Shown here piece by piece: positions 1 to 64,000 of a DNA stretch of 64,000 nt; within the stretch, counting starts at the first letter, position 1; each line of letters opens with the position of its first letter. This DNA comes from a virus (Duplodnaviria > Caudoviricetes). Below the pieces are notes generated by a model. That model worked only from the letters and a program-made list of their open reading frames with translations, was not told the origin of the DNA and searched no databases. The position numbers and the translations under genes are program-made. The DNA lies in IMG/VR virus record IMGVR_UViG_3300010163_000001, positions 128,001 through 192,000 of that record. The stretch is one strand, 5' to 3'.

Positions 1-95
1 GATTCTTCTAACCAATCACGGTCTTCAAAATCCAGTACTTCTACTTCTTCATCTTCGTCATCTATGAAGTTTCTGTACCTTTTACAATTTAGCAT
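1..95 (-). CDS. 5' part of a hypothetical protein, runs off the window (MLNCKRYRNFIDDEDEEVEVLDFEDRDWLEE...)
   Basis: GAGGTGA RBS before ATG at 95; frame open to the window edge. Confidence 0.6.
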   Translation of the reverse strand, partial: MLNCKRYRNFIDDEDEEVEVLDFEDRDWLEE

Positions 96-244
96 GTATC
101 TCACCTCTTTCTCTTTTGCTATATAAATAATATATAAATCAAGATACTTACTCTTCGTGTCTGTAGATTTTTTATATAATCTTTACTATGAACTTTTATA
201 TAATATTAAAATTCTTATAGATCTAAAGGAGGATTATATATATT

Positions 245-772
245 ATGGATAATTCATATGCTATTGAAAGTTTTATTGAATATTGTGATGGTATGATGAT
301 TGCAACAGAAGGAGTAAAAGAAGGATTTGAAAAAGTAAAAGCTTGGTTGATAAAACAGTTCACAAAACTAATAAATGCAATTCATGGGTGGGTACGCAAA
401 AAGCAGCTCAAACATAATATAAAAGATACTATTAACAATAAAATGGGTGGATCAGCGTTAGCACATGCTTATGATGCATTAGATGGGTTATTGGTAAGAT
501 GCAAAGCTGGTTTAGCGAAATCAAAAGCTCTTAATAATCAGAATCCAGAATTAGCAGAACAATTAAAACAAGAAGTAGAATTCTGCTCCAAAATATATAA
601 AGAACAACTTAAAATATTAAATGGCAATATTGAGGCTGGTCAAGATATAGTTAGTGGTAGTGGTTATAAATACAATGATAAAGAAATGAGCAAATTAAAA
701 AGAAATCAAAAACGAATACAAAAGAGAGATGATAAGTTAAAAAAATCAATGGAATCTTACATGATATATTAA
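245..772 (+). CDS. putative internal head/virion protein with N-terminal propeptide
   Basis: AAGGAGG RBS; N-terminus ESFxxYCDxxxIAxEG shared with 45640..46677; A-x-E resembles a phiKZ-type prohead protease site. Confidence 0.6.
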   Translation: MDNSYAIESFIEYCDGMMIATEGVKEGFEKVKAWLIKQFTKLINAIHGWVRKKQLKHNIKDTINNKMGGSALAHAYDALDGLLVRCKAGLAKSKALNNQNPELAEQLKQEVEFCSKIYKEQLKILNGNIEAGQDIVSGSGYKYNDKEMSKLKRNQKRIQKRDDKLKKSMESYMIY

Positions 773-779
773 AAAAGAA

Positions 780-807
780 GAGAGGCGACATATAATGTCG
801 CCTCTAT
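780..807. terminator. bidirectional intrinsic terminator
   Basis: AGAGGCGACAT/ATGTCGCCTCT inverted repeat between convergent genes. Confidence 0.85.
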
Positions 808-812
808 TTATA

Positions 813-3380
813 TTATTTGATTCCTACTGATATAATATTATCACCAAGCGGTACAGGAACCATTTTTACACATTTTGCTTTTCTTGCTTTTATAGGGATA
901 TTTTCTGCAGTAAACATCTGGTAAGATGTCCTTGTACACACTGTAATGTCAGAATCTTCTTTAATCCCATCAACATATATAATCTTGTCATTTGTTTCTA
1001 ATGTAGCTAAATAAGAAGAAACTTTGCGTTTTCCTGGCTGACCTAAATAACCCAGTTCACATCGTTTCATATGCCCTCTTTCTGTAACTATTAAAAGATG
1101 TGTATCATCATCTCCAATTACGCACATACCTTTACATGCATCGTCTGGAAGCAAATTGATAGATAGTAAACCAGATGCATCTTTAGATTGTACTGGAATG
1201 CGATCTGATTCAATATATGCAAAATTTCCTTTTTCCGTATAGATCAATAGATTAACTGGAACATTTCTTCTATCTAATATAATCCTTCCAGATACCAATT
1301 CATCATCTTCACGTATTTTCATTGCGCGAACATTCTTTTGGTTTCTTTTTGTTGTAAATTCTTTGATATCTGTCTTCTTAAGATATCCATTTTTTGTTAA
1401 AGTCATAATAGATACCTCACCGTCTAATTCATCTTTAATATATTTTTGTGTATCTTCCGCAAAGTATTGAAATGCTTCTACAATCTCACCATTCAACTTC
1501 CCAACATCATAAACTGATACACCATACTGTGATGGTTCACAACTATCAATTTCATGAACTGGAACACATGAATACCTACCAAAATTATCAAACATCATTA
1601 AGGAATCATGATTGTTAATCGTAATTCCATGTAATGGATAATCTTGATTCTTGAAAACCCCTAAAGATGGAGTTTTCTTTTTCAACATAACTGTTTCATC
1701 ATAAGGAAGTTTTTTAACCATTCCCAATTTTGATATCATGACAAAATGATTGGTATCTGCAATTTCCATGGAATCTTCTCCGGAAACAACTCTACTCTTT
1801 CTTCCAGTATCATATTTCAGAAGGTCATCCAACTCGACATCAATACTATCGTCAATTATTTTTGATGATTTTGTCATTGACATGTATCTTTCAAGGTCCT
1901 TTTCTAACTTCTTTTTCTCTTCTACATACTTATCATGTGCATCTCTAGAAAGCATACGTAACTTCATTTCTATAATCTTTTCTGCCTGATAAGAATTAAT
2001 TTTTATCTCTTTATTCGCCGTAAGAGCTTTCACACAATCAGCATCATTATTATTACGGATAATATTCAAAGTCTTATCAGCATTCTTCCCGGATGTTAAC
2101 ACGATTAGTATATCTAAGAATTGTAATCTGGCTTTAATTTTTGTAATTCTCTTATTGATTAGTCGTCTTTTGTATTCTCTCCTGGTATAAATCCAAGAGA
2201 GAATTAACTCTCTCATATTTAGCATTCCAATACTAAGAGCATCTTCTACAACTTTAAAGTTGACAGAAATTGGCTTCTCTAATTGGGTTAATGAGTATAA
2301 TTTCTTTATTATTTTATTCGGATCATGTGCTTTATTAACGATAATATCATACTTTAACTTCTTAGAAGTAATCATATCACCATTTGGACTTTTTTCTCTT
2401 ATTGGATAACTATGATCTTCGATATCTTTAATTGGTAATGTACCTGCTTTTGTTAATTGTGCAAGCTTCTTTCCTATGGAATCCAGTTCAACCATCCATG
2501 GAAGATTATGAACTCTCAGAATCCAAACATTTGGTCTTTTTGGATTTTCCTCCACGGTTATTGTAGCTCGCATTTTTAAAGTTCCATTTCCTGTATCACA
2601 AATTTCTCTTAATGATCCGTTATCTACAATATCACATCCAGTTGGAATATCTGGTATCATGTAGATATTCGGAGCATCTGGGTTACGTAATAATTTCTTT
2701 GTCAGTTTTACAATATCTTGAATTTGATATGGAGGAACGCAAAATGTATTTCCAGTTGCAATTCCAAATCCCCCATTTACCAATATATTCGGAAATTTGC
2801 TTGGAAGGGATAATGGTTCTTCCTCATCCTTTGAAGTATTGAAGATCGTTTCAATACAATCTTCATCATAATCTTTAAAGAAACATTCATATGCGTATTT
2901 ACTCATTACCATTTCAGTATAACGCATGTGAGCATAACCTTTTGGGTGTTCACTATTCCCGAAATTACCAGTTCCTTTAATCAAGGGAACTGTATTTGTA
3001 AAAGGTTGCGCCATTCCCACTAATGTGCCATAAATAGATCCGTCGCCGTGTGGGTGATACGTCATTGTATCACCCGTAACTACAGCACTCTTTTTATTTT
3101 TCCTATCTGGAAGAGCTCCCATTTTAAACATTGTATATAGACTTCTTCGTTCTACCGGTTTCAGCGAATCTGCCAACCTAGGAAGGTGTCTCATCAGATT
3201 AACATTCTGGATGAATAAAGTCATTGCCTGTTTATCAAATTCTCCAGTGTCTTCATCAATAATATTATCTGATTCACCTAAGAAATCTTCCTCCGTAATA
3301 TTATGCCATAAAAGGAGATCATCCTTCTTTTTCTTCTTCACTGTTTTCACCCCCTTTAAACATATAGACATATAATCCAT
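813..3380 (-). CDS. gyrA: type IIA topoisomerase subunit A (GyrA/ParC-like)
   Basis: DSLKPVERR, YHPHGD, GNFG, catalytic MRYTE, FPNILVNG, C-terminal beta-pinwheel repeats. Confidence 0.93.
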   Translation of the reverse strand: MDYMSICLKGVKTVKKKKKDDLLLWHNITEEDFLGESDNIIDEDTGEFDKQAMTLFIQNVNLMRHLPRLADSLKPVERRSLYTMFKMGALPDRKNKKSAVVTGDTMTYHPHGDGSIYGTLVGMAQPFTNTVPLIKGTGNFGNSEHPKGYAHMRYTEMVMSKYAYECFFKDYDEDCIETIFNTSKDEEEPLSLPSKFPNILVNGGFGIATGNTFCVPPYQIQDIVKLTKKLLRNPDAPNIYMIPDIPTGCDIVDNGSLREICDTGNGTLKMRATITVEENPKRPNVWILRVHNLPWMVELDSIGKKLAQLTKAGTLPIKDIEDHSYPIREKSPNGDMITSKKLKYDIIVNKAHDPNKIIKKLYSLTQLEKPISVNFKVVEDALSIGMLNMRELILSWIYTRREYKRRLINKRITKIKARLQFLDILIVLTSGKNADKTLNIIRNNNDADCVKALTANKEIKINSYQAEKIIEMKLRMLSRDAHDKYVEEKKKLEKDLERYMSMTKSSKIIDDSIDVELDDLLKYDTGRKSRVVSGEDSMEIADTNHFVMISKLGMVKKLPYDETVMLKKKTPSLGVFKNQDYPLHGITINNHDSLMMFDNFGRYSCVPVHEIDSCEPSQYGVSVYDVGKLNGEIVEAFQYFAEDTQKYIKDELDGEVSIMTLTKNGYLKKTDIKEFTTKRNQKNVRAMKIREDDELVSGRIILDRRNVPVNLLIYTEKGNFAYIESDRIPVQSKDASGLLSINLLPDDACKGMCVIGDDDTHLLIVTERGHMKRCELGYLGQPGKRKVSSYLATLETNDKIIYVDGIKEDSDITVCTRTSYQMFTAENIPIKARKAKCVKMVPVPLGDNIISVGIK

Positions 3381-3960
3381 TTAAAAATCCTTCCTCAAAA
3401 GCTCCCGGGAAATATATATCACATTCTTCTTTTAATTTCTTTATCTCCGGATTATTCTCTATGTCTGAAAGGACAACATTCTCAATTGTTGGCAACAATT
3501 TTGCAACTTTAGTTGTTACTATCTTTACTATATCTTTATATGATTTAGTGTTCACGACAATATCCAAACTCCAGCTTGCACATTTTATATATGAAGAAAG
3601 AAGTCTGTTTTCATCTTTTATAACACCACTTTTGCTCATACCAACAAAATTTCTCGAATTAATTGATCTGAGTTCATCTATAATTATTTCTTTTATATTT
3701 TTACCAACCATTTCATAGTTTATTATCTTATTCTCCCCATTATTTTCGTCCTCTTTCCTCTCTTCTTCACACATGTCAATGTAAATTTTCCATTTTATCT
3801 TTTTAGCATTAGGGAAATTCTTTTTCGTTTCTGTTCCAGGATTTGTAAGGATAAATTCTCCCTCTGTTTGGTCATCTTCCAATTTCGATATAATTTTATT
3901 TACAAGGTCATCCCTATCTTCCCCGGCTAATTTTGAATATAAAATATCATTTTTATTCAT
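3319..3960 (-). CDS. hypothetical protein between gyrB and gyrA
   Basis: 213-aa ORF with AAGGGG RBS, co-oriented. Confidence 0.7.
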   Translation of the reverse strand: MNKNDILYSKLAGEDRDDLVNKIISKLEDDQTEGEFILTNPGTETKKNFPNAKKIKWKIYIDMCEEERKEDENNGENKIINYEMVGKNIKEIIIDELRSINSRNFVGMSKSGVIKDENRLLSSYIKCASWSLDIVVNTKSYKDIVKIVTTKVAKLLPTIENVVLSDIENNPEIKKLKEECDIYFPGAFEEGFLNGLYVYMFKGGENSEEEKEG

Positions 3961-4108
3961 TTTCCTTGTCCCCCTTTATAATAATGCCATTATAAGATTT
4001 CGTCGCGTCTGCTTCCCTTTTACATATTTCAATTATCTTTTCCCAAAATTCTCTAAACGAACTTCCTTGAAATTCCAACATTAAAAGTCCATTTCTATTT
4101 TCTACCAT
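3953..4108 (-). CDS. small hypothetical protein (51 aa, MVENRNGLLMLEFQGSSFREFWEK...)
   Basis: GGAGG RBS just after the gyrB stop; its stop overlaps the next start; below the ORF-track cutoff. Confidence 0.55.
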   Translation of the reverse strand: MVENRNGLLMLEFQGSSFREFWEKIIEICKREADATKSYNGIIIKGDKENE

Positions 4109-4117
4109 CTTTTCCTC

Positions 4118-6529
4118 CTAATTATCAAGATCCATATAACTAATTTCTGCATTATCTAGCAAGTCTCTCCTAAGTTGTCTCACTTCTGCTGTCTTTCCAT
4201 GTAACAAATGGAATGTTTTTAACGTCTCTTCCATATCATTAATGTTAAATCTGATTAGCTTTCTGATTTTTGGATTCAAGGTCGTAGCAAATATTACTTC
4301 TGGATCCATTTCTCCAATACCTTTGTAACGCTGGTCAATCTTAATTGTAAAGGTTCTTTCCATCATATATAGGAAATCCCCTATTGTATATCGATCATAA
4401 TCATCATTATTATCATTTCTATTTTTTACAAATACAAAGACAGAAAAATTCTTTTCTAATATATTCATAAATTTCTTTGCTGCTCTCCAGAAAATATCAT
4501 CTACAATTAAAGAGATCGATTGTTTCTCATGTGATCCATCAATCAACTTCTCTTTTATATCATAGGTTAATTCTGGAAACTCTTTTTCAATTGCTTCCTT
4601 AAATTCAAACTCATCTTTCGTGTTTTCCTTCGCAAAACATACGAATTCTAATACAGATGTTACTTCACAAGACGTCCTAGCTTTCAATCGTGTTAACTCA
4701 TCTGTATATTCCACATTTGTCTTTAGCCATTTCTTAGCATCTTTCTTCTTTAATTCAATTGCATCATTAGAATGCCACTCATGCAATACTATGTTTGTAT
4801 TGTCAGAAATGATCTTGTTAAGTACATCATAATACTCCTCTCTACTATATAAATATAGAGATCCATTATACCATTTCTTTACAGTTTTTGGATTGAGAAT
4901 TAATAATGGTGGAAGTGCTTTGTACACTTTCCCTTGTATAATGAGTTCTGGCATACATAACACAATGAATAATAATATCAAAGATGAAATATTATTCCCG
5001 TCTGTATCTGCATCTGACTCAATAATAATCTTGTCATACTTCAACTTTGTAATGTCAAAATTTGGTCCAATCCCACAGCCCAATACAACTGTCAGATTAT
5101 GAAATACTTTACATTCCTGAAATACTTTCAATGGGGACATTCCAGAAACATTGTTAACTACTCCCATGACTCCAAATACTGCTTGATATCTACTATTTCT
5201 TGCAGTATCAATTGCAACTCCTGCAGATTCTCCTTCAGCAATAATAATCTCACTGTATCCATTATAATTCCGATCTGCCAATGGATACCACATTGGTATT
5301 TCAGTATCGTCTAAGAAAGTCGTCTGCTTCTTCATAACAGCACCTTTTATTTTATGTGCTTCCATACGAATTTTTGCAATTGTTCTCAGGTATGATATAA
5401 TCCTTCGAAGTAATGCATTATTCGCATTAAAGTATTTATATAATGCTTCTGTCAATCCTTTCTTTCCATTCTTTAATACGTCCGCATTTGATACTCTAGT
5501 TTTATGCTGTCCTTCATAAGCAGGATCAATATGCTTACAATTTATACAATAAATCAATCCTTTCTTACAGTCTTCAAATGTAACTTCATACTTCGCATTT
5601 GGATCTAATTTCTTTGCTTCTCTACAGAAGAAATCACAAATTGCTCTTAATGCAACCGTTTCATGATTTCCTCCCTCTGTCGTATTTACATAATTACAAT
5701 AACTATTCACGATCGTGTCATCAATTGTCTTATCATAAGAAAATGCCAATTCCAAATCAAAGTCATCTGTAATAGATACAACTTCCACTGGATTAAATTC
5801 CAAACTGGAACTGAGGTATCGCACATTCTCAGCTAATCCTTGCCTCTTATATTTTATTACCCGAGACGGTTTCTTTTTTGCATAATCCTTCGGATCAATG
5901 TCTTTATCATATTCATAAAGATTAACCTTAATATCATTTCTCATGATATAAGACATTCTTCGAAAGTAATCTTCTATTTGATAACACTCTAATTTCACAT
6001 CTCCTTTCAAATATTCTGAAGAGGGAATAAATTTTACTGCTAATCCATATTTCGGACTTTTTAGTTTTACCGGTTTATGATCCTTAATCTCTCCATCAAC
6101 AACTTCTACCATTTTAGATTCATTTCCTCGATAAGATATCATGGAGAAATACTTAGCACATGCCGCAGATACTACCAAACCGACGCCATTCCTACCACAT
6201 TGCTCTTTCATTTGTTGACCTTCACGAATGAATTTTGTAGATGTATGCTTTTTTGTACATACATCTAGTAACTTATCAAATGGGATTCCTCTACTAGAAT
6301 CAATTGTCATAAAACTTTGCTCTACTTCATCAAATATTGCATCAAATTCTGTAGATAATGCTTCTGGATTTACAGCTTCATCAAATTCATTATTCACTAA
6401 TTCTTTGATGATGTGTTTTGCTCCGTCCGTACCTAATTTTGAAATATACATACCGAGAGCAGTTCGAATTTGTTCGAACTCATCATCAATTTCCATATAA
6501 ACATCATCTTTAATGTTTTTTAACTCCAT
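4118..6529 (-). CDS. gyrB: type IIA topoisomerase subunit B (GyrB/ParE-like)
   Basis: GHKL motifs ELVNNEFDE, DSSRGIP, GRNGVG; TOPRIM AEGESA and DADTDG; QRYKGIGEMDP. Confidence 0.93.
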   Translation of the reverse strand: MELKNIKDDVYMEIDDEFEQIRTALGMYISKLGTDGAKHIIKELVNNEFDEAVNPEALSTEFDAIFDEVEQSFMTIDSSRGIPFDKLLDVCTKKHTSTKFIREGQQMKEQCGRNGVGLVVSAACAKYFSMISYRGNESKMVEVVDGEIKDHKPVKLKSPKYGLAVKFIPSSEYLKGDVKLECYQIEDYFRRMSYIMRNDIKVNLYEYDKDIDPKDYAKKKPSRVIKYKRQGLAENVRYLSSSLEFNPVEVVSITDDFDLELAFSYDKTIDDTIVNSYCNYVNTTEGGNHETVALRAICDFFCREAKKLDPNAKYEVTFEDCKKGLIYCINCKHIDPAYEGQHKTRVSNADVLKNGKKGLTEALYKYFNANNALLRRIISYLRTIAKIRMEAHKIKGAVMKKQTTFLDDTEIPMWYPLADRNYNGYSEIIIAEGESAGVAIDTARNSRYQAVFGVMGVVNNVSGMSPLKVFQECKVFHNLTVVLGCGIGPNFDITKLKYDKIIIESDADTDGNNISSLILLFIVLCMPELIIQGKVYKALPPLLILNPKTVKKWYNGSLYLYSREEYYDVLNKIISDNTNIVLHEWHSNDAIELKKKDAKKWLKTNVEYTDELTRLKARTSCEVTSVLEFVCFAKENTKDEFEFKEAIEKEFPELTYDIKEKLIDGSHEKQSISLIVDDIFWRAAKKFMNILEKNFSVFVFVKNRNDNNDDYDRYTIGDFLYMMERTFTIKIDQRYKGIGEMDPEVIFATTLNPKIRKLIRFNINDMEETLKTFHLLHGKTAEVRQLRRDLLDNAEISYMDLDN

Positions 6530-6651
6530 TGGTTTTCACTCCTTTCTAAATGATTTGTTTTGATATATTTTTATTTTAAAAATATATCAAGGTATTCCCA
6601 CTTACATAAAAAGAATATATTTACATTTAAAAAATAAAAAAAGAGCAGCGA

Positions 6652-6906
6652 TTAATCGCTGCTCTCCTCGTTTTCAAGGCGATTGATCACCTGATCAAAC
6701 AGAGGTTTAATATCGTTTCTGACTTGATATTGAACCTTTGATATGTTTGTTACGAATACATCCTGATTAGGATAACGTTCACCCGTAACCTTGATCATGT
6801 CAATTGCCCTATCAACTAAAGCACATGCCTTTGCAAGCATATCTTTTTGTTCTTCATGCGATAAAGCATTCCATTGTTCTTGTGTCATACTTATTCCTCC
6901 TTTCAT
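6652..6906 (-). CDS. small hypothetical protein, truncated paralog of 8285..8743
   Basis: ACALVDRAIDMIKV...SKVQYQVRNDI aligns to ACDVIDRACDTIKI...SETQYRVRNEI. Confidence 0.75.
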   Translation of the reverse strand: MKGGISMTQEQWNALSHEEQKDMLAKACALVDRAIDMIKVTGERYPNQDVFVTNISKVQYQVRNDIKPLFDQVINRLENEESSD

Positions 6907-6910
6907 CTTA

Positions 6911-6925
6911 ATAAAAGAATATATA
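6911..6925 (-). promoter_or_regulatory. early-type phage promoter motif ATATATT(C/A/T)TT (representative copy)
   Basis: recurs at heads of non-structural operons. Confidence 0.5.
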
Positions 6926-6951
6926 GAGGAAAGTATGAATTATGCGTAATA

Positions 6952-8205
6952 TTAATCTTTAATAGTTCTTGTCCCTCGTGTTTCGCGAATAATATTTTGA
7001 TTATCTTTCACGACAGTATAACCGTCATCATATAATTCTGTTAACGTATCTTTGTAAAAGACTGGATAACGAGAAGACCATCCTGCTGCATGTTCATGTC
7101 CTCCACCATTCATACCAAATGCTTTAAAGAAGCATGTAGCAACAATTTCACAATTTAATCCGTTATTTTTCTTTGAATACATGCTATATTTATATTGCTC
7201 TCCATCAAATGTAAAGATAGAAACAGCATCATATTCTTCAAATTTATCTCCAAATACTTCACTATTTCCTCTTGCATTCACGCATAAAATTTTTGCGACC
7301 CTTTTATAGTCTTTCATGTCTATTTTTATTCCGGCTTCAAATGATGAATTAGCAATTAGTTGCTCATTGCGTACTTTATCAATTTCAGAAACTGTTCTTC
7401 CTTTATTAATCAGATAGCTTAGTTGTTGATCACCTAAAGGTATTATTTTCCAAGCAAGATTTATATCATTAATATCGGATTTTGAAATTTCTTTATAAAC
7501 TGCCCGATACCAAACGCAATCTTTATTCATTTCTAACCATCTTGAAGATACGCTCCTAAGATCTTTCATAATATATATAAAAAATGGATATACATCTTCG
7601 CCGTTATACTTTAAAAATGCATTGTTCAATCCAGTAATATTACATCCCATAACAAAGTTTGTCGATTCAGATAATTCTTGCCTCCAGGTATCATAATCAG
7701 AAACTAATTCAACAACCCGAGGAACATAAGGTTTATTTAGTCCTTCTAAAGCGCTTTCTTTAGAAGGACATATTATAGACATTGAACTACTGAGCTTATT
7801 CCAGATGTAAAGCATGTAAATATATGTTAAATAACATCCTGCATATTTTGGATCTTTTGTATAAACAAATCCTTTCTTTGCTAATTCTTCGAGTTCTGAA
7901 TGCTCTTTAATTAACCGATTAGATGAATCATGGTGGTCAATCCAGATAATATCAACCCCTTCATCCATCAGACGGATAACATTCTCGATATCATTTGTTC
8001 TCGTAAATGAATAATCCACAATAAACATCCGGTCTCCTGATTTAACTTCTGAGACATCCATATCTTTCGAATGTTCTACTGATTGAAATATCATTTCGAT
8101 GTTTTCTGCATGATAGGGATGACTTTCAAATGAAAGCAATGCTTTCAAAACTGCTGCTGCACAATAACCATCTGCATCAAAGTGATGAAAAATAAAAGTG
8201 TTCAT
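6952..8205 (-). CDS. DHH/DHHA1 family phosphoesterase
   Basis: HHFDADG, IVDYS, WIDHH, VSDYD, GGGHEHAAG motifs; start moved to ATG 8205 after a GGAGG RBS. Confidence 0.88.
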   Translation of the reverse strand: MNTFIFHHFDADGYCAAAVLKALLSFESHPYHAENIEMIFQSVEHSKDMDVSEVKSGDRMFIVDYSFTRTNDIENVIRLMDEGVDIIWIDHHDSSNRLIKEHSELEELAKKGFVYTKDPKYAGCYLTYIYMLYIWNKLSSSMSIICPSKESALEGLNKPYVPRVVELVSDYDTWRQELSESTNFVMGCNITGLNNAFLKYNGEDVYPFFIYIMKDLRSVSSRWLEMNKDCVWYRAVYKEISKSDINDINLAWKIIPLGDQQLSYLINKGRTVSEIDKVRNEQLIANSSFEAGIKIDMKDYKRVAKILCVNARGNSEVFGDKFEEYDAVSIFTFDGEQYKYSMYSKKNNGLNCEIVATCFFKAFGMNGGGHEHAAGWSSRYPVFYKDTLTELYDDGYTVVKDNQNIIRETRGTRTIKD

Positions 8206-8284
8206 TAAATAAAAACCTCCTTTTAATAAAAAATAATTATTGGAATGGCTTATAAAGAAAGCCATTCCAATATAAATTTCATAA

Positions 8285-8743
8285 TTAGCGATGTACTTCC
8301 GGTTTTGCCCATGAAGAATTCCCGCCGCTTCTTCCTCGGCTTCCATTTCCTCGTGACTTGTTATTCGATTTTAATGCCGCTCCGTACATCTTAATTATTT
8401 CGTTCCTTACCCGATATTGGGTTTCTGAGACATTGTCTCGCATCTTTTGTTCTGACTCCTTAGATAAATCTAAGGAAATCTTAATTGTGTCACATGCTCT
8501 GTCGATAACATCACATGCAAATCTTAAATCGTCTTCCGGAATGGGATCGAGATACAAGTCTTTTTCACATTCATTGCACACATATTTTAATTCACCATGT
8601 TGCCTGTCTCTTGCTGGAATGATATCAAGATCTCCGGTTTTTGGCTTTGTATGTGTACAATCACACATATTTTTCTCATTCAACTTGTGAAGGTTCCTCT
8701 CCTGCTCTCGGATCGCTCCCTTCCTTTTCTTTGGATTTGCCAT
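8285..8743 (-). CDS. hypothetical zinc-binding protein with RG-rich tail
   Basis: CxCxH...CxxC; AAAGGAG RBS. Confidence 0.75.
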   Translation of the reverse strand: MANPKKRKGAIREQERNLHKLNEKNMCDCTHTKPKTGDLDIIPARDRQHGELKYVCNECEKDLYLDPIPEDDLRFACDVIDRACDTIKISLDLSKESEQKMRDNVSETQYRVRNEIIKMYGAALKSNNKSRGNGSRGRSGGNSSWAKPEVHR

Positions 8744-8905
8744 TTTGCATTTCTCCTTTCAATTTGTTTGTGTTATTGCGCAAGAACACAATACGGTTTC
8801 CCGATTACGGTAAAGTTCGATATCATATAAAAATCTATTTTAATCGTACTTCTGTAATCGGGAAACCATCGGTTGTATTCCTCATAAACAATATATTCTT
8901 ATTTT

Positions 8906-9211
8906 TTATCTTAATGTAATTGGGTCAATACGTTTGTCTTTATCCTTTTCAGATAAAACATTTATTGTCTCAATAAATTCAGTCGTTAAAAATGTTTCAA
9001 ATTCGATTGCGGGATATCCATGACTAATATCTTTATGTTTTATTATCATGCAATCGGCCCCTCCAATTGTATCGAACGAAATATCGCTGAGTTGTGGAGA
9101 ACTTTGATATCCTATGAATAGATGTTTTCCATTATTCAAACTAATTGAATTTATTCGATCTCCATATTTGTCAAACATTTCCTTGACACCTTCATTTGTC
9201 CATAATGCCAT
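8906..9211 (-). CDS. hypothetical protein
   Basis: AAGGAGG RBS, 101 aa. Confidence 0.75.
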   Translation of the reverse strand: MALWTNEGVKEMFDKYGDRINSISLNNGKHLFIGYQSSPQLSDISFDTIGGADCMIIKHKDISHGYPAIEFETFLTTEFIETINVLSEKDKDKRIDPITLR

Positions 9212-9231
9212 CTCGTAATCCTCCTTATATC

Positions 9232-9708
9232 TTATATGATAATTTTAATTAATCGGGTGTTTATCTCAGATTCTTTTTCTCTATGCGCATGTATTTCTTT
9301 CTGCATCTTTGAGGTTTCTTCTGCATTTAACACATCTGATAAGCTAAGACACTCACCAACAGTCGTTACGACATTGCTTAAACTTTGAATATATTCAAAG
9401 TTTGTGGCACCTACTGTATGAAGGTTTGATAATTGAGTTTCGATTTCTTCAATGGAGAAACTTTCACGAACATCTTTTAGCCCCGCAGATAACGATTCAA
9501 TTGAATTCTCTATCCTAGTCAATCTTTCGTCCTCCTCTATTCTGCGTTGTTCTTCTTGCTCTCGTCGTATATTTTCATTTTCTTCTACGAGAGCTTTAAA
9601 GTCTTCCGACTCTTTTGCTCTCTTATTCTGGTTAACTCCTATCAATGCTACAATAATTGTAGTTGCTGCTGAAATTAAGATACTAAGAATAGAAATGAAA
9701 TATTCCAT
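9232..9708 (-). CDS. membrane-anchored coiled-coil protein, possibly lysis-related
   Basis: N-terminal TM helix plus coiled coil; near the holin. Confidence 0.65.
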   Translation of the reverse strand: MEYFISILSILISAATTIIVALIGVNQNKRAKESEDFKALVEENENIRREQEEQRRIEEDERLTRIENSIESLSAGLKDVRESFSIEEIETQLSNLHTVGATNFEYIQSLSNVVTTVGECLSLSDVLNAEETSKMQKEIHAHREKESEINTRLIKIII

Positions 9709-9908
9709 CTATGTCACCACCTTATCCTCCTTTTTCGGATTATTTTTTAAAAGACTTATGATATTCTTAGTACCGTAATTTTATTTAAATGTTACGGAAT
9801 AAAATCATGTCAGACTTTTAAAAGTCTGACATGATTCATGAGGGGTAACACATCAATTATAAATACTTTAGGATAGCCTTTTGCTTTAGTATAAAGTTTA
9901 TGTGTGTA

Positions 9909-10079
9909 TTAAAATTTATTCTTTAATACATATTTTCGATATTCTTCCTCTGTCATTTCTGTAATACGTCCACATTTCGAACAAGGGAAGTCTATCTTTC
10001 CATTATTTTTATTTAGATGATAGTTTTCTATCAGTTCTCCACACTTTTTACATTTAATAGGAAACGCAATGGCAATCAT
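9909..10079 (-). CDS. 56-aa zinc-ribbon protein (MIAIAFPIKCKKCGE...FPCSKCGR...)
   Basis: two CxxC motifs; ATG overlaps the holin stop (TAATG); not in the ORF track. Confidence 0.7.
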   Translation of the reverse strand: MIAIAFPIKCKKCGELIENYHLNKNNGKIDFPCSKCGRITEMTEEEYRKYVLKNKF

Positions 10080-10402
10080 TACAAATCTCCATTCTTATAA
10101 TTAGTAATCTGCTTCTTGATCTGATTTACATACGTACTTGCTGCGGCACAAATGATACCTTGTACAATGATTTCAAGAATCATGCCGATTACCTCTTGAT
10201 ATGTTTTTGGTGTTGGAGTAACTGAACAGATATAAAAAGCTGCCAGTAATATTCCAAATACCCCATTAATCATTGGAATCCAGCAATCTGCAACAAGAGA
10301 AGTCCTCTTCAGAGCGATTCCAATAAAATAAAGGGCAACCGCCAGTACAACCATTTCAGGTTTAAGATACTGTGCAATAACTTCATATTCCATATATATC
10401 AC
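10079..10402 (-). CDS. phage holin (Firmicutes Phage_holin_5_2/Hol44-like)
   Basis: three hydrophobic helices, KPE...LYFIG..LK...WIP...G, QG...AA...NQ..KQ pattern. Confidence 0.8.
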   Translation of the reverse strand: MIYMEYEVIAQYLKPEMVVLAVALYFIGIALKRTSLVADCWIPMINGVFGILLAAFYICSVTPTPKTYQEVIGMILEIIVQGIICAAASTYVNQIKKQITNYKNGDL

Positions 10403-10450
10403 ATCCTTTTTTTATTTTTAAATAAATGTAATTATTCTTAAATAAAAAAA

Positions 10451-10709
10451 GATGAAAGAGTACTGCTGTCATCCAGTGGATCAGGACTTACGAGAGAGTT
10501 GCCTTTTATTGACAACTTCAGTTTGTCCACTGGAATCTTGCAGTACTCCAAGTTACTGTTTTAACAATGATAAAAGGTTTCCGTGTGAATTTACCATTAA
10601 TATAATATGATTCTGATTGTTTTTCGGTAATATAGGCATGACTTCCCTACCTACTAAACTGATACTAATGATAATATAATACCGGAAGTCACACTTCTTT
10701 CCTTTCATC
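10451..10709 (-). ncRNA. candidate structured RNA or leader upstream of the holin
   Basis: GATGAAAG/CTTTCATC closing helix; nested GAGTACTGC and TCCAGTGGA stems; TGACTTCC/GGAAGTCA stem. Confidence 0.45.
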
Positions 10710-10746
10710 ATTATAAGAATATATCATTGTATTTTCAAAGTTTAAC

Positions 10747-11988
10747 TTAAATACTATATCTATAATTACCATAATTGTAATAAACACGCTTTGGTTCTGG
10801 TAATTTGATATAATCTATAGAATCTCTTGCTCTTGTAATGGCAGTATATCGCAATCTCTTTATCATATCTCTTTTCGCATGACCAAAAGGTTCATCCATA
10901 AATAATACTCTTGGATATTCAGAACCCTGTGATAGATGAACTGTAATTGCATATGCATATTCAAATCTTGATAAATTTGTAAATCCAAAATCTTTTCGTT
11001 CCTCATGATTTGCTTTTAGATATTTATAATCAACTTTTAGTTTTTCAAATGAATCTTCCATAAAGTCTGGTTTAAAATCCATATATAATATATCACGATG
11101 AAGGCTACAATAATTTGCATCTGTTACATATCCAATTAATCCATTTGTAAGATAAATGCCATTTAGACATTCTCCCCAATCATTTTTCCTACAAATCATT
11201 TTTTCATTCAAGATTGGTTTTGGAGAATCAAGATGAAGAATTTCTTTTCGAATCCGGTTATTAAATTCATCTCTTGTCTTATTTTTTGCACATAAAATGA
11301 TATCATAATCGCGCAATAAGTTTTCTCCGAAATCGACAGTAGAGATAACTCTGGATTTTCCATATGTGCCATAATCAATCGGGATATCATTTAAAATGCA
11401 TTGAGAAAGATGAATAATTGGGTCACCTTCCGCTTGTCTCATAATTTTTGTTAATACAAAATCCGGATTATCTAAATCAGATGCGTTTCCAAATACGGGA
11501 GGCAACTGATTTTGATCTCCAGCCATAACTATTGGAATACCAAAGGATAATAAATCTGCCAACATGGAATCATTTACCATACCACGTTCATCAATAAATA
11601 TTAATTTTAAATCTTTTGAAACATGACTTTTTAATATAAATTTTAAAGATTTTCTGAATTTCTCTTCTGGGTTTCCAAATTCATCAAATACAACTTCTTT
11701 TTCCTTTACTATAGTTGGTGTATATGCAAAAGAGTGGATTGTACTTGCATTTAATCCCTGTCTCATCAATACTAAGACAGCTTTTCCGACGTATGCGCAA
11801 GCAATTACTTCATCATTTGTTAAATTGAGTTCTTCTATCATAGACTTCATAACTGTTGTTTTTCCCGTCCCAGCGGCTCCAGAATAATAAAAATATGGTT
11901 TTCCAGAACCAAAATGATGATACCAATGAATCATTTTTCGTTTCAGTTCTTTCTGTTCATCTGTCAGTTCAATTGACAAAGTCATCAC
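10747..11988 (-). CDS. RecD/Dda-like SF1B helicase
   Basis: GAAGTGKTT, IDE, GDQNQLPPV, MRQ, YAITVHLSQGSEY, YTAITRA. Confidence 0.92.
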   Translation of the reverse strand: MMTLSIELTDEQKELKRKMIHWYHHFGSGKPYFYYSGAAGTGKTTVMKSMIEELNLTNDEVIACAYVGKAVLVLMRQGLNASTIHSFAYTPTIVKEKEVVFDEFGNPEEKFRKSLKFILKSHVSKDLKLIFIDERGMVNDSMLADLLSFGIPIVMAGDQNQLPPVFGNASDLDNPDFVLTKIMRQAEGDPIIHLSQCILNDIPIDYGTYGKSRVISTVDFGENLLRDYDIILCAKNKTRDEFNNRIRKEILHLDSPKPILNEKMICRKNDWGECLNGIYLTNGLIGYVTDANYCSLHRDILYMDFKPDFMEDSFEKLKVDYKYLKANHEERKDFGFTNLSRFEYAYAITVHLSQGSEYPRVLFMDEPFGHAKRDMIKRLRYTAITRARDSIDYIKLPEPKRVYYNYGNYRYSI

Positions 11989-12065
11989 TCCTTTCTTTTT
12001 TTATTCGTTATATTTTTAAAACTTTTCTATAATAAATGTTTGACAATAAATGGAGGTGAAAATAT

Positions 12066-12467
12066 ATGGGAAGCAATTGGAAATTGGGAAATGTAGAAGC
12101 TGGTTACACAATCGGAGAACAAACTGGAAATAAATTAAAAGTTTATATTCCAAAAATAACCCCATTAATGGGATTGCCTGATAAACCAGAAGAAACAACA
12201 TTTCCCCTTACTGGAAGTTGTTTTATTAATGATGATAAATGTAAACCGTCTGTTAGTAGTTCTGTTACTGTAAGAAATTATATTGAAGTCCCCCTTAGCA
12301 CAACAGCAAAGGATATTCAATCATTATCAAATTCGGTATCGAAACTGACAGGCGGTGATTCTAAAGAATTTAATCCATCGAAAGGAATCCCTCATAAAAC
12401 AAAAGTATCTATCGAAATTCAAAATAATGATGTTGCGTATATGAAAATTAAAAATCTATATAATTAG
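12066..12467 (+). CDS. hypothetical, probably baseplate-associated protein
   Basis: GGAGG RBS; co-transcribed with the gp53-like gene. Confidence 0.55.
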   Translation: MGSNWKLGNVEAGYTIGEQTGNKLKVYIPKITPLMGLPDKPEETTFPLTGSCFINDDKCKPSVSSSVTVRNYIEVPLSTTAKDIQSLSNSVSKLTGGDSKEFNPSKGIPHKTKVSIEIQNNDVAYMKIKNLYN

Positions 12468-12478
12468 GGGGTGATAGT

Positions 12479-12988
12479 TTGGCAGAGATTCAAGGATCTT
12501 CAATTGATGAGTTTATTGAAAATTATAGGGATATGGATATTAACTTTGATAAGATGCACTTAAAAGAAATAGCTAATCTCACAGATGATGGTTCATCAAC
12601 TTCTGAAGTAATTATATTAGACGAACCACTGATGGATAAATATAGAGAAGACTTAGAAACTATTCTTACACAAAAAACTTTTACAAGTAAAGAGAAAAGT
12701 GTATACTTATATAATCCCTGGAAATTGTCTTATGATCTTTATGGTTCTACAGAATATTGGTGGTTATTGCTAGATGCAAATCAGATGCATTCGGTTACAG
12801 AATTTAATAAAACAACAATCAATGTATATGAGGGAATATTGCCAACTATGATAGGGTATATTCTAAATCTAGAAGAAGCTACGATTAAAAAGAATAATTC
12901 TGAATTGGAATTGTCTGAATTATTTGACAATATTGATTATGATAATAGTGATAGCTACGACGATATTTCTGAAGATAGTTTTGACTGA
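12479..12988 (+). CDS. baseplate wedge protein (T4 gp53/LysM-like)
   Basis: PWKLSYDLYGSTEYWWLLLDAN motif; TTG start with GGGGTG RBS. Confidence 0.7.
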   Translation: MAEIQGSSIDEFIENYRDMDINFDKMHLKEIANLTDDGSSTSEVIILDEPLMDKYREDLETILTQKTFTSKEKSVYLYNPWKLSYDLYGSTEYWWLLLDANQMHSVTEFNKTTINVYEGILPTMIGYILNLEEATIKKNNSELELSELFDNIDYDNSDSYDDISEDSFD

Positions 12989-13025
12989 AATAGGTAGATG
13001 GTTTTTAACCATCTACCTATTTATT

Positions 13026-13196
13026 TTAAGATTTTGGAATATTTGGATCTTCAATTTCTTTATTTAAATACATTTCTCGTGCTTTATCTACACTCATTTT
13101 TAATTTTACAGATGGATTTTCTTTATCTTCCAGAATGATTCCAGTAACAATGTCCGGATGATCTGGAACATGTGCATATCCTGCAATATTATACAT
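13026..13196 (-). CDS. small hypothetical protein (56 aa, MYNIAGYAHVPDHPD...)
   Basis: AAGGAG RBS after the dnaB stop; ends at the terminator at 12989-13020. Confidence 0.6.
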   Translation of the reverse strand: MYNIAGYAHVPDHPDIVTGIILEDKENPSVKLKMSVDKAREMYLNKEIEDPNIPKS

Positions 13197-13213
13197 ATAT
13201 CATTCTCCTTTCT

Positions 13214-14884
13214 CTAACTAGCTTTTATCAAACCATCTAAGGGTATTTCTTCAAACTTTTTAATATCTGGTTTCTTATAATTTATAACATCTGCGACTTT
13301 TGGTCTTTTCTTTACTCCAGTATCCATATTGGAATCATCAATAGAAACTAAATCAGATGCTAAAGATATAATAGAAATTGGTTCTGGTTTATTTACATCT
13401 GGTTCTAATCGAATACCATTGTTATTTTCAAACGGGTGATTGAAATAATCCACTGCAGTAAGATCTTTCTTTCCACGAATTTTTGTTCTCTTAAATGACA
13501 AGAACCACTTTCCAGTAGATTTCTGCATTTCCAAATTGATAAAGCATACCCATGTTGCTTCTTGAATTAAATCCCAACATTGCCCGACATATTGATTTCC
13601 TATAAATCTTCCAATATCTTCTTTATTTTCTTGCATAGATGCTTCTAATATTCCATTACCTTCACGGTTTAACTGCATCGCTGTAATAACTGGAATATCA
13701 AATTCTTGCGCTAATGCTCGAAGTTCTCTTCCAGCATAACTTAATCTTGTACGCTCGTCTCCATAATGCTCTTTAATAGAATCTAACTTTAAAATGTAGT
13801 CAAGGACTAATGCAATTACTTTCTTTCCTTGATTTGCTAAGTCTCGAATTAAAACTCTTATATCATTACAATTAATTTCAAGATCAGAATAATACCGCAT
13901 TTCAATGTCAATACCATCTTCTGAACTAAAAATAAATTTTCCATTTTCTCTTAATATTTTTGCTACCTCTTCAACTTCCATTTCGCGGATTTCTTTTTGT
14001 GTTGGATTATACATATCGAAGAGTCGGATAATCGTTTCATAAATTGTATTCTCTAATGTAACAAATAGAATTACTTTCCGCATTCCATCTTCTACTGGTT
14101 TAATATGTGGATTAAATTGTCTTAACTGATCTGCAATATTCCACAAAGTACCTGATTTAAATCTTCCTGTTCCGCCTAAGAATAAATACAATTCTCCAGA
14201 CTGAAATCCTGGAGATAATACGGCATTCAACTGTCTAATACCAGTTTGTAATATCGTAGATGGCTTTTTAGCTTTATTAACAATTTTCGTCAATAAATCT
14301 ATATATTGGTCTCCAGAGAAATTAAATGAACGTATCAACTCTTCTGGCGCTGATACGTTCTGCAATTTTATCATTAGGTTTGACAATTTCACTTTCATAT
14401 CATTAATGATATCATAATACGAAGTAAACCCAACTGTATCAAAGTCATTTAAACTATTTATAATGTCATCTTTTACTTGATAAATGTAAATATATTGAAG
14501 TCTTTCATTGACTGCTTTATTCATCAACACACAGTCTGAATTTGTTAATTGGTTTTTCTCAAAGTTCACCTTTCCTAATATATCTTCGGAATCTTCTAAA
14601 TTTTCTTTTATATATAGTTTCAAAACAGAATCATCTGAAATTCTTTCTTCCGATATTCCTTTACTCGCGACTTTCAATAGTTTTAATCTATCTAAAATAT
14701 CTGGATTATATTTATAATCGTCAAAATTTAATTGTGATAATAATTTATATAAAACAGAAACTTGTGCTTGTGTTGTATAGTCACATCTTATATATTTAAT
14801 CAAAGCATCAACCATCTCAATATCAAAGTTCATTGAAATAGAATTGCTCTCTAATGATTTACGTTTTTTAATCATTTTTGGCAT
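13214..14884 (-). CDS. dnaB: DnaB-like replicative helicase
   Basis: Walker A GGTGRFKS, FVTLEN, LDYI, LRALAQEFDIPVITAMQLNR. Confidence 0.88.
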   Translation of the reverse strand: MPKMIKKRKSLESNSISMNFDIEMVDALIKYIRCDYTTQAQVSVLYKLLSQLNFDDYKYNPDILDRLKLLKVASKGISEERISDDSVLKLYIKENLEDSEDILGKVNFEKNQLTNSDCVLMNKAVNERLQYIYIYQVKDDIINSLNDFDTVGFTSYYDIINDMKVKLSNLMIKLQNVSAPEELIRSFNFSGDQYIDLLTKIVNKAKKPSTILQTGIRQLNAVLSPGFQSGELYLFLGGTGRFKSGTLWNIADQLRQFNPHIKPVEDGMRKVILFVTLENTIYETIIRLFDMYNPTQKEIREMEVEEVAKILRENGKFIFSSEDGIDIEMRYYSDLEINCNDIRVLIRDLANQGKKVIALVLDYILKLDSIKEHYGDERTRLSYAGRELRALAQEFDIPVITAMQLNREGNGILEASMQENKEDIGRFIGNQYVGQCWDLIQEATWVCFINLEMQKSTGKWFLSFKRTKIRGKKDLTAVDYFNHPFENNNGIRLEPDVNKPEPISIISLASDLVSIDDSNMDTGVKKRPKVADVINYKKPDIKKFEEIPLDGLIKAS

Positions 14885-14929
14885 CTATGTCACCTCGTTC
14901 TACAATCTGATTTATTTCAATGTTACTTC

Positions 14930-15562
14930 TTAATTTTGATTCGGATTTCCTTTCATATATAGATGATAATAATCCGGATGATTGTCATGCAATATATTCA
15001 TCATTGCAGGGGTTAATGCTTTTAAATAAGCACAGATGTTTGGATACTCTTTAATAGCACCACAAATAATTTCTTCACTTGGTTCCTTTACATACTTAAT
15101 TGCATAAGGTTTTTCTCTAATTAGTTTCTCTTGATACTCTGGTCTTATATCACTAAAATATTCCATTAATGATGGATCTTCATCAAAAGCAATTTCCATT
15201 AAATCATTTGACAAGAACTTTTTTGGAACTGATAAGATTGCTTTTGGATTACTTTTCACTGATTTTAAAACCATAGCATCCGTTATCGTTACGTATGTAA
15301 ACTTGTTTTTGATAGTTTTCAAGTTTGCACCATCTATTTCACAAGCAAACATACAAAGTTCTGAAGAGGGGTGCTTCATTTTTCGAAAAAGAGAAGGCTC
15401 TCTTTCTATACAAAACTTCCATACTTCTTCATCTACATACTTTTCTTTTAGCAGTAACACGATTTCGGGGTCACTGATAATTGCATTTAGAATTTTTTGT
15501 TTTATCCCCGTAATATCATCTAGTAACATTTCGCACCTCACTCTCCAAGTGTTTTGAAACAT
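14930..15562 (-). CDS. helical repeat protein (DUF4116-like)
   Basis: repeats of the form 'EE.C..AI...P.AI.Y'. Confidence 0.6.
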   Translation of the reverse strand: MFQNTWRVRCEMLLDDITGIKQKILNAIISDPEIVLLLKEKYVDEEVWKFCIEREPSLFRKMKHPSSELCMFACEIDGANLKTIKNKFTYVTITDAMVLKSVKSNPKAILSVPKKFLSNDLMEIAFDEDPSLMEYFSDIRPEYQEKLIREKPYAIKYVKEPSEEIICGAIKEYPNICAYLKALTPAMMNILHDNHPDYYHLYMKGNPNQN

Positions 15563-15818
15563 TTAAACGATTTATCTTCATTTTTTCTTCTACATCTCTC
15601 GTAAATTCTTCCCATGTCATAGCCTTCCAAGGCGGCATTTCTTTTTTATAGAAGTCTTTCATTCTCTTCTTATCTTCATCTATTTCTTTTTTACGTTCTT
15701 TTTTATATTCTTGATCAATCCTTTTTCGTTTCTTTATAAGATATTCTAATATCGCGCTATTCAGTTCTGCATTAAACATTTTACTATATTCCATATTTAT
15801 TTTCCTCCTATTTTGCAT
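15516..15818 (-). CDS. hypothetical protein
   Basis: GGAGG RBS before the internal ATG (MEYSK). Confidence 0.65.
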   Translation of the reverse strand: MQNRRKINMEYSKMFNAELNSAILEYLIKKRKRIDQEYKKERKKEIDEDKKRMKDFYKKEMPPWKAMTWEEFTRDVEEKMKINRLNVSKHLESEVRNVTR

Positions 15819-16981
15819 TTTTCTTTTATAAAACCCATCGGAATATCAACTTTCTCAGGTGATGTTTCCAATATAAAATCATGAATAATTTCATATGGTT
15901 TCTTATTTTGACTATCATAAATAAAGCCAAGCTTTTTTTCTACCTCTTCATTCTTCTTTTTCTGCTCTTTCTTTAGTTTGTCTTTTAATTTATTCTTAAT
16001 CTTTAACTTTACGTTTTTATATCTAGTTATTTCGCTTCTCAATGAAGATATTAATACATCATTATCTGTTTTGTCATCTAACACATATACGACTATTTTT
16101 AATTTATGTGGTAAATTAAGTATATCTTCATCAAACTTCTTAAGTATATTCCTGATATCATCAATTATCTTTTGGTAGTCTTCTTTAGAGTTGTATAAAT
16201 TTGTGTAAACTTCATAAGTTATATATTCTGCACATAAGGGATTCAATACTTTTTTTACATAATACTTATGGTTTTCTGTATTATACCTTACAAATAAGAT
16301 TCCTTTTGGTTCTTCTTCTCCAAATTCATATCGAAATGGTGTTCCACAATAATACAGATTATCATATTGCTTTCCATCGTGCCAATGTCCTGCTATCATT
16401 GGTCCATAGATAGTTTTATTCCATAAATCATATCGAAAGATTACATTATTTTTCTTTAATAATTCAGGTTTTCTTTTTAATAATTCTCCATACACCACAT
16501 CAAAAGAACCATGAAAGAAACCAATATCTTTTAAAGATAATATTTCATCTAAATATAAATCTTCATATTCAGATGTTTCTATCGTCTCATCGGGACAATA
16601 TATACATTTCAGATCTGGTAATGTCTCTTCCAAAGTAGTTTTAAAAAAGATTTGAAACATGTCATCTGTCAATGGAGAAAATACTTCTAATTGATCATTA
16701 TCATGAGAAGAAGTTCCTTGTACCATTCTGATCTTTATATTATACTCTTTGCATAGAGATAAGATAGAATGGAACCATTCATTCGCCCAAATTGCTTGAG
16801 GACTATTTAAAGAAAGTTTATTATCAAAATAATCTCCGAGAATTACCAATAAATCAATTTCTTTTCCATATAATTTTATAAATACCTTTATAAATTCCAA
16901 ATATTTACATTGTAAATCCGGTTCTATTACTCCCCAATGTAGATCTGAAATTATGATAATATTATAATTCATACATTTCAT
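15797..16981 (-). CDS. SbcD/Mre11-like metallophosphoesterase nuclease
   Basis: ISDLHWG, GDYFD, GTSSHD, FHG, GHWH motifs. Confidence 0.85.
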   Translation of the reverse strand: MKCMNYNIIIISDLHWGVIEPDLQCKYLEFIKVFIKLYGKEIDLLVILGDYFDNKLSLNSPQAIWANEWFHSILSLCKEYNIKIRMVQGTSSHDNDQLEVFSPLTDDMFQIFFKTTLEETLPDLKCIYCPDETIETSEYEDLYLDEILSLKDIGFFHGSFDVVYGELLKRKPELLKKNNVIFRYDLWNKTIYGPMIAGHWHDGKQYDNLYYCGTPFRYEFGEEEPKGILFVRYNTENHKYYVKKVLNPLCAEYITYEVYTNLYNSKEDYQKIIDDIRNILKKFDEDILNLPHKLKIVVYVLDDKTDNDVLISSLRSEITRYKNVKLKIKNKLKDKLKKEQKKKNEEVEKKLGFIYDSQNKKPYEIIHDFILETSPEKVDIPMGFIKEKCKIGGK

Positions 16982-17192
16982 CCTTTCTATTCATATCAAA
17001 AAATATATATAAATTTAATTTATTAAACATTTGTAAATATTTAAATCAAATCTGTATAGTTTTTTAAATATTAGATAACATTGATGTAAGGATGAAATAT
17101 TTGCAACTCACTCCATATTGTTATCTTCCCCGATCATATGTATTTTACTCATTGTTGCAATACTCATCTGTTACAATTTGTTACATTATTTT

Positions 17193-17237
17193 AGATGAAG
17201 AGGAGATGTTAATTCATCTCCTCTTCATCCTTTTTTG
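17193..17237. terminator. bidirectional intrinsic terminator
   Basis: GATGAAGAGGAGATG/CATCTCCTCTTCATC followed by a T-run. Confidence 0.85.
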
Positions 17238-17240
17238 TAT

Positions 17241-20200
17241 TTATTTCTTTGCAATTGCTTCATGTATTTTTGTCAATGACATCTTTGAATAATCCTTATC
17301 AGATTTACTTGAAGATGTTTTATATGTCCTTGGTAACTTAGTATTCCCGTTTCCATAAGAAACGACTGTATTGTTATTTGTAACACTATTATATGACATT
17401 TCTTTGTTATTTTTTTCTTCTCTTTCTACAAACGTCTTTAATACATCTATAATTGTATCCATCTTACTCTCAATATCTCTTGTATTAAGAGCAACTGTTA
17501 ATTTCTCTTTTACTTGTGAATTGGTATTCATTGTTCCAGAACCATATCCAATATCTTCTTCTGTTTCATATTTTTTAGTATCGTATTTATAACTCGTTGG
17601 ATCTATTGTAGAGTTATGACTATCATTTCTTCTTAATTCATAATGTAAATGACTTCCAGTTGACTTACCAGAAGAGCCAACTTTTCCTATTACGCTATCT
17701 TTATACACATGTGTTCCTGGACCATACCCTACTGGTTCATCCATATGCGCAAATAAATGCTGTGTCCCGTCATTGTCTTTTACAACTGCATAGTTACCAT
17801 AACCAGCAACATCAGTACCTGTTGAAATAACATCTCCTTCTATTGGGGATTTAATATCAGTACCATAAGGTGCTCCAATATCCAGACCCCTATGAAACTC
17901 GCTTCCTAATTCTGAATTTCTATGTCCATACCCAGAAGTTACGATTCCTCCAAGAGTATTTGTAAAGTATCCCTCTGGAGTGTCCATGTTCTTATTTGAT
18001 GGTCCGGGACCAAATCCTATAAGATTCTGATTATATGCTCCTGCGACTTCATTTAATCCTCCAAGTAGGGCATCCAGTCCGCTACCCGCTTTTACTACAC
18101 CAGAGCTTCCTGTATTACCACTATTTGTATTGGTATAATTAGTACCTGAATTAGCTACTGATAAATTGTTAATTGCTGCAGATCCACCTTCTGGAGATCT
18201 CCATACTACAGTATATGCTGATCTACTACTATGAGTAATTCCCGGATTATTTACAGATGAATTAGATCCACAATTGTAAACCATATTTGTATTTCCATCT
18301 CGTCCTGCAAATATTTCCGTATGTCCACTAATTACTAAAATATCTCCTGGAACTAGATTTGTCCATCCAGTCCATGGCATATAAGTAAATCCTGAATTTG
18401 TGAGTAAACTATTATTAGATGATAATAATCCGCTAGAACTTGTTAAGAAATCCTGTCCTGTATAATAAGATACACAAGCACTTACAAATCCAGAACAGTC
18501 AGTTCTAACAGATTTTTGTATACCACCTACATTTATTGTGATATAATTGCTTTGTGAATATCCAGGCTGTTGTGCAGCGATTGCTTGTTTTACAGCTTGT
18601 ACAATATTTAACCATGGTGCTCCATAACCAATTGCTTTAGATTTTCCTAATATATTATATCTCAAATAAGACGACTTACCCGGTCCATAGGAAACATTTG
18701 CAGAGGTCGTATTATTTGATGCAACCATAGTATTATTCCCACCGCCATATCTAGCAAGCCAACTATTTGAATATCCAATACGTTCATTTTCTTCTCTAGT
18801 GCTTTGGTCAGCCGGTTGTTCATATACATGTAACATATCATTAGATGCTTTTGATACATCATTTGTTGTAGTTAAGGTATTCAAAAGGGATGGATATCCT
18901 TGAAGTTCATCTTTAAAATATTGAACCTGAGCACTAATATCCCCGACAGAAAGTCCCTGTCCGTGAGCTTTGTCAACTAAACCTTTCTTTCTTGACCAAT
19001 ATGTCCATTGTGCTAATCCATAACCTTTCTTATCATGAATAAAGGAGTCTGGATTCGCATCTGCATTCTTCGTATACTCTTTTGATTTTTCATATCCACT
19101 ACTAAAGTCTCCTTGTACTCTAACTGCATGATTTCCAGATTCTTTCTGCCAGTTACCCATAACACCTGCAGCACCAGCAGGAGTAAATCCTACTTTTATA
19201 AGTTCATTCCAAATATATCCTGTTTCATCATTTGCATCTGTTAATGCATAACTACCACCAGATGCAGTTGTATCTCCACTATTGTCAGGAGACAAATCCA
19301 TTAATTGTATAAGTGCATTTTGTTTTGCTTTTTCATAGTCATCACCTGAAGCCTGTGCAGAAATTGCAAATCCTATTGCTTGTAACTTTTGAGAAACTGT
19401 TGCATTACTCGTATCTACATTCATTGTATCTGATGAATTTGTAAGCATGGTATATCCCGTATTTTGTGGAGAGTTAACCATATAGCCACCAACTCCATCA
19501 GTTGCATAATTTACTCCAGAAACTTTTGGAGTTACCGTATATCTTGAATCTGTTTTTGTATTCACTCCGGATGGGACACCGTACTTCTTCCCTATGGAAA
19601 GAGCACCATTTCTCATCATTGCAACTATACCTTGTCCGGCACCATTGGATTTTAATCCATTTGTCATTGCTACACTAGCTACTGCAGAAGCAGCCTTCTT
19701 AAAGGCTTTATTTCCAGTTCCGATTCCATATCCTACATTTAACGTAAATGGTCCCTTTGAATTTCCACTAGGAGTGGGTTTTGCAAATGGATTGTTTTTA
19801 AAGAACGGACTATTTGCAGTTTTCTTTTTATTTGTGTTTATTTGCTGTTGAAATACCTTAGCTGCATTTTTCTTAACTTCAGGTGAGATATTACCAACAA
19901 CAGAATCTTTTTCGTAATTTATTCCAGAAACTTTCGGAGCTGTATGATAAGAATATGGCATACCCATTTCATACATTTTCTTTGCATATGCAATCTTTTG
20001 TGTTACAATTGTATTGTAATTTTCATAATCAGGAGTTCCAGGTGGCGCTCCTGCATATTGAAGTTCATCTGTAAATTGTGTTGTCAATGCCATAATTCCT
20101 TGCTCTGTGAGCTGGAACTTCTTTATTGCTTCTTCAACAGTTTTTGGATCATTGCTTGTCAATCCTGCTTTTTCAGCAGCTTCTGCAGCTCCTTTATTTG

Positions 20201-23200
20201 TTGCATTGGCTTTTGGGTCAACCATATAGCCACCCACAGAATCTTTTTCATAATTTATTCCAGAAACCTTCGGATCACTTATATTTGCAGTTGCTCCTGC
20301 AGCGACACCTATACCAGAATTATCAGCACCAGATTCATCAAATGGATTAACTTCTTTAATAGAACGATATTCTTTTCCTCCCATTAAAGCGTCCATCATA
20401 TGTTCAAAAACCGCTGTAAAGTTATTGAATATAGCACCTATTTTTCCAGTAAGTCCTTCTGCCTCAGAAACGGATTGGTAATCGGATGTTCCTCCCACTT
20501 TGTTGCTAAAATCTACTGGACCACTGATTCCTTCTCCATTTGGCCCTGTAACTACATATGCACTCTTAATTGCATTCTTCTGTCCTACTTTATCTTTCAA
20601 TCTCTTAACATTAAATACAGATGGTTGTTCTAATGTTGTAAACGGGTCATTTACTGCAAGATAATCTCCTTGCGCTGCTCTAGCTACTAATGTTCCATAA
20701 GAATCTGGATTGCTATCATCAAGAGCAGATGCATTTTCTGGATGATTTTTACCATCTGCAGTATATCTCCAATCTGTATTGGTGTTAAAAGCACCAATAT
20801 TGTTATATTCTCCTTTATCATAGAATCCATTAAAAATAGATCCATTGTAACGATAACCTGTTAGTACAACAGGTTTATTACTTCTAAGCGCATTAATAAC
20901 TGAATCCATAGATTCTAGTTTCTTAACTTGTAATCTTTTTCCATCAACTTGAGTTTCTCTTAATGCATTGAAACCACCGTCTTGATAGATCGTGTCTTGG
21001 TTCAATCCAGTACCGGGTGAAGACCATCCAGTATATCGTCCATCCAACCAATTAGAATTAATATAATCCGGAGTGATGATATTATTTCCAAATGCACTAG
21101 ACACCATTGCAAGCGATGCTAAATCTCCTCCACGGAATCTAACTGTAGATCCTCTCCATGGTATATTACTCCATCTTGGATCATCTGTCTGGAAAAATGG
21201 GAACCCATTCTTATATTCGAAAGAATCACCATATGTTCCAAAACCACCAAACATTTCTGATAGTTCTTGTTTCCCCTTAATTCCTTCTAGTTCAGATGTT
21301 GTAATTACATGATTGTCTTTATAATCACCAGAATCGACAAATAAATAGTATACTTCTCTAAAAAGAGGAATTCTGCCATCAGATAACAGATCTTTCTTAT
21401 AAGTAACCATATTTTTGATATCTTTTACTTTTAATCCATTATAAAAGTCGATTCTATTAAATCCATACTCACCATTTGTCTGAGTGAGACCAGATGCAAT
21501 CTTACGTTGCATTCTTACAGCAGTATTTAATGTTGCCCCTTTCAAATTCGAAGTAATATCAGTATTCAAATAATAACTCGAATTTCCATATATTTCTGCA
21601 ACAGTAGCATTTGATTTTGCTTTCTTATAATTAGCAAATGCATTATTTGCCACAGTTGCTCCCAATTTTGCTAAATCTATTGCAGATTTAGTAGCAATAA
21701 CACCAGGAGTCGTTTTCTTAGAAGGCTTTATCGCCCTCCCATTAGAATCTGTTACTTTTATATCTATTCCACTAGCTTCTTTTTCTGCTTGCGCATTTCC
21801 ATTAAGATATTCATAAAAACTATCGGGTAATCTCCCCTGTGTTCCTTCTTTGATTAAATTATTTTCGTCCTTTAAATTCTCTAGATCGTATCTATTATCC
21901 ATCTTTCTATATGTAATCGAATTATCACCTTCAATTACATAATAATAGTCATCTCCGTATTTAAACCATGGTAAATCTTCATCCCCAGGTCCAAAACCTA
22001 AAGATTTGCTTGGTTTCCATTTTATTTTAGCAGAACCAGTGCCAAAACCAATGGAACCTTTCTTTTTGTATTGATCTGTATACCACTCTGCCAATGATAA
22101 GTTTCCACCGTTAGCTTTATACGAATCATAAGCCCGATGTTCTTTTTCTGTAATTGCATAAGTATCTTGTAAATTGTAAATGTTATTCCATTCTGTCATA
22201 TCTCCGCCAGATATTTTTGCTCCTACCCATGAGAAACCTTTTTGAACCTGACCAAATATTCCAGCATCTTTATTTGATTTATTATTCCAATCGTTAACAG
22301 TTAAATTCGTACCATTGATTGCATTATATTTTGCAACCTGTGCTTCAAATTCATCTGTTGCAGTATCTAATTTTTCTTTATCAAAGAATGTACTGTATAA
22401 CCACCTAGCAACAATCTGTTTTATATCCCATTGTGGATTGATCATACTGATAATTTCAAGTACAAGGTCAACACAAGATGCTCCTGGTAAACCTAATAAA
22501 ACTTGAAGTACCGATGATATTGTTTTCATTTCCCATGTAACATCATGTTTTGCAATACCAAATAATCTAGCTGCAGATGTCCAACCATCTACACCATCAT
22601 AAACTGCTCCTATAATTAGTGGAATAATTGCTGCTGATGCACCAGTTCTTATAGATATTTCTGCTAATTTTTGTGAAATTTCATTAGCAATTGCAGAAAT
22701 AGTACTAACTGGACATCTTCTCACCATACTTATGATTTTTTCTCCAAATCGTTTGATTCCATCGCTCCAATCTCTTGATGAAAACCATGCTGCAAATCTA
22801 TCTCCATATTTTGCTGCAAATTTAACAAATTGATTTATTACTTTATTAATCAAAGTAATTGGATGTACACTCGTAGCATCTATAATCCCAGCATTCACAG
22901 CAGCATCTTTAGCTGTCATTGTTGTATCATAAATGTCATACATATTAGAAGCTTTATCACTTATATTAACAATATCACTTGCAGCCCCATATCCAACTGC
23001 CTTTCTTCTGTAACTCCATCCATGTGTCATTCCGGATGTCAAATTACTAAGTTTCTCTGTTCTAGTTCCTCTCATCGGATCATTAATTCTTACATTTCCA
23101 TTGTTATCAATGCCAGAAGCAACTACAATATGACCTGCTTTTGTATAAGGTCCATTCATAGAAGACTTTCCAGACACAATAACCGGTTCTCCACTTTGGA

Positions 23201-26200
23201 GGGATTTTTTAATAGAACTCTTATTTACTTCAGTCGGAGATAACCCCATATCAGAAGCACCTTTTGTAAATAATCCGGCAGTAGAACCACCATCTTTAAT
23301 ATATCCATTATTCTGTGCATAAGATGCTACAGATACTGGATCTGTATTTGATTTTAATTGAGATGCTACCATGGATAATGCAGTAGGACCACAACCTCCT
23401 GTAGCCATTGTACTTGTAGTACCATCTGGGAATTTTCCTATTGGTATATTTCCCCATCTAGGGTCATTCTGCATAACAGTACCATATCCTAATACTTTCT
23501 GTCTATTGCTAATTTTTATTGGTCCAGGACCATTATAAGTTTCTTCTGTAGATTCTTTTGGATTATTAGATTGAATTGTCGGAGCAAATTTCATATTTAC
23601 CCAATCTTCAAACTTTGCATCCTTATTATTAGCTTTATATGCATCCCATTCTCTTTGTTCTGCATCGGTCAATGTGTCTTGCTCTTGAGTTTTCCATTTA
23701 TCTTTATATGCTTGGGTATTTCCCCCACCACTCCATAACCAATCCCATCCTTGATGAATTTTTCCAAATATGTTGCGGCTATTATTTGTTAAGTTACTAT
23801 ATTCCTCAGTAGTTAAATTCGTACCATGTTTTGCGTTATGAATCGCAACTTTTTTGTCGAATTCCTCAATTGCATCATCTAATTGCTTCTTTCCACCAAG
23901 ATTCGAATAGATTGCTCTTGCAAGCATTCTCTTAAAATCCAATTTCGGGAAAAATGCTTTAATGACCTCTAATACTATGTCAATATATGCCATTGGTCCA
24001 ATACCAAGTATAACTTCCATAATAGAAGATGTAAGTCGCATTCCCCATGTAACATCAGAAGCGGCAACTCCAAACAAATCTGCAGCAGATATTGCTCCAT
24101 TAAGTGCATCAAATGCACCAAGAACTAACGCTAAAACACCAGTTCCATCGGCAGCAGTTCTCGCAGTTGCTTCCGTCATTTTTGTACTAATTAATTCACC
24201 AATTTTTCTAATAAGTTTAACGTCACTCTCTAAAAATTTCTTTGATAAGCTTTCAATAAGTTCTTTAATAGTTTTAGTCCAATTAGCCTTTGTTATAACA
24301 CCCGTAATCTTTTTATCAAAGGATGTATAAACTTTATTTAATCCATCAAGTAATTTATTTAATAATTTCTTTATGATTCCTTTATTTGCTGCAATATCAT
24401 CTACATTCTTTGCAGCAGTATCTACTGCAAGTTTTGCAGAATTAACAGCAGCTTTATTTGCTGCAACATCTGCCTCTAAAAATACTTCAGCACTTCTTGC
24501 GGCATTTGTTGATATATTTCGAGTAGTATCTAAGATTGCTTCTGAATTCTTTAATGTTTGCTCTGCAGCACTTAATCCTTCTTGTGCAGTTAATAATGCA
24601 GATTGTGCATCTTGCACCCTTTGTGCTAACTTAGTTGCTTTTGAGCCCATAACTTTACTAGATATCTTACTAGCAACTTTTCCGGTTCCTTTTGCTGCAC
24701 CTTTAGCAACTTTTGATGCCATTCCCATTCCTGGAATCATTCCGATTGCACCAATTCCACCCATAGCAGCACCACCGGCAATAACTCCTCCAGTTTTTAA
24801 TGCTCCTTTTGCTAATTTATTTGCAAATGGTCTTGAAATTCCGCGTATATATTTCGTACCAGCTCTTAATCCAGAATATAATGTACCACTACTAAATCCA
24901 GATACTTTCTTTGTAGCATGGAATACTCCATTTTCATCAATATATCCATCAAATCCTTCTTCACCAGTAACTTGACCAGTTTCATCATCAACTTGATATC
25001 CTTCTTCGTATTCTACAGAACCATCTTCATTGTATTTCTTTATTTGATGACGTGCATTTTTTGTTTTTTCTTGAGCTTCTTCCTTTGTTTCAAATTTTTG
25101 TGTATCACCTTTATCAAATGGATCTTTAAATCCAAATACTCCTGCAACTTTACTAATGAGACATTTTCCAATCGAGGTCGCTGCTGCATATAATAAATCC
25201 CAAGATGTCTTTACAATAGTATCCATGTTGTCGATAATTAGTCCTGTGACATCTGCCACAAATTTAGGTGCTTTTTCAAATACAAGATCCTTCACATTGA
25301 TAAGGAAATCTTTTACCGGAGGTATAATATTCGTTTCAATGAAAGGTAATGCTTTCTCTTGCATCCAAGGTTTAAATTTGTCATTATAAAATTCTTTGAT
25401 TTGTTCCCCAAATACTGCGTAGATACTAAAACTTCCGAGTGCTAATTTCCAGAATGTTTTACTCGTAAATAACTTACCAGCCACACCAAATACATTTTTA
25501 AAGAAACCACCAACAGATCCAAATACTGTTTTCTTATCTTCGTCAGTCACTCCTTTAATATCCGCTTTGCTTTTATCTTTTTTATCTTTCTCTTCATCTT
25601 GGTAGGATTTCCCACCACTTCTAGCGCGTTCACTTTCTTTCTGTTCTTTTTCGTCTCGTTTCTTCTTTTTATCACTATCTCTTCGTGCATCAATAATATC
25701 ATCTGCACGGTTAACAGTTTCACTATTTGTAGCATCTCGTAAATCAGATATAGATGCTCCTGTTTCTATTGCTGTATCAGCAGTATTCATAGCAGCATTT
25801 GCTTCTGTTGCTTCTTCAATATTCTCTAATGCATTTATAACTGCTTCTTCTGTAGAATTATCTTCATCTTTCTTCTTAAAATGTTCTGTAATTGGTGTTA
25901 TTGCTTCTTTTATCCAATCATAGAATTTCTTTGTTCTTTCTCTATCTTGCTGCTGATCAGGAGATTCTTGAATCTTAAGACCATCGGAAACAGCCATTTC
26001 TTCGAAACTTTTCTCTTCATCCTTCTTTTTATCTTTATCAGGATTAAATCTCTCATAAAAATCTTCTTTATTGTAAAGAAGATCATTTAAATCTTTATTA
26101 TTCTTTATCCATGATATATCTAATCCAGCATCTTGTAATTCATCTTTTGCTTTCGCAAGTTCTACATCATCTAAAGAACCATTTACGTATCCAAATTTCT

Positions 26201-29200
26201 TAGCATAATCATGTCTAACGCGATCAATTCTTGACTGTACTTTCCTATCTTTCTTAAACTTTTCATGTTTTTTTACTGCTTCTTTAAGTTCTCTTCTTGC
26301 AGACATCCATTTAAAATGATTCTTACCTTCTTCACTAAGTCCATCTTCATATTTTTGTAATTCCGCATTATAAGAATTCCGTAAACTTCCTTTGAAATCT
26401 TTAACCATAGTCAAACCACGATTAATTCCTCCAAAGAATCCATTAAATTCATTTTGATCATATGCAGCACTCTGTGCTTTTACATTATCAATTGCACCAC
26501 GTATTAATTCAAATGGTCTTGACGCAACTGCTCGTTTTTCTTTCTTCAGTGCTTTGTGTCTCATCTTAGCAGTTCCCAATCTAGCTAAATTTAAACCAGC
26601 AGTAACCGGGAATAGAGATAACTTCATTGCATCAAATGGCAACCTTACAGCACGTTTTCCAACAAACTTAAGTGCGCTTGTTAATGGAGAAAATGCTTTT
26701 CCTATCGTATTTTGGAATATCTTAGTTACACTAATTCCAACTTTTTCAAAAACATCATGAATTGTATCTGATACATCTTTTTTAATACCATGAATATTAT
26801 CAGCAATTACTCCAGCAACCTCTTTGAACGGAGTAGTAAGTTTCTTTTTAAGCCATAATGCAAAATCTTCTGTATGTCCCTGTAATTTATTTTTCACTGG
26901 TTCAAATACATTAAGAACCATCATATTTTTCATTTTAGTAAGAAGACCATTATTTTTTCTTCCTATTACATTTCCATGTTCATCAACTTCTTCGTCACCG
27001 AATAATAATTTCTTAAATGCTTCTGTCTGAGATGCAATCCCTATACCAAGTCCAGCAAGTCCCATTCCAACAGGTCCACCTAATGATACAGCAGAACCTA
27101 AGAAACCTAAATGACTAAGTGTTGCACCTGCAACTGCACCTACTCCAAGTCCTTTTAAGCCACCTTTTACAAAGTGACCAGACTTTTCCATAAATTTTGC
27201 GAATTTTCCATTTTCTTTGCTGAATAATCCACCAGCACGTTTTCCATTTTCGTCTTTTTCTCCAAATAATATCTCTTGGAATTTATCGTTACTTTTTAAT
27301 AGCGAGAATCCGATTCCTAATAATGCTCCACCAATAGGACCACCAGGTAATAACGTATTTAAAAGAAAACTTCCTTGTCCAATACCTAACATACCTTTTG
27401 CAGCACCTAATACAGCTCCTCCTGCAATCATTGGAGCATTGTCTTTAAAGAATTTCTGTGTCTTCTGAGAAATGAGACCTCCAGTTTTATTTCCGTCTTC
27501 ATCTTCCTTTCCAAACACAAATTCATTAAACTTTTTAGATCTTGATAGCATGGATAATCCTATACCAGCAATTGCTCCACTGATAGGACCACCGGGCAAT
27601 AGTGCAGCTCCTAAAATACCACTACCAGAAAACATAACCGAGGTTCCAACTGCAGCACCAATTGTTGCACCAGTTAATCCGGTTGGTAAAAATTCTTTAA
27701 ATTTTTCTTGTATACTTTTATTGCTTCTCTCTTGTTGCTTTTGTATATCTTCTTCTGAGCCAACAATTCTATCTACAATATCTCCTGTTGAGTCAGCTAA
27801 TTCATTTGCAATATTTGTTAATTGACTTGATATCTTTGAAGAACTTTCCCTTATCTTATCTTCTTCCTCTTTGATAAAAGTTTCAAAGTCTCCACCATAT
27901 AATTGACCTTGTTGCATGGGATCCATTTTATCCCATGATTTCTTATATTTATCACGTAATTCTTTTTCCTTTTTCTTCTTAGCTTTTTCTTCTTCCTCTT
28001 TTATGAAATTCTCTATATCATCTCCATATAACTGTCCCTGTTGCATAGGGTTCATCTTTTCCCATGCATCTTTATATCTCTCTTGTAATTTTATATTCGC
28101 TTCATTCGTTTCTTCTTTTTTATTCTCATTTGCTTCCTTTATAATTGCAGAATCTGTATTATTAGCTTCTACTTCTTCCGTTGCATTATTTAATCTATCT
28201 TGTCGTTTTTTATCTCGCTTAGCTTTAAAATCAAACCATTTAAAGTATTTATTGTAAGTATCATTCTCTTCATAATCATCTCCGAACCAATATTTCATTG
28301 CGTTCTTGTAAATTCTATCATATCCATTTGCAATCTTATCAAAAACACTGTCTTCTTTTTCATTATATGTGTTACCATTGGAATCGGTGTAACCTTTTCC
28401 AGTAAATACATATTTGATATAATTCATCTGGTCTTTCATCCAGACTGTCACTCCACCAAATACACCAGTTTCTTCATCAAATAACTTTTCTCTTATTTTC
28501 TTTACGCGTTCATTATTTAATACATCTTTGAAGAATGATCGAACAATTCCATCTTTTCCAAAAATCCCACTAACCATAGGACTTAAGAAATTATGATGTA
28601 ATGATAACACCATAGCTTTTATGGAATTTTTATCCTCTTCTGTCCCATTTATTTTAGCTGATTTATTATTCTCTAAATTCTTCATAACGCGTTCTGTACG
28701 ATTCGCGTTAGATTCTATTTTAGAGCGATCCATTTTTAATGTATCTTTTAAGGTTTCTTTATTTGCTTTTGATACTTCTTTATTGATATTCTTTTCCGCT
28801 GAAGTATTACCAGTATTAATGATCGCTTGAGAAGTCGCTGGTGGGGGAGTAGAACCTCCACTCATATCACTAATTACGGAATTTACTTCATTCCAGAATT
28901 CTTCGTCACTAGATCTATAAAATCCATTTCCTCGGTCATATAAAATATTAGCAAGACGATCCAATGAATCAGAAAAATTTGCAAATAATCCAGTTTTTCC
29001 ACCGTTTTTGCTTTTTCCAGAATTCTTTAATCTATCTTTAATTTTATCAATTATACCTTTTTTATTCTTTTCCTTTTCAGCTTCTGCTCTTTCTTCTTCT
29101 GTTAATTGATCTAATCTCTTACCGGTAGATGTAAAACCTACGTCTGTAAAGATATTTATTTTCCTCAGAGTTTCCTCATCAATTACTTTTTCAACATCTG

Positions 29201-30875
29201 TTTCGTATTTTCCAAGTTTTTGATTGAAGAGGTTTCTTGATGCCGAACTAAGTGTCTGAGCTGCCTTATTCATACTACTCATGGTTTCATCATAGGATGA
29301 TGTTAAAGACATAACGACATCACGCAAATCATTTCCACCAAGTTTTGCATCATAAAGGGTATCGAAAACTCCTTTTAAAAAGTCTTGTCTCGTATCTTTT
29401 GATTTTCCTGTAAGTTGATTTACTACTCTTTCATTGATGGACTTCTTTACATTATCTAAAGTCTCATCATCAATGTCTATTTTACTAAGTGCCTTTTGCA
29501 TATCTGTAGCAAAAGAGTTCATTCCATATTCTAACGTAGTTGTATATTCTTCTTTATATGCATCTTTAAGCTGACTTTCTGTATTAAATCTCCCTGTATT
29601 CATGTCGTAATAACGAGCTTCATTCTTTGTAAGGGCAGATTCAATTTTCGCTAAATAATTAGGAATTACCTCAACCAAGGTTTGTTGAGCAATTCCATTC
29701 CAACTCATTGCATCTTTTTTAAATTCTCCTAATTCTAATTTAGTGACTGCTTTCTTTCTCTTTTTACCAAATATACTACCGATCATAGATTTAAAAAGGT
29801 CATCACTTTCTGACATGTCTCCCAAACGGTATACTAGATTATTCATTGTCTGAGTGAACATTTTATCTGATCTTCCTAGAGAATTTCGTAAATTCTTTGG
29901 GATTAATTTCGGTAAAATGCCTCCTAATGCCATTTCTAATGGAGTCTCTCCACCAATTGCGCTTGACATACCAAGCATTGTTTTACCCATTTCTAGCATA
30001 GACCAAACCATACTAGACTTTACATTTTTCTTAAGCATCTCTTTATAAGAGTATAAATTAAATCCACCAGAAAAATCAAATTCATCCCATTCTGGTTCTT
30101 CTTCTTTTTCAATTTTCTTATAGCCTTCCATGAAATCTTTAATACCTGAAATGGTTTCTCCCATAGCATTAAGCATTTCAGATGAAGTTCTATAAAATTC
30201 AGATGCTTGTTGATTTACAATTGAAACATTTTCATTTTGAAAGTCTATTAACGATACAATATTAGAATTAATTGCATCTAATCTATTATTTATTCCAGCT
30301 AATTGTGCATTTGTTTGATTAATTCCTATTAGTGCAACACTTGTCAGTTGTTTCGAAGTTGCACTTGCTGCTTTTAATTGTGTATTCGAAATTGTCTGAG
30401 TCATATTCTGCATACCAACAATGGTTGCAGCATTTCCCTCAGAAATAGCTTTTCCAAGCATAGCCGTATTCTTTTTTGATTCTCCTAATGCAACTGAATC
30501 TGGATCATTATAGTCTACATCATAGTCATCTACCATATCTGAAAAATCATCAGATGTATCGTATGATTGATTCGTTAATTTATCTAAACTGAAATTTCCG
30601 CTTTTTATGTCATCAAATGCAGATGAAATGGTATCAGCAACTTCTTTACCGACAAGCGTATGACCTAGACTTTTCGCTTGTTGCTTAATTTGTGACTTTG
30701 ACTCTGTTATAAAATATCGTGAATCTCTAAGAATTTCGGCAGTGGATGTTGTGGTATCATAAATTCCTGGAATTGTACCCTTTAATGTGATGCTACCTAA
30801 TTTTTTCATTGTTGGGGCAACGGAACGAAAGGCACTAGTCCATTTATCTAAGTTACCAGTCTTCTTGTCTTTCAT
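17241..30875 (-). CDS. giant tape-measure/tail-associated lysin (~4545 aa) with two C39-like domains, tail lysozyme, NlpC/P60 and M23 peptidase
   Basis: Gly/Ala-rich helical repeats; QNDPRW...GCGPT...GHIV...NDP; GVMGNWQKESG...GLAQWT; DCSGFV...GHTE; HRGLD...HLH. Confidence 0.88.
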   Translation of the reverse strand: MKDKKTGNLDKWTSAFRSVAPTMKKLGSITLKGTIPGIYDTTTSTAEILRDSRYFITESKSQIKQQAKSLGHTLVGKEVADTISSAFDDIKSGNFSLDKLTNQSYDTSDDFSDMVDDYDVDYNDPDSVALGESKKNTAMLGKAISEGNAATIVGMQNMTQTISNTQLKAASATSKQLTSVALIGINQTNAQLAGINNRLDAINSNIVSLIDFQNENVSIVNQQASEFYRTSSEMLNAMGETISGIKDFMEGYKKIEKEEEPEWDEFDFSGGFNLYSYKEMLKKNVKSSMVWSMLEMGKTMLGMSSAIGGETPLEMALGGILPKLIPKNLRNSLGRSDKMFTQTMNNLVYRLGDMSESDDLFKSMIGSIFGKKRKKAVTKLELGEFKKDAMSWNGIAQQTLVEVIPNYLAKIESALTKNEARYYDMNTGRFNTESQLKDAYKEEYTTTLEYGMNSFATDMQKALSKIDIDDETLDNVKKSINERVVNQLTGKSKDTRQDFLKGVFDTLYDAKLGGNDLRDVVMSLTSSYDETMSSMNKAAQTLSSASRNLFNQKLGKYETDVEKVIDEETLRKINIFTDVGFTSTGKRLDQLTEEERAEAEKEKNKKGIIDKIKDRLKNSGKSKNGGKTGLFANFSDSLDRLANILYDRGNGFYRSSDEEFWNEVNSVISDMSGGSTPPPATSQAIINTGNTSAEKNINKEVSKANKETLKDTLKMDRSKIESNANRTERVMKNLENNKSAKINGTEEDKNSIKAMVLSLHHNFLSPMVSGIFGKDGIVRSFFKDVLNNERVKKIREKLFDEETGVFGGVTVWMKDQMNYIKYVFTGKGYTDSNGNTYNEKEDSVFDKIANGYDRIYKNAMKYWFGDDYEENDTYNKYFKWFDFKAKRDKKRQDRLNNATEEVEANNTDSAIIKEANENKKEETNEANIKLQERYKDAWEKMNPMQQGQLYGDDIENFIKEEEEKAKKKKEKELRDKYKKSWDKMDPMQQGQLYGGDFETFIKEEEDKIRESSSKISSQLTNIANELADSTGDIVDRIVGSEEDIQKQQERSNKSIQEKFKEFLPTGLTGATIGAAVGTSVMFSGSGILGAALLPGGPISGAIAGIGLSMLSRSKKFNEFVFGKEDEDGNKTGGLISQKTQKFFKDNAPMIAGGAVLGAAKGMLGIGQGSFLLNTLLPGGPIGGALLGIGFSLLKSNDKFQEILFGEKDENGKRAGGLFSKENGKFAKFMEKSGHFVKGGLKGLGVGAVAGATLSHLGFLGSAVSLGGPVGMGLAGLGIGIASQTEAFKKLLFGDEEVDEHGNVIGRKNNGLLTKMKNMMVLNVFEPVKNKLQGHTEDFALWLKKKLTTPFKEVAGVIADNIHGIKKDVSDTIHDVFEKVGISVTKIFQNTIGKAFSPLTSALKFVGKRAVRLPFDAMKLSLFPVTAGLNLARLGTAKMRHKALKKEKRAVASRPFELIRGAIDNVKAQSAAYDQNEFNGFFGGINRGLTMVKDFKGSLRNSYNAELQKYEDGLSEEGKNHFKWMSARRELKEAVKKHEKFKKDRKVQSRIDRVRHDYAKKFGYVNGSLDDVELAKAKDELQDAGLDISWIKNNKDLNDLLYNKEDFYERFNPDKDKKKDEEKSFEEMAVSDGLKIQESPDQQQDRERTKKFYDWIKEAITPITEHFKKKDEDNSTEEAVINALENIEEATEANAAMNTADTAIETGASISDLRDATNSETVNRADDIIDARRDSDKKKKRDEKEQKESERARSGGKSYQDEEKDKKDKSKADIKGVTDEDKKTVFGSVGGFFKNVFGVAGKLFTSKTFWKLALGSFSIYAVFGEQIKEFYNDKFKPWMQEKALPFIETNIIPPVKDFLINVKDLVFEKAPKFVADVTGLIIDNMDTIVKTSWDLLYAAATSIGKCLISKVAGVFGFKDPFDKGDTQKFETKEEAQEKTKNARHQIKKYNEDGSVEYEEGYQVDDETGQVTGEEGFDGYIDENGVFHATKKVSGFSSGTLYSGLRAGTKYIRGISRPFANKLAKGALKTGGVIAGGAAMGGIGAIGMIPGMGMASKVAKGAAKGTGKVASKISSKVMGSKATKLAQRVQDAQSALLTAQEGLSAAEQTLKNSEAILDTTRNISTNAARSAEVFLEADVAANKAAVNSAKLAVDTAAKNVDDIAANKGIIKKLLNKLLDGLNKVYTSFDKKITGVITKANWTKTIKELIESLSKKFLESDVKLIRKIGELISTKMTEATARTAADGTGVLALVLGAFDALNGAISAADLFGVAASDVTWGMRLTSSIMEVILGIGPMAYIDIVLEVIKAFFPKLDFKRMLARAIYSNLGGKKQLDDAIEEFDKKVAIHNAKHGTNLTTEEYSNLTNNSRNIFGKIHQGWDWLWSGGGNTQAYKDKWKTQEQDTLTDAEQREWDAYKANNKDAKFEDWVNMKFAPTIQSNNPKESTEETYNGPGPIKISNRQKVLGYGTVMQNDPRWGNIPIGKFPDGTTSTMATGGCGPTALSMVASQLKSNTDPVSVASYAQNNGYIKDGGSTAGLFTKGASDMGLSPTEVNKSSIKKSLQSGEPVIVSGKSSMNGPYTKAGHIVVASGIDNNGNVRINDPMRGTRTEKLSNLTSGMTHGWSYRRKAVGYGAASDIVNISDKASNMYDIYDTTMTAKDAAVNAGIIDATSVHPITLINKVINQFVKFAAKYGDRFAAWFSSRDWSDGIKRFGEKIISMVRRCPVSTISAIANEISQKLAEISIRTGASAAIIPLIIGAVYDGVDGWTSAARLFGIAKHDVTWEMKTISSVLQVLLGLPGASCVDLVLEIISMINPQWDIKQIVARWLYSTFFDKEKLDTATDEFEAQVAKYNAINGTNLTVNDWNNKSNKDAGIFGQVQKGFSWVGAKISGGDMTEWNNIYNLQDTYAITEKEHRAYDSYKANGGNLSLAEWYTDQYKKKGSIGFGTGSAKIKWKPSKSLGFGPGDEDLPWFKYGDDYYYVIEGDNSITYRKMDNRYDLENLKDENNLIKEGTQGRLPDSFYEYLNGNAQAEKEASGIDIKVTDSNGRAIKPSKKTTPGVIATKSAIDLAKLGATVANNAFANYKKAKSNATVAEIYGNSSYYLNTDITSNLKGATLNTAVRMQRKIASGLTQTNGEYGFNRIDFYNGLKVKDIKNMVTYKKDLLSDGRIPLFREVYYLFVDSGDYKDNHVITTSELEGIKGKQELSEMFGGFGTYGDSFEYKNGFPFFQTDDPRWSNIPWRGSTVRFRGGDLASLAMVSSAFGNNIITPDYINSNWLDGRYTGWSSPGTGLNQDTIYQDGGFNALRETQVDGKRLQVKKLESMDSVINALRSNKPVVLTGYRYNGSIFNGFYDKGEYNNIGAFNTNTDWRYTADGKNHPENASALDDSNPDSYGTLVARAAQGDYLAVNDPFTTLEQPSVFNVKRLKDKVGQKNAIKSAYVVTGPNGEGISGPVDFSNKVGGTSDYQSVSEAEGLTGKIGAIFNNFTAVFEHMMDALMGGKEYRSIKEVNPFDESGADNSGIGVAAGATANISDPKVSGINYEKDSVGGYMVDPKANATNKGAAEAAEKAGLTSNDPKTVEEAIKKFQLTEQGIMALTTQFTDELQYAGAPPGTPDYENYNTIVTQKIAYAKKMYEMGMPYSYHTAPKVSGINYEKDSVVGNISPEVKKNAAKVFQQQINTNKKKTANSPFFKNNPFAKPTPSGNSKGPFTLNVGYGIGTGNKAFKKAASAVASVAMTNGLKSNGAGQGIVAMMRNGALSIGKKYGVPSGVNTKTDSRYTVTPKVSGVNYATDGVGGYMVNSPQNTGYTMLTNSSDTMNVDTSNATVSQKLQAIGFAISAQASGDDYEKAKQNALIQLMDLSPDNSGDTTASGGSYALTDANDETGYIWNELIKVGFTPAGAAGVMGNWQKESGNHAVRVQGDFSSGYEKSKEYTKNADANPDSFIHDKKGYGLAQWTYWSRKKGLVDKAHGQGLSVGDISAQVQYFKDELQGYPSLLNTLTTTNDVSKASNDMLHVYEQPADQSTREENERIGYSNSWLARYGGGNNTMVASNNTTSANVSYGPGKSSYLRYNILGKSKAIGYGAPWLNIVQAVKQAIAAQQPGYSQSNYITINVGGIQKSVRTDCSGFVSACVSYYTGQDFLTSSSGLLSSNNSLLTNSGFTYMPWTGWTNLVPGDILVISGHTEIFAGRDGNTNMVYNCGSNSSVNNPGITHSSRSAYTVVWRSPEGGSAAINNLSVANSGTNYTNTNSGNTGSSGVVKAGSGLDALLGGLNEVAGAYNQNLIGFGPGPSNKNMDTPEGYFTNTLGGIVTSGYGHRNSELGSEFHRGLDIGAPYGTDIKSPIEGDVISTGTDVAGYGNYAVVKDNDGTQHLFAHMDEPVGYGPGTHVYKDSVIGKVGSSGKSTGSHLHYELRRNDSHNSTIDPTSYKYDTKKYETEEDIGYGSGTMNTNSQVKEKLTVALNTRDIESKMDTIIDVLKTFVEREEKNNKEMSYNSVTNNNTVVSYGNGNTKLPRTYKTSSSKSDKDYSKMSLTKIHEAIAKK

Positions 30876-30941
30876 TATTATTTTCACCACCTTTTTAATT
30901 ATAATATAATCGATTATAATAATTAAAAATAGCTATTATTT

Positions 30942-30953
30942 TAATCTTTTGTT
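30942..30953 (-). promoter_or_regulatory. late-type phage promoter motif AAC[A/T]-N6-TA (representative copy, upstream of the tape-measure gene)
   Basis: AACA-AAAGAT-TA; recurs before many structural genes; resembles the AR9 late-promoter consensus. Confidence 0.6.
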
Positions 30954-31017
30954 GATTTTTGAACTAATAGGTTTTATAATACAGAGGCTACTTAATTATA
31001 AAAATGAATAAAAGGAG

Positions 31018-31230
31018 ATGTATGTTATGAGTATTAAACAATCATGTTCAAATTGTATGAAAAAAGATGTTTGTAAATTTAAAGATGAGATTGATTCGCT
31101 TAATAAAGATATTGCAAAAGTCCTGAATCAACATGATGAAGTTTTACGTTCAATAATTGATGTTAGACTGATATGCAATAGTTGGAAGCAGGAAACACCC
31201 GATATAGCATATCGTGGAATACCATCATAA
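31018..31230 (+). CDS. small Cys-containing hypothetical protein
   Basis: AAGGAG RBS, CxxCxxxxxC. Confidence 0.65.
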   Translation: MYVMSIKQSCSNCMKKDVCKFKDEIDSLNKDIAKVLNQHDEVLRSIIDVRLICNSWKQETPDIAYRGIPS

Positions 31231-31250
31231 AGATGGTGATTTAATTGACA

Positions 31251-31290
31251 AAAAGATCCCGGTAGGAATAATTTCCTACCGGGATCTTAA
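31251..31290. terminator. bidirectional intrinsic terminator
   Basis: AAGATCCCGGTAGGAA/TTCCTACCGGGATCTT. Confidence 0.9.
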
Positions 31291-31312
31291 AACATGATAT
31301 CAATACATTATT

Positions 31313-31735
31313 GGAGCCGCCAATCGATTCATTGCCGATAGCGGCTCTCGTTGTTTCAAGCAGAATCCTACAGAGTTCTTTATGGGATTCCCTACCCATG
31401 ACAGATTTCCAGCTTTGCGGACTGCATTATATCCTCAACCGATGCTCATAGCCAATAAAGCCGTATTCCATATTCACGGCAAAGCAACCTTCCTCTTATA
31501 GGCCATCCTGCTAATGGCAGGCATTCGCGAATATATTCAGGAGCAGCCTTCCATATAGGTCTGCCACCAAATAATGTTATCGCCTGCCAGCACTTTTCCT
31601 TACTTTGCAAGAATGACCGTGTTGCAATATGACTGATGAGGGATCTATAAAACCCGACTGTTCTCCCAGCCAGGTCATTGCTAGCTAAATCCGCGCTTAC
31701 AATCTATTCTACTCACCAATAGCAATTCTGCTTTT
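31313..31735 (-). ncRNA. candidate large structured ncRNA (~420 nt)
   Basis: GC-rich island with no ORF in the track; long-range closing helix; several stems with G-U pairs on the minus strand; starts at an AACT-N6-TA motif. Confidence 0.65.
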
Positions 31736-32136
31736 AATATAAAGTTATTCGTATTTAAAAAAATATTATACCAGGAAATAGTACCACCATTTCCTTCGTT
31801 TCATGATTATGTATATTGAAAATATTCAAGTATTATATAAAATACAATCTATAAAAATCAGATTATACATTGATAAATATCATAGTGTATCATCTGCAAA
31901 CTATTTTTAAAATAATTAAAATAGTTCTTTTTGATTATAGGAATATTTTCTATTATATCAAATATTAAAAATACACATAATCAATATGGTATTGGCTCTG
32001 ATCTGTATACCATACAGATTCTTATCTGAGCCAACAATTTAATTTTATGTTATAAGAATATAAAAAAAGAAGCCACTTTTTTAGCGGCTTCTTAGCTGAT
32101 AGTAAAAGTCTGAGACAACCCAAAAAGGATAATTTA

Positions 32137-32691
32137 TTAAATATCTTTTTCCTCTACTAACCAATGAGGAATTTTGTTTGAAACACGCATTTCAGCATGT
32201 TCTTTTGTTGTTTTTTCTTTGCCGGTAGGTACCTGCGTATAAGTGCCGTCTTCATTCTTCTGAGGTTTCTTTGTTTCCTCAACTTTTTCTGCCCGTTTTA
32301 CCTGGAAAATTTCCATCTGAGACTCATTCTCATCTGTTACCGGAAGAATTAACTTCCTTCCTACACCGGTATAATCCTTCACAATAGTTGTAGCTAACTC
32401 ATTAATAGCGGCCGCATGATCCTTTGTGAACTCAACTTCTTGAATCTTTCCCATTTCCGCTGCATCGACACCAAACTGTTTCAATACCGGTTTTAATGAT
32501 TCTCGATAGTGCTTTACAGGCTGTGTTTCAACCGGTTCCCCGTCTTTAATATATGTCTTAACGGTGTGCTCCGGCGTATTAATAAGGGTATGAGTCAAAT
32601 CTCTTAAATCAGACTGACTATAACGAGTTCCTCCAGCTTCGTTTACTTTTCTTCTGATCTCCTCTTTGAGATCATCATACTTGTTACCCAT
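32137..32691 (-). CDS. hypothetical protein
   Basis: AAGGAGG RBS; flanked by terminators. Confidence 0.8.
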   Translation of the reverse strand: MGNKYDDLKEEIRRKVNEAGGTRYSQSDLRDLTHTLINTPEHTVKTYIKDGEPVETQPVKHYRESLKPVLKQFGVDAAEMGKIQEVEFTKDHAAAINELATTIVKDYTGVGRKLILPVTDENESQMEIFQVKRAEKVEETKKPQKNEDGTYTQVPTGKEKTTKEHAEMRVSNKIPHWLVEEKDI

Positions 32692-32780
32692 ATTTTTTAA
32701 GTCCTCCTTTTACTTGTATTTTACACATTGGTTTATGGATGTATAGAAAAATATCCATAAACCAATGTTTTTATTATTTG

Positions 32781-33998
32781 TTAAGTCACGAAATTTCCGG
32801 CAACTGGTTCTTTTTCTCCGGATGTGTGATTTACCTGATCAATCATTTCTTTCCGTGTCTTTGGAGCTTCTTCATCAAACGTATCTGACTTCTTTAATGT
32901 TGGAGGTTCAATAATGACATCTATTTCGTCTTCATCCTCCTCTTCGGTACCTTCTTCATCTTCTTCCATCAGAAGTTCTTCCAAATCTCCCTTCCATTGT
33001 AATATATGCTCTAGTGTCCCGGCAAGTACTTTCTGATTCTTTGTTAGATTATCAAGAGTTTCCATTATTGAAGAAAATTCATCATCAACTTCTGGGTTGA
33101 CTCTATCATATTCATTTGAGTTTACTAAAGCATTTACTGTAGAAGATAAGTCCATCACACAATCTGTTAAACGGTTTATTTTGCTTTCAACTTCATCAAC
33201 TTCTTGTGAGGAATCATCCTCTTCATAGTATTCTTCTCTCTCCAGTGGAGAGTTATCATATGGGTCAAAATAATCATCATAGAGAGATTCTTTTTGCGAA
33301 TCCCTCTCTCTCCTAGGTTGCCTGGTTCGAGAAGGTGATTTCTTTGAGGCACGGCGTTCATTCAGAGCATTAATGAAATCTTCTAACGGACTGGAGCCAT
33401 CATACTCATCACGAAGCCATCTTGATCCTATATTGGATTCGTATGGGTCATCCATAGAAAATAGATCGTCATCATCCCAATCAAATGCAAATAGATCATC
33501 ATCATAATCTTTATTACGCCGACCGCGATGTACCAAATCATTTAACGTCTGGAACTGATTCTTATATGCGGTCTTTGGATTCTTAATATCCAGAAGTTTC
33601 CTCAATTCTTTCAATGAATCATCATATAAATCAAGGAAATAATTATATTTTTTAATGAGGTATTTACTCCGCTTCCCTTTTCTCTCACGCTTTTTATTTA
33701 TGCCTTTCAGATGTCGAATCTGATGATCAACTCTGATTAACTCCTCAATAACCGTAAAATAATGATGATTGTTGAGAATAGTCATGAGATAATCAAGACC
33801 AACCATGTCGATAACCGCACGTACATCACGGTTATCGTACATATTGGCAATTTTTCTGGAGAAGCTCGGAACACCAAAGAGATCCTCAATAACTCTATCA
33901 AAGGATCCCATATATCTTGGTCTCATTCTGTCATCACAAATCAGCTCTTTCATTCGAAAGAGCACAAATTTGTAAAGAACATCGCTTCTTGCTGCCAT
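32781..33998 (-). CDS. hypothetical protein with long acidic/disordered region
   Basis: 405-aa ORF coupled to the upstream gene. Confidence 0.8.
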   Translation of the reverse strand: MAARSDVLYKFVLFRMKELICDDRMRPRYMGSFDRVIEDLFGVPSFSRKIANMYDNRDVRAVIDMVGLDYLMTILNNHHYFTVIEELIRVDHQIRHLKGINKKRERKGKRSKYLIKKYNYFLDLYDDSLKELRKLLDIKNPKTAYKNQFQTLNDLVHRGRRNKDYDDDLFAFDWDDDDLFSMDDPYESNIGSRWLRDEYDGSSPLEDFINALNERRASKKSPSRTRQPRRERDSQKESLYDDYFDPYDNSPLEREEYYEEDDSSQEVDEVESKINRLTDCVMDLSSTVNALVNSNEYDRVNPEVDDEFSSIMETLDNLTKNQKVLAGTLEHILQWKGDLEELLMEEDEEGTEEEDEDEIDVIIEPPTLKKSDTFDEEAPKTRKEMIDQVNHTSGEKEPVAGNFVT

Positions 33999-34378
33999 TA
34001 ATCATCCTCCTCTTCTTCCGAATCAGACTCTAACAAGCCTTCTTCTTCTAATATTCGATCAACATGGTGTCTGTACGCACTTGGCTTTGCGGAGTCGAAC
34101 GACTCGAACGCTGCATCGGCGAGTTGCTCTTTATCTTTAGCAATTTGCAGGCGAACTTCTTCACTGAGTTCCACCCTTTCACTAGCTTCGTCGACAGCCA
34201 ATTTAATCCCTTCTTTATCATAGTAATTAATCGGGTCATATCCAATTACCTCCTCAAACGTTTGTTGCATTTCCTCTTTGTCATGCTTCTCTGGTGAAAG
34301 AAGTGCCAATACATCATCAACACTTTCTTCACTATCAGCAGTTACAAGTTTAACCATTTCCTCTAACCTACTACTCAT
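33998..34378 (-). CDS. acidic hypothetical protein
   Basis: GGAGG RBS. Confidence 0.75.
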   Translation of the reverse strand: MSSRLEEMVKLVTADSEESVDDVLALLSPEKHDKEEMQQTFEEVIGYDPINYYDKEGIKLAVDEASERVELSEEVRLQIAKDKEQLADAAFESFDSAKPSAYRHHVDRILEEEGLLESDSEEEEDD

Positions 34379-34572
34379 GGTTTACTTCCTCCATATTTAG
34401 TTTTTCTATATTCAGTTTTTGTGAAAATGTCGTTTATTAAATAAAATATTAATCCAGACATCGGTCCGCAACGATTACCCGACACCTGTCCTCTCATAAG
34501 TCCACATCAATAATATAGGACTTTAAAAATATAAAAAAAGAGGATCCCATGGGATCCTCTTTTTTATTTATC

Positions 34573-35178
34573 TTATTCGTCTATGTCTTCCTGAATATCG
34601 CGTAAGTATGTGTTAATAAAGTTTTCTGGTTCTTGTATTAATGCATTAATTTGAGGAAAGTCTTCGATAAAGAAATACGGCATCCTTAATTTTTCTTCTA
34701 ATTTTCCCTCTGTTTCTCCAGATTGCATATTCTGACTAATTGCAATAGGCGTAAACTGATCTACTTTGATAATATAATCAACTTGAAAACTCATTATCAC
34801 TTTAGATACTCTAGGAATAGATATTCTCATTAAGTATCCATTTTTATTTAATCTTGCAAACTCATAATCATGATCATGTGAGATTTGAAAGGTTTCGGAC
34901 AATGAGAACCATTTTAGATACGTGCAAAATGAATTTTGTAAAACCTTCATCGTAGGCTTAAAGAAAATATCGCCATCAGTCATTTTATTCATAACTGGTA
35001 AAGTATTCTTTTCAAATTCATTTATCAATACTTCATTACCTACGATATCGTCAATTTTTATATTGCTCTTCCCATATATACCGAGTTTTTGATTCATGGG
35101 GGTAACGACTCCTTTTAATGAGTCGTTTGTTTGTTGAGGTAAGTACCTTGGATTTCGTTCAAATTCCATATCAACCAT
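34573..35178 (-). CDS. hypothetical protein
   Basis: 201-aa ORF in operon. Confidence 0.7.
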   Translation of the reverse strand: MVDMEFERNPRYLPQQTNDSLKGVVTPMNQKLGIYGKSNIKIDDIVGNEVLINEFEKNTLPVMNKMTDGDIFFKPTMKVLQNSFCTYLKWFSLSETFQISHDHDYEFARLNKNGYLMRISIPRVSKVIMSFQVDYIIKVDQFTPIAISQNMQSGETEGKLEEKLRMPYFFIEDFPQINALIQEPENFINTYLRDIQEDIDE

Positions 35179-35190
35179 CCTTTCTTTTTA

Positions 35191-35700
35191 TTAATGAAAA
35201 ATATATCCTAATATTCGTAACCAGAAAAACCCAATTAACATAAAATAAATACCATACAATAAGGTTGTATATTCGTTAATGAATTCCGTTTTTCCAAGTA
35301 AGTTATTAGCTTTATTAATTCGAACTAAAAGTTTTTCATTATTCAAATCAATATTTTCGTATCTATCTCCAAATATCATTTCATTTGTTTCTCCAATGTT
35401 TAATGATCTAACAACATATCTTATCTGTAGAAAGTTCCATGCAAATGTCAAAATTACGAATATAATCATTAACATTTCTAAACCATTAGGTTTTCCAAAT
35501 ATCCAACTAATAAGGATTGATAAGATTGCTATTAAACCTGAAATACCTGAACGCATCATGTTTTTTATATTTTTATCAATAATCATGTGAACTGTCGTAT
35601 CTTCTGTATGTTCTAATAAATACATAAAAGGGTTTTGCCGATTATATTTATTCATCATTTGTATCATCCTCCATTTCTTCCATAACAGATACCGTATCAT
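35191..35700 (-). CDS. membrane protein (about 3 TM helices)
   Basis: hydrophobic segments; likely start at MMNKY after GGAGG. Confidence 0.7.
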   Translation of the reverse strand: MIRYLLWKKWRMIQMMNKYNRQNPFMYLLEHTEDTTVHMIIDKNIKNMMRSGISGLIAILSILISWIFGKPNGLEMLMIIFVILTFAWNFLQIRYVVRSLNIGETNEMIFGDRYENIDLNNEKLLVRINKANNLLGKTEFINEYTTLLYGIYFMLIGFFWLRILGYIFH

Positions 35701-35869
35701 GTATTGTCTTACAAAGATAATTATTCATATCTTTTATTTCTTCCACAATACATTTCACTTGTTTTTTAATTTCTTCTAATAAAACTAGATTTTCATCATC
35801 TGTTAATTTTTTCTTACCATTACTCAAACATTTCACTTTGATATCCTCCATCATTATCCCAAATTTCAA
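35648..35869 (-). CDS. small hypothetical protein
   Basis: overlaps neighbours in operon fashion. Confidence 0.5.
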   Translation of the reverse strand: MKFGIMMEDIKVKCLSNGKKKLTDDENLVLLEEIKKQVKCIVEEIKDMNNYLCKTIHDTVSVMEEMEDDTNDE

Positions 35870-36884
35870 GCATTCCCCTTACTATTTGGAAAACACATAT
35901 GTTTTTTGGGTTATCACTTTCCTTTTCATCGATTGATAAATATAAATTATTCCCATCTACTTCTAAAACAATATCAAGGATCGTTCTTGAATTATAAATT
36001 TTTGATTCCATTAAAATAACTTGCGGAATAAATATAGATGCTTCTAATAAATCATACGGTGTTCGAAAGAAAAATTCGTTTTCATAGTTACTTCCAGGAA
36101 ATCCATCCCCTACACACTCATCAGAATCAATAGAAAAAATGGATTTCTCTGAAACATAATGTCTTGTAATAATCATACTATTATACACATGATGTAATCG
36201 TTCAAAATAATCCACATCCATTATATAAACAGTTTCCATAGGCATAGATATTCTATTACTGTCAGATTTCAATGGAACAATTATCATGTTATAATCTTTC
36301 AATATATTAGATAATTCATCGTCTATTTCAGTATCCATATCTGAATCTAAGTCATCATAGATCCTTTCCCATTTATTTGCATAAGTATCTAATCCAATAT
36401 AACTCATTCCATCTTCATTAAAAATATCTTCCACATCTGTAGTCATACCGGTATATTCAAATGTTTTTTTAAGTTTCTTGTCTGATATTGTCTCATCAAT
36501 ATAAAATGTAGTATTTCCATATTCTATAACGATTGTCTGTATGAATAAATGATTATGGAATAATCCATTCTCTGAAAACATATTAAATGCAATCATTTGT
36601 TTTAATAATGGGTAGATACTATAAAACTTTGATTTAGTATCTAATTTAAATTCTGATATAATTGGAGAAGATACATCCCATGGAACATCTTCTTCTCCAT
36701 ATACGAGATCAAATTTAATCCTTACTGGTTCTTTCTTAAAGTCTTTTCTTGGTTTCCTTACCAAGGTATACACAGGTCCTTTTCTATCCGTAGAAATATC
36801 AATTGCTACAAATTCTAATGAGCCTTCATTTTTCTTCTCTTCTGTAAAGAAATATCCATTTGAATAAAAGTATAAGTTTGGCAT
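35820..36884 (-). CDS. hypothetical protein (paralog family member)
   Basis: 354 aa; N-terminal LYFYSNG resembles its neighbours. Confidence 0.7.
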   Translation of the reverse strand: MPNLYFYSNGYFFTEEKKNEGSLEFVAIDISTDRKGPVYTLVRKPRKDFKKEPVRIKFDLVYGEEDVPWDVSSPIISEFKLDTKSKFYSIYPLLKQMIAFNMFSENGLFHNHLFIQTIVIEYGNTTFYIDETISDKKLKKTFEYTGMTTDVEDIFNEDGMSYIGLDTYANKWERIYDDLDSDMDTEIDDELSNILKDYNMIIVPLKSDSNRISMPMETVYIMDVDYFERLHHVYNSMIITRHYVSEKSIFSIDSDECVGDGFPGSNYENEFFFRTPYDLLEASIFIPQVILMESKIYNSRTILDIVLEVDGNNLYLSIDEKESDNPKNICVFQIVRGMLEIWDNDGGYQSEMFE

Positions 36885-37991
36885 TTACCTTCTCCCTCCT
36901 ATCATAGTTAAAAAATCATCTAAATCTAATAATGTATATTTATCAGCACATATTTCATATAAGCCATTGTCTGTTGTGTCTATTATAATAGACACAAGAA
37001 CATCATATTCATAATTATTGATTTCATCCTCCCTTCGATATCCATATAAATCTTCATAGATCGTTGTAATAAATGTAATATAGAAATCCATGAAAGAAAA
37101 AATATCTAAAAAATGTGTTATTGATGTAGTATTCTTGAAAAAATTTCTGAGATAAGAAATATTAAAAACATCATCCACTTCATTATCAATAATCATTTTT
37201 GGAATTTTATATAATCCCTTCTGAATATACTCTTCAAACATGGAAACAAATTCTTTTTTGGTATAAAATATACTAATGGTCGATTCATATTTTTTCATTT
37301 TATCAATTAATTCATATTCCATAGATGTTAAAATGCATATCGTATTTGACAATACACAAGGCATTCCTATTAAGTCACCATCATCATAACCAATGAACCC
37401 ATCAATACTTAACTCCCAATATCCTTTTTGAGATAATCTAATTTTTTCTTTTTTTAATTCTTCTATAATGATACATGAAGAATAGATATCTTTAAATTTT
37501 GATGATACTTTCCAAGCCATGTACTCTGGAGAAGAACTTGGTTTCATGGAATAATGAGAAGAATAAATAAGTTTCTTTTTTTCATTATAGATATTCACCC
37601 CAATATAAATCATCCTAGTCATAAGAAATTCGTCAGGATATTCTCCATTCAATGTAAAATTAACAAGATCAAGCAAATCAATAGCATTCATAAATTTTAA
37701 GAGGTCAATAATATTATTGACCTCTTTATGCACCGGTTGGAATGAATAATCAACAACTTCATCATCCACAAGCGTTGATACACAGAATTGATAATCTATT
37801 ATTGCATGATCAAAATCAATATAATCAAACTTATCAAGTATCAAGAAATTTCTTGATACTCCATTTTTAGATTCTTTTACTGGTATTAAAATATATTCTA
37901 CCTTATCAAGTTTCTTTGTTTTCATCTTTTCCAATGAACATTTCTTAAACTTTCCATTTTTATATAAAAGTATTAGAAACATTATCAGCAC
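36885..37991 (-). CDS. hypothetical protein (paralog family member)
   Basis: 368 aa; LILLYKNG...DKVEYIL. Confidence 0.7.
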   Translation of the reverse strand: MLIMFLILLYKNGKFKKCSLEKMKTKKLDKVEYILIPVKESKNGVSRNFLILDKFDYIDFDHAIIDYQFCVSTLVDDEVVDYSFQPVHKEVNNIIDLLKFMNAIDLLDLVNFTLNGEYPDEFLMTRMIYIGVNIYNEKKKLIYSSHYSMKPSSSPEYMAWKVSSKFKDIYSSCIIIEELKKEKIRLSQKGYWELSIDGFIGYDDGDLIGMPCVLSNTICILTSMEYELIDKMKKYESTISIFYTKKEFVSMFEEYIQKGLYKIPKMIIDNEVDDVFNISYLRNFFKNTTSITHFLDIFSFMDFYITFITTIYEDLYGYRREDEINNYEYDVLVSIIIDTTDNGLYEICADKYTLLDLDDFLTMIGGRR

Positions 37992-39048
37992 CTCCCTGTA
38001 TCTTATTTATTAAATCTGATAATTTCATAGGTTCCTCATCTGTACAAATAATATGTTTGTCTGACATTGAATGATCTATACTGAATTCTTCTATTTCAAA
38101 ATATGATTTTGAATGATACTTCTTTGTAATTTTTCCAAAATCATTTATTTCGGCCACTGTAATAACTGTCATGTATAAATAAGGCAAATATATAATGTAC
38201 TCTAAAATATAGCGAAGTTCATGAAACCACACATCATGTAATCGATTATATGGCTGGAATGGAAGTTCTGTATCCCAATCTGCATAATCAAATACTTCAT
38301 CTGGTATAGGTTCTTCTATTTCGTCAAATGTTGCAGTTCTGCAATATAAACTTTTTACTGATGTTCTTAATATGTCATAATGTGATTTTGATAAAAATGT
38401 AATTGTTCTTGTATACGGTAAGAGTATTCCACATGCATCATTTTTATGAGCTCTATTATTTACACTCCAGCATCTATTAGCCAAATCAATCATTATAAAT
38501 TCAATGGAATCTATTGGAGAATAGATGGCTTCTATAACATTCATTATAGTGTATGGATCAAAAGCTCCTTTTTGATTCTTTAAATTTAGTTCTTTTGAAT
38601 ACGCCTTTTTATCGTTGCAAAAAATTTCTAATTTAAATAAAGAGCATTCAATTAATTCATAAGAAATGCAATCATTTGATCTTGATATTGTATTAAAAAA
38701 TCTCATCCGATTTAAGGAATTTAGATAAGACATAAATTCTGAAATAGAGTATACTGTTTTAATAACAGAACCCATTGGAGTATATGCAAATGACTCTTGA
38801 TACTGATATTCTTCAGTATCATTTACCATTTGACGTATTTGTGTTTCCATGTATATATTTGCTTTTGTAAAATTCTTCATGTATTTTATTGGCTCATGCA
38901 ATAAGAATGTATTACTGGTTGGATCTGCTTCAAATAGAATATACTTAATTTTATCATAATATTTATTAATTGAATTTTTCATTAATACTGATCCATCTTT
39001 CATTAGTAAGATTATTTTATCCATATTTTTCCTCCTCTTGATTTTCAC
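37960..39048 (-). CDS. hypothetical protein (paralog family member)
   Basis: 362 aa; ILLMKDG...DKIKYIL. Confidence 0.7.
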   Translation of the reverse strand: MKIKRRKNMDKIILLMKDGSVLMKNSINKYYDKIKYILFEADPTSNTFLLHEPIKYMKNFTKANIYMETQIRQMVNDTEEYQYQESFAYTPMGSVIKTVYSISEFMSYLNSLNRMRFFNTISRSNDCISYELIECSLFKLEIFCNDKKAYSKELNLKNQKGAFDPYTIMNVIEAIYSPIDSIEFIMIDLANRCWSVNNRAHKNDACGILLPYTRTITFLSKSHYDILRTSVKSLYCRTATFDEIEEPIPDEVFDYADWDTELPFQPYNRLHDVWFHELRYILEYIIYLPYLYMTVITVAEINDFGKITKKYHSKSYFEIEEFSIDHSMSDKHIICTDEEPMKLSDLINKIQGGADNVSNTFI

Positions 39049-39117
39049 TACTCAAAAAATATATAATTGCTTAAAAGATTACAATGACATAATTATATAT
39101 GAAGGAGTTGACAATAG

Positions 39118-39609
39118 ATGTTTAAATTGGCAGAAAACGAATTAAAAATACCTTTAGAAGAAAAAAATATTCGTGGGGATGTAAGACAAAAAATCTTCAA
39201 GATAATTTATAAAGGGTATTTAAAACGTTTTGATTTAAAGTTAGTTTGTGCATATCTATCTGCAGATAAGTCATCAATGTTTGATTATATGCTTATATTT
39301 TCTGGAAGAAATAAAGCTAATACAGGAGATTTGATCTTGTATGATATAACCCCAAAAGGAACTGCTCGCTCTACTGTAGGGTATAGATATTACAAAAAAA
39401 TGGGAAAAGAAGAAGATTTTTTCCAATTTGGTATTGAAAATATGTGTATTATTAGTAAAGAAATGTTTTATGAATTTATCCAGGAAAAGTTATTGCTTTC
39501 TTTTGACAAAGAAAGTGAAGAATATTGGAAAAATAAAGACAACATTGATGATGTAATGATTGCACTAGGAGATGTATTTATGTTTTATAACAGACCAAAA
39601 CCAATGTAA
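39118..39609 (+). CDS. hypothetical protein
   Basis: AAGGAG RBS. Confidence 0.7.
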   Translation: MFKLAENELKIPLEEKNIRGDVRQKIFKIIYKGYLKRFDLKLVCAYLSADKSSMFDYMLIFSGRNKANTGDLILYDITPKGTARSTVGYRYYKKMGKEEDFFQFGIENMCIISKEMFYEFIQEKLLLSFDKESEEYWKNKDNIDDVMIALGDVFMFYNRPKPM

Positions 39610-39627
39610 AATATAGTGGGGAGCTTC

Positions 39628-40176
39628 TTACTCCCCACTATATAAACTGTATTCGTAACTTGTCCTCATATGTTTCATTTCCTCGTATTGTGATAATCTC
39701 TGAAGGTATTCTTCCATGTTACAGAACAAAATTGAATTTACCATGATATCTCTCTTATTCAATTTATTCATTATCTTTTTGGATTTTGCCATCTTTGATA
39801 ATACTTTAATTGTATTTACAATAGAAGCAACGTCTGGTTGTGATTTTTTAATATCATATAGTTTTTTAACGTCGTTTGCCAAAATTGCGATTCTTCTTAA
39901 GTGATCTATGGTTTCTACAATTTCCATATCAATAGATCCTGAGAATAATTGTATGATTGTAGAATCTACATCTGGTATGTAGTATCCCATATATTCTGTA
40001 ATAATTTTATCTTCATAATGAAGCATTAAAGTTGTTTCAGATATCATTTCTTCCTTTATTTCATATTCTCCTTTTACTAATCCCCTATGAGATTCGAAAT
40101 AATTACTGATTAATTTTTTTTTATTGCTAACTGCAATAACTCTATTCTTATAGTATCCAATATAATAACTTTCCAT
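39628..40176 (-). CDS. hypothetical protein
   Basis: AAGGAGG RBS. Confidence 0.75.
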   Translation of the reverse strand: MESYYIGYYKNRVIAVSNKKKLISNYFESHRGLVKGEYEIKEEMISETTLMLHYEDKIITEYMGYYIPDVDSTIIQLFSGSIDMEIVETIDHLRRIAILANDVKKLYDIKKSQPDVASIVNTIKVLSKMAKSKKIMNKLNKRDIMVNSILFCNMEEYLQRLSQYEEMKHMRTSYEYSLYSGE

Positions 40177-40275
40177 ATTAGATAGTCCTCCTTTTTCTTA
40201 TTATAACAAAAATATACGAGTTTTTGTAAATCTTTTTAACTTTATAGTAAGTAATTAAAAGGAGGTTATAAATAA

Positions 40276-40743
40276 ATGGAGAAAATAAAAAAGATAAAAT
40301 TCATAAGTCCTAAACCTGTAGAATTTAATGATAAACTGTTTGAAGATTGCGATTTTAAGGAGTATAATTTTTATAAAGGGACTATTACGAATTGTACTTT
40401 TGTGAATTGTAATTTCGAAGATGCCAATTTTTCTAAAGCTACGATAACAAATTGTAAATTTATAGGATGTTTTATGCAATATTGCGGGATGGTTAGGATT
40501 AATATTTCGAATTGTGAAATTATTGGTTGTGATTTGTGGCATAGCAACATGTGTCATTCCATAATTCATGGAACAATATTTGAGAGTACAATATTAAAAG
40601 CTTTATTTAAGGAATTAAACTGGAAAGATAATTCTTTTGATAAAGATACTATTATTGATAGTTGTGGTGGATCGCATTGTGGAATTCCAAATGAAATTAT
40701 AAAGAATTTGGAAAATTCTTTTAAATTAAATAAAGCTTCCTAG
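40276..40743 (+). CDS. pentapeptide repeat protein
   Basis: tandem 5-residue repeats (FEDCD FKEYN...FVNCN FEDAN FSKAT ITNCK FIGC); AAGGAGG RBS. Confidence 0.85.
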   Translation: MEKIKKIKFISPKPVEFNDKLFEDCDFKEYNFYKGTITNCTFVNCNFEDANFSKATITNCKFIGCFMQYCGMVRINISNCEIIGCDLWHSNMCHSIIHGTIFESTILKALFKELNWKDNSFDKDTIIDSCGGSHCGIPNEIIKNLENSFKLNKAS

Positions 40744-41240
40744 TTTTTATTTGAAAATCTCAGAGTTGGATATATAAAATATTCCTGACTCTGAGATTTT
40801 CAGGTTTTAGAAACTATTCCGTTTGGAAAAACTCCTCCCATTTGTAATACATTACATACCTTAATATTGTAATTATATATGGAATGTATAATAGTCCTTA
40901 CGGACATTATTACGCTTTCTTTACATAGAGATTACTTATATCATCATTACTATGTAATATTACCAGAACGCTTATTTATATTCAATACTATTTTACAGCA
41001 TTTAATATTTAGATTGAATATTACTTTTACTACTAGTTTGCTTGATGTTACTTCGTAACATCAACTTAACTAACATTTTATATGATTACATATGTGAATA
41101 TGTAATCATATAAAATATCAGTAACATATACATGAAATATATAATTACATATATATATGTAATGTATATAGCTTTTTTTAAAAAGATAAATTTTTTAACT
41201 ATGTATTAAATCAATTTTCTCTGAAAATCTCAGAGTGTAA
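40744..41240. repeat. AT-rich intergenic region with palindromes and TTAC/GTAA iterations; origin/packaging candidate
   Basis: GAAAATCTCAGAGT at 40753 and 41223 plus an inverted copy near 40788-40801; several nested palindromes. Confidence 0.4.
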
Positions 41241-41301
41241 ATAAGATGGATGAGATATCTCATCCATCTTATTAGTTTAAAAAATTAAACGATTTAAAAA
41301 T

Positions 41302-44300
41302 CTATTCATTTTCCCAATATTCTTTCAAATGTCTTTTTGCTTCAATCAATATCTTCATAGCAAACATAGATGGGAAAATAGTAGGAACTTTACGAGCAGA
41401 TACTGATAAGGGAGCTATAATAAGGTCAATAGGTTCTTCTGGTCTAGATTCTGCAACAGGTTCTAGACCTTCCGGTATTACATGAGAAGTAATCCCTTTT
41501 AACGCAAATTGAGATGCCAGTTTATCTCCTCTTGCCATTGTATCCTTAAAAGAAACATAAAAAGTTATTACAACTCCTTCATCTACTTTTTCTCCTTTAA
41601 TTCGTCCTTGATAATCTGGTTTAATTGGCTCTGGAGTAACAGAAATTACATTTCCTGATTTATAATAATTCAAGTCATCTTTGTTACTATATTTATCAAG
41701 TACCTTTTGTCTTTTCTCTAAATTATTCCAATATTTTGACACAATCTCTCTCAATGAATCAGATAATTCATCTAAATCAACCGTCGACGCAATTTCTATA
41801 TGAGAAATCGTTCCGGTATAATGAGATATTTTTCTACTGGAATTCGTTTCTATAATATCTTCTGCTTCTTCTTCTCTTAAAGATTGAATCATTTTCATGA
41901 CATCTTCATCTTCAGAGTAATTGTCAAAAACAATAACTGGCTCTCCTGCATTTACTTTATCCCCAACTTTTAACATCTTAGATACAGTTGCGTTTTTATT
42001 CAATGATACATTTATTGGCATTGCCATCGTAGTAGATAACTTTTCCGATGCTCTTGCTGAAATAGGGACACTATCCTCATAGATATCCCATTCAGGAATA
42101 ATAGCAGCTTTGATAACAGGACCTAATCTCATAGAAGCTTCTCCACCATGTTTTGATTTTTTAAATGCCTTATCATCCCATGCTAAGATATCATTTTTGT
42201 TAAATTTATCACCAACATTAAGATTTGTTATTAATTTAGACTCAATGTAAAATCCTGCTGCAGAATTCTTTTTCATATGCAGAGATAAATCAATGCTTCG
42301 ATATTTACCATTTTTATATTTTACAACAAGGAAATCATTCTTTTTATCTACGACTACACCATCATCTTCTGCAGGAACTACGAAATCAGAAGAAAGATGA
42401 TATGGAAGTATTTTTTCAGATCCATTTCCAATTAATGTTGTATCAGAATCATCTACTAAAAGCATGTACATAGACTGCTTATATGACATAGATGTTCTAG
42501 TAGGATCATCGTGTTGCATACCTAATGGGGTAAGTAATTCGGATGGAGCTAATAAATTAGCAGAATTCAATTCTTCTACATTCTCTTTTCCTGCAATATC
42601 AATATATCCTCTTGTAGAAGTAATATTTGGTTCCAATGTTAATTGTCTCTTAATACCAACTCCAGAGTCTGGAGATGTTGTGATTCCCAAAACTCCAAGC
42701 ATTGTTTCATTATATGCACGGACATTTAATTTGAATGCGTGCTCCTCATTTGTTCCATTTTCACCTTTATAGGTAACTTCGTGTAATTTTGCAATCTCTA
42801 ATAAGGGATTTAAAGAAGAAGCATCTGTCATAGCACTTGCTGCAGTTGTCAACATTTTCTTTATTACAATATCCTGTTTTACTGACACAGGTTTTGGATT
42901 TCTCCTATGCTGTGTTTTTCTATATTGCCCATACGCATCAGTAACAGCTTTATAGGTATGATATACAATAACTTCGTTCCCACGTAATCGCATACTTTTT
43001 AAATTACCTTCTGGTGTAAATTCATTTGTTTTTAACATTTTATTCGCTAATAGACATAAGCTTACCAAATCGGTGGGTAATTTCATGTCTATTAAGATTT
43101 CTTTTGTGATTGGGTCAATCATAAAGTCATAATACTGATCTAAGTTAAATGACTGATTTGCATAAGAGTAAACATTTGTAAGAAGATATACATACATATC
43201 TCTACTTTCTAACTCTTCCATATTGTATACATTCATTGGAAGTTTATTTAAGCCATTTAACAAAAGGGAATTTTCCATAGGATAACGTTTCCATTTAATA
43301 TATCCGTCCGCCATTTCTGTAAGTCCCCAGTCAAATAGATCAATTTCAGAAAGTTTATCTTTATCCGTTTTCGGTATCAGTTCATATTCGATGTTGGCTT
43401 TCTTCATTACAGTATCAAAACCTTCAAAATATGACAGTAGTAAAATTAACGGTAAGGTTTTATTCAATGGCTTTGTCATTGAATAAGATAATAACTTTCC
43501 ACCGTTTGATTTTCTTCCTATTTTCTTCACTGCTTCTACATATTCTTCTGGTATATTATTAAATACTACATCGACAAAAGATTCTTCTGATGACATTGTA
43601 ATTGGTTTAGAGTCCTTTAAATTAATTCCTATGATAATATTTTCTTCTCGATCAATTTTCTTATAAGGAATATTCATCTTATCAAGTGTCTCATTAAGTA
43701 AGTTATTATCTAAAATAAATAAAGAATCTTCTATTTGGAACTGAACAATTTTTCTTGCAACTGTATCATATTCCAGAGTAGATTTATATTTCTTATTCGT
43801 AACAACTCCATTACCGAATATAACTTTAAAGTCTTTTTCTTTTTTCTTAATATATCTTATCAATGCATTGGTTTTTAAATCGGTAAATGTTTCTTTTCTT
43901 CTCATAATAAACATCTTCTGATAATTTGTTACAATCTGAACCGTGTTTCGATCTGTTTTTACCAATGGTTTTAAAATTAAAGTATGCTGAATAATTTTCT
44001 TATTTCCTTTGATCATCAAGAAGTGATCATCAATAACAATAGGAACATCAAATTTCAGTGTCATTTTTTTACCATTTTCATCTTGTAGATGATAAATCAT
44101 TGTTTTCTTTAGATCTAATGGTGTTGAAGTATCTTCCTCTTCTTTTCCAACTATAAATACTTTTGTAGAAGCATTTGATAACATAGCAACAGAGTTATCA
44201 ATATCCTTTTGTAACTTTTTCTCATTGTAAGATCTATCAAAATTTACAAATTTTGAATATGTTACATTTGTATTTGTTGTAGAAACAGAATCTGAAAAGT

Positions 44301-45552
44301 CTGATGCTTCAATAACTTTCGATTCCATATTCGCAATTTCATCATCTGGGTTACCAATTGTATCATTTTGTATATTATTTAATTTCTGTATCTCCTTCAG
44401 TTTTTTATCAGAATATTTCGTTCCAAACTCTCTAATGTAATATTTCTTTTTTACTTCATTCGTTACTTCTTTCAATGCCTCATCTAGATCTGCATCATCT
44501 TCTGTAAGCTCCGGATGCTCATCCAGATAATTATTTGCAATATTTTCAATCTCACTTATTTTATCATCGTCGTCTTCTTCTACGTTAACATCCTCACCTA
44601 TAAAGTTTAATTCTTCATCTTCGTCATCATTCTCTCCAAGCAAATTCTTTGTAAGACTTGATATGATCTCTCTTTTCCGCTGTTCAACAACACTTTTCTC
44701 TGGATGTACAATCTTATTTACCAATTCATCCGTATTCATTTTATTTATTGGCTTTCCCGGTTCTCCAGTTTCTTCATCCATAATAGAATCATCCATATTT
44801 TCCATATTAACTTGAATACTTGATGCAATGGAAAGAATTTTCTGTTTGATTCTTGTATAGTTCTTCTGCGTTAAGTCTTCATTTGCAATTCTCATAACTT
44901 TATTTTGAGACGAACTTACAATTACGATATCACAATCTTGTAAACAAGCCAAGATATCTGGAAATTTGTAAAGGGATACCAATAAGATTGCAATTGGATT
45001 TGTCAAATCTTTTTTAGCAAGAGATAACTTATTTGTATCTGATAACCATTGATCAATGTCAATATAAATTATCTTTGACGTATATTCAAGTAAATCTTCA
45101 GAATTTACCCTATTTTTTAAGAAAGAAATATAATTCATACAAATCTTCTTTAAAGATGACTTAATCTGGAATTGAAAATAAATGTCATTCCACTCCCCAA
45201 GATTTACAATCAAATTATATCGTTTCTTTAAGGTAGATGCTTTGTTACTATTGTCAACAAGCTTTAATCCGGTTAATCCCATAGATGGATATTCTTTACG
45301 GAATGCTCCTGTGTTATTTTTTACATACTTTTTAAATCCTATTTTCTCTTTATAAATAAGATCTATCATATATCTCTTATATAATGCATTTCTATAATTT
45401 ATAAACTCAGACGAAAGTAATTCATAACCCGAATTTCTAGATGGTGTATTCACAAATATAATATTTCCAAATCCAGGAGTTTCTCCTTTTGGTGGGAGAA
45501 AACCGGATTGAATATATACCATCATAGAGTCAAATGAATCATATTTTCTCAT
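41302..45552 (-). CDS. phage multisubunit RNA polymerase beta-like subunit, probably virion RNAP
   Basis: TSPDSGVG, QHDDPTRTSM, EDS, GDKLASQFALKG, DLIIAPLSVSARK; long N-terminal extension; ends before the usual beta C-terminus. Confidence 0.85.
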   Translation of the reverse strand: MRKYDSFDSMMVYIQSGFLPPKGETPGFGNIIFVNTPSRNSGYELLSSEFINYRNALYKRYMIDLIYKEKIGFKKYVKNNTGAFRKEYPSMGLTGLKLVDNSNKASTLKKRYNLIVNLGEWNDIYFQFQIKSSLKKICMNYISFLKNRVNSEDLLEYTSKIIYIDIDQWLSDTNKLSLAKKDLTNPIAILLVSLYKFPDILACLQDCDIVIVSSSQNKVMRIANEDLTQKNYTRIKQKILSIASSIQVNMENMDDSIMDEETGEPGKPINKMNTDELVNKIVHPEKSVVEQRKREIISSLTKNLLGENDDEDEELNFIGEDVNVEEDDDDKISEIENIANNYLDEHPELTEDDADLDEALKEVTNEVKKKYYIREFGTKYSDKKLKEIQKLNNIQNDTIGNPDDEIANMESKVIEASDFSDSVSTTNTNVTYSKFVNFDRSYNEKKLQKDIDNSVAMLSNASTKVFIVGKEEEDTSTPLDLKKTMIYHLQDENGKKMTLKFDVPIVIDDHFLMIKGNKKIIQHTLILKPLVKTDRNTVQIVTNYQKMFIMRRKETFTDLKTNALIRYIKKKEKDFKVIFGNGVVTNKKYKSTLEYDTVARKIVQFQIEDSLFILDNNLLNETLDKMNIPYKKIDREENIIIGINLKDSKPITMSSEESFVDVVFNNIPEEYVEAVKKIGRKSNGGKLLSYSMTKPLNKTLPLILLLSYFEGFDTVMKKANIEYELIPKTDKDKLSEIDLFDWGLTEMADGYIKWKRYPMENSLLLNGLNKLPMNVYNMEELESRDMYVYLLTNVYSYANQSFNLDQYYDFMIDPITKEILIDMKLPTDLVSLCLLANKMLKTNEFTPEGNLKSMRLRGNEVIVYHTYKAVTDAYGQYRKTQHRRNPKPVSVKQDIVIKKMLTTAASAMTDASSLNPLLEIAKLHEVTYKGENGTNEEHAFKLNVRAYNETMLGVLGITTSPDSGVGIKRQLTLEPNITSTRGYIDIAGKENVEELNSANLLAPSELLTPLGMQHDDPTRTSMSYKQSMYMLLVDDSDTTLIGNGSEKILPYHLSSDFVVPAEDDGVVVDKKNDFLVVKYKNGKYRSIDLSLHMKKNSAAGFYIESKLITNLNVGDKFNKNDILAWDDKAFKKSKHGGEASMRLGPVIKAAIIPEWDIYEDSVPISARASEKLSTTMAMPINVSLNKNATVSKMLKVGDKVNAGEPVIVFDNYSEDEDVMKMIQSLREEEAEDIIETNSSRKISHYTGTISHIEIASTVDLDELSDSLREIVSKYWNNLEKRQKVLDKYSNKDDLNYYKSGNVISVTPEPIKPDYQGRIKGEKVDEGVVITFYVSFKDTMARGDKLASQFALKGITSHVIPEGLEPVAESRPEEPIDLIIAPLSVSARKVPTIFPSMFAMKILIEAKRHLKEYWENE

Positions 45553-45639
45553 TTATATTTTCACCTTCCTTTATTGTAATATTTATTGAGATGTTGTTGA
45601 CTAACATAAAGAGGATGCAACTAATGCATCCTCTTTATG

Positions 45640-46677
45640 TTATTTCTTTTCTTCTGCATCTTTTCCAATAATAGCGGCACATACCATATTAAGGAAAGTT
45701 GTTACAGTGTTAATATATTTAGTTGCTGCTTTCAATGCTTTTTGCATTGCAGCATTTTTGTCTGCTTCTGCCGTCTTCATCATTCTATCGACATTAGGCT
45801 TCCAACCATTCGCTTGATTTGCCATTTGATCAATCTGCATAAGAATTGCTTTTACCTCTTTTTTATCATAATAACGATTATTAGAAGTAAGCTGCTTATT
45901 CTTCATGTCAATGGATTCCTGGTTAAGCTGATCTAATACTTTAGTTACATCATCTGTTATAGATGTTAATTGTTTTTCATCATTGTTATTATTTGCAGCA
46001 AGCACTATAATCTTATCAACATTACTTTTTGCAGAATTTAAGGTTCCAATGTGGCCCTTTACGTAATAAATATAACCTTTTGTGTCTAAAACTGCCTTCC
46101 CTCCATTTTTAGAAGATGCTGCGACTCTTGCAGATTCTGTATAATAAGTTGCTTTAGAAAGGATTCCTTTTAATTTTCCTTTAATTGATTTTACATGAGT
46201 AACATCAATTTCTGCTTCCTTTCCGGGAATATGAACTTGTGTGTTTGTAGGGGTATTTATTTCTTCCTTAACTTCACGAAGTTCTTCAATAACCTCTTCA
46301 ACTGCCTGAGCACTCTTTTCATCTCCAGCCTTTTCAAATTGTTTTGCAGCATTCTTCATAACTGCATCAACTTGATTTCCAACTTTCTTAAGATCACCCA
46401 ATGTTGTTTCTGGATTATTCAAAATTGACATAGACTCATGAATTACTTCTTTTTGTTTTTGTGTAATTCCAACTGTACTACCGTCCTTTTCACCAGCTTC
46501 TTCATCGGCAGATTTGCCAAATAATCTCTTTATAAATTGGACAATTTTATCTTTAATCCATTTTACTTTTTCAACAATCCAATCCCATACTCTTTTTATT
46601 GTAGATCCCAATCCTTCATTAGCAATTGTATAATTATCACAATAATAAGTAAAGGATTCTACTGTACTTTCATACAT
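45640..46677 (-). CDS. putative internal head/virion protein with propeptide
   Basis: ESFTYYCDNYTIANEG N-terminus shared with 245..772. Confidence 0.6.
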   Translation of the reverse strand: MYESTVESFTYYCDNYTIANEGLGSTIKRVWDWIVEKVKWIKDKIVQFIKRLFGKSADEEAGEKDGSTVGITQKQKEVIHESMSILNNPETTLGDLKKVGNQVDAVMKNAAKQFEKAGDEKSAQAVEEVIEELREVKEEINTPTNTQVHIPGKEAEIDVTHVKSIKGKLKGILSKATYYTESARVAASSKNGGKAVLDTKGYIYYVKGHIGTLNSAKSNVDKIIVLAANNNNDEKQLTSITDDVTKVLDQLNQESIDMKNKQLTSNNRYYDKKEVKAILMQIDQMANQANGWKPNVDRMMKTAEADKNAAMQKALKAATKYINTVTTFLNMVCAAIIGKDAEEKK

Positions 46678-46698
46678 ATTTTATCATCTCCTTTTTAT

Positions 46699-47331
46699 TT
46701 ATAATTTAATCATTTTTTCTACATGTGAGACATCCAGATATCCTCTATCAAAACTAGGATTTGCTTTACACATCTGAATATAATTCCATATTTTATATTT
46801 TTGAATATCATCTAAGCAGTCTTTATAAAAATCAATAAATTCCGTAAGATTTCCAATTCCCTGCTTTATATTCAAAAAAAGATCTTTGTTATGAGCTGCT
46901 TCATGATTCGTAGTAGCTAGCATAACAACTTGCACACGTAATGCGAAATGTTCATCCAATACTTTATCTGTTATTCGAAGTGTATTGATTTTTTTATTTG
47001 TTTTGATAAAATCATTCAAAACTACACTCACTACATCAAATAAAGTAAATATAGGTCCATGATGCATCTCAATTGTAGCATCTGTATCATAAATACGAGA
47101 CGAAACTTGACAAAAATTAACACCAAGTTTTTTCTTTATATAACTTACAAATACAGAATAATCTGGGCTTGTACGTATAAATCTTTCACACGTCTTTATG
47201 AATTTTGTATATTCAACTTCGTCTTGAAAGTACTCAATGTCCTTATAAAGTGAGATACATGCATATGGATCGTCTTCTGCTTCAATAAATTTAGAAACGT
47301 CTCCATTGTAATGTATATTCTTGAAGTCCAA
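46699..47331 (-). CDS. hypothetical protein, possible HNH-like fold
   Basis: CQV...IEMHH...NHEAAHN pattern; TTG start. Confidence 0.5.
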   Translation of the reverse strand: MDFKNIHYNGDVSKFIEAEDDPYACISLYKDIEYFQDEVEYTKFIKTCERFIRTSPDYSVFVSYIKKKLGVNFCQVSSRIYDTDATIEMHHGPIFTLFDVVSVVLNDFIKTNKKINTLRITDKVLDEHFALRVQVVMLATTNHEAAHNKDLFLNIKQGIGNLTEFIDFYKDCLDDIQKYKIWNYIQMCKANPSFDRGYLDVSHVEKMIKL

Positions 47332-47418
47332 TTTATTATCACTTCCTTTTTTTATGTTGTATAGAACTTAGATTTAAAGTATTGTTTATTTTTATCGAAA
47401 TAGAGGAGGTTATTGTAA

Positions 47419-47658
47419 ATGAATGAATTAACTATTAAATTTTCTGCTCCAACTTCAGATGAGCGTAATCAAACATCAATACCATTTTATTGCATTTCAG
47501 TGACATCGGACAACGAAGTAACTCACCAATATGGTACATCAATATCGTTAGAGAGCCTCACTAATAAAACATTGTCTGAAGACCAGATAGAAAATATTTC
47601 TAGTCACATAAAAGATGCAATTACATCTTACTTAAGATCCGAATTTACAAAAAAATAA
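47419..47658 (+). CDS. small hypothetical protein
   Basis: GAGGAGG RBS. Confidence 0.65.
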   Translation: MNELTIKFSAPTSDERNQTSIPFYCISVTSDNEVTHQYGTSISLESLTNKTLSEDQIENISSHIKDAITSYLRSEFTKK

Positions 47659-47717
47659 ATATTTTTTACTTTTAGGCATGTTTCAGTGCGCTATGTAATT
47701 TACATAGCGCACTGATT

Positions 47718-48305
47718 TTATGCTGATGCTGTAACAACGCAAGGAATTCCAAAGGAATATTCCTCGCCTTCATCATCCTGCATTGTCATTATATACCCTC
47801 TGTTATCAATATGTGATATATGTTTTGCTCCCTGATCGATATACACGAACTCTATTTCTTGTGATTCATACATATCGTCTGTTAATTCATCTCCAACCTC
47901 GATTTCTACTGGTTGGAATCCTGCCTCTGTCATCATAAGGTCAAACAGATCATGAAGAGTTTCGTTTACACCGTCTTCATAATGGAATGACAACGAATCA
48001 AGTTTTCTCAGATCCAACATTGCTCTGTGTAATTTTGCAGGAATGATAGAAATATCGTCAATTATAACACCATCCCCTGTCAATCCGTCGAAAGCTTTTT
48101 CGAGTTTTCTTTTACAGTTGGCAACAAGTTTCACATGTACCTCTGTGTAATACTCATCCTCATAGATATCACGGATCTCATTTACATAATTTGCAATTTT
48201 GTTTATTCCATTCATAAAAGTATTTTTCATTTCCTCAATATTTAACATAATTACCTCCAGGCTCTTGATACTATCTCCACCTATGTGTTCTTTTGTTATT
48301 ATCAC
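47718..48305 (-). CDS. hypothetical protein, weak GrpE-like C-terminus
   Basis: helical N-part, then G..PV...VGDE......I..I...GY pattern. Confidence 0.45.
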   Translation of the reverse strand: MIITKEHIGGDSIKSLEVIMLNIEEMKNTFMNGINKIANYVNEIRDIYEDEYYTEVHVKLVANCKRKLEKAFDGLTGDGVIIDDISIIPAKLHRAMLDLRKLDSLSFHYEDGVNETLHDLFDLMMTEAGFQPVEIEVGDELTDDMYESQEIEFVYIDQGAKHISHIDNRGYIMTMQDDEGEEYSFGIPCVVTASA

Positions 48306-48445
48306 TAAAAGAATATATGAAGAAAAGAGGGTAAAAAACGGAAAATTTGGAGTATCATAGAAAGATGTTGTTTTTTAACAAAAAAAGATAGCGGAAGACT
48401 AAAATTCCTCCGCTATCTTATCATAATAATATAATAACTTTAATA

Positions 48446-49063
48446 TTAATAGTCGTAATCATCCCCTTCCTTATCTTCTAAGGTTAATTCCGTTCCTAAG
48501 AAGTAATAAGCATCTGCCTCATCTAAAACCTCTAACATATCTCTAAATTTTCTACTTCTGGACGGGAGTCTCAGTCGCCGAAGGCATTTTTTAATCACCT
48601 GATAAATAATTTCTCTCGAAACTCCATACATCTTTGCAAGATCGGAAATACTAATATTTAAATAGAAATGCATGAAAGTTATTAATATCATTCTAAGTGA
48701 TCCTTTGTAAGAAATACTCATATCAAAGATATTTTTGCATGTAAATTCAGTGGTATCGTAAGATTTGTCTAGACAAGACGCTAAGGCTTCAATCAATTTA
48801 TCAGATATAAAATCCATAAAGAAATCTGAATTATTGAATGTATCCGTAGAAATTGTAAAATCAATTCCAGATGGAAGTTCCTTTTCTTCGGACTCATTAA
48901 ATTCTTTTTTCATGCGAGATAATTTACATGAGAATGCTGTTCGTTTCCCATCAAATTCTAATGCAGAAAGATACAGATCTTGTTTAAAATCTTCATCGGT
49001 AATATTATGTCTAGAAATGTACCTTTCTACCATTTTTAAGTACGTAACTTTTTTAGTATCCAT
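48446..49063 (-). CDS. sigma-70-like protein (region 2 remnant plus region 4 HTH)
   Basis: EDFKQDLYL; ISDLAKMYGVSREIIYQVIKKCLRRLRLPSRSRKFRD resembles the SigA/RpoD C-terminus. Confidence 0.7.
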   Translation of the reverse strand: MDTKKVTYLKMVERYISRHNITDEDFKQDLYLSALEFDGKRTAFSCKLSRMKKEFNESEEKELPSGIDFTISTDTFNNSDFFMDFISDKLIEALASCLDKSYDTTEFTCKNIFDMSISYKGSLRMILITFMHFYLNISISDLAKMYGVSREIIYQVIKKCLRRLRLPSRSRKFRDMLEVLDEADAYYFLGTELTLEDKEGDDYDY

Positions 49064-49137
49064 TTACTTAATCCTCCTATGTTTTATTTACTCATTAATA
49101 ATATATGAAAATAAAAATAAAGGGAATAACGTTTACA

Positions 49138-50859
49138 TTATTCCCTTCTTGTCATATTATAAAATGTAAGGAAAGATTCATTTCCAATAACACGAACTAA
49201 CTCCCCTTGTGTAGATACATAGTGTTTAATTTCCTTCATTTGTTTTGCAGCTTCCTCATTCGCTTCAACACTAAAAAGTATTTTGGCACTGATAGTATCT
49301 CCATCATAGTCTCCGCCTATAGCGTCCAAATATAAATTAGACATTGCAAATGTATCTATAAATTGAGTTGCTACAACATTTGCTGGTAAAGATAAATCTA
49401 TCTTTGGATAATGTGGATATACCTTTCCGTTAAAGATAACAGGAACTGTATCTATTGTAGATAAAACAGCTACTTTACTTGGAAAGGTTCCAAAATAATC
49501 CAATAGAGGGTATCGAGTAATATAACAATGTTTATCAGATAACGTTTCTACTGCAGCTAAATAGAATACATCTGTCCATGTCATAGGTCTTCCACTTATT
49601 GTAGTTGTAGATTCATCTGGATTACCAGCATATTTTCTACCTGTAAATATCATTTCTTTATCTGTGCCATCTTTACATCGAATTTTGATTGTTTCGAAAC
49701 GTTCAATTCCATATGTCTTACAATAGGTTTCCATTTTCTTATCAATAAATTCCTGTGTAAAGATATCAGTTTGATCAATAATATCTACTTTAGTGACTTC
49801 GTATTCTCCTTTTTCATTCTTTTCATATACTGGTAATGTTCTTACATTTCTGAAGGTGTCTTCAAAAAATTCTGTAACCCATTTAATCATAAAAGGATAA
49901 CCGAGTGTTATGCAATAAGACAGGGGTATACCAGAATGTATAATATCTACAATGCAATCATCTGGACGTTCACAACCATTTAATGAAGGAACAGATATAA
50001 CACCTCTTGCTCCAAAATCAACAGACTTTCCAAGAATTGTCTTTTGAAAAGCACCATTTTTATGGTCTATTAAAGATTGCCCATATTTTCGAATCGTTAC
50101 TAAAGTATGCTGAATCTTGTATAAAGTAAGATATTTTGTTATGGAAAGAATTTCATTATCATATGAATTCACATTCATAATAATATCTCTATACCAATTA
50201 TTCAAATCTGGTATAGATTGATTACCAGAAGCAGAAATTGAGACATCACGATAAAAAACAGGTATTACAACCCATTTTGAAATGAATATTTCATCGTCCG
50301 TCAATGAATCTAATAAGGTTAATCGGTTTTCCCTTTTACTAGAATCTGTCTTTTTGAAATGAATTTTCTTAAAGTTTTCAATTAACCAAGCTAATCCTGT
50401 ATTATTTTCATTATATCTCGCATCTTCTGGATCTTTAATTTGTTCTAATTCTCCAACTTCATTGATATACCAGGCTCCTTGTCCAGATGCTATGATATCA
50501 ATGTTTGGTTGCATGTTAATTAATATTTCATAAATGTATGGATGAAAAAACTTCCTCTTCAAGTCGATGTATGCATGAGTCTTTGCTCTTTCTTGAGGGG
50601 TTTCGCCAAATATAACAGTGGAAAATAAACCGTCATCCGTAGGATCTTTACCATTTTTAAAAGGAATTGGATTTGTTACTTCACGTAAATTATTTCCTTC
50701 TATAATTTTATCGGTAGTGATAAAGACATTCATATTCTGTCCTTCAATATCTACAGTATGAGCAGACTCTATTCCCAAAAGTAAATTCATTACTTTTTTT
50801 TGTTGTTTTATTACTCGTTGCGCACTATCAAATTTCATTATTTTTTCACATCCTTTCAT
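49138..50859 (-). CDS. phage RNA polymerase beta'-like subunit (N-terminal part with catalytic loop)
   Basis: DGLFSTVIFG, AYIDL, ILGKSVDFGARGVIS, TRYP, catalytic GGDYDGD. Confidence 0.88.
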   Translation of the reverse strand: MKGCEKIMKFDSAQRVIKQQKKVMNLLLGIESAHTVDIEGQNMNVFITTDKIIEGNNLREVTNPIPFKNGKDPTDDGLFSTVIFGETPQERAKTHAYIDLKRKFFHPYIYEILINMQPNIDIIASGQGAWYINEVGELEQIKDPEDARYNENNTGLAWLIENFKKIHFKKTDSSKRENRLTLLDSLTDDEIFISKWVVIPVFYRDVSISASGNQSIPDLNNWYRDIIMNVNSYDNEILSITKYLTLYKIQHTLVTIRKYGQSLIDHKNGAFQKTILGKSVDFGARGVISVPSLNGCERPDDCIVDIIHSGIPLSYCITLGYPFMIKWVTEFFEDTFRNVRTLPVYEKNEKGEYEVTKVDIIDQTDIFTQEFIDKKMETYCKTYGIERFETIKIRCKDGTDKEMIFTGRKYAGNPDESTTTISGRPMTWTDVFYLAAVETLSDKHCYITRYPLLDYFGTFPSKVAVLSTIDTVPVIFNGKVYPHYPKIDLSLPANVVATQFIDTFAMSNLYLDAIGGDYDGDTISAKILFSVEANEEAAKQMKEIKHYVSTQGELVRVIGNESFLTFYNMTRRE

Positions 50860-50910
50860 TTATTTAGTTGTATTAAATGGGAAACATAGGAGGGATATAT
50901 CCCTCCTATG

Positions 50911-51066
50911 TTATATTGTTATATCACTGAGTCTATGCCCTCTCTTTCTTACCATTTCTGCTCTATGCTGACGTAAATAATTTATTTCTTTATACGTCAT
51001 ATGATAAATATCCTGAATAGATAATTGACCTTTAAACTCGTCTAAGATTGTATCAATATATCCCAT
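50911..51066 (-). CDS. 51-aa ORF, probable -1 frameshift extension of the upstream gene (gpGT/gp51-like)
   Basis: MGYIDTILDEFKGQLSIQDIYHMTYKEINYLRQHR...; frame open back to the slippery site at 51114-51120. Confidence 0.65.
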   Translation of the reverse strand: MGYIDTILDEFKGQLSIQDIYHMTYKEINYLRQHRAEMVRKRGHRLSDITI

Positions 51067-51077
51067 GAATTTTCTTT

Positions 51078-52604
51078 CTACCGAGTCTCCACCCGAGAAT
51101 TTCGGGCTTTCAGAAAAACCAGGTTATCAATAGAAAGTTCATTCGTCATCTCGTTACCACATTTTGTACATTTTGATTTCAGTAAGAATGTTGGTTTGTA
51201 AATGAATGGCTCCAAGAACTTCGAGAGGATATCCAATTCCTCTTGTGGAAGAACTTGAAATGCATCGAATAATTCTTTGTACTCATCTTCAAAAATTTCA
51301 ACATATGAGTCAGATGTATTATCATAAATATACATCTTATGCACAAATGCCACCATAGCAGAAAGATAAACAATTGTTGGGTCTTCCTGATTAATAGCTT
51401 TATACATATCAATCATTACTCCAACAGTCGGATACGTAATGTCATACCGATTATGTGTAATTGGAGATTCAACCTGGATTGCTTTTGAATTCTCATCATA
51501 TCCTTTAATCAAGAAATTAGTGTCCTTACGGTTTTTCAGAATATCGTCAAACTTCTTCTTGAAATTATCAGGTAAGTCATTAACTGATAAGAATTCTTTT
51601 GTGTTATAACTTACGGTAAATGCCTGATCACATGAACGACAGGTTAATTCCAATTCTAAGTTTTCAGTAGAAGATGCAACTAAAATTGCATACATCGCCA
51701 TATCTAAATCATGATACGGGAATTTGTTAATAAAATCATTATATGTTAAGATGCATTTTCCTTCCTCGTCATACTTAACAAGATTTGTTCCTCCTGATAA
51801 CTGCGTATAAACGAGACTTGCCTTCTTAGAAATAACATCTTCTGGTTTATCATCTTCAAATTGTACTGCCTGTACCATTTGGATAATCTGAGCGCCCCTG
51901 AATCTTACATAATCATGCATAATTGGTAACGGAACACTATATTGTGAAAGGTTATTTTCCAGATTCTGCAAAATTGCAGACCTTTCTTTCTTACTAACCT
52001 TTTTAATTTTCATTGTAGGTAATTCCTGTTCTTCTACAACGTGAAGTTCAATAACTTTCACTTTAGAAAGCTTTTCCCTTTCCTCAGATGTGAATTCCAC
52101 ATTATCTACGTTCTTTTTGTCAATTTCTACAATACCTACTTTTGGATGTTTTTCCAAATAAGCATCATTTTCTTCTTTTCCACGTTTCTTCAATCTGCTT
52201 ATTGCAGCGGTATTTGCCTCTTCTAAGGAGAATCCCTGATGAATAATGAGATTCTTCCGGTATTTCTCAATTTCTTCACGGATTTTAGGATACGCTAAAA
52301 GTGCTTCTTCCATATCCAAATCTGGCATTTCTGCCTTTAAGTCATCGTCTGTTAATTCGAAATCTTCATAAAGCTCCTCTTCTGTAAGTTGCTCATCCTC
52401 TTCTAAGTCGGAATCATCCTCGTCATCTGTTCCAATAATGATAGCATCTTCTTCTTCATCTTCTTCGACAGGGGATTCAATATCTTCTACAGATTCTTCT
52501 ACTTCGGGGAGTTCATTTTTTGATTCTTCAACAACTTCTTTGCTTGCATGTTCCCTTCTTGTTCTTTCAGCAAGTTCTTTTAAGCTTTCACTCATTTTAT
52601 ACAT
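51078..52604 (-). CDS. baseplate hub/tail assembly chaperone-like protein (T4 gp26-like C-terminus) with acidic N-terminus
   Basis: two distant CxxC pairs, YPT motif, next to the gp25-like gene. Confidence 0.6.
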   Translation of the reverse strand: MYKMSESLKELAERTRREHASKEVVEESKNELPEVEESVEDIESPVEEDEEEDAIIIGTDDEDDSDLEEDEQLTEEELYEDFELTDDDLKAEMPDLDMEEALLAYPKIREEIEKYRKNLIIHQGFSLEEANTAAISRLKKRGKEENDAYLEKHPKVGIVEIDKKNVDNVEFTSEEREKLSKVKVIELHVVEEQELPTMKIKKVSKKERSAILQNLENNLSQYSVPLPIMHDYVRFRGAQIIQMVQAVQFEDDKPEDVISKKASLVYTQLSGGTNLVKYDEEGKCILTYNDFINKFPYHDLDMAMYAILVASSTENLELELTCRSCDQAFTVSYNTKEFLSVNDLPDNFKKKFDDILKNRKDTNFLIKGYDENSKAIQVESPITHNRYDITYPTVGVMIDMYKAINQEDPTIVYLSAMVAFVHKMYIYDNTSDSYVEIFEDEYKELFDAFQVLPQEELDILSKFLEPFIYKPTFLLKSKCTKCGNEMTNELSIDNLVFLKARNSRVETR

Positions 52605-52616
52605 TCCTCCTTATTT

Positions 52617-53036
52617 TTAAAAAACTACTTCAAAATTAATTAAATTTCGAGATTCTTCTGCTGCTACTACAGCAGTTTCATATTGATTATCATCGACTTG
52701 AAATTCCAATGATATTAGTAACACATTTCTACCAGGCAGAGAACTATCTGAATCAACACTAATACCTGTTAACGGGATATCTGGTAGATATGTCTGAACC
52801 TGGCTTTGTATAATATTTGTTATTTCTGAAGAAACGTCATCTATAAATGCATATTCAAATCTTTGCAATTCACAACCCATATCTGGATCAGATGGGTAGG
52901 TGCCTTTCCTCATAAATAGAAGTCTTGTTATGAGTTTTGACCATCCATTTATTTCAGATAATTCTGCTGGTTGATCAAAGCTGTTAACTCCTATAACAAG
53001 TTCTGATTTTTCAGCATTCATTTTAGATCTAGCCAT
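52617..53036 (-). CDS. baseplate wedge protein (gp25/gpW-like)
   Basis: LLFMRKGTYPSDPDMGCEL...I..Q...YLP pattern. Confidence 0.8.
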   Translation of the reverse strand: MARSKMNAEKSELVIGVNSFDQPAELSEINGWSKLITRLLFMRKGTYPSDPDMGCELQRFEYAFIDDVSSEITNIIQSQVQTYLPDIPLTGISVDSDSSLPGRNVLLISLEFQVDDNQYETAVVAAEESRNLINFEVVF

Positions 53037-53145
53037 ACCATAATTCCACCTCCTGTGGGGTCTCAGATTATATTAAAGTTTTATTAATATTATTTTCATA
53101 GAAAAAAAAAGAACGGGTGGAAAAGTTTTCCACCCGTTATATCAA

Positions 53146-54771
53146 TCAATTGTGTTTTATTATTCTGTCTCCTTCTTCGTTCAATGTATGAATATTGTTG
53201 CTATTCCATATATCTCTAAATGTGCAAATAAGTCTTTCCTTATTATATGAGTCTGTTATTGCACACATTATTTCTACACGTTTTGAAATATTCCGGAGCA
53301 TTAAATCAGCAGATGATATAAAATACTTATCTCCAAATATATATATTCTGTCATGCTCCAAATACCTTCCGACTTTCGACTTAACTATTAAGTTTTGTTG
53401 TGAATTTATTCCACAACAAGTTCTACAAATAATCTTGATTTGTACACCATGTTTTGCAGCAATATACAACTTATTGATAATGGAATAGTCATATAAATTA
53501 TTGCATTTTATTAAAATGAGTCCTTTATCTCCCTTCTCAATTTCTTCATCAATAAATTTTAAAACCACAGGTCTGAATTCTAATGGCGCTGTCACTATCA
53601 TGGGAAATCTGCCTATCAAACTCTTTCCCATATACTTATATATTTTATTTTGAAATATCACGATTAATAAATCTAATACATGTTCTGTAATATCTTGATT
53701 TGCAGTAAATAGATGAAAATCAGTATATTGTTGCGCTGTATCTTCATTGTAATTTCCAGTTCCTATATGGGCATATTTTTTGAATCTTTTGCCCACTGCA
53801 CAACATGCTTTGCAATGCACTTTATACCCAATATAACTAACCTTCACCTTAATGTTGTGCTGTTGTAATTCTTTCACCACTTCTAAATTATGCTCTTCAT
53901 CTCCTCTTGCAGTTAATTCAACAAATACAAATACGTCTTTGCCGTTTTTTGCTGCATTAATTAAACTTTTTACAACTTTACTATTTTTAGCTGTTCTGTA
54001 TAATGTGATAAATATGGATTGAATTTCATCGGATGTAGACATTTCGTCAATAAATTTCAATACATAATCAAATGATTGAAATGGTGTACGAATTAAAATA
54101 TCTTCAGTTAAAAGTTTATCCGAGTATTTCCAATCTCCGGGTTTACTGATATTTTGTTCTGGATAATAACATATGGGGTCATCAAATTTTTCTCTGTATA
54201 TATCATAATATTTATCAAGTAATAATACGCTTGGCGGAGTAAAAATTATTTCATTAACCTCTACAGGTGGAAGACTTGGATATAATTGAACTCCGGGATA
54301 TGGTTCTTCAATAATACTAAGGACTGAATACTCAGAGTCGGCTTTTCTTTTTTCAATACAAAACTCAAGTTCATCAATTACTACAGAATCAGGGTCACCA
54401 GTATTAACGTATGGATTTATCATAACTGGAACTAATTCTGTTTTTATTTCCTCTTCAATAGGAGGAATTGAATATTTTTCATTTAAAAAATCTATAGCTT
54501 CGCCAAGTTCTACCAAAAGGGTTTGTATTGCTTTGATATTGTTTTGATATTCCTCGTGTATCTTTATCAAGGGAAGTTTATATGAGATATACTCCCTGAT
54601 ATTAGACTTAATGATCTTTAGAAAATTAATTTTTTCCATAATAGGGGTTTCGTCAAAATACACGATATCCAAAATTCTCCTTTGAAAATCATGTATGCAC
54701 ATACTTCTTTCATTTAACATTTCCCGGGGCTTTATCAGTTCTTGTGTTGCTTCAACATAATCAAAATTCAT
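53146..54771 (-). CDS. ppk1: polyphosphate kinase 1-like protein, shortened
   Basis: TLYRTA, VELTARGDEE.N, KVHCK, YAHIGTGNYN, GRYLEHDR, SSADLMLRN..KRVE. Confidence 0.85.
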   Translation of the reverse strand: MNFDYVEATQELIKPREMLNERSMCIHDFQRRILDIVYFDETPIMEKINFLKIIKSNIREYISYKLPLIKIHEEYQNNIKAIQTLLVELGEAIDFLNEKYSIPPIEEEIKTELVPVMINPYVNTGDPDSVVIDELEFCIEKRKADSEYSVLSIIEEPYPGVQLYPSLPPVEVNEIIFTPPSVLLLDKYYDIYREKFDDPICYYPEQNISKPGDWKYSDKLLTEDILIRTPFQSFDYVLKFIDEMSTSDEIQSIFITLYRTAKNSKVVKSLINAAKNGKDVFVFVELTARGDEEHNLEVVKELQQHNIKVKVSYIGYKVHCKACCAVGKRFKKYAHIGTGNYNEDTAQQYTDFHLFTANQDITEHVLDLLIVIFQNKIYKYMGKSLIGRFPMIVTAPLEFRPVVLKFIDEEIEKGDKGLILIKCNNLYDYSIINKLYIAAKHGVQIKIICRTCCGINSQQNLIVKSKVGRYLEHDRIYIFGDKYFISSADLMLRNISKRVEIMCAITDSYNKERLICTFRDIWNSNNIHTLNEEGDRIIKHN

Positions 54772-54942
54772 TTTTTGAATCCTCCTTTGTGATTTATTTA
54801 TTGCTATATAAATAATATATTTTCTTTTTTCGGATTCAAAAAAAAGAGAGGGAATTCAAAAAGAATTCCCTCTCTTAAAAACTGTTCTACACATCACCAT
54901 ACGTAGCCATTACTTTACCAAATAGATTTTTTATATAATAAA

Positions 54943-55395
54943 TTAATTTAAATCTTTAATCTTCCTCCATTCTTGATATTTCGATTCAAACATTACACGT
55001 TGAAAAATATCTGCTAATTTTTTTATTTCTGGAAATCTTAATATTCCAAAACATATGTCTCCTTGGTCTTCCTTTAAGTCAGGACCAATGATTATATTTG
55101 CAATGGTTCCTTTTAAAATTCCTGCAGGTTCAATATTACCAATCATTTCTTCGGCATATAAATTAATATCTTCTCCGTCATAAAAAATAGACATGCTGTC
55201 GGTGAGAAGTCCATACCTAATGTTCCTATCCAAGAGATCAAGTTCGCATTGACCTTCGTCGCTTACATCATCATAACATAATGATTCTCGAAACGACAAT
55301 CCCAATGTTTGTCCCTTTCCATTTTTAAATAACACGAACTTTTCTTCATTAAAGACAGTTTCTTGAATTAAAACCTCTGATACAGTATCCCTCAT
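54943..55395 (-). CDS. hypothetical protein
   Basis: AAGGAG RBS. Confidence 0.7.
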   Translation of the reverse strand: MRDTVSEVLIQETVFNEEKFVLFKNGKGQTLGLSFRESLCYDDVSDEGQCELDLLDRNIRYGLLTDSMSIFYDGEDINLYAEEMIGNIEPAGILKGTIANIIIGPDLKEDQGDICFGILRFPEIKKLADIFQRVMFESKYQEWRKIKDLN

Positions 55396-55443
55396 ACTTA
55401 TTTCTCCTTTCTTTTATTCAGAGAAATAATATGTGAATTAAAT

Positions 55444-56727
55444 TCATAATTTGCTTTTATCATTCTTTGCAGATTCATGAATTTTAATAATTTCTTCTTG
55501 GAATAAATTATTATTTATATAAATAATAATACAATAAGTTGCCTTATCATCTGCATCTTCTATAACCAATTCTAGTTTATTCCATTTGATATAAAATCCT
55601 GAAGCTAATTCCACCCCGTCTTTTGTAAGAATAGGATTGATTAATGTCTCCATTGGAATATTATTTGCATAATATTCATTAATTACTTCAATATATTCCC
55701 GCTCAAATAAGTCATTTAAATCTAAAGTATCTATTAAAGTATTTTTATCCGCATCTGTTTGAAATCGGGAAGAAACGTATAACAAAAATCCATTTCGTAT
55801 TTGTGTATATCGAGAGTAAAAGTTATTAATCGTGTATAAAGGAATGATATCATGAGAATTATTTGGTCCCTGAGAATCTAATGCAACACATATTTTTTTT
55901 GGTTTCGGCTTTTCGCCTGCTAATATAAACATACCAGGTAGATTAAAATCTACTGTAGCATGAAATGTTATTTGGTAGAAGTCATCTGCGAATCCTTTCC
56001 GGCTTACTTGCTCGGGATTTAAATCAGAGAGATAAATCATTACATTTGTTGTATAATACATAAAGAACTCATCCAAAGATGTCCCATTTCTCATTTTATA
56101 AGTAATCGGATAAGAAGCACATCTATTCAATGCCTTTAAAATAATCGGTACTTGATTTGCGTTTTTATTTGTAATATCTATGTTTGATAATAATCCAGCA
56201 TGATATATGAGTTGCTTTGGGATCATGGCTTCTAAAGATGCCTTTAATGCAAATTCTCGCTCCCATAAAAAGTGATTTAACATATATTTCCATAAGTCAA
56301 TTTGTTGTATATGCGTACTAACTGTAACGACACAATCAAATTCAATTCTGTCTCTATTTAATTTATAAGACAATGTATATCCATCATCTATGTTTTTTAA
56401 AAAAGGAAAAAGCGTACCACCATTTAATCCCATTTCCATATAATCAAAATTTGATGTCAATGGAGTATTATATAAAAATAAATCGCTATTCGGTGGTTGA
56501 ATTTGTGGATTTATTGTTAAGAATGGTTTTTCTAACTTACTCATTTCTCTAAGTTCGTTTCTTCCAATACGCCTTTTCATATTTACATATGCAATTTCAG
56601 ATGAAATAAATACATCTGTAAACTTATTTGCTCCAAACATTAATAAAAGTTTTTCTTTAAAAAAAGTCATTATATTTCCATACGTTGTACTTGCGGATGA
56701 TGATGCGATATCATATATATTTTCCAT
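55444..56727 (-). CDS. hypothetical protein, possibly virion structural
   Basis: 427 aa; preceded by an AACA-N6-TA motif. Confidence 0.65.
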   Translation of the reverse strand: MENIYDIASSSASTTYGNIMTFFKEKLLLMFGANKFTDVFISSEIAYVNMKRRIGRNELREMSKLEKPFLTINPQIQPPNSDLFLYNTPLTSNFDYMEMGLNGGTLFPFLKNIDDGYTLSYKLNRDRIEFDCVVTVSTHIQQIDLWKYMLNHFLWEREFALKASLEAMIPKQLIYHAGLLSNIDITNKNANQVPIILKALNRCASYPITYKMRNGTSLDEFFMYYTTNVMIYLSDLNPEQVSRKGFADDFYQITFHATVDFNLPGMFILAGEKPKPKKICVALDSQGPNNSHDIIPLYTINNFYSRYTQIRNGFLLYVSSRFQTDADKNTLIDTLDLNDLFEREYIEVINEYYANNIPMETLINPILTKDGVELASGFYIKWNKLELVIEDADDKATYCIIIYINNNLFQEEIIKIHESAKNDKSKL

Positions 56728-56822
56728 AGTATTCCCATCCTTCCTAAATATTTTTATATAGATGTTGATCTAGTCGTTACATCGTGATTATTATAAAAAA
56801 ATAACAAATTTAACATTTAATT

Positions 56823-56990
56823 AAAGCATTGATGAAAACGTCACTGCTTTACAGGGTTAAAACATAAACCTAATAATACATTTTTGCCTATTTTTATGTA
56901 ATAAAAAACCTCGGTTAGCTTCTTTCTGTTATTTTATTAGGAGAACTTAAGGACGAAATCTCCAGAACTAACAGAAAGAAGCTAATATCC
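56823..56990 (+). ncRNA. candidate small structured RNA
   Basis: starts at an AACA-N6-TA motif; 5' hairpin; 17-bp perfect stem 56915-56985 with an inner GGAGA/TCTCC helix. Confidence 0.35.
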
Positions 56991-57015
56991 TTTGAATTGA
57001 AGATAATAAAAAGTA

Positions 57016-57096
57016 TGGGGTAGGGGGAGTCGAACCCCCAACCTCAACATATGTTTCTATTCATAGTTGCGTTCTACCAATTGTCACTATACCCTG
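57016..57096 (-). tRNA. tRNA-like element or pseudo-tRNA with an extended anticodon arm
   Basis: perfect T-arm GGGGG-TTCGACT-CCCCC; D-loop AATTGGTA; only 5-bp acceptor stem; over-long anticodon arm. Confidence 0.6.
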
Positions 57097-57196
57097 TACT
57101 TTTAAAATCTTTTCTTTTGTGTTGTACTTTAAGTAGTTCTTCTTATGTACAATAAAAAAATATATTTCTAAAAAAATTAAAGATACGGAGTCCTGA

Positions 57197-57913
57197 TCAG
57201 GACTCCGTATCTTCTTTCCCCTTATCAGGGTTCATTTCCAAGACATTATTAAATCCAGGATATATATTAAGTTCTTTTAATATGATATCTCCAGATTTTT
57301 CAAGAAATGCATCTGCAGAAAATTTAAAAGTGTGAGGTGAATGAATCAACTTATGTAATTCAATTCTACGCGTAATATTATTAAACCATGTTTGATAACA
57401 TAATGTTAGCCTCAACCGATCTCCTGCGTTATTTAATGTAGATTCATCTTCCGGTTCAATATAGTTTTTAATAGTAGCCAATATGACAGTTAAATCAAAG
57501 CCATAAAATAAAGCATAAACAATGGCTTCCATTTCTTTTATGTTTCCTACAAAATTATTTTTGTTTACGTATATCTTCGTATCCCATCCGATTGCTTGAT
57601 TTAACTTTTCACTAAGAAAGCCATTATAACATTCACTAATGCACATCTTGTTTTTTCCATCTAAAATAAGTTTCTTTCTGAGCAGATCTATATCTTTAAT
57701 TTTCCAGAATTCATTATCTGCATTTTCTACCACTTTGATACATGGGATAACTTCTATGACTGCTTCTTTGAATTCTTTCTCACACAATTTAAAGAGTGGA
57801 TCTGATGTAGAAATGTCTCTTTTTGGAATATCTTTAACGATTGAGAGATATTCCATTAGTTCATCAAAAGCTATTGTAATCATGGATATTGATAAATTCT
57901 CAAGGTCACACAT
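57197..57913 (-). CDS. hypothetical protein
   Basis: GAGGTG RBS. Confidence 0.7.
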   Translation of the reverse strand: MCDLENLSISMITIAFDELMEYLSIVKDIPKRDISTSDPLFKLCEKEFKEAVIEVIPCIKVVENADNEFWKIKDIDLLRKKLILDGKNKMCISECYNGFLSEKLNQAIGWDTKIYVNKNNFVGNIKEMEAIVYALFYGFDLTVILATIKNYIEPEDESTLNNAGDRLRLTLCYQTWFNNITRRIELHKLIHSPHTFKFSADAFLEKSGDIILKELNIYPGFNNVLEMNPDKGKEDTES

Positions 57914-57928
57914 ATTTTGTTATTCACC

Positions 57929-58666
57929 TCATTTGTTTTCTTCACTTTCGCATTTAGCACCTTCCGCCAGTAATGGTTCTATCTCAGAGATAATTTTCTT
58001 GTGTATTTCTGGTATAGGAAGTAAATTTTTCTTATCATCTTCACATGATATAATTATCATATCCATGATATCTGCAATCTTTAATCCAAACTTCCTTGTT
58101 TTCTTCAGAAATTTCTCATTTCTTTCATTTTTATCTAACTTATTTCGATTTTTAATTAGAGTATTTGCATTCTTATTACTCATATGCAAATAAATCTCTT
58201 TTGATGGATTTGGAAGATCAAATATTCCGTATTCTAAGCCGACAACCTGTTCTAAGAAATATAAACGGTTTTTCTTAGGTAATCTCCATCCATTACTAAT
58301 TACATTGGATGAAACATATCGATCCATAACGATCCAGATTCCTTGCTCAAGTTTTTCTTTTATATTTAACTTTCGAATTGTCACGAGTCTATCAAAAGCA
58401 AACAATGCTGATATCTCCAATGGTTCTAACTCTCCCATCTCATCATTTAGGTATTTTTCTACTGGAAGAGCTTGTGGCTCTCCGTAAGATGGGAATGAAA
58501 TTAACTCATTTTTAATACCATTAGCTGTCAAATACTCAGACAACATTTTTGATTGTTCTGCTTTTCCTACGCCGTCGCAACCTTCAATTACAATTAACTT
58601 TCCTTTCATTTTCTTTTCACATTTTTCTTTTAACTGATCATTGCACTTATTGCATTCACTAGACAT
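57929..58666 (-). CDS. tmk: thymidylate (dNMP) kinase
   Basis: IVIEGCDGVGK P-loop, SFP, LFAFDR, MDRYVSS; start uncertain (MSSEC or MKGKL). Confidence 0.88.
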   Translation of the reverse strand: MSSECNKCNDQLKEKCEKKMKGKLIVIEGCDGVGKAEQSKMLSEYLTANGIKNELISFPSYGEPQALPVEKYLNDEMGELEPLEISALFAFDRLVTIRKLNIKEKLEQGIWIVMDRYVSSNVISNGWRLPKKNRLYFLEQVVGLEYGIFDLPNPSKEIYLHMSNKNANTLIKNRNKLDKNERNEKFLKKTRKFGLKIADIMDMIIISCEDDKKNLLPIPEIHKKIISEIEPLLAEGAKCESEENK

Positions 58667-58854
58667 AATCCTAAACCTCCGTATAGTAATATGTTGAATA
58701 AATATACGATCCAATCACTTGCATCACACATTATATCCTTTACTTTTTCTGTTATTTTATTATCCATACAAGTAAGTATGAGTATTAGAAGGAACAGGAT
58801 AATTCCTGCTCCCTCCCATAATTTGCTTATGATTTCCCAGATGTGTGAAATCAT
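58630..58854 (-). CDS. small membrane protein (2 TM)
   Basis: two hydrophobic helices; GAGGA RBS. Confidence 0.6.
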   Translation of the reverse strand: MISHIWEIISKLWEGAGIILFLLILILTCMDNKITEKVKDIMCDASDWIVYLFNILLYGGLGLCLVNAISAMIS

Positions 58855-59135
58855 TTTTTGTCCTCTTCCTTCATCTTGCTGACTTCAGATTCAACTTCTG
58901 CAATTCCCTTAGAGATGTCATTTTCATCAGATTCACTCGATTTCTTTTTCTTCTTTTTCCCTTTCTTTTCAGACAGAATAATTGTCATATCCTTCTCAAT
59001 TTCTTCGACTTTGTAATCATCGTATTCCTCTGGAACCTTACTCATAGAATCATACTTTTTAGATGATTCTCCGACAACTCTGATGGATGGCGCTGTCTGA
59101 TCGTTCATTTTTTCTTTCAACTTTTTAAATTTCAT
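58851..59135 (-). CDS. charged hypothetical protein
   Basis: GGAGG RBS; coupled. Confidence 0.65.
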   Translation of the reverse strand: MKFKKLKEKMNDQTAPSIRVVGESSKKYDSMSKVPEEYDDYKVEEIEKDMTIILSEKKGKKKKKKSSESDENDISKGIAEVESEVSKMKEEDKK

Positions 59136-59463
59136 TTTTATTATCCTCCATATACATTTTTTTTATTATATCATCTGTAACTACGGGATTAACTTTTTCA
59201 TCATCTGTAATTTTTATTCCACAACACTCGTAAATAACTTTTCGCATAAGTTCACTTGTATGGAAATCTACATCAGTATCTGATTTGATGTAGATTTTTG
59301 ATACATCCATATTTAAAATAAATAATTTATATCCAGCTAAGACATTGTCCAATACATCTAATGCTTCTTTAGTTTTTCCGTCTATTATAAGTTTAGCGGC
59401 GTCATTTTCCATTTTTTGAAGAATACATAATGATCCTAACGTTCTTCCTTTATCTTCTCGCAT
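59125..59463 (-). CDS. hypothetical protein
   Basis: GGAGG RBS. Confidence 0.7.
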   Translation of the reverse strand: MREDKGRTLGSLCILQKMENDAAKLIIDGKTKEALDVLDNVLAGYKLFILNMDVSKIYIKSDTDVDFHTSELMRKVIYECCGIKITDDEKVNPVVTDDIIKKMYMEDNKNEI

Positions 59464-59475
59464 TGTTAATTCCTC

Positions 59476-60255
59476 CTATATAATTATTTTTATAATTGGT
59501 AAAATGATGTTTTTATAGTTATATTCAATATTCACTTTTTCTAACATTCGATCATCAATATTTTCTGCCATTATTTCAGAATTCATAAATTGATATCGAA
59601 ATTTACTTTCTATATTAAATTCTCTGTAATAATCAAAGTCTAATTCTTTCCTTTTATATAAATTGACAAATTCGTGTAAGAATTTACTAAGTTCTCTTAA
59701 ATTCATTCTACTTTTCTCTGCAATATCTACTACATATAGAATGAAATTCAAGATACCATTTCTGTGAAGATTAATCAATTTTGTTCTGACACTTTTATCA
59801 CTGGAAAGACCTTTGATATCAAAATCATCTCCTTTCTTAAAATAAAATTCAAATGGCTTGATATATAAAAATGCATGATATTCATTCTTTGGGACAAATT
59901 TGATAAATTCACCAAATTCCGACTTTATTACATGATGATTAATCACGAAACACGCATCTTTCTTGATACTTATAATATCTAAATCTCTATCAATACCATT
60001 CTCATCCATAAATTGATTCATACTGTCGGTAAATGCCTTCTCCAAATTTCTTGATAATATTTTATCTCTGATTTGCATTTTTCCGATTTTAATATCACAT
60101 TCAGATTTAGACAGCTTTTCTAATGTATCTATTTCTTCTTGACTTAAGAGCCGATATTCTTTTATTAAACTTAAACCAGCTCTTTTCATATCCCATTCTG
60201 TGATAATAGAATTCACTTCAAATGGTCTTCCTGTATTTAGTAAATTAATTGAAAT
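59476..60255 (-). CDS. divergent DNA polymerase palm-like subunit (split jumbo-phage PolB-type), probable ATT start
   Basis: EWDMKRAG (motif A-like), SIKKDA (motif C-like), DIKG; GGAGG RBS 7 nt before an in-frame ATT. Confidence 0.5.
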   Translation of the reverse strand: MSINLLNTGRPFEVNSIITEWDMKRAGLSLIKEYRLLSQEEIDTLEKLSKSECDIKIGKMQIRDKILSRNLEKAFTDSMNQFMDENGIDRDLDIISIKKDACFVINHHVIKSEFGEFIKFVPKNEYHAFLYIKPFEFYFKKGDDFDIKGLSSDKSVRTKLINLHRNGILNFILYVVDIAEKSRMNLRELSKFLHEFVNLYKRKELDFDYYREFNIESKFRYQFMNSEIMAENIDDRMLEKVNIEYNYKNIILPIIKIII

Positions 60256-61159
60256 GCTTTCTCCTCCTTCCTTTCTCTTTTACACTTATCTTCATGGATG
60301 GAACTTTTGGACATTCATCATATGGGATATTTAACGCGTCTGGAATAGAATGAATTGCATTTCGTATCATTCGTACACATTTGGAATAAACCAATTTTTT
60401 TGCATCCATGCGTTCTTCTTCTGGAAGATATTCAAATGTGGTCTTTAAGTTTACAATTGTAAACTCTTTCAAAAAAGTATCTTCTGACTTTCCATATTCC
60501 TTAATTCTTGAGTAATTGTAAAAGGATACACGAAAATTAATAATTGAAACCGCGGTTCTGTGTTTTTCTGTTACATATATATTGATCTTGCTGTCTAATC
60601 CATCATTTTCGACTATACCTTTAGTAAACATATCTGCAGATATATTGCAATGCTGATGTGTTACTTTCATACTAGAAATATGAGGTATTTTACATTTTAA
60701 TACTGCTGGATCATTATTTGTATTGGAATTAGATTGAACATTTCTCGTCTTTTTGATTTCTACCACTTTTGGCGGCTCCGGCTCATCCATATATGGAAAA
60801 ATAGTTTTCATTGTTTGTATACACTCTTTTTTATATGCTTCCCGCACTTCAAAATATGGAGGCACTATTTGCATTGCTTCGAACGGATTTGATTCCATTT
60901 GATCCATAATCGTTTCCATAAATTTCTTCTTATAGTCCTTCGACCAGTGATACCTCCAATGAACGTCATATGCATCTGCCAACTGATGATTAAATAACCC
61001 AATTACATTGGTTATTTTTGAGAATTGTTTGTCCTGCTCATAATTCTTAAATTCTTTATGTTTAATTGCATCTATTATGAAATCTCTTACTTTTGTTATT
61101 TCATTCATCATTTCGTTGATTACTTTATCATTTAAATCCGCTCCAATAATTTCAATCAT
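60245..61159 (-). CDS. hypothetical protein
   Basis: AAGGAG RBS. Confidence 0.7.
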   Translation of the reverse strand: MIEIIGADLNDKVINEMMNEITKVRDFIIDAIKHKEFKNYEQDKQFSKITNVIGLFNHQLADAYDVHWRYHWSKDYKKKFMETIMDQMESNPFEAMQIVPPYFEVREAYKKECIQTMKTIFPYMDEPEPPKVVEIKKTRNVQSNSNTNNDPAVLKCKIPHISSMKVTHQHCNISADMFTKGIVENDGLDSKINIYVTEKHRTAVSIINFRVSFYNYSRIKEYGKSEDTFLKEFTIVNLKTTFEYLPEEERMDAKKLVYSKCVRMIRNAIHSIPDALNIPYDECPKVPSMKISVKEKGRRRKHFN

Positions 61160-61237
61160 GTTTATTTTTCTCCTTTTTAAATTAAATTAGAGAGGGATGA
61201 TGAGAATATCATCATCCCTCGTGTTTCTCTTCAGTTG

Positions 61238-61804
61238 CTATTTTCTAATCTTTTTTCTACGCTTCTTTTCTTTGTCATATTTCTTTTCTGCATCCTTTTC
61301 TAATTTATGAAGTCTCTCTGACAATACGTTTAACTCATCCTCTGATAAAGACTCTCTCAATGCTTTTTTACATTCCTTTGTGTCATCAAGAATATAAACA
61401 AATGGAATGTTTACGTTAAACATTGTTATGAATCTTCTGCGTAACCTTTTCTTATAGGTTTTGAATGCTTTGTTTCTGAGGACAATAAACATATTGATAT
61501 CCCGCTCACATAATCCAGATACCGTAGCAAGAATTGCATTTGTCATAGATACCCCGTTCAGATATCTGTCTTCCAAATCTTCGATTTTATCTAAATCGAT
61601 GATTTCGCTGGAATCAAATGCTTTGTCTGATGTTAATTTCAATAATCTTGCAGGCGGGCAAAACGCATCCATAGTTACAGTATTTGTGAATTTTGATAAT
61701 TTTGCGTCATCATCGTCGGTACCATCAAAAATTATATAATCCTTATACTGTACCAATTTCTTCTTGTTCTTTTCCCATTGCTTCATTGACATGATAAAAA
61801 TCAT
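61238..61804 (-). CDS. hypothetical protein with basic C-terminus
   Basis: GGAGG RBS. Confidence 0.75.
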   Translation of the reverse strand: MIFIMSMKQWEKNKKKLVQYKDYIIFDGTDDDDAKLSKFTNTVTMDAFCPPARLLKLTSDKAFDSSEIIDLDKIEDLEDRYLNGVSMTNAILATVSGLCERDINMFIVLRNKAFKTYKKRLRRRFITMFNVNIPFVYILDDTKECKKALRESLSEDELNVLSERLHKLEKDAEKKYDKEKKRRKKIRK

Positions 61805-62508
61805 TTTTTATCAACCTCCTTAAAATATTTATTCTTTTCAATAATATATCCTTTATCAAATTCCTTTTTTGACTTTTCATAACCTAATGATTCACAATAT
61901 TCTTCTAGTTCTGTTACTGTATTTCCATACCCTATGATTTCCCAGTGATCATCATTTGAAAAAGTAGAACCCATAGGATCAGTATAATAATTTTCTGCTA
62001 CGTATGGAATCTTTTCTAGAAACATTGTTCTCAACTTTTCTACTCCGTTCAAATAACGTTTAATCTTTTCTGGTGAAAGTTGTTCTATCTTAAATCCAAT
62101 TTCTTCTTCCGGTGTATCTGGTTTCCATAATCTCGGATTACTTCCGGAATATTCCGGAAGGTCAGATAAACTGTTATCATCTATATTTAAAATAGACTCG
62201 TCTTCTTCCAGATGAAAGTATATAGGACCAGTATCTCCTAATATTGCTATCTTTGCATCTTGTGGCTGGTTGGTTAAATAAGTAACCAACTCATCCACTG
62301 TTAATCCAGGTGTATACCGCCATTCTTTCTTATTATACATTTTTGTATCTCCTTTCATTTTTAAAATAATTGACATTGCCTTATCACCGTCAAAATCTGC
62401 ATTTACAAGCGCTTTTGCACATTTTATAATATCCATTCCCGATGTATTATGGAGATTAATAATCATGCTCTTAATGTTGTCTAATTCTTCTTTTATTGAT
62501 AAACTCAT
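61801..62508 (-). CDS. hypothetical protein with EF-Ts N-terminal (UBA-like) domain
   Basis: INLHNTSGMDIIKCAKALVNADFDGDKAMSII.KMKG resembles the EF-Ts N-terminus. Confidence 0.55.
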   Translation of the reverse strand: MSLSIKEELDNIKSMIINLHNTSGMDIIKCAKALVNADFDGDKAMSIILKMKGDTKMYNKKEWRYTPGLTVDELVTYLTNQPQDAKIAILGDTGPIYFHLEEDESILNIDDNSLSDLPEYSGSNPRLWKPDTPEEEIGFKIEQLSPEKIKRYLNGVEKLRTMFLEKIPYVAENYYTDPMGSTFSNDDHWEIIGYGNTVTELEEYCESLGYEKSKKEFDKGYIIEKNKYFKEVDKK

Positions 62509-62523
62509 ATAAAATCTCCTTTC

Positions 62524-63312
62524 TTAATAAATAGAATCTGATAATCCATCGAAATCTGGCATTTCAATATTATTCAAATTTGAAATCATTTGATTTTCAA
62601 AATCCTCTAATTCTAAGTTCATGCGTCTTCGTAAATCTAAGAAAGAATATTTCGTTCGACATGAACCATTTTCACATATGAATCCAGTGTAGTTACTGTT
62701 ACACACAAGCTGTCCTCTGCATTTTGGACAACTCATAATGTGTTCATTTCCTTTTATTGGATAAACATACCCAATATCAAGAATTACAATATCCCCATTA
62801 GATCGATATCCATAATTTTCATAATTCTTTAAATCAAAACCTATATCCTCAAAGATATAATTCTTTGATAAATCCTTAAGTATGGTTTTGATCCCATTTT
62901 CATTTAGAAGAAATTCCTGTTTATCCATAAGTGTAACATACTCTTCTACAAGAATTAACATATTACACTCATATGCCTTTATAGCATATTCAGGAATTTC
63001 CAAACTCCTTTTATATTCCGTGAAATTATCAACAAATCCACGGCGATCTAATGCGATTATATAAATTAATCCAGCACCTCCTTTAAATTCCCTTTCTGAA
63101 GATGGATTGTACAGGAACGACATCCGATTCGTTCCTGTGCCAATTTCTTCAAACTCTGGTCCGAGTAATTCTGGTACCATCTCTGCTTTATCATTGTTAT
63201 CTTCAATATCTACTCGACATGCATGGTAATATAACATTTTCAACAAATCTTTTGAAAATATCTGATTAATCAATGATCCAGTTTCTCGATGTTCTCTTGT
63301 CTGGAAAAACAT
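62524..63312 (-). CDS. protein-kinase-like fold protein with C-terminal zinc ribbon
   Basis: IGTGTNR Gly-loop, LVEEYV hinge, D...N catalytic-loop-like, ILDIG (DFG-like), CPKC...C....C. Confidence 0.55.
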   Translation of the reverse strand: MFFQTREHRETGSLINQIFSKDLLKMLYYHACRVDIEDNNDKAEMVPELLGPEFEEIGTGTNRMSFLYNPSSEREFKGGAGLIYIIALDRRGFVDNFTEYKRSLEIPEYAIKAYECNMLILVEEYVTLMDKQEFLLNENGIKTILKDLSKNYIFEDIGFDLKNYENYGYRSNGDIVILDIGYVYPIKGNEHIMSCPKCRGQLVCNSNYTGFICENGSCRTKYSFLDLRRRMNLELEDFENQMISNLNNIEMPDFDGLSDSIY

Positions 63313-63337
63313 TTAATTGAAATTCTCCTTTCCTAAA

Positions 63338-63649
63338 TTAGTATTGATAAAAGCTATCAGGCAATTCTAACTTTAGTATATCTAAGGCTGGCATATATTT
63401 AGGAGTCCAAATATACACATTAATGCCTTCTGAAAGTTTTTCCGGTATCAGAGGAGATTTAAATATTCCTCGATTTTCCAAATTTTCTCTGAAATCTTTA
63501 GATGTGTTTACTATAATATTTTTTCCCTTATATTTTGGATCTTCTGAAAACTGTTTGATGAGTGCTTCTTTTACTTCATCTGCCTGCTCGTCACTCATAC
63601 ATATAATATTCATATCTAATGAATATTCTTTATAATCTTTAAGACTCAT
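63338..63649 (-). CDS. hypothetical protein
   Basis: AAGGTG RBS. Confidence 0.65.
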   Translation of the reverse strand: MSLKDYKEYSLDMNIICMSDEQADEVKEALIKQFSEDPKYKGKNIIVNTSKDFRENLENRGIFKSPLIPEKLSEGINVYIWTPKYMPALDILKLELPDSFYQY

Positions 63650-63663
63650 GTTAACACCTTCCT

Positions 63664-63957
63664 CTAATCCCTATAAATATCCTTTAATCGGAAACTTAGA
63701 GAGTTTTTATCCCTATCCAAATTTATTTTGTTTCCTAATAAAGTTTTTTCTAAAAGTGCATCATTATCCCTCCTTCGTTCTATTCGTTCTCTTTCTTTTC
63801 TAGAACGTTTTCTAACCTTCTTTAATTCCTTCTTTGTCATTGGTTCAGTTGCTCCTATTTGAGAGCGTATCATTTTAACAGATTTCTTATCCATAGAACG
63901 ATTTAACGTACCAATGATATCATAACCGCTTCTCCATAATTCTTTGTAAACTTCCAT
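63664..63957 (-). CDS. basic hypothetical protein; the frame may extend upstream beyond the window
   Basis: ORF in operon. Confidence 0.6.
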   Translation of the reverse strand: MEVYKELWRSGYDIIGTLNRSMDKKSVKMIRSQIGATEPMTKKELKKVRKRSRKERERIERRRDNDALLEKTLLGNKINLDRDKNSLSFRLKDIYRD

Positions 63958-64000
63958 CTGAACTCTATCTTTCTTTCTAACCAGACGATTATTTACAATT

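Follow-up and report, generated by a model that had tools for sequence, protein, structure and literature searches.

A conserved short linear motif, supported by our sequence comparisons, marks the module boundaries of a giant protein of an uncultivated 255-kb phage and co-occurs with a catalytically intact C39-like domain (C39-1) embedded in the same protein. The best-supported reading, which we judge to be evenly balanced between right and wrong, is that the giant protein is processed by C39-1 into separate enzymes in the manner of a polyprotein. A database copy of the protein (P0002) has 4,544 aa, which fits an ATG start five codons downstream of the GTG. The C-terminal 2,100 residues comprise, in order, X1, C39-1, X2, an unassigned domain, a dead C39-2, short repeats, lysozyme, NlpC/P60, M23, and a basic tail. 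The features are as follows, in coordinates of the window, that is, the whole stretch of 64,000 nucleotides that was analyzed.

17241 to 30890, minus strand: giant open reading frame, 4,549 aa from a GTG start
29403 to 29999, minus strand: N-terminal conserved segment (aa 298 to 496), collinear with phiR1-37 g083, BpSp gp263, and Fusobacterium phage JD-Fnp gp101
26961 to 27833, minus strand: three tandem Gly-rich hydrophobic repeats (aa 1020 to 1310)
23586 to 24398, minus strand: X1, copy 1 of a duplicated hydrophobic domain of ~270 aa (aa 2165 to 2435), 36 to 38% identical to X2
23523 to 23537, minus strand: motif YNGPG (aa 2452 to 2456), first of pair 1
23478 to 23495, minus strand: motif VLGYGT (aa 2466 to 2471), 3 residues N-terminal of Q2474
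23004 to 23480, minus strand: C39-1, intact C39-like papain-fold domain (aa 2471 to 2629; Q2474, C2500, H2587, D2604)
22983 to 23000, minus strand: motif AVGYGA (aa 2631 to 2636), 4 to 6 residues past the last C39-1 strand
22068 to 22907, minus strand: X2, copy 2 of the duplicated hydrophobic domain (aa 2662 to 2941)
21984 to 22052, minus strand: motif pair 2 (aa 2947 to 2969), IGFGTG (22035 to 22052) and LGFGPG (21984 to 22001) around a Lys-rich spacer
21228 to 21248, minus strand: GGFGTYG (aa 3215 to 3221), N-terminal of C39-2
20601 to 21179, minus strand: C39-2, degenerate C39-like domain (aa ~3238 to 3430), Asp for the catalytic Cys and no aligned His
19719 to 19736, minus strand: motif VGYGIG (aa 3719 to 3724)
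18750 to 19220, minus strand: Phage_lysozyme2 domain by profile match (aa 3891 to 4047)
18618 to 18692, minus strand: motif pair 3 (aa 4067 to 4091; pLDDT below 50), SYGPG (18678 to 18692) and IGYGA (18618 to 18632)
18183 to 18623, minus strand: NlpC/P60/CHAP-fold Cys-His hydrolase (aa 4090 to 4236), C4132 and H4190 invariant
18003 to 18020, minus strand: motif IGFGPG (aa 4291 to 4296), in the disordered linker N-terminal of M23
17577 to 17987, minus strand: peptidase M23 domain by profile match and fold (aa 4302 to 4438), containing VGYGPG (17715 to 17732)
17535 to 17552, minus strand: motif IGYGSG (aa 4447 to 4452), C-terminal of M23
17346 to 17360, minus strand: motif SYGNG (aa 4511 to 4515)
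17244 to 17345, minus strand: conserved basic C-terminal tail of ~34 aa, ending L..IH..IA.K

All the motif copies listed in a preliminary description of this DNA were recovered, each within a few bases of its reported place, with the consensus hydrophobic-[G/S]-[Y/F]-G-x-(G). The comparison with shuffled sequence proposed there shows strong enrichment: residues 2441 to 4549 contain 13 G[YF]G (1.9 expected) and 9 [ILVM]G[YF]G (0.38 expected), and neither count was reached in any of 2,000 composition-preserving shuffles. Residues 1 to 2440 of the giant protein hold no G[YF]G. The whole phage proteome (243 ORFs, 78,402 aa) has 25, of which 13 lie in the C-terminal half of the giant protein; the 12 found elsewhere are too few for the site of a general prohead protease. 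Codons differ between copies, indicating that selection acts on the protein level. Among homologues, the motif is kept at the linkers while the surrounding linker sequence drifts (motif columns, 85 to 100% conserved; top-residue frequency in flanking linker columns, 0.19 to 0.44). Of 108 sequences, 94, 99, and 105 share the G, Y, and G of VLGYGT, and 88, 82, and 91 share those of AVGYGA; in the 26 sequences covering SYGNG, conservation is 100% for the first G and 96% for both the Y and the second G. At the IGYGSG site after M23, the wider family reads h-G-x-G. Gly, Ser, and Asn abound in the linkers, as expected if the motif were a functionless compositional accident of Gly/Tyr-rich linkers, but this reading is effectively refuted by the shuffles and by the conservation of single positions across sequences 31 to 66% identical to the giant protein over that region; C39-less lysin proteins also lack the enrichment.

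In AlphaFold models, the linker copies fall where pLDDT is below 50 to 70, directly outside the folded cores of C39-1, NlpC/P60, and M23; the second motif of pair 3 (IGYGA) ends on the first residue of the NlpC/P60 fold, and GGFGTYG stands 16 residues N-terminal of the dead C39-2 domain. The two copies that flank C39-1 are the most conserved and most tightly spaced, at 2 to 4 residues from the fold. The earlier placement of the motif at domain boundaries holds for the linker copies, which abut folds; 4 of the 13 G[YF]G are not linker copies but standard features of known domains (domain-intrinsic copies are GYGLAQW in lysozyme and SGYGxR and GYGNY in M23). The copy that had been noted inside M23 (VGYGPG) does lie in a confidently folded region, one with no DSSP secondary structure; a cut there might harm the enzyme, which speaks against self-processing. 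All three motif pairs around Lys/Arg-rich spacers are borne out here and in close homologues, but family-wide the spacers are barely more basic than background.

C39-1 matches Pfam PF13529 (Peptidase_C39_2, clan CA) at 53.2 bits against a cutoff of 24 over residues 2496 to 2606. The Q...C...H...D set ascribed to it is retained, with Q2474, C2500, and H2587 invariant and D2604 at least 90% conserved in 108 diverse sequences and with a Q-to-C spacing of 26 residues. The AF2 model has a core pLDDT above 90, and its top Foldseek matches are the StbD CdiA-CT C39 toxin, PCAT1, ComA, and LahT (E values of 2.5e-5 to 4e-4). By profile, catalytic set, and modeled papain-like fold, C39-1 is a C39-like peptidase, with Gly-type cleavage predicted. 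The possibility that it is the bacteriocin-processing C39 of PCAT/AMS transporters was rejected because there is no N-terminal ABC exporter fusion: C39-1 is internal to the 4,549-aa protein, in which a Pfam profile search found no ABC domain. C39-2 is dead in all homologues that carry it. The GYG preceding Q2474 may partly be the N-terminal border native to the C39_2 fold, a point against self-processing; in other subfamilies and in the dead C39-2, lead-ins of the NGFPYFSQ type take its place. The preliminary description cautioned that C39-like domains in lysins may themselves be wall hydrolases. In our Foldseek comparison, C39-like folds include the pseudomurein endoisopeptidase PeiR, and PMC13642728 describes one with glycosidase activity, both of which count against self-processing.

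M23 matches its profile at 77.7 bits, carries HRGLD and HLHYE (HxxxD and HxH), and superposes on EnpA with a VIA Z of 18.8 (rmsd of 2.5 over 129 residues). The NlpC/P60 module, papain-like in fold, gave no match to the Pfam NlpC/P60 profile and only a subthreshold match to ELLD; model residues 31 to 175 align with NlpC/P60 and CHAP enzymes at VIA Z values of 9 to 10.8.

Next, we looked at how the motif and the C39 domain are associated across the family, which forms 131 clusters at E values below 1e-30, almost all of 2,700 to 6,100 aa. All 174 collected relatives carry at least one C39 domain, although this universality is partly an ascertainment effect, since the large-scale members were all gathered by similarity that includes C39; the independent control sets are small. 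Cys, His, and either Asp or Asn are retained in all 217 scored C39 domains, of which 12 show a gap in the Gln column. In 90 representatives, chosen by match to the active-site pattern, the frequency of G[YF]G rises from one per 2,565 aa ahead of the C39 domain to one per 207 aa behind it. The C39-less controls (the P74-26 tape-measure protein, SPbeta YomI, BpSp gp263, and phiR1-37 g083) show no enrichment, and among 33 proteins retrieved via their lysin modules, the C39-negative ones hold 24 copies against 19.7 expected and the C39-positive ones 15 against 4.2. Other lineages use other linker codes (e.g., GG[RKYF]G), consistent within one protein. The class beside C39 is the commonest class at the same protein's other boundaries in 114 of 124 proteins (16 of 19 for the GG[RKYF]G class), an agreement inflated by shared ancestry. 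No cultured relative with this architecture was found. Because the motif is found only in relatives with an intact C39-type protease, the giant protein would probably be cut into separate enzymes.

The linkers could instead be cut by another enzyme, be it a protease of the host, a protease that the phage makes separately, or the M23 or NlpC/P60 module of the giant protein itself. NlpC/P60, too, is a Cys enzyme of papain fold, glycine-rich peptides are substrates of M23 enzymes, and Tal, a lactococcal tail protein, has been reported to cleave itself at a Gly-rich site beside its own M23 domain. However, motif density is about equal in family members with or without M23 or NlpC/P60, tape-measure proteins with M23 but no C39 also have no motif, and the motif is virtually absent from other phage proteins, the head cargo proteins carrying a different A-x-E leader; we therefore consider such an enzyme improbable. 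An uncleaved docking or structural element, which might, for example, occupy the groove of C39-1 or the dead C39-2, attach to a chaperone or the tail lumen, or act as a hinge organizing the modules for packing and ejection, strikes us as unlikely. It would suit a short linear motif in disorder, a conserved but catalytically dead C39-2 that could bind without cutting, and the tolerance of one copy inside M23. In its purely structural form, however, it leaves the retention of the Cys/His/Asp triad in every scored domain unexplained, and it does not explain why the motif sits exactly at fold edges in the style of polyprotein junctions.

In the self-processing reading, modules would be joined by disordered linkers carrying the recognition motif, and the embedded C39-1 would recognize these, cutting first in cis at the two copies hugging its own domain and afterwards at the other boundaries, thereby setting free the wall-degrading enzymes, the C-terminal tail, and short spacer peptides. 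The scissile bond would most likely follow the Gly after Tyr/Phe, which would place Gly at P1, the aromatic residue at P2, and a hydrophobic residue at P4. We infer cleavage itself, as well as the bond cut, the order of cuts, and their timing (assembly or infection). The candidate site would resemble double-glycine leader peptides in its P1 Gly and hydrophobic P4 but not in its P2 Tyr/Phe; among papain-fold enzymes, recognition of an aromatic or hydrophobic P2 is common. The earlier proposal of a self-processing polyprotein with a built-in C39 protease gains from the conserved boundary motif, the co-occurrence of C39, and the auto-processing precedent of StbD-CT; against it, the motif is no glycine pair, an aromatic residue standing where canonical C39 substrates carry Gly.

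StbD is both the top structural match and the best PDB sequence match of C39-1, at an identity of only 16 to 20%. StbD-CT cleaves itself in cis after G157-G158, in a linker 25 residues before the catalytic Cys183, in a Cys-dependent and obligately intramolecular reaction that releases the toxin (10.64898/2026.05.07.723447); here, G2470 is 30 residues N-terminal of C2500. Hundreds of residues separate C39-1 from most sites in the phage protein, a distance that counts against self-processing throughout. Only the C39-1-flanking copies might be cut, in cis, freeing the protease as a delivered effector like StbD-CT and Cpe1, with some other role for the uncut copies. The strictly intramolecular precedent and the conservation and tight spacing of the flanking copies favor such a restriction, but the same motif is 85 to 100% conserved at the NlpC/P60, M23, and C-terminal tail boundaries far from C39-1, and the motif class at distant boundaries covaries with that flanking C39. 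We regard the restriction to cis cutting as unlikely.

The giant protein is probably virion delivered, of the tape-measure or ejection type. Its description as a giant tail protein draws on a collinear but weak N-terminal match of ~70 to 130 aa to phiR1-37 g083 ("putative tape measure") and BpSp gp263 (E values of 3e-4 to 4e-4), which weakly supports a tail/tape-measure assignment; the neighboring genes include no recognizable tail module. The PHROG tape-measure matches trace to the M23 and lysozyme modules alone; searches with the rest of the protein gave no PHROG match. The upstream neighbors have no family match and the downstream ones are SbcD-like and helicase genes; the order of giant gene and then nuclease or resolvase is common to BpSp, phiR1-37, and JD-Fnp4.

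A wider reading by analogy, which we consider a long shot, is that these are true phage polyproteins with lineage-specific codes (h-G-[YF]-G here and GG[RKYF]G or [YF]G[RK]G elsewhere) whose freed C39 doubles as an injected effector cutting host proteins. If so, the released C39 would be both a protease and a host-directed effector, as is its structural neighbor StbD-CT, which cuts Gly-Gly of host GyrB and ParE, with HAGGK as the named motif (10.64898/2026.05.07.723447). In our own reading of the alignment, the phage's T4-type topoisomerase II has HTSTKF where HAGGK would align and thus would not be cut by the effector.

Among known systems are the C39 peptidase toxins StbD-CT and Cpe1 (CDI and T6SS effectors; PDB 8ssk, 8ssm, and 9l5u). 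StbD likewise places its C39 in a large delivered protein, with a Gly motif in the flexible linker directly N-terminal of the domain. StbD-CT differs in having a single Gly-Gly site, a single cargo, and CDI or T6SS delivery, in contrast to G-[Y/F]-G in a phage, and in targeting GyrB and ParE, targets for which the phage protein offers no evidence. The exporter C39 domains of PCAT/AMS (ComA, PCAT1, and LahT150) share the fold (TM-score normalized to the target of 0.68 to 0.75) and the Q/C/H/D arrangement, and their substrates carry a P1 Gly and a hydrophobic P4, but they are linked to ABC transporters and use a P2 Gly, whereas C39-1 belongs to the C39_2 subfamily (PF13529) in a virion protein, and its P2 would be aromatic. 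Thermus phage P74-26 gp95 and SPbeta YomI are also virion proteins of great length that carry M23 or lysozyme near the C terminus, but they have neither a C39 domain nor the linker motif. Processed tail proteins include lambda gpH, T5 pb2, and Tuc2009/TP901-1 Tal, with C-terminal trimming or self-cleavage described for some; we know of no lysin-bearing tape-measure or processed tail protein described as having an embedded dedicated protease with multiple junction sites. The polyvalent proteins of phages and conjugative elements are similarly multidomain and delivered, with processing by embedded peptidases proposed, but the peptidases in question are chiefly zincin-like metallopeptidases, and anti-defense or nucleic-acid enzymes make up most of the cargo (Iyer et al. 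2017, PMC5512222, the text of which contains neither "tape measure" nor "linker"). The proposed logic would be the same as that of RNA-virus papain-like proteases, although these show no sequence relationship, come from another virus realm, and act on replication proteins, not on lysins delivered by the virion. In those polyproteins, a single translation product carries an embedded Cys protease and conserved junction motifs ending in Gly, which are cleaved in cis and then in trans.

The virus record is complete at 254,592 bp, with inverted terminal repeats and a G+C content of ~31%, and its genes include a multisubunit RNA polymerase, a topoisomerase II and helicases. These genes and the record size mark it as a two-RNA-polymerase jumbo phage; nucleotide and protein searches found no close relative among cultured phages. 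There is also a polyphosphate kinase 1-like gene (53146-54771, minus strand; PP_kinase_C_1 at E 1e-51, PP_kinase_C and PP_kinase_N), a metabolic function that phages seem rarely to encode. The giant open reading frame (ORF) and its Pfam domains are the following.

17241..30890, minus strand: giant ORF, 4549 aa
aa 2496-2606, minus strand: Peptidase_C39_2 (Pfam)
aa 3891-4047, minus strand: Phage_lysozyme2 (Pfam)
aa 4332-4424, minus strand: Peptidase_M23 (Pfam)

As listed, the ORF starts with a GTG (30875-30890, minus strand); its database copy, P0002, has 4544 aa, five residues fewer, as would be expected if translation begins at an ATG five codons further on. PHROG and Pfam scans gave no match for the N-terminal 2440 aa, for the duplicated hydrophobic domains X1 and X2, or for aa 2970-3215 and 3440-3880. 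In the N-terminal half, a Gly-rich hydrophobic unit of ~85 aa is repeated three times in tandem (aa 1020-1310; 26961-27833, minus strand); the repeats look like membrane-inserting segments.

The preliminary description had proposed that the protein may be a self-processing polyprotein with Gly-aromatic-Gly motifs at its domain boundaries, and each motif copy that it named was found in place. For aa 2441-4549, composition predicts 1.9 copies of G[YF]G and 0.38 of [ILVM]G[YF]G, against 13 and 9 observed; in the comparison that the description had suggested, 0 of 2000 shuffles reached either count. No G[YF]G is present in aa 1-2440. The 243 ORFs of the phage (78,402 aa) have 25 copies in all, 13 of them in this C-terminal half. 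Four of the 13 are ordinary constituents of known domains or lie near one: GYGLAQW belongs to the lysozyme, SGYGxR and GYGNY are part of M23, and GGFGTYG precedes C39-2, a second, degenerate C39-like domain. The other nine share the form hydrophobic-G-[YF]-G-[TAPIS]. Codon usage varies from copy to copy, which indicates that the repeat is maintained at the protein level; for this reason a signal in the DNA itself, for instance a recombination joint, was rejected.

We then considered how the motifs sit relative to the folded domains. C39-1, the intact C39-like domain, is flanked by two copies of a ~270-aa hydrophobic domain, X1 (aa 2165-2435; 23586-24398, minus strand) and X2 (aa 2662-2941; 22068-22907, minus strand), which are 36-38% identical by self-comparison and each terminate in a motif pair; an Atlas feature search with X2 gave weak leads only (scores 0.76-0.85), to pore-forming/translocon and glycine-zipper proteins. 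The AlphaFold2 model of C39-1, built on a 108-sequence alignment, has pLDDT >90 at segment residues 31-190, and both flanking GYG copies (pLDDT 52-73) fall immediately outside this core. The model of aa 4060-4549 contains two confident folds, an NlpC/P60/CHAP-type Cys-His hydrolase at aa 4090-4236 (VIA Z 9-10.8) and M23 at aa 4302-4438 (Z 18.8 to EnpA), parted by stretches of pLDDT <50 in which SYGPG, IGYG, IGFGPG, IGYGSG and SYGNG are found. One copy, VGYGPG, does lie within M23, as the preliminary description had cautioned, in a confidently folded region to which DSSP assigns no secondary structure. Segment W-F-[KE]-[YH]-(N)G-[KD]-[KD]-Y, kept in most aligned homologues, immediately follows LGFGPG (21960-21984, minus strand; aa ~2970-2985), and may resemble a cell-wall (choline) binding repeat unit. 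C39-2 (aa ~3238-3430) matches PF13529 below threshold (E 7e-4), with Asp at the catalytic Cys position and no His aligned, and from its sequence is judged catalytically dead in all homologues that have it. The repeat PKVSG[IV]NY..D.VGG occurs three times between C39-2 and the lysozyme (aa 3540, 3652 and 3788; 19461-20273, minus strand).

Conservation of the motif in homologues, which the preliminary description had named as a check, was borne out: in ten giant homologues (best local alignments 37-56% identity), motifs occupy the same linkers, although the linkers themselves vary in sequence and length. In the 108-sequence alignment, the motif before C39-1 (G 94/108, Y 99/108, G 105/108) stands 2-4 residues ahead of the invariant Gln, and the motif after it (G 88/108, Y 82/108, G 91/108) 4-6 residues past the last strand. 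Across the last 490 residues (26 sequences), motif columns are 85-100% conserved at four of six sites, with good conservation in the Gly columns alone at the SYGPG and IGYGSG sites; adjoining linker columns average 0.19-0.44. Overall, the motif reads hydrophobic-[G/S]-[Y/F]-G-x-(G); a sequence logo (955 sites) also shows a weak preference for Lys/Arg three residues upstream and for Asp downstream. The basic spacers that the preliminary description had seen between paired motifs do not generalize across the family. The GYG just before C39-1 may in part be the native edge of the C39_2 fold, since other subfamilies and C39-2 carry NGFPYFSQ-type lead-ins at that place.

Next, we looked into how the motif is tied to the C39 domain. 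C39-1 and its flanks, used as the query in an exhaustive search without a profile, retrieved 3728 proteins at E<1e-3 and 131 family clusters (50% identity) at E<1e-30, and nearly all of the 150 matches listed were 2700-6100 aa long. At least one C39-like domain was present in 174 of 174 collected proteins, the majority of which were collected via C39 similarity, and Cys, His and Asp/Asn were retained in all 217 scored C39 domains, the scoring profile being one that detects active domains only. Among 90 representatives fitting the active-site pattern, G[YF]G density was 1 per 2565 aa before the C39 domain versus 1 per 207 aa after it, and it was about equal with and without M23 or NlpC/P60. The linker motif was not found in the C39-less P74-26 tape-measure protein (5006 aa, with M23) or SPbeta YomI, nor in the C39-less BpSp gp263 and phiR1-37 g083, which are related to the giant protein by their N termini. 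Proteins retrieved by lysin modules had 24 nonintrinsic copies in 29,388 aa (19.7 expected) when C39 negative and 15 in 4,455 aa (4.2 expected) when C39 positive. The distant, cultured Fusobacterium phage JD-Fnp4 has two C39-like domains in gp101, with GFGP immediately ahead of the second. Remoter lineages use alternative linker codes, GG[RKYF]G and [YF]G[RK]G, and the class beside C39 was also the commonest at the protein's other boundaries in 114 of 124 proteins (16 of 19 for GG[RKYF]G), figures that shared ancestry inflates. Natural gene splits at motifs were sought among the homologues, and none was established; short matches were mostly contig fragments. A homologue of 1022 aa, P0071 on locus L002, looked like a separate C-terminal gene, but a 1907-codon open frame upstream (L002 4375-13069) overlaps it by ~230 nt in a different frame, which fits one giant gene broken by a frameshift (a sequencing error or a programmed shift).

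Sequence evidence weakly suggests that the giant protein is a tail protein. Its segment at aa ~300-490 has collinear matches to phiR1-37 g083 ("putative tape measure"), BpSp gp263 and a Fusobacterium phage protein, and the order giant gene, then nuclease/resolvase gene, is common to phiR1-37, BpSp and JD-Fnp4; no tail families were recognizable among the neighbors of the giant ORF. It is also possible that the protein is a head-packaged ejection protein, because the JD-Fnp4 gp101 gene adjoins the portal gene. An N-terminal leader, ESFIxYCDxMxIAxEG, is common to at least 13 otherwise unrelated ORFs of the phage and does not occur in the giant protein; two of these ORFs are listed here, and 11 more lie elsewhere in the genome.

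245-772, plus strand: leader-bearing ORF (ESFIxYCDxMxIAxEG)
45640-46677, minus strand: leader-bearing ORF (ESFIxYCDxMxIAxEG)

The leader resembles a modular propeptide for capsid targeting, like those of phiKZ-type phages, with an A-x-E site at its end. We rejected the idea that the linker motif is a prohead-protease site, as it is absent from other ORFs and the head cargo leader, ending in A-x-E, differs.

The best structural matches of the C39-1 model were the C39 toxin domain of StbD (StbD-CT, a CdiA-CT; 8ssk), PCAT1, ComA, LahT150 and the papain-like toxin pair 9l5u. StbD-CT cleaves itself after G157-G158 in the flexible linker ahead of its C39 domain, in an intramolecular, Cys183-dependent reaction under reducing conditions, and its crystal places the scissile region against the catalytic His (preprint 10.64898/2026.05.07.723447). 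C39-like folds can have other activities: the pseudomurein endoisopeptidase PeiR is also among the matches, and a glycosidase is reported in PMC13642728. Because StbD-CT cuts itself and the geometry here is similar, we propose that C39-1 processes the giant protein at the motif junctions, cutting both of its own flanks in cis first and the other junctions next. The scissile bond would follow the Gly after Tyr/Phe, since [YF]-G is common to all motif variants. Such cuts would release the lysozyme, NlpC/P60 and M23 domains as free enzymes; paired sites would yield short spacer peptides, and a conserved tail of ~34 aa would come off the C terminus. Cleavage might occur during assembly, where the reducing cytoplasm would permit Cys protease action, or the protease might act postejection.

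StbD-CT also cuts the Gly-Gly bond of HAGGK, a conserved GyrB/ParE motif (10.64898/2026.05.07.723447). By our own reading, the phage GyrB-like topoisomerase II subunit (4118-6529, minus strand) has HTSTKF where this motif would align, which would render the enzyme insensitive to a StbD-CT-like protease; HTSTKF may simply be normal T4/eukaryote-type sequence.

Published accounts cover zincin-like peptidases that process polyvalent proteins (PMC5512222) and C39-type toxin domains (PMC3482391); in the literature that we could search, no phage virion protein was described that combines a C39 protease within it with coded junctions. The family is large, uncultivated and, so far as that literature goes, undescribed. 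If confirmed, the arrangement would mean that tailed phages have a polyprotein strategy: a papain-fold protease within one giant virion protein would split that protein, at coded junctions, into several wall-degrading enzymes directed at glycan strands, stem peptides and cross-bridges. It would account for how a tethered tail-lumen protein deploys several enzymes on a thick cell wall, offer a source of new protease/recognition-site pairs, and provide a simple parsing rule by which giant phage ORFs, in their thousands, could be divided into functional units: a C39 domain together with a Gly-aromatic-Gly code specific to the lineage. The motif here is not Gly-Gly, and the StbD-CT reaction failed in trans. 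The geometry is similar to that of StbD-CT, with G2470 standing 30 residues before C2500 (25 in StbD-CT). Double-glycine leader peptides likewise have Gly at P1 and a hydrophobic residue at P4, and papain-fold enzymes commonly accept an aromatic P2. Trimming of the ~34-aa tail would be reminiscent of lambda gpH and T5 pb2, which are also processed at the C terminus.

Follow-up and report, generated by a model that had tools for sequence, protein, structure and literature searches.

The window analysed here is a 64-kb stretch (bases 128001-192000) of a complete phage genome of 254,592 bp with inverted terminal repeats and a GC content of 31.5%. The genome encodes a multisubunit-type RNA polymerase beta-like subunit of 1416 aa that matches the PHROG RNAP beta families, and the cultured phages closest to it, with ~32% identity, are those of the Staphylococcus S6/Madawaska group together with Listeria LPJP1 and Bacillus PBS1. 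By sequence, we place the source phage as a distant relative of the AR9/PBS1 jumbo-phage group. Its genes carry strong ribosome-binding sites (AAAGGAGG). ARAGORN detected tRNA or tmRNA genes neither in the window nor across the full 254.6 kb of the genome, and a search of the complete genome for reverse transcriptase gave no RVT_1 match, while control genomes did match.

The RNA locus is a 1.2-kb minus-strand gap without a credible gene, located between a 184-aa gene and a giant gene of 4549 aa (Table 1). For the 184-aa protein, metagenome assemblies contain 42 clusters of homologs (45-71% identity), and Pfam and PHROG searches with it returned no match. AlphaFold models it with confidence (pLDDT 93), and the best fold matches, all weak, are to HU/IHF-type DNA-binding proteins (Foldseek E = 0.015, VIA Z = 5.2-5.4). 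On the other side of the gap, homologs of the giant gene have lysozyme domains as well as peptidase domains of the M23 and C39 types. The tape-measure gene that the earlier note had named as the neighbour is indeed one for a giant virion protein, whose N-terminal part has weak similarity to the 'tape measure' protein of phage phiR1-37. Since the listed GTG start of the giant gene (30890) falls within the gene's own ribosome-binding site (AAGGTGGTGA, 30893-30884), the ATG at 30875 is the likely start.

Table 1 Features of the RNA locus and its surroundings, with positions in the window
Feature	Position	Strand	Remark
184-aa gene	32137..32691	minus	upstream of the RNA unit
Terminator of the 184-aa gene	32067..32093	minus	11-bp stem and T run; 5' limit of the RNA unit
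Promoter 1 (predicted), AACA-TAAAAT-TA	32040..32051	minus	exact AR9 late consensus; predicted +1 A32040
Hairpin H1	32001..32019	minus	7-bp stem, UGGUA loop; 15/16 lineages, differing stems
5' domain between H1 and H2	31849..31940	minus	two conserved strands enclosing hairpin 31926-31899
Hairpin H2	31773..31795	minus	9-bp stem, UGGUA loop; 16/16 lineages, covarying stems
Promoter 2 (predicted), AACT-TTATAT-TA	31735..31746	minus	one-base variant of the AR9 consensus; predicted +1 A31735
Rod	31358..31733	minus	the RNA of the earlier note; from fold and comparison
P1	31733-31725/31366-31358	minus	covaries
P1b, CUA/UAG	31722-31720/31370-31368	minus	covaries
5' internal loop of the rod	31719-31715	minus	
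P2, GAGU/ACUC	31714-31711/31376-31373	minus	covaries
P3	31707-31701/31407-31401	minus	
Variable centre of the rod	31700-31408	minus	single-sequence fold
Hairpin P-last	31399-31382	minus	covaries
A-rich junction strand	31381-31377	minus	
3' hairpin GAGCCGC...GCGGCUC	31314..31347	minus	no U tail; window-specific; relatives have a terminator at the same place
Terminator-like hairpin	31249..31288	minus	perfect 16-bp stem, then U's; bidirectional, also ends the antisense ORF
Antisense ORF, 70 aa	31018..31230	plus	between RNA and giant gene; not part of the RNA
Late-type promoter of the giant gene, AACA-AAAGAT-TA	30953-30942	minus	conserved in most lineages
Perfect palindrome ATAATCGATTAT	30917-30906	minus	giant-gene 5' UTR; kept in nearly all relatives
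Giant gene, 4549 aa	17241..30890	minus	downstream of the RNA unit; 13.6 kb

From the letters of the window, the earlier note had singled out a GC-rich island without an ORF at 31313-31746 and had read it as a structured RNA. The island is real, with 44-47% GC in 200-nt windows between 31300 and 31700 against 18-25% in the flanks and 31.5% in the genome. No frame is open on either strand; all six are interrupted by all three stop codons, and recoding can therefore not rescue an ORF. The proposed pairing of the two ends, AAGCAGAAT (31733-31725) with ATTCTGCTT (31366-31358), appears in the MFE and centroid structures alike, and the MFE structure also contains the internal helices GACCTGGCTG/CAGTCGGGTT, TGGCAGGC/GCCTGCCA, GCCGT/ACGGC and ATGGG/CCCAT as well as the 3' hairpin GAGCCGC/GCGGCTC. 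These window-specific internal helices, which come from a single-sequence fold, may be right. Folded by itself, the window sequence reaches z = -2.3 on the minus strand, where 2 of 100 dinucleotide shuffles were as good, and z = -1.7 on the plus strand. Because this is only moderately better than shuffles, the window sequence alone is not convincing; it is the comparison with 15 related lineages that raises the signal above chance.

The late promoter consensus of the AR9 nvRNAP, mapped by dRNA-seq, is AACA-(6N)-TA/G, its final base being +1 (PMC5312081, PMC7598289). An exact copy at 32051-32040, together with the AR9-like polymerase subunit encoded by the genome, would make promoter 1 a late promoter of the AR9 type, and AACA-N6-TA is found 17-32 nt upstream of H1 in 13 of the 16 lineages. 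The earlier note had started its RNA exactly at a late-promoter motif further downstream, AACTTTATATTA at 31746-31735. That motif is the published AR9 late consensus with one base changed and belongs to a type enriched in intergenic DNA, but only 5/16 lineages have it at this position. Both AACA-N6-TA and AACT-N6-TA are ~2.7-fold enriched in the intergenic DNA of this genome (AACA-N6-TA, 25.6% versus 9.5% expected), and control motifs with another fourth base or another spacing showed no intergenic enrichment. We infer from the likeness to AR9 that both predicted promoters of the RNA unit belong to the late class; for AACT-N6-TA, the assignment as late rather than early in this phage leans on that likeness, since a simple count of 8-mers enriched upstream of genes returned ribosome-binding sites only. 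Elsewhere in the window, at 9800-9898 on the minus strand, an AACT-N6-TA motif (AACTTTATACTA) is followed by ~90 nt ending in a terminator-like hairpin, and then by an AACA-TTTAAA-TA motif and the ribosome-binding site of a 158-aa gene. This element, whose first bases resemble the start of the big RNA, may be a short late sRNA or a leader.

The structured element of ~420 nt described in the earlier note exists and forms the 3' domain of a conserved unit that is larger and spans 32051-31249, from promoter 1 through H1, H2 and the rod to the terminator. As the conserved start lies upstream of H1, a transcript of ~790 nt would be expected, joined in this phage by another of ~490 nt. At the 5' limit of the unit, an equivalent hairpin with a T run follows the upstream gene in all relatives. 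At its 3' end, the strong terminator that had been pointed out is a 16-bp GC-rich hairpin followed by U's; its stem was recognised by the terminator portion of an unrelated Rfam model, and a terminator scanner missed it, probably because the T run is partly contained in the stem. Strong terminators separate the RNA unit from the giant gene in all lineages.

Homologs of the locus, whose collection the earlier note had proposed, were assembled into a set of 16 distinct lineages including the window, with contigs for 12 of the 42 clusters plus a few from IMG/VR and JGI, and base pairs covary across them. The order 186-aa gene, gap of 0.7-1.4 kb and giant gene, all on the same strand, was seen in every contig examined. 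The gaps of the relatives are nearly unalignable by BLAST, nhmmer and MAFFT, and nhmmer and blastn searches with the window RNA against them gave almost no matches; the primary sequence of the RNA is barely kept even where the neighbouring protein is 60-70% identical. Searches of 50,697 cultured phage records with the RNA (blastn) and with the 184-aa neighbour (tblastn) gave no match, the N-terminal part of the giant protein gave weak domain matches only, and no cultured phage with this locus was found. IMG/VR protein-pattern scans with single proteins yielded nothing, a scan with the family alignment yielded one relative, JGI metagenomes contributed 5 loci, and the GTDB genomes searched contained no such locus. 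In one relative (L013:4655-5143) an extra gene with a Tad2-like domain, anti-Thoeris by its Pfam name, is situated between the 186-aa gene and the RNA unit.

The most constant parts of the unit are the hairpins H1 and H2. Their stems of 7-10 bp differ from lineage to lineage yet remain complementary, while the loop UGGUA is invariant; for H1, compensatory changes occur in most of its eight pairs. The whole genome contains 6 UGGUA hairpins versus 1.6 in shuffles, of which H1 and H2 are the cleanest, and with only 6 in 254 kb we rejected the idea of a genome-wide element. An internal UACCA partner for the loops was also rejected, as none is conserved.

Between the two hairpins, the strands CUAUAAUCA (31940-31932) and UGAUU-UUU-AUAG (31860-31849) hardly vary across 10 lineages, and each occurs once in the genome. 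Their outer 4 bp occur in four complementary versions (CUAU/AUAG, CCAU/AUGG, UCAU/AUGA and UUAU/AUAG), with a U-U mismatch in 4 lineages, and RNAalifold called no pairs over the H1-H2 interval. The two strands may pair with each other; we regard this helix as tentative because of the 4 mismatched lineages and the empty RNAalifold result. A genome search led us to reject the conserved strands AUAAUCAAAAA and UGAUUUUUAUAG as repeated promoter motifs. We also observed a sigma-70-like promoter, TTGATA-16-TATAAT (31961-31934, minus strand, 11/12 consensus), overlapping the conserved CUAUAAUCA strand; it may be a chance match, since the -35 looked unconserved in the printed alignments of the relatives.

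The unit is always located directly upstream of the giant gene on the same strand and begins just 3' of a late promoter; its hairpins with an invariant pentaloop resemble boxB sites, and a strong terminator precedes the giant gene in all lineages. All of this would be expected of a cis-acting leader of the giant gene, either an attenuator or a processive antitermination element of the lambda nut/boxB, HK022 put or EAR type, in which H1 and H2 would load a factor on the polymerase for read-through of the terminator into the 13.6-kb gene. The region behind the terminator argues otherwise. In at least 12 lineages the terminator is followed by a separate conserved AACA-N6-TA, then by the palindrome ATAATCGATTAT, and then by the giant-gene ribosome-binding site. 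Moreover, in the window and in L003 (L003:5436-5678, minus strand), and in these two lineages only, a Cys-containing antisense ORF of 70-80 aa, together with a bidirectional terminator, is inserted between RNA and giant gene; the two ORFs are weakly homologous (E = 2e-5) and have no Pfam match. Neither did we notice, in an unsystematic search, any antiterminator pairing with the terminator stem, and we know of no precedent for a hypervariable rod of 200-460 nt in attenuator or antitermination leaders, which also counts against this reading. Since the terminator is followed by a promoter of the giant gene's own and an antisense gene may intervene, we consider a leader function unlikely, and this applies to the proposed read-through mechanism as well. 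An IMG/VR scan with a DNA pattern of the giant-gene 5' UTR returned 13 chance matches, none of them with UGGUA hairpins.

Downstream of H2, every lineage has a rod of 200-460 nt with a closed, mostly rod-like fold. We traced the rod base by eye in nine of the 16 lineages, and P1, P1b, P2 and P-last covary across them; in the other lineages, homology of the rod is given by its position, the flanking H2 and terminator, and the fold. The sequence of P1 is different in each traced lineage, and the duplexes formed by a lineage's own P1 strands (-5.6 to -13.0 kcal/mol) are far more stable than those formed across lineages (mean -2.4). P1b is CUA/UAG in seven lineages and CCA/UGG in two, and the loop between P1b and P2 has 5-7 nt on the 5' side versus 2 nt on the 3' side. 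P2 is fully paired (4/4) in all nine lineages with five different sequences, namely GAGU/ACUC, GAGC/GCUC, GAGG/CCUC, GGGG/CCCC and GGAU/AUCC. Above P2 comes a three-way junction, in which the long arm meets a small hairpin, its loop rich in purines, and an A-rich strand that mostly reads AUAAAGA. Imposing this family architecture on the window rod costs only 0.7 kcal/mol (-119.3 versus -120.0 kcal/mol). High GC content is no trait of the family: the rods of two relatives have 20-23% GC and are still significantly folded.

Covariation was counted on small, partly hand-anchored alignments, and since MAFFT could not align the rod centres, it bears on the outer helices, H1/H2 and two close pairs of lineages. 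For the closest divergent pair, L009 and L018 (~27% substitutions), RNAalifold gave 107 shared pairs, among which 13 double compensatory changes and ~22 compatible single changes were counted and none was broken; with the MFE of one sequence alone as reference, 32 of the 49 pairs that had changed were kept. For L007, L011 and L010, compensatory changes were found in 34 of 82 pairs, mostly in the outer helices.

The claim that the island encodes a structured RNA also draws on strand asymmetry. The sense MFE is 13-58 kcal/mol below that of the antisense strand in 16/16 lineages; the z of the rod is -2.4 to -9.1 on the sense strand and weaker on the antisense strand in every lineage, mostly near zero. 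With the sense strand more stable throughout, the rod is best understood as RNA with many G-U pairs, and not as DNA. An element acting as DNA, for instance an origin of replication, a site for packaging or an array bound by the HU/IHF-like protein, with cruciform or bent DNA, could account for the density of inverted repeats, the AT-rich surroundings of the island and the fold matches of the upstream gene product. It would not explain why the loop is conserved on one strand only while the stems stay complementary despite sequence change, nor the G-U pairs that make the sense strand far more stable in all lineages; a cruciform, which needs both strands folded, misfits this asymmetry. Promoter and terminator motifs flank the unit in the sense direction, and there is no GC-skew switch. 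We regard such an element as very improbable.

Two features could suggest instead the decaying, functionless remnant of a gene or mobile element: the sequence is scarcely conserved between relatives whose neighbour protein is 60-70% identical, and ORF-like stretches of 50-135 aa are present. The six-frame peptides of the 16 lineages share no conserved frame, their matches being short, in several frames, on both strands and between near relatives only; a recoded or hidden ORF was thus rejected, and the lack of any frame or peptide common to the lineages speaks against a decaying gene too. Position, promoter, H1, H2, basal junction and terminator have been kept over 16 lineages with covarying pairs, and a significant fold on one strand only is not expected of a remnant. 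This reading is already largely refuted, and we give it next to no weight.

The Rfam covariance-model search that the earlier note had proposed was carried out, and no family matched. At the gathering score, Rfam 15 gave 0 matches in the 64-kb window and in the 15 related loci (108 kb), with GOLLD, ROOL, OLE, HEARO, raiA, 6S, RNase P, tmRNA and SRP as well as T-box, group I/II introns and pRNA among the families covered. With E values up to 10, the interval 30800-32300 produced chance-level matches to sRNA and miRNA models only, mostly on terminator hairpins. Retron msr-msd, DGR template and group II intron were ruled out by the missing RVT_1 match, and when the 521-nt region was compared with the genome that carries it, to find a DGR template repeat, only the region itself and its own terminator hairpin came up; these readings are excluded because there is neither a reverse transcriptase nor a second copy of the sequence. 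We also rejected a mimic of the AR9 template-strand promoter element within the RNA, which is not conserved. The suggestion of a possible new class holds up with respect to Rfam, tRNA and tmRNA in the window, and with respect to Rfam in the 15 relatives. Judging from these sequence comparisons, the RNA family is apparently one not yet described.

We consider it probable that the locus encodes a structured non-coding RNA that stands alone, is expressed late and belongs to an undescribed family, which is conserved across a clade of uncultured jumbo phages of the AR9/PBS1 kind; we infer its transcription, its late timing and its binding. The phage non-virion RNA polymerase would start at AACA-N6-TA, with +1 at ~32040, and in this phage a second time at AACT-N6-TA, with +1 at ~31735, and would stop at the hairpin 31288-31249, giving RNAs of ~790 nt and ~490 nt. 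The 5' domain of the RNA would display the two UGGUA-loop hairpins, and the 3' domain would fold as a long irregular hairpin whose sequence changes fast while its pairing is kept. The invariant loops and the basal junction could then serve as specific sites for a protein or for the end of another RNA, with the rod as a double-stranded body in which shape would count more than sequence. Because a few invariant sites (two pentaloops and the junction) are combined with a sequence-free, always-paired body, a trans-acting ribonucleoprotein scaffold or decoy acting late in infection seems to us the most likely function, a guess from the architecture. The UGGUA hairpins and a protein partner probably form an RNA-protein recognition pair, for which the upstream 184-aa protein, weakly HU/IHF-like in its predicted fold, is a candidate partner.

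The position of the RNA gene among late structural genes makes a role in virion assembly conceivable. The RNA might act in the virion or its assembly, forming a particle with the HU/IHF-like or the giant protein, or, as a variant, the UGGUA loops might capture the ACCA-3' end of tRNA; we see this as a rather doubtful alternative. If true, tail or genome packaging would depend on the RNA, or the RNA would itself be packaged; it would then be a second case resembling pRNA, in an entirely different group of phages. The tRNA variant would make it a phage tRNA-binding RNA acting like T-box and RNase P RNAs.

For the stand-alone RNA that we favour, the interest lies first in its conservation, at a fixed position in the late module, across a clade of uncultured jumbo phages with their own AR9-type polymerases, and second in its unusual evolution, with invariant pentaloops and a junction beside a sequence-free, always-paired body. 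To our knowledge, few large structured non-coding RNAs exist, and every new class until now has brought new biology or architecture. GOLLD, ROOL and OLE form RNA cages. The RNA described here offers a defined target for structure work and possibly a new layer of jumbo-phage late development, and the case shows that RNA genes in metagenomic relatives can be located through the AR9 late promoter consensus.

Several known systems share individual traits with the new RNA. In T-box leaders and in the L15 loop of RNase P, a UGGN/GGU sequence pairs with the 3'-NCCA of tRNA. The UGGU of H1 and H2 is likewise complementary to tRNA ACCA-3', and two relatives read GGUGGUACC, as in the T-box sequence. However, the new motif is a hairpin loop and not an antiterminator bulge, it has no aminoacyl-tRNA synthetase context, and the T-box and RNase P models are unmatched. 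Like lambda nut boxB and HK022 put, the new RNA has short hairpins with an invariant pentaloop and free stems, in two copies near a phage promoter. It departs from them in that its loop reads UGGUA, where theirs is of the purine-rich GNRNA type, in that a single transcript holds both copies, 5' of a large rod, and in that the downstream gene has its own promoter. The phi29 pRNA is also phage-encoded, with a conserved secondary structure and little sequence conservation, but its model is unmatched and the new RNA is three to five times larger.

6S RNA is a rod of ~180-200 nt in which a large central bubble mimics an open promoter. Both RNAs have a rod closed by pairing of the 5' and 3' ends, with a shape that is kept while the sequence is poorly conserved, and the new RNA could in principle likewise be a decoy for a nucleic-acid-binding enzyme. 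In contrast to 6S RNA, the new rod (200-460 nt) is about twice as long and is joined to an extra 5' domain of 300 nt; the Rfam 6S model is unmatched, no conserved central bubble was noticed among the rods, whose centres do not align, and no conserved mimic of the AR9-type template-strand promoter element was found. GOLLD and ROOL are large ornate RNAs, often found in Firmicutes phages and prophages. The new RNA resembles them in size (0.5-0.8 kb), in belonging to a phage of low-GC hosts, in having a predicted transcription unit of its own and in its many helices. Yet the GOLLD and ROOL covariance models match neither the window nor its 15 relatives, the new gene does not lie beside tRNAs, of which the genome has none, and the new RNA has an architecture of its own, twin UGGUA hairpins followed by a hypervariable rod closed by a three-way junction.
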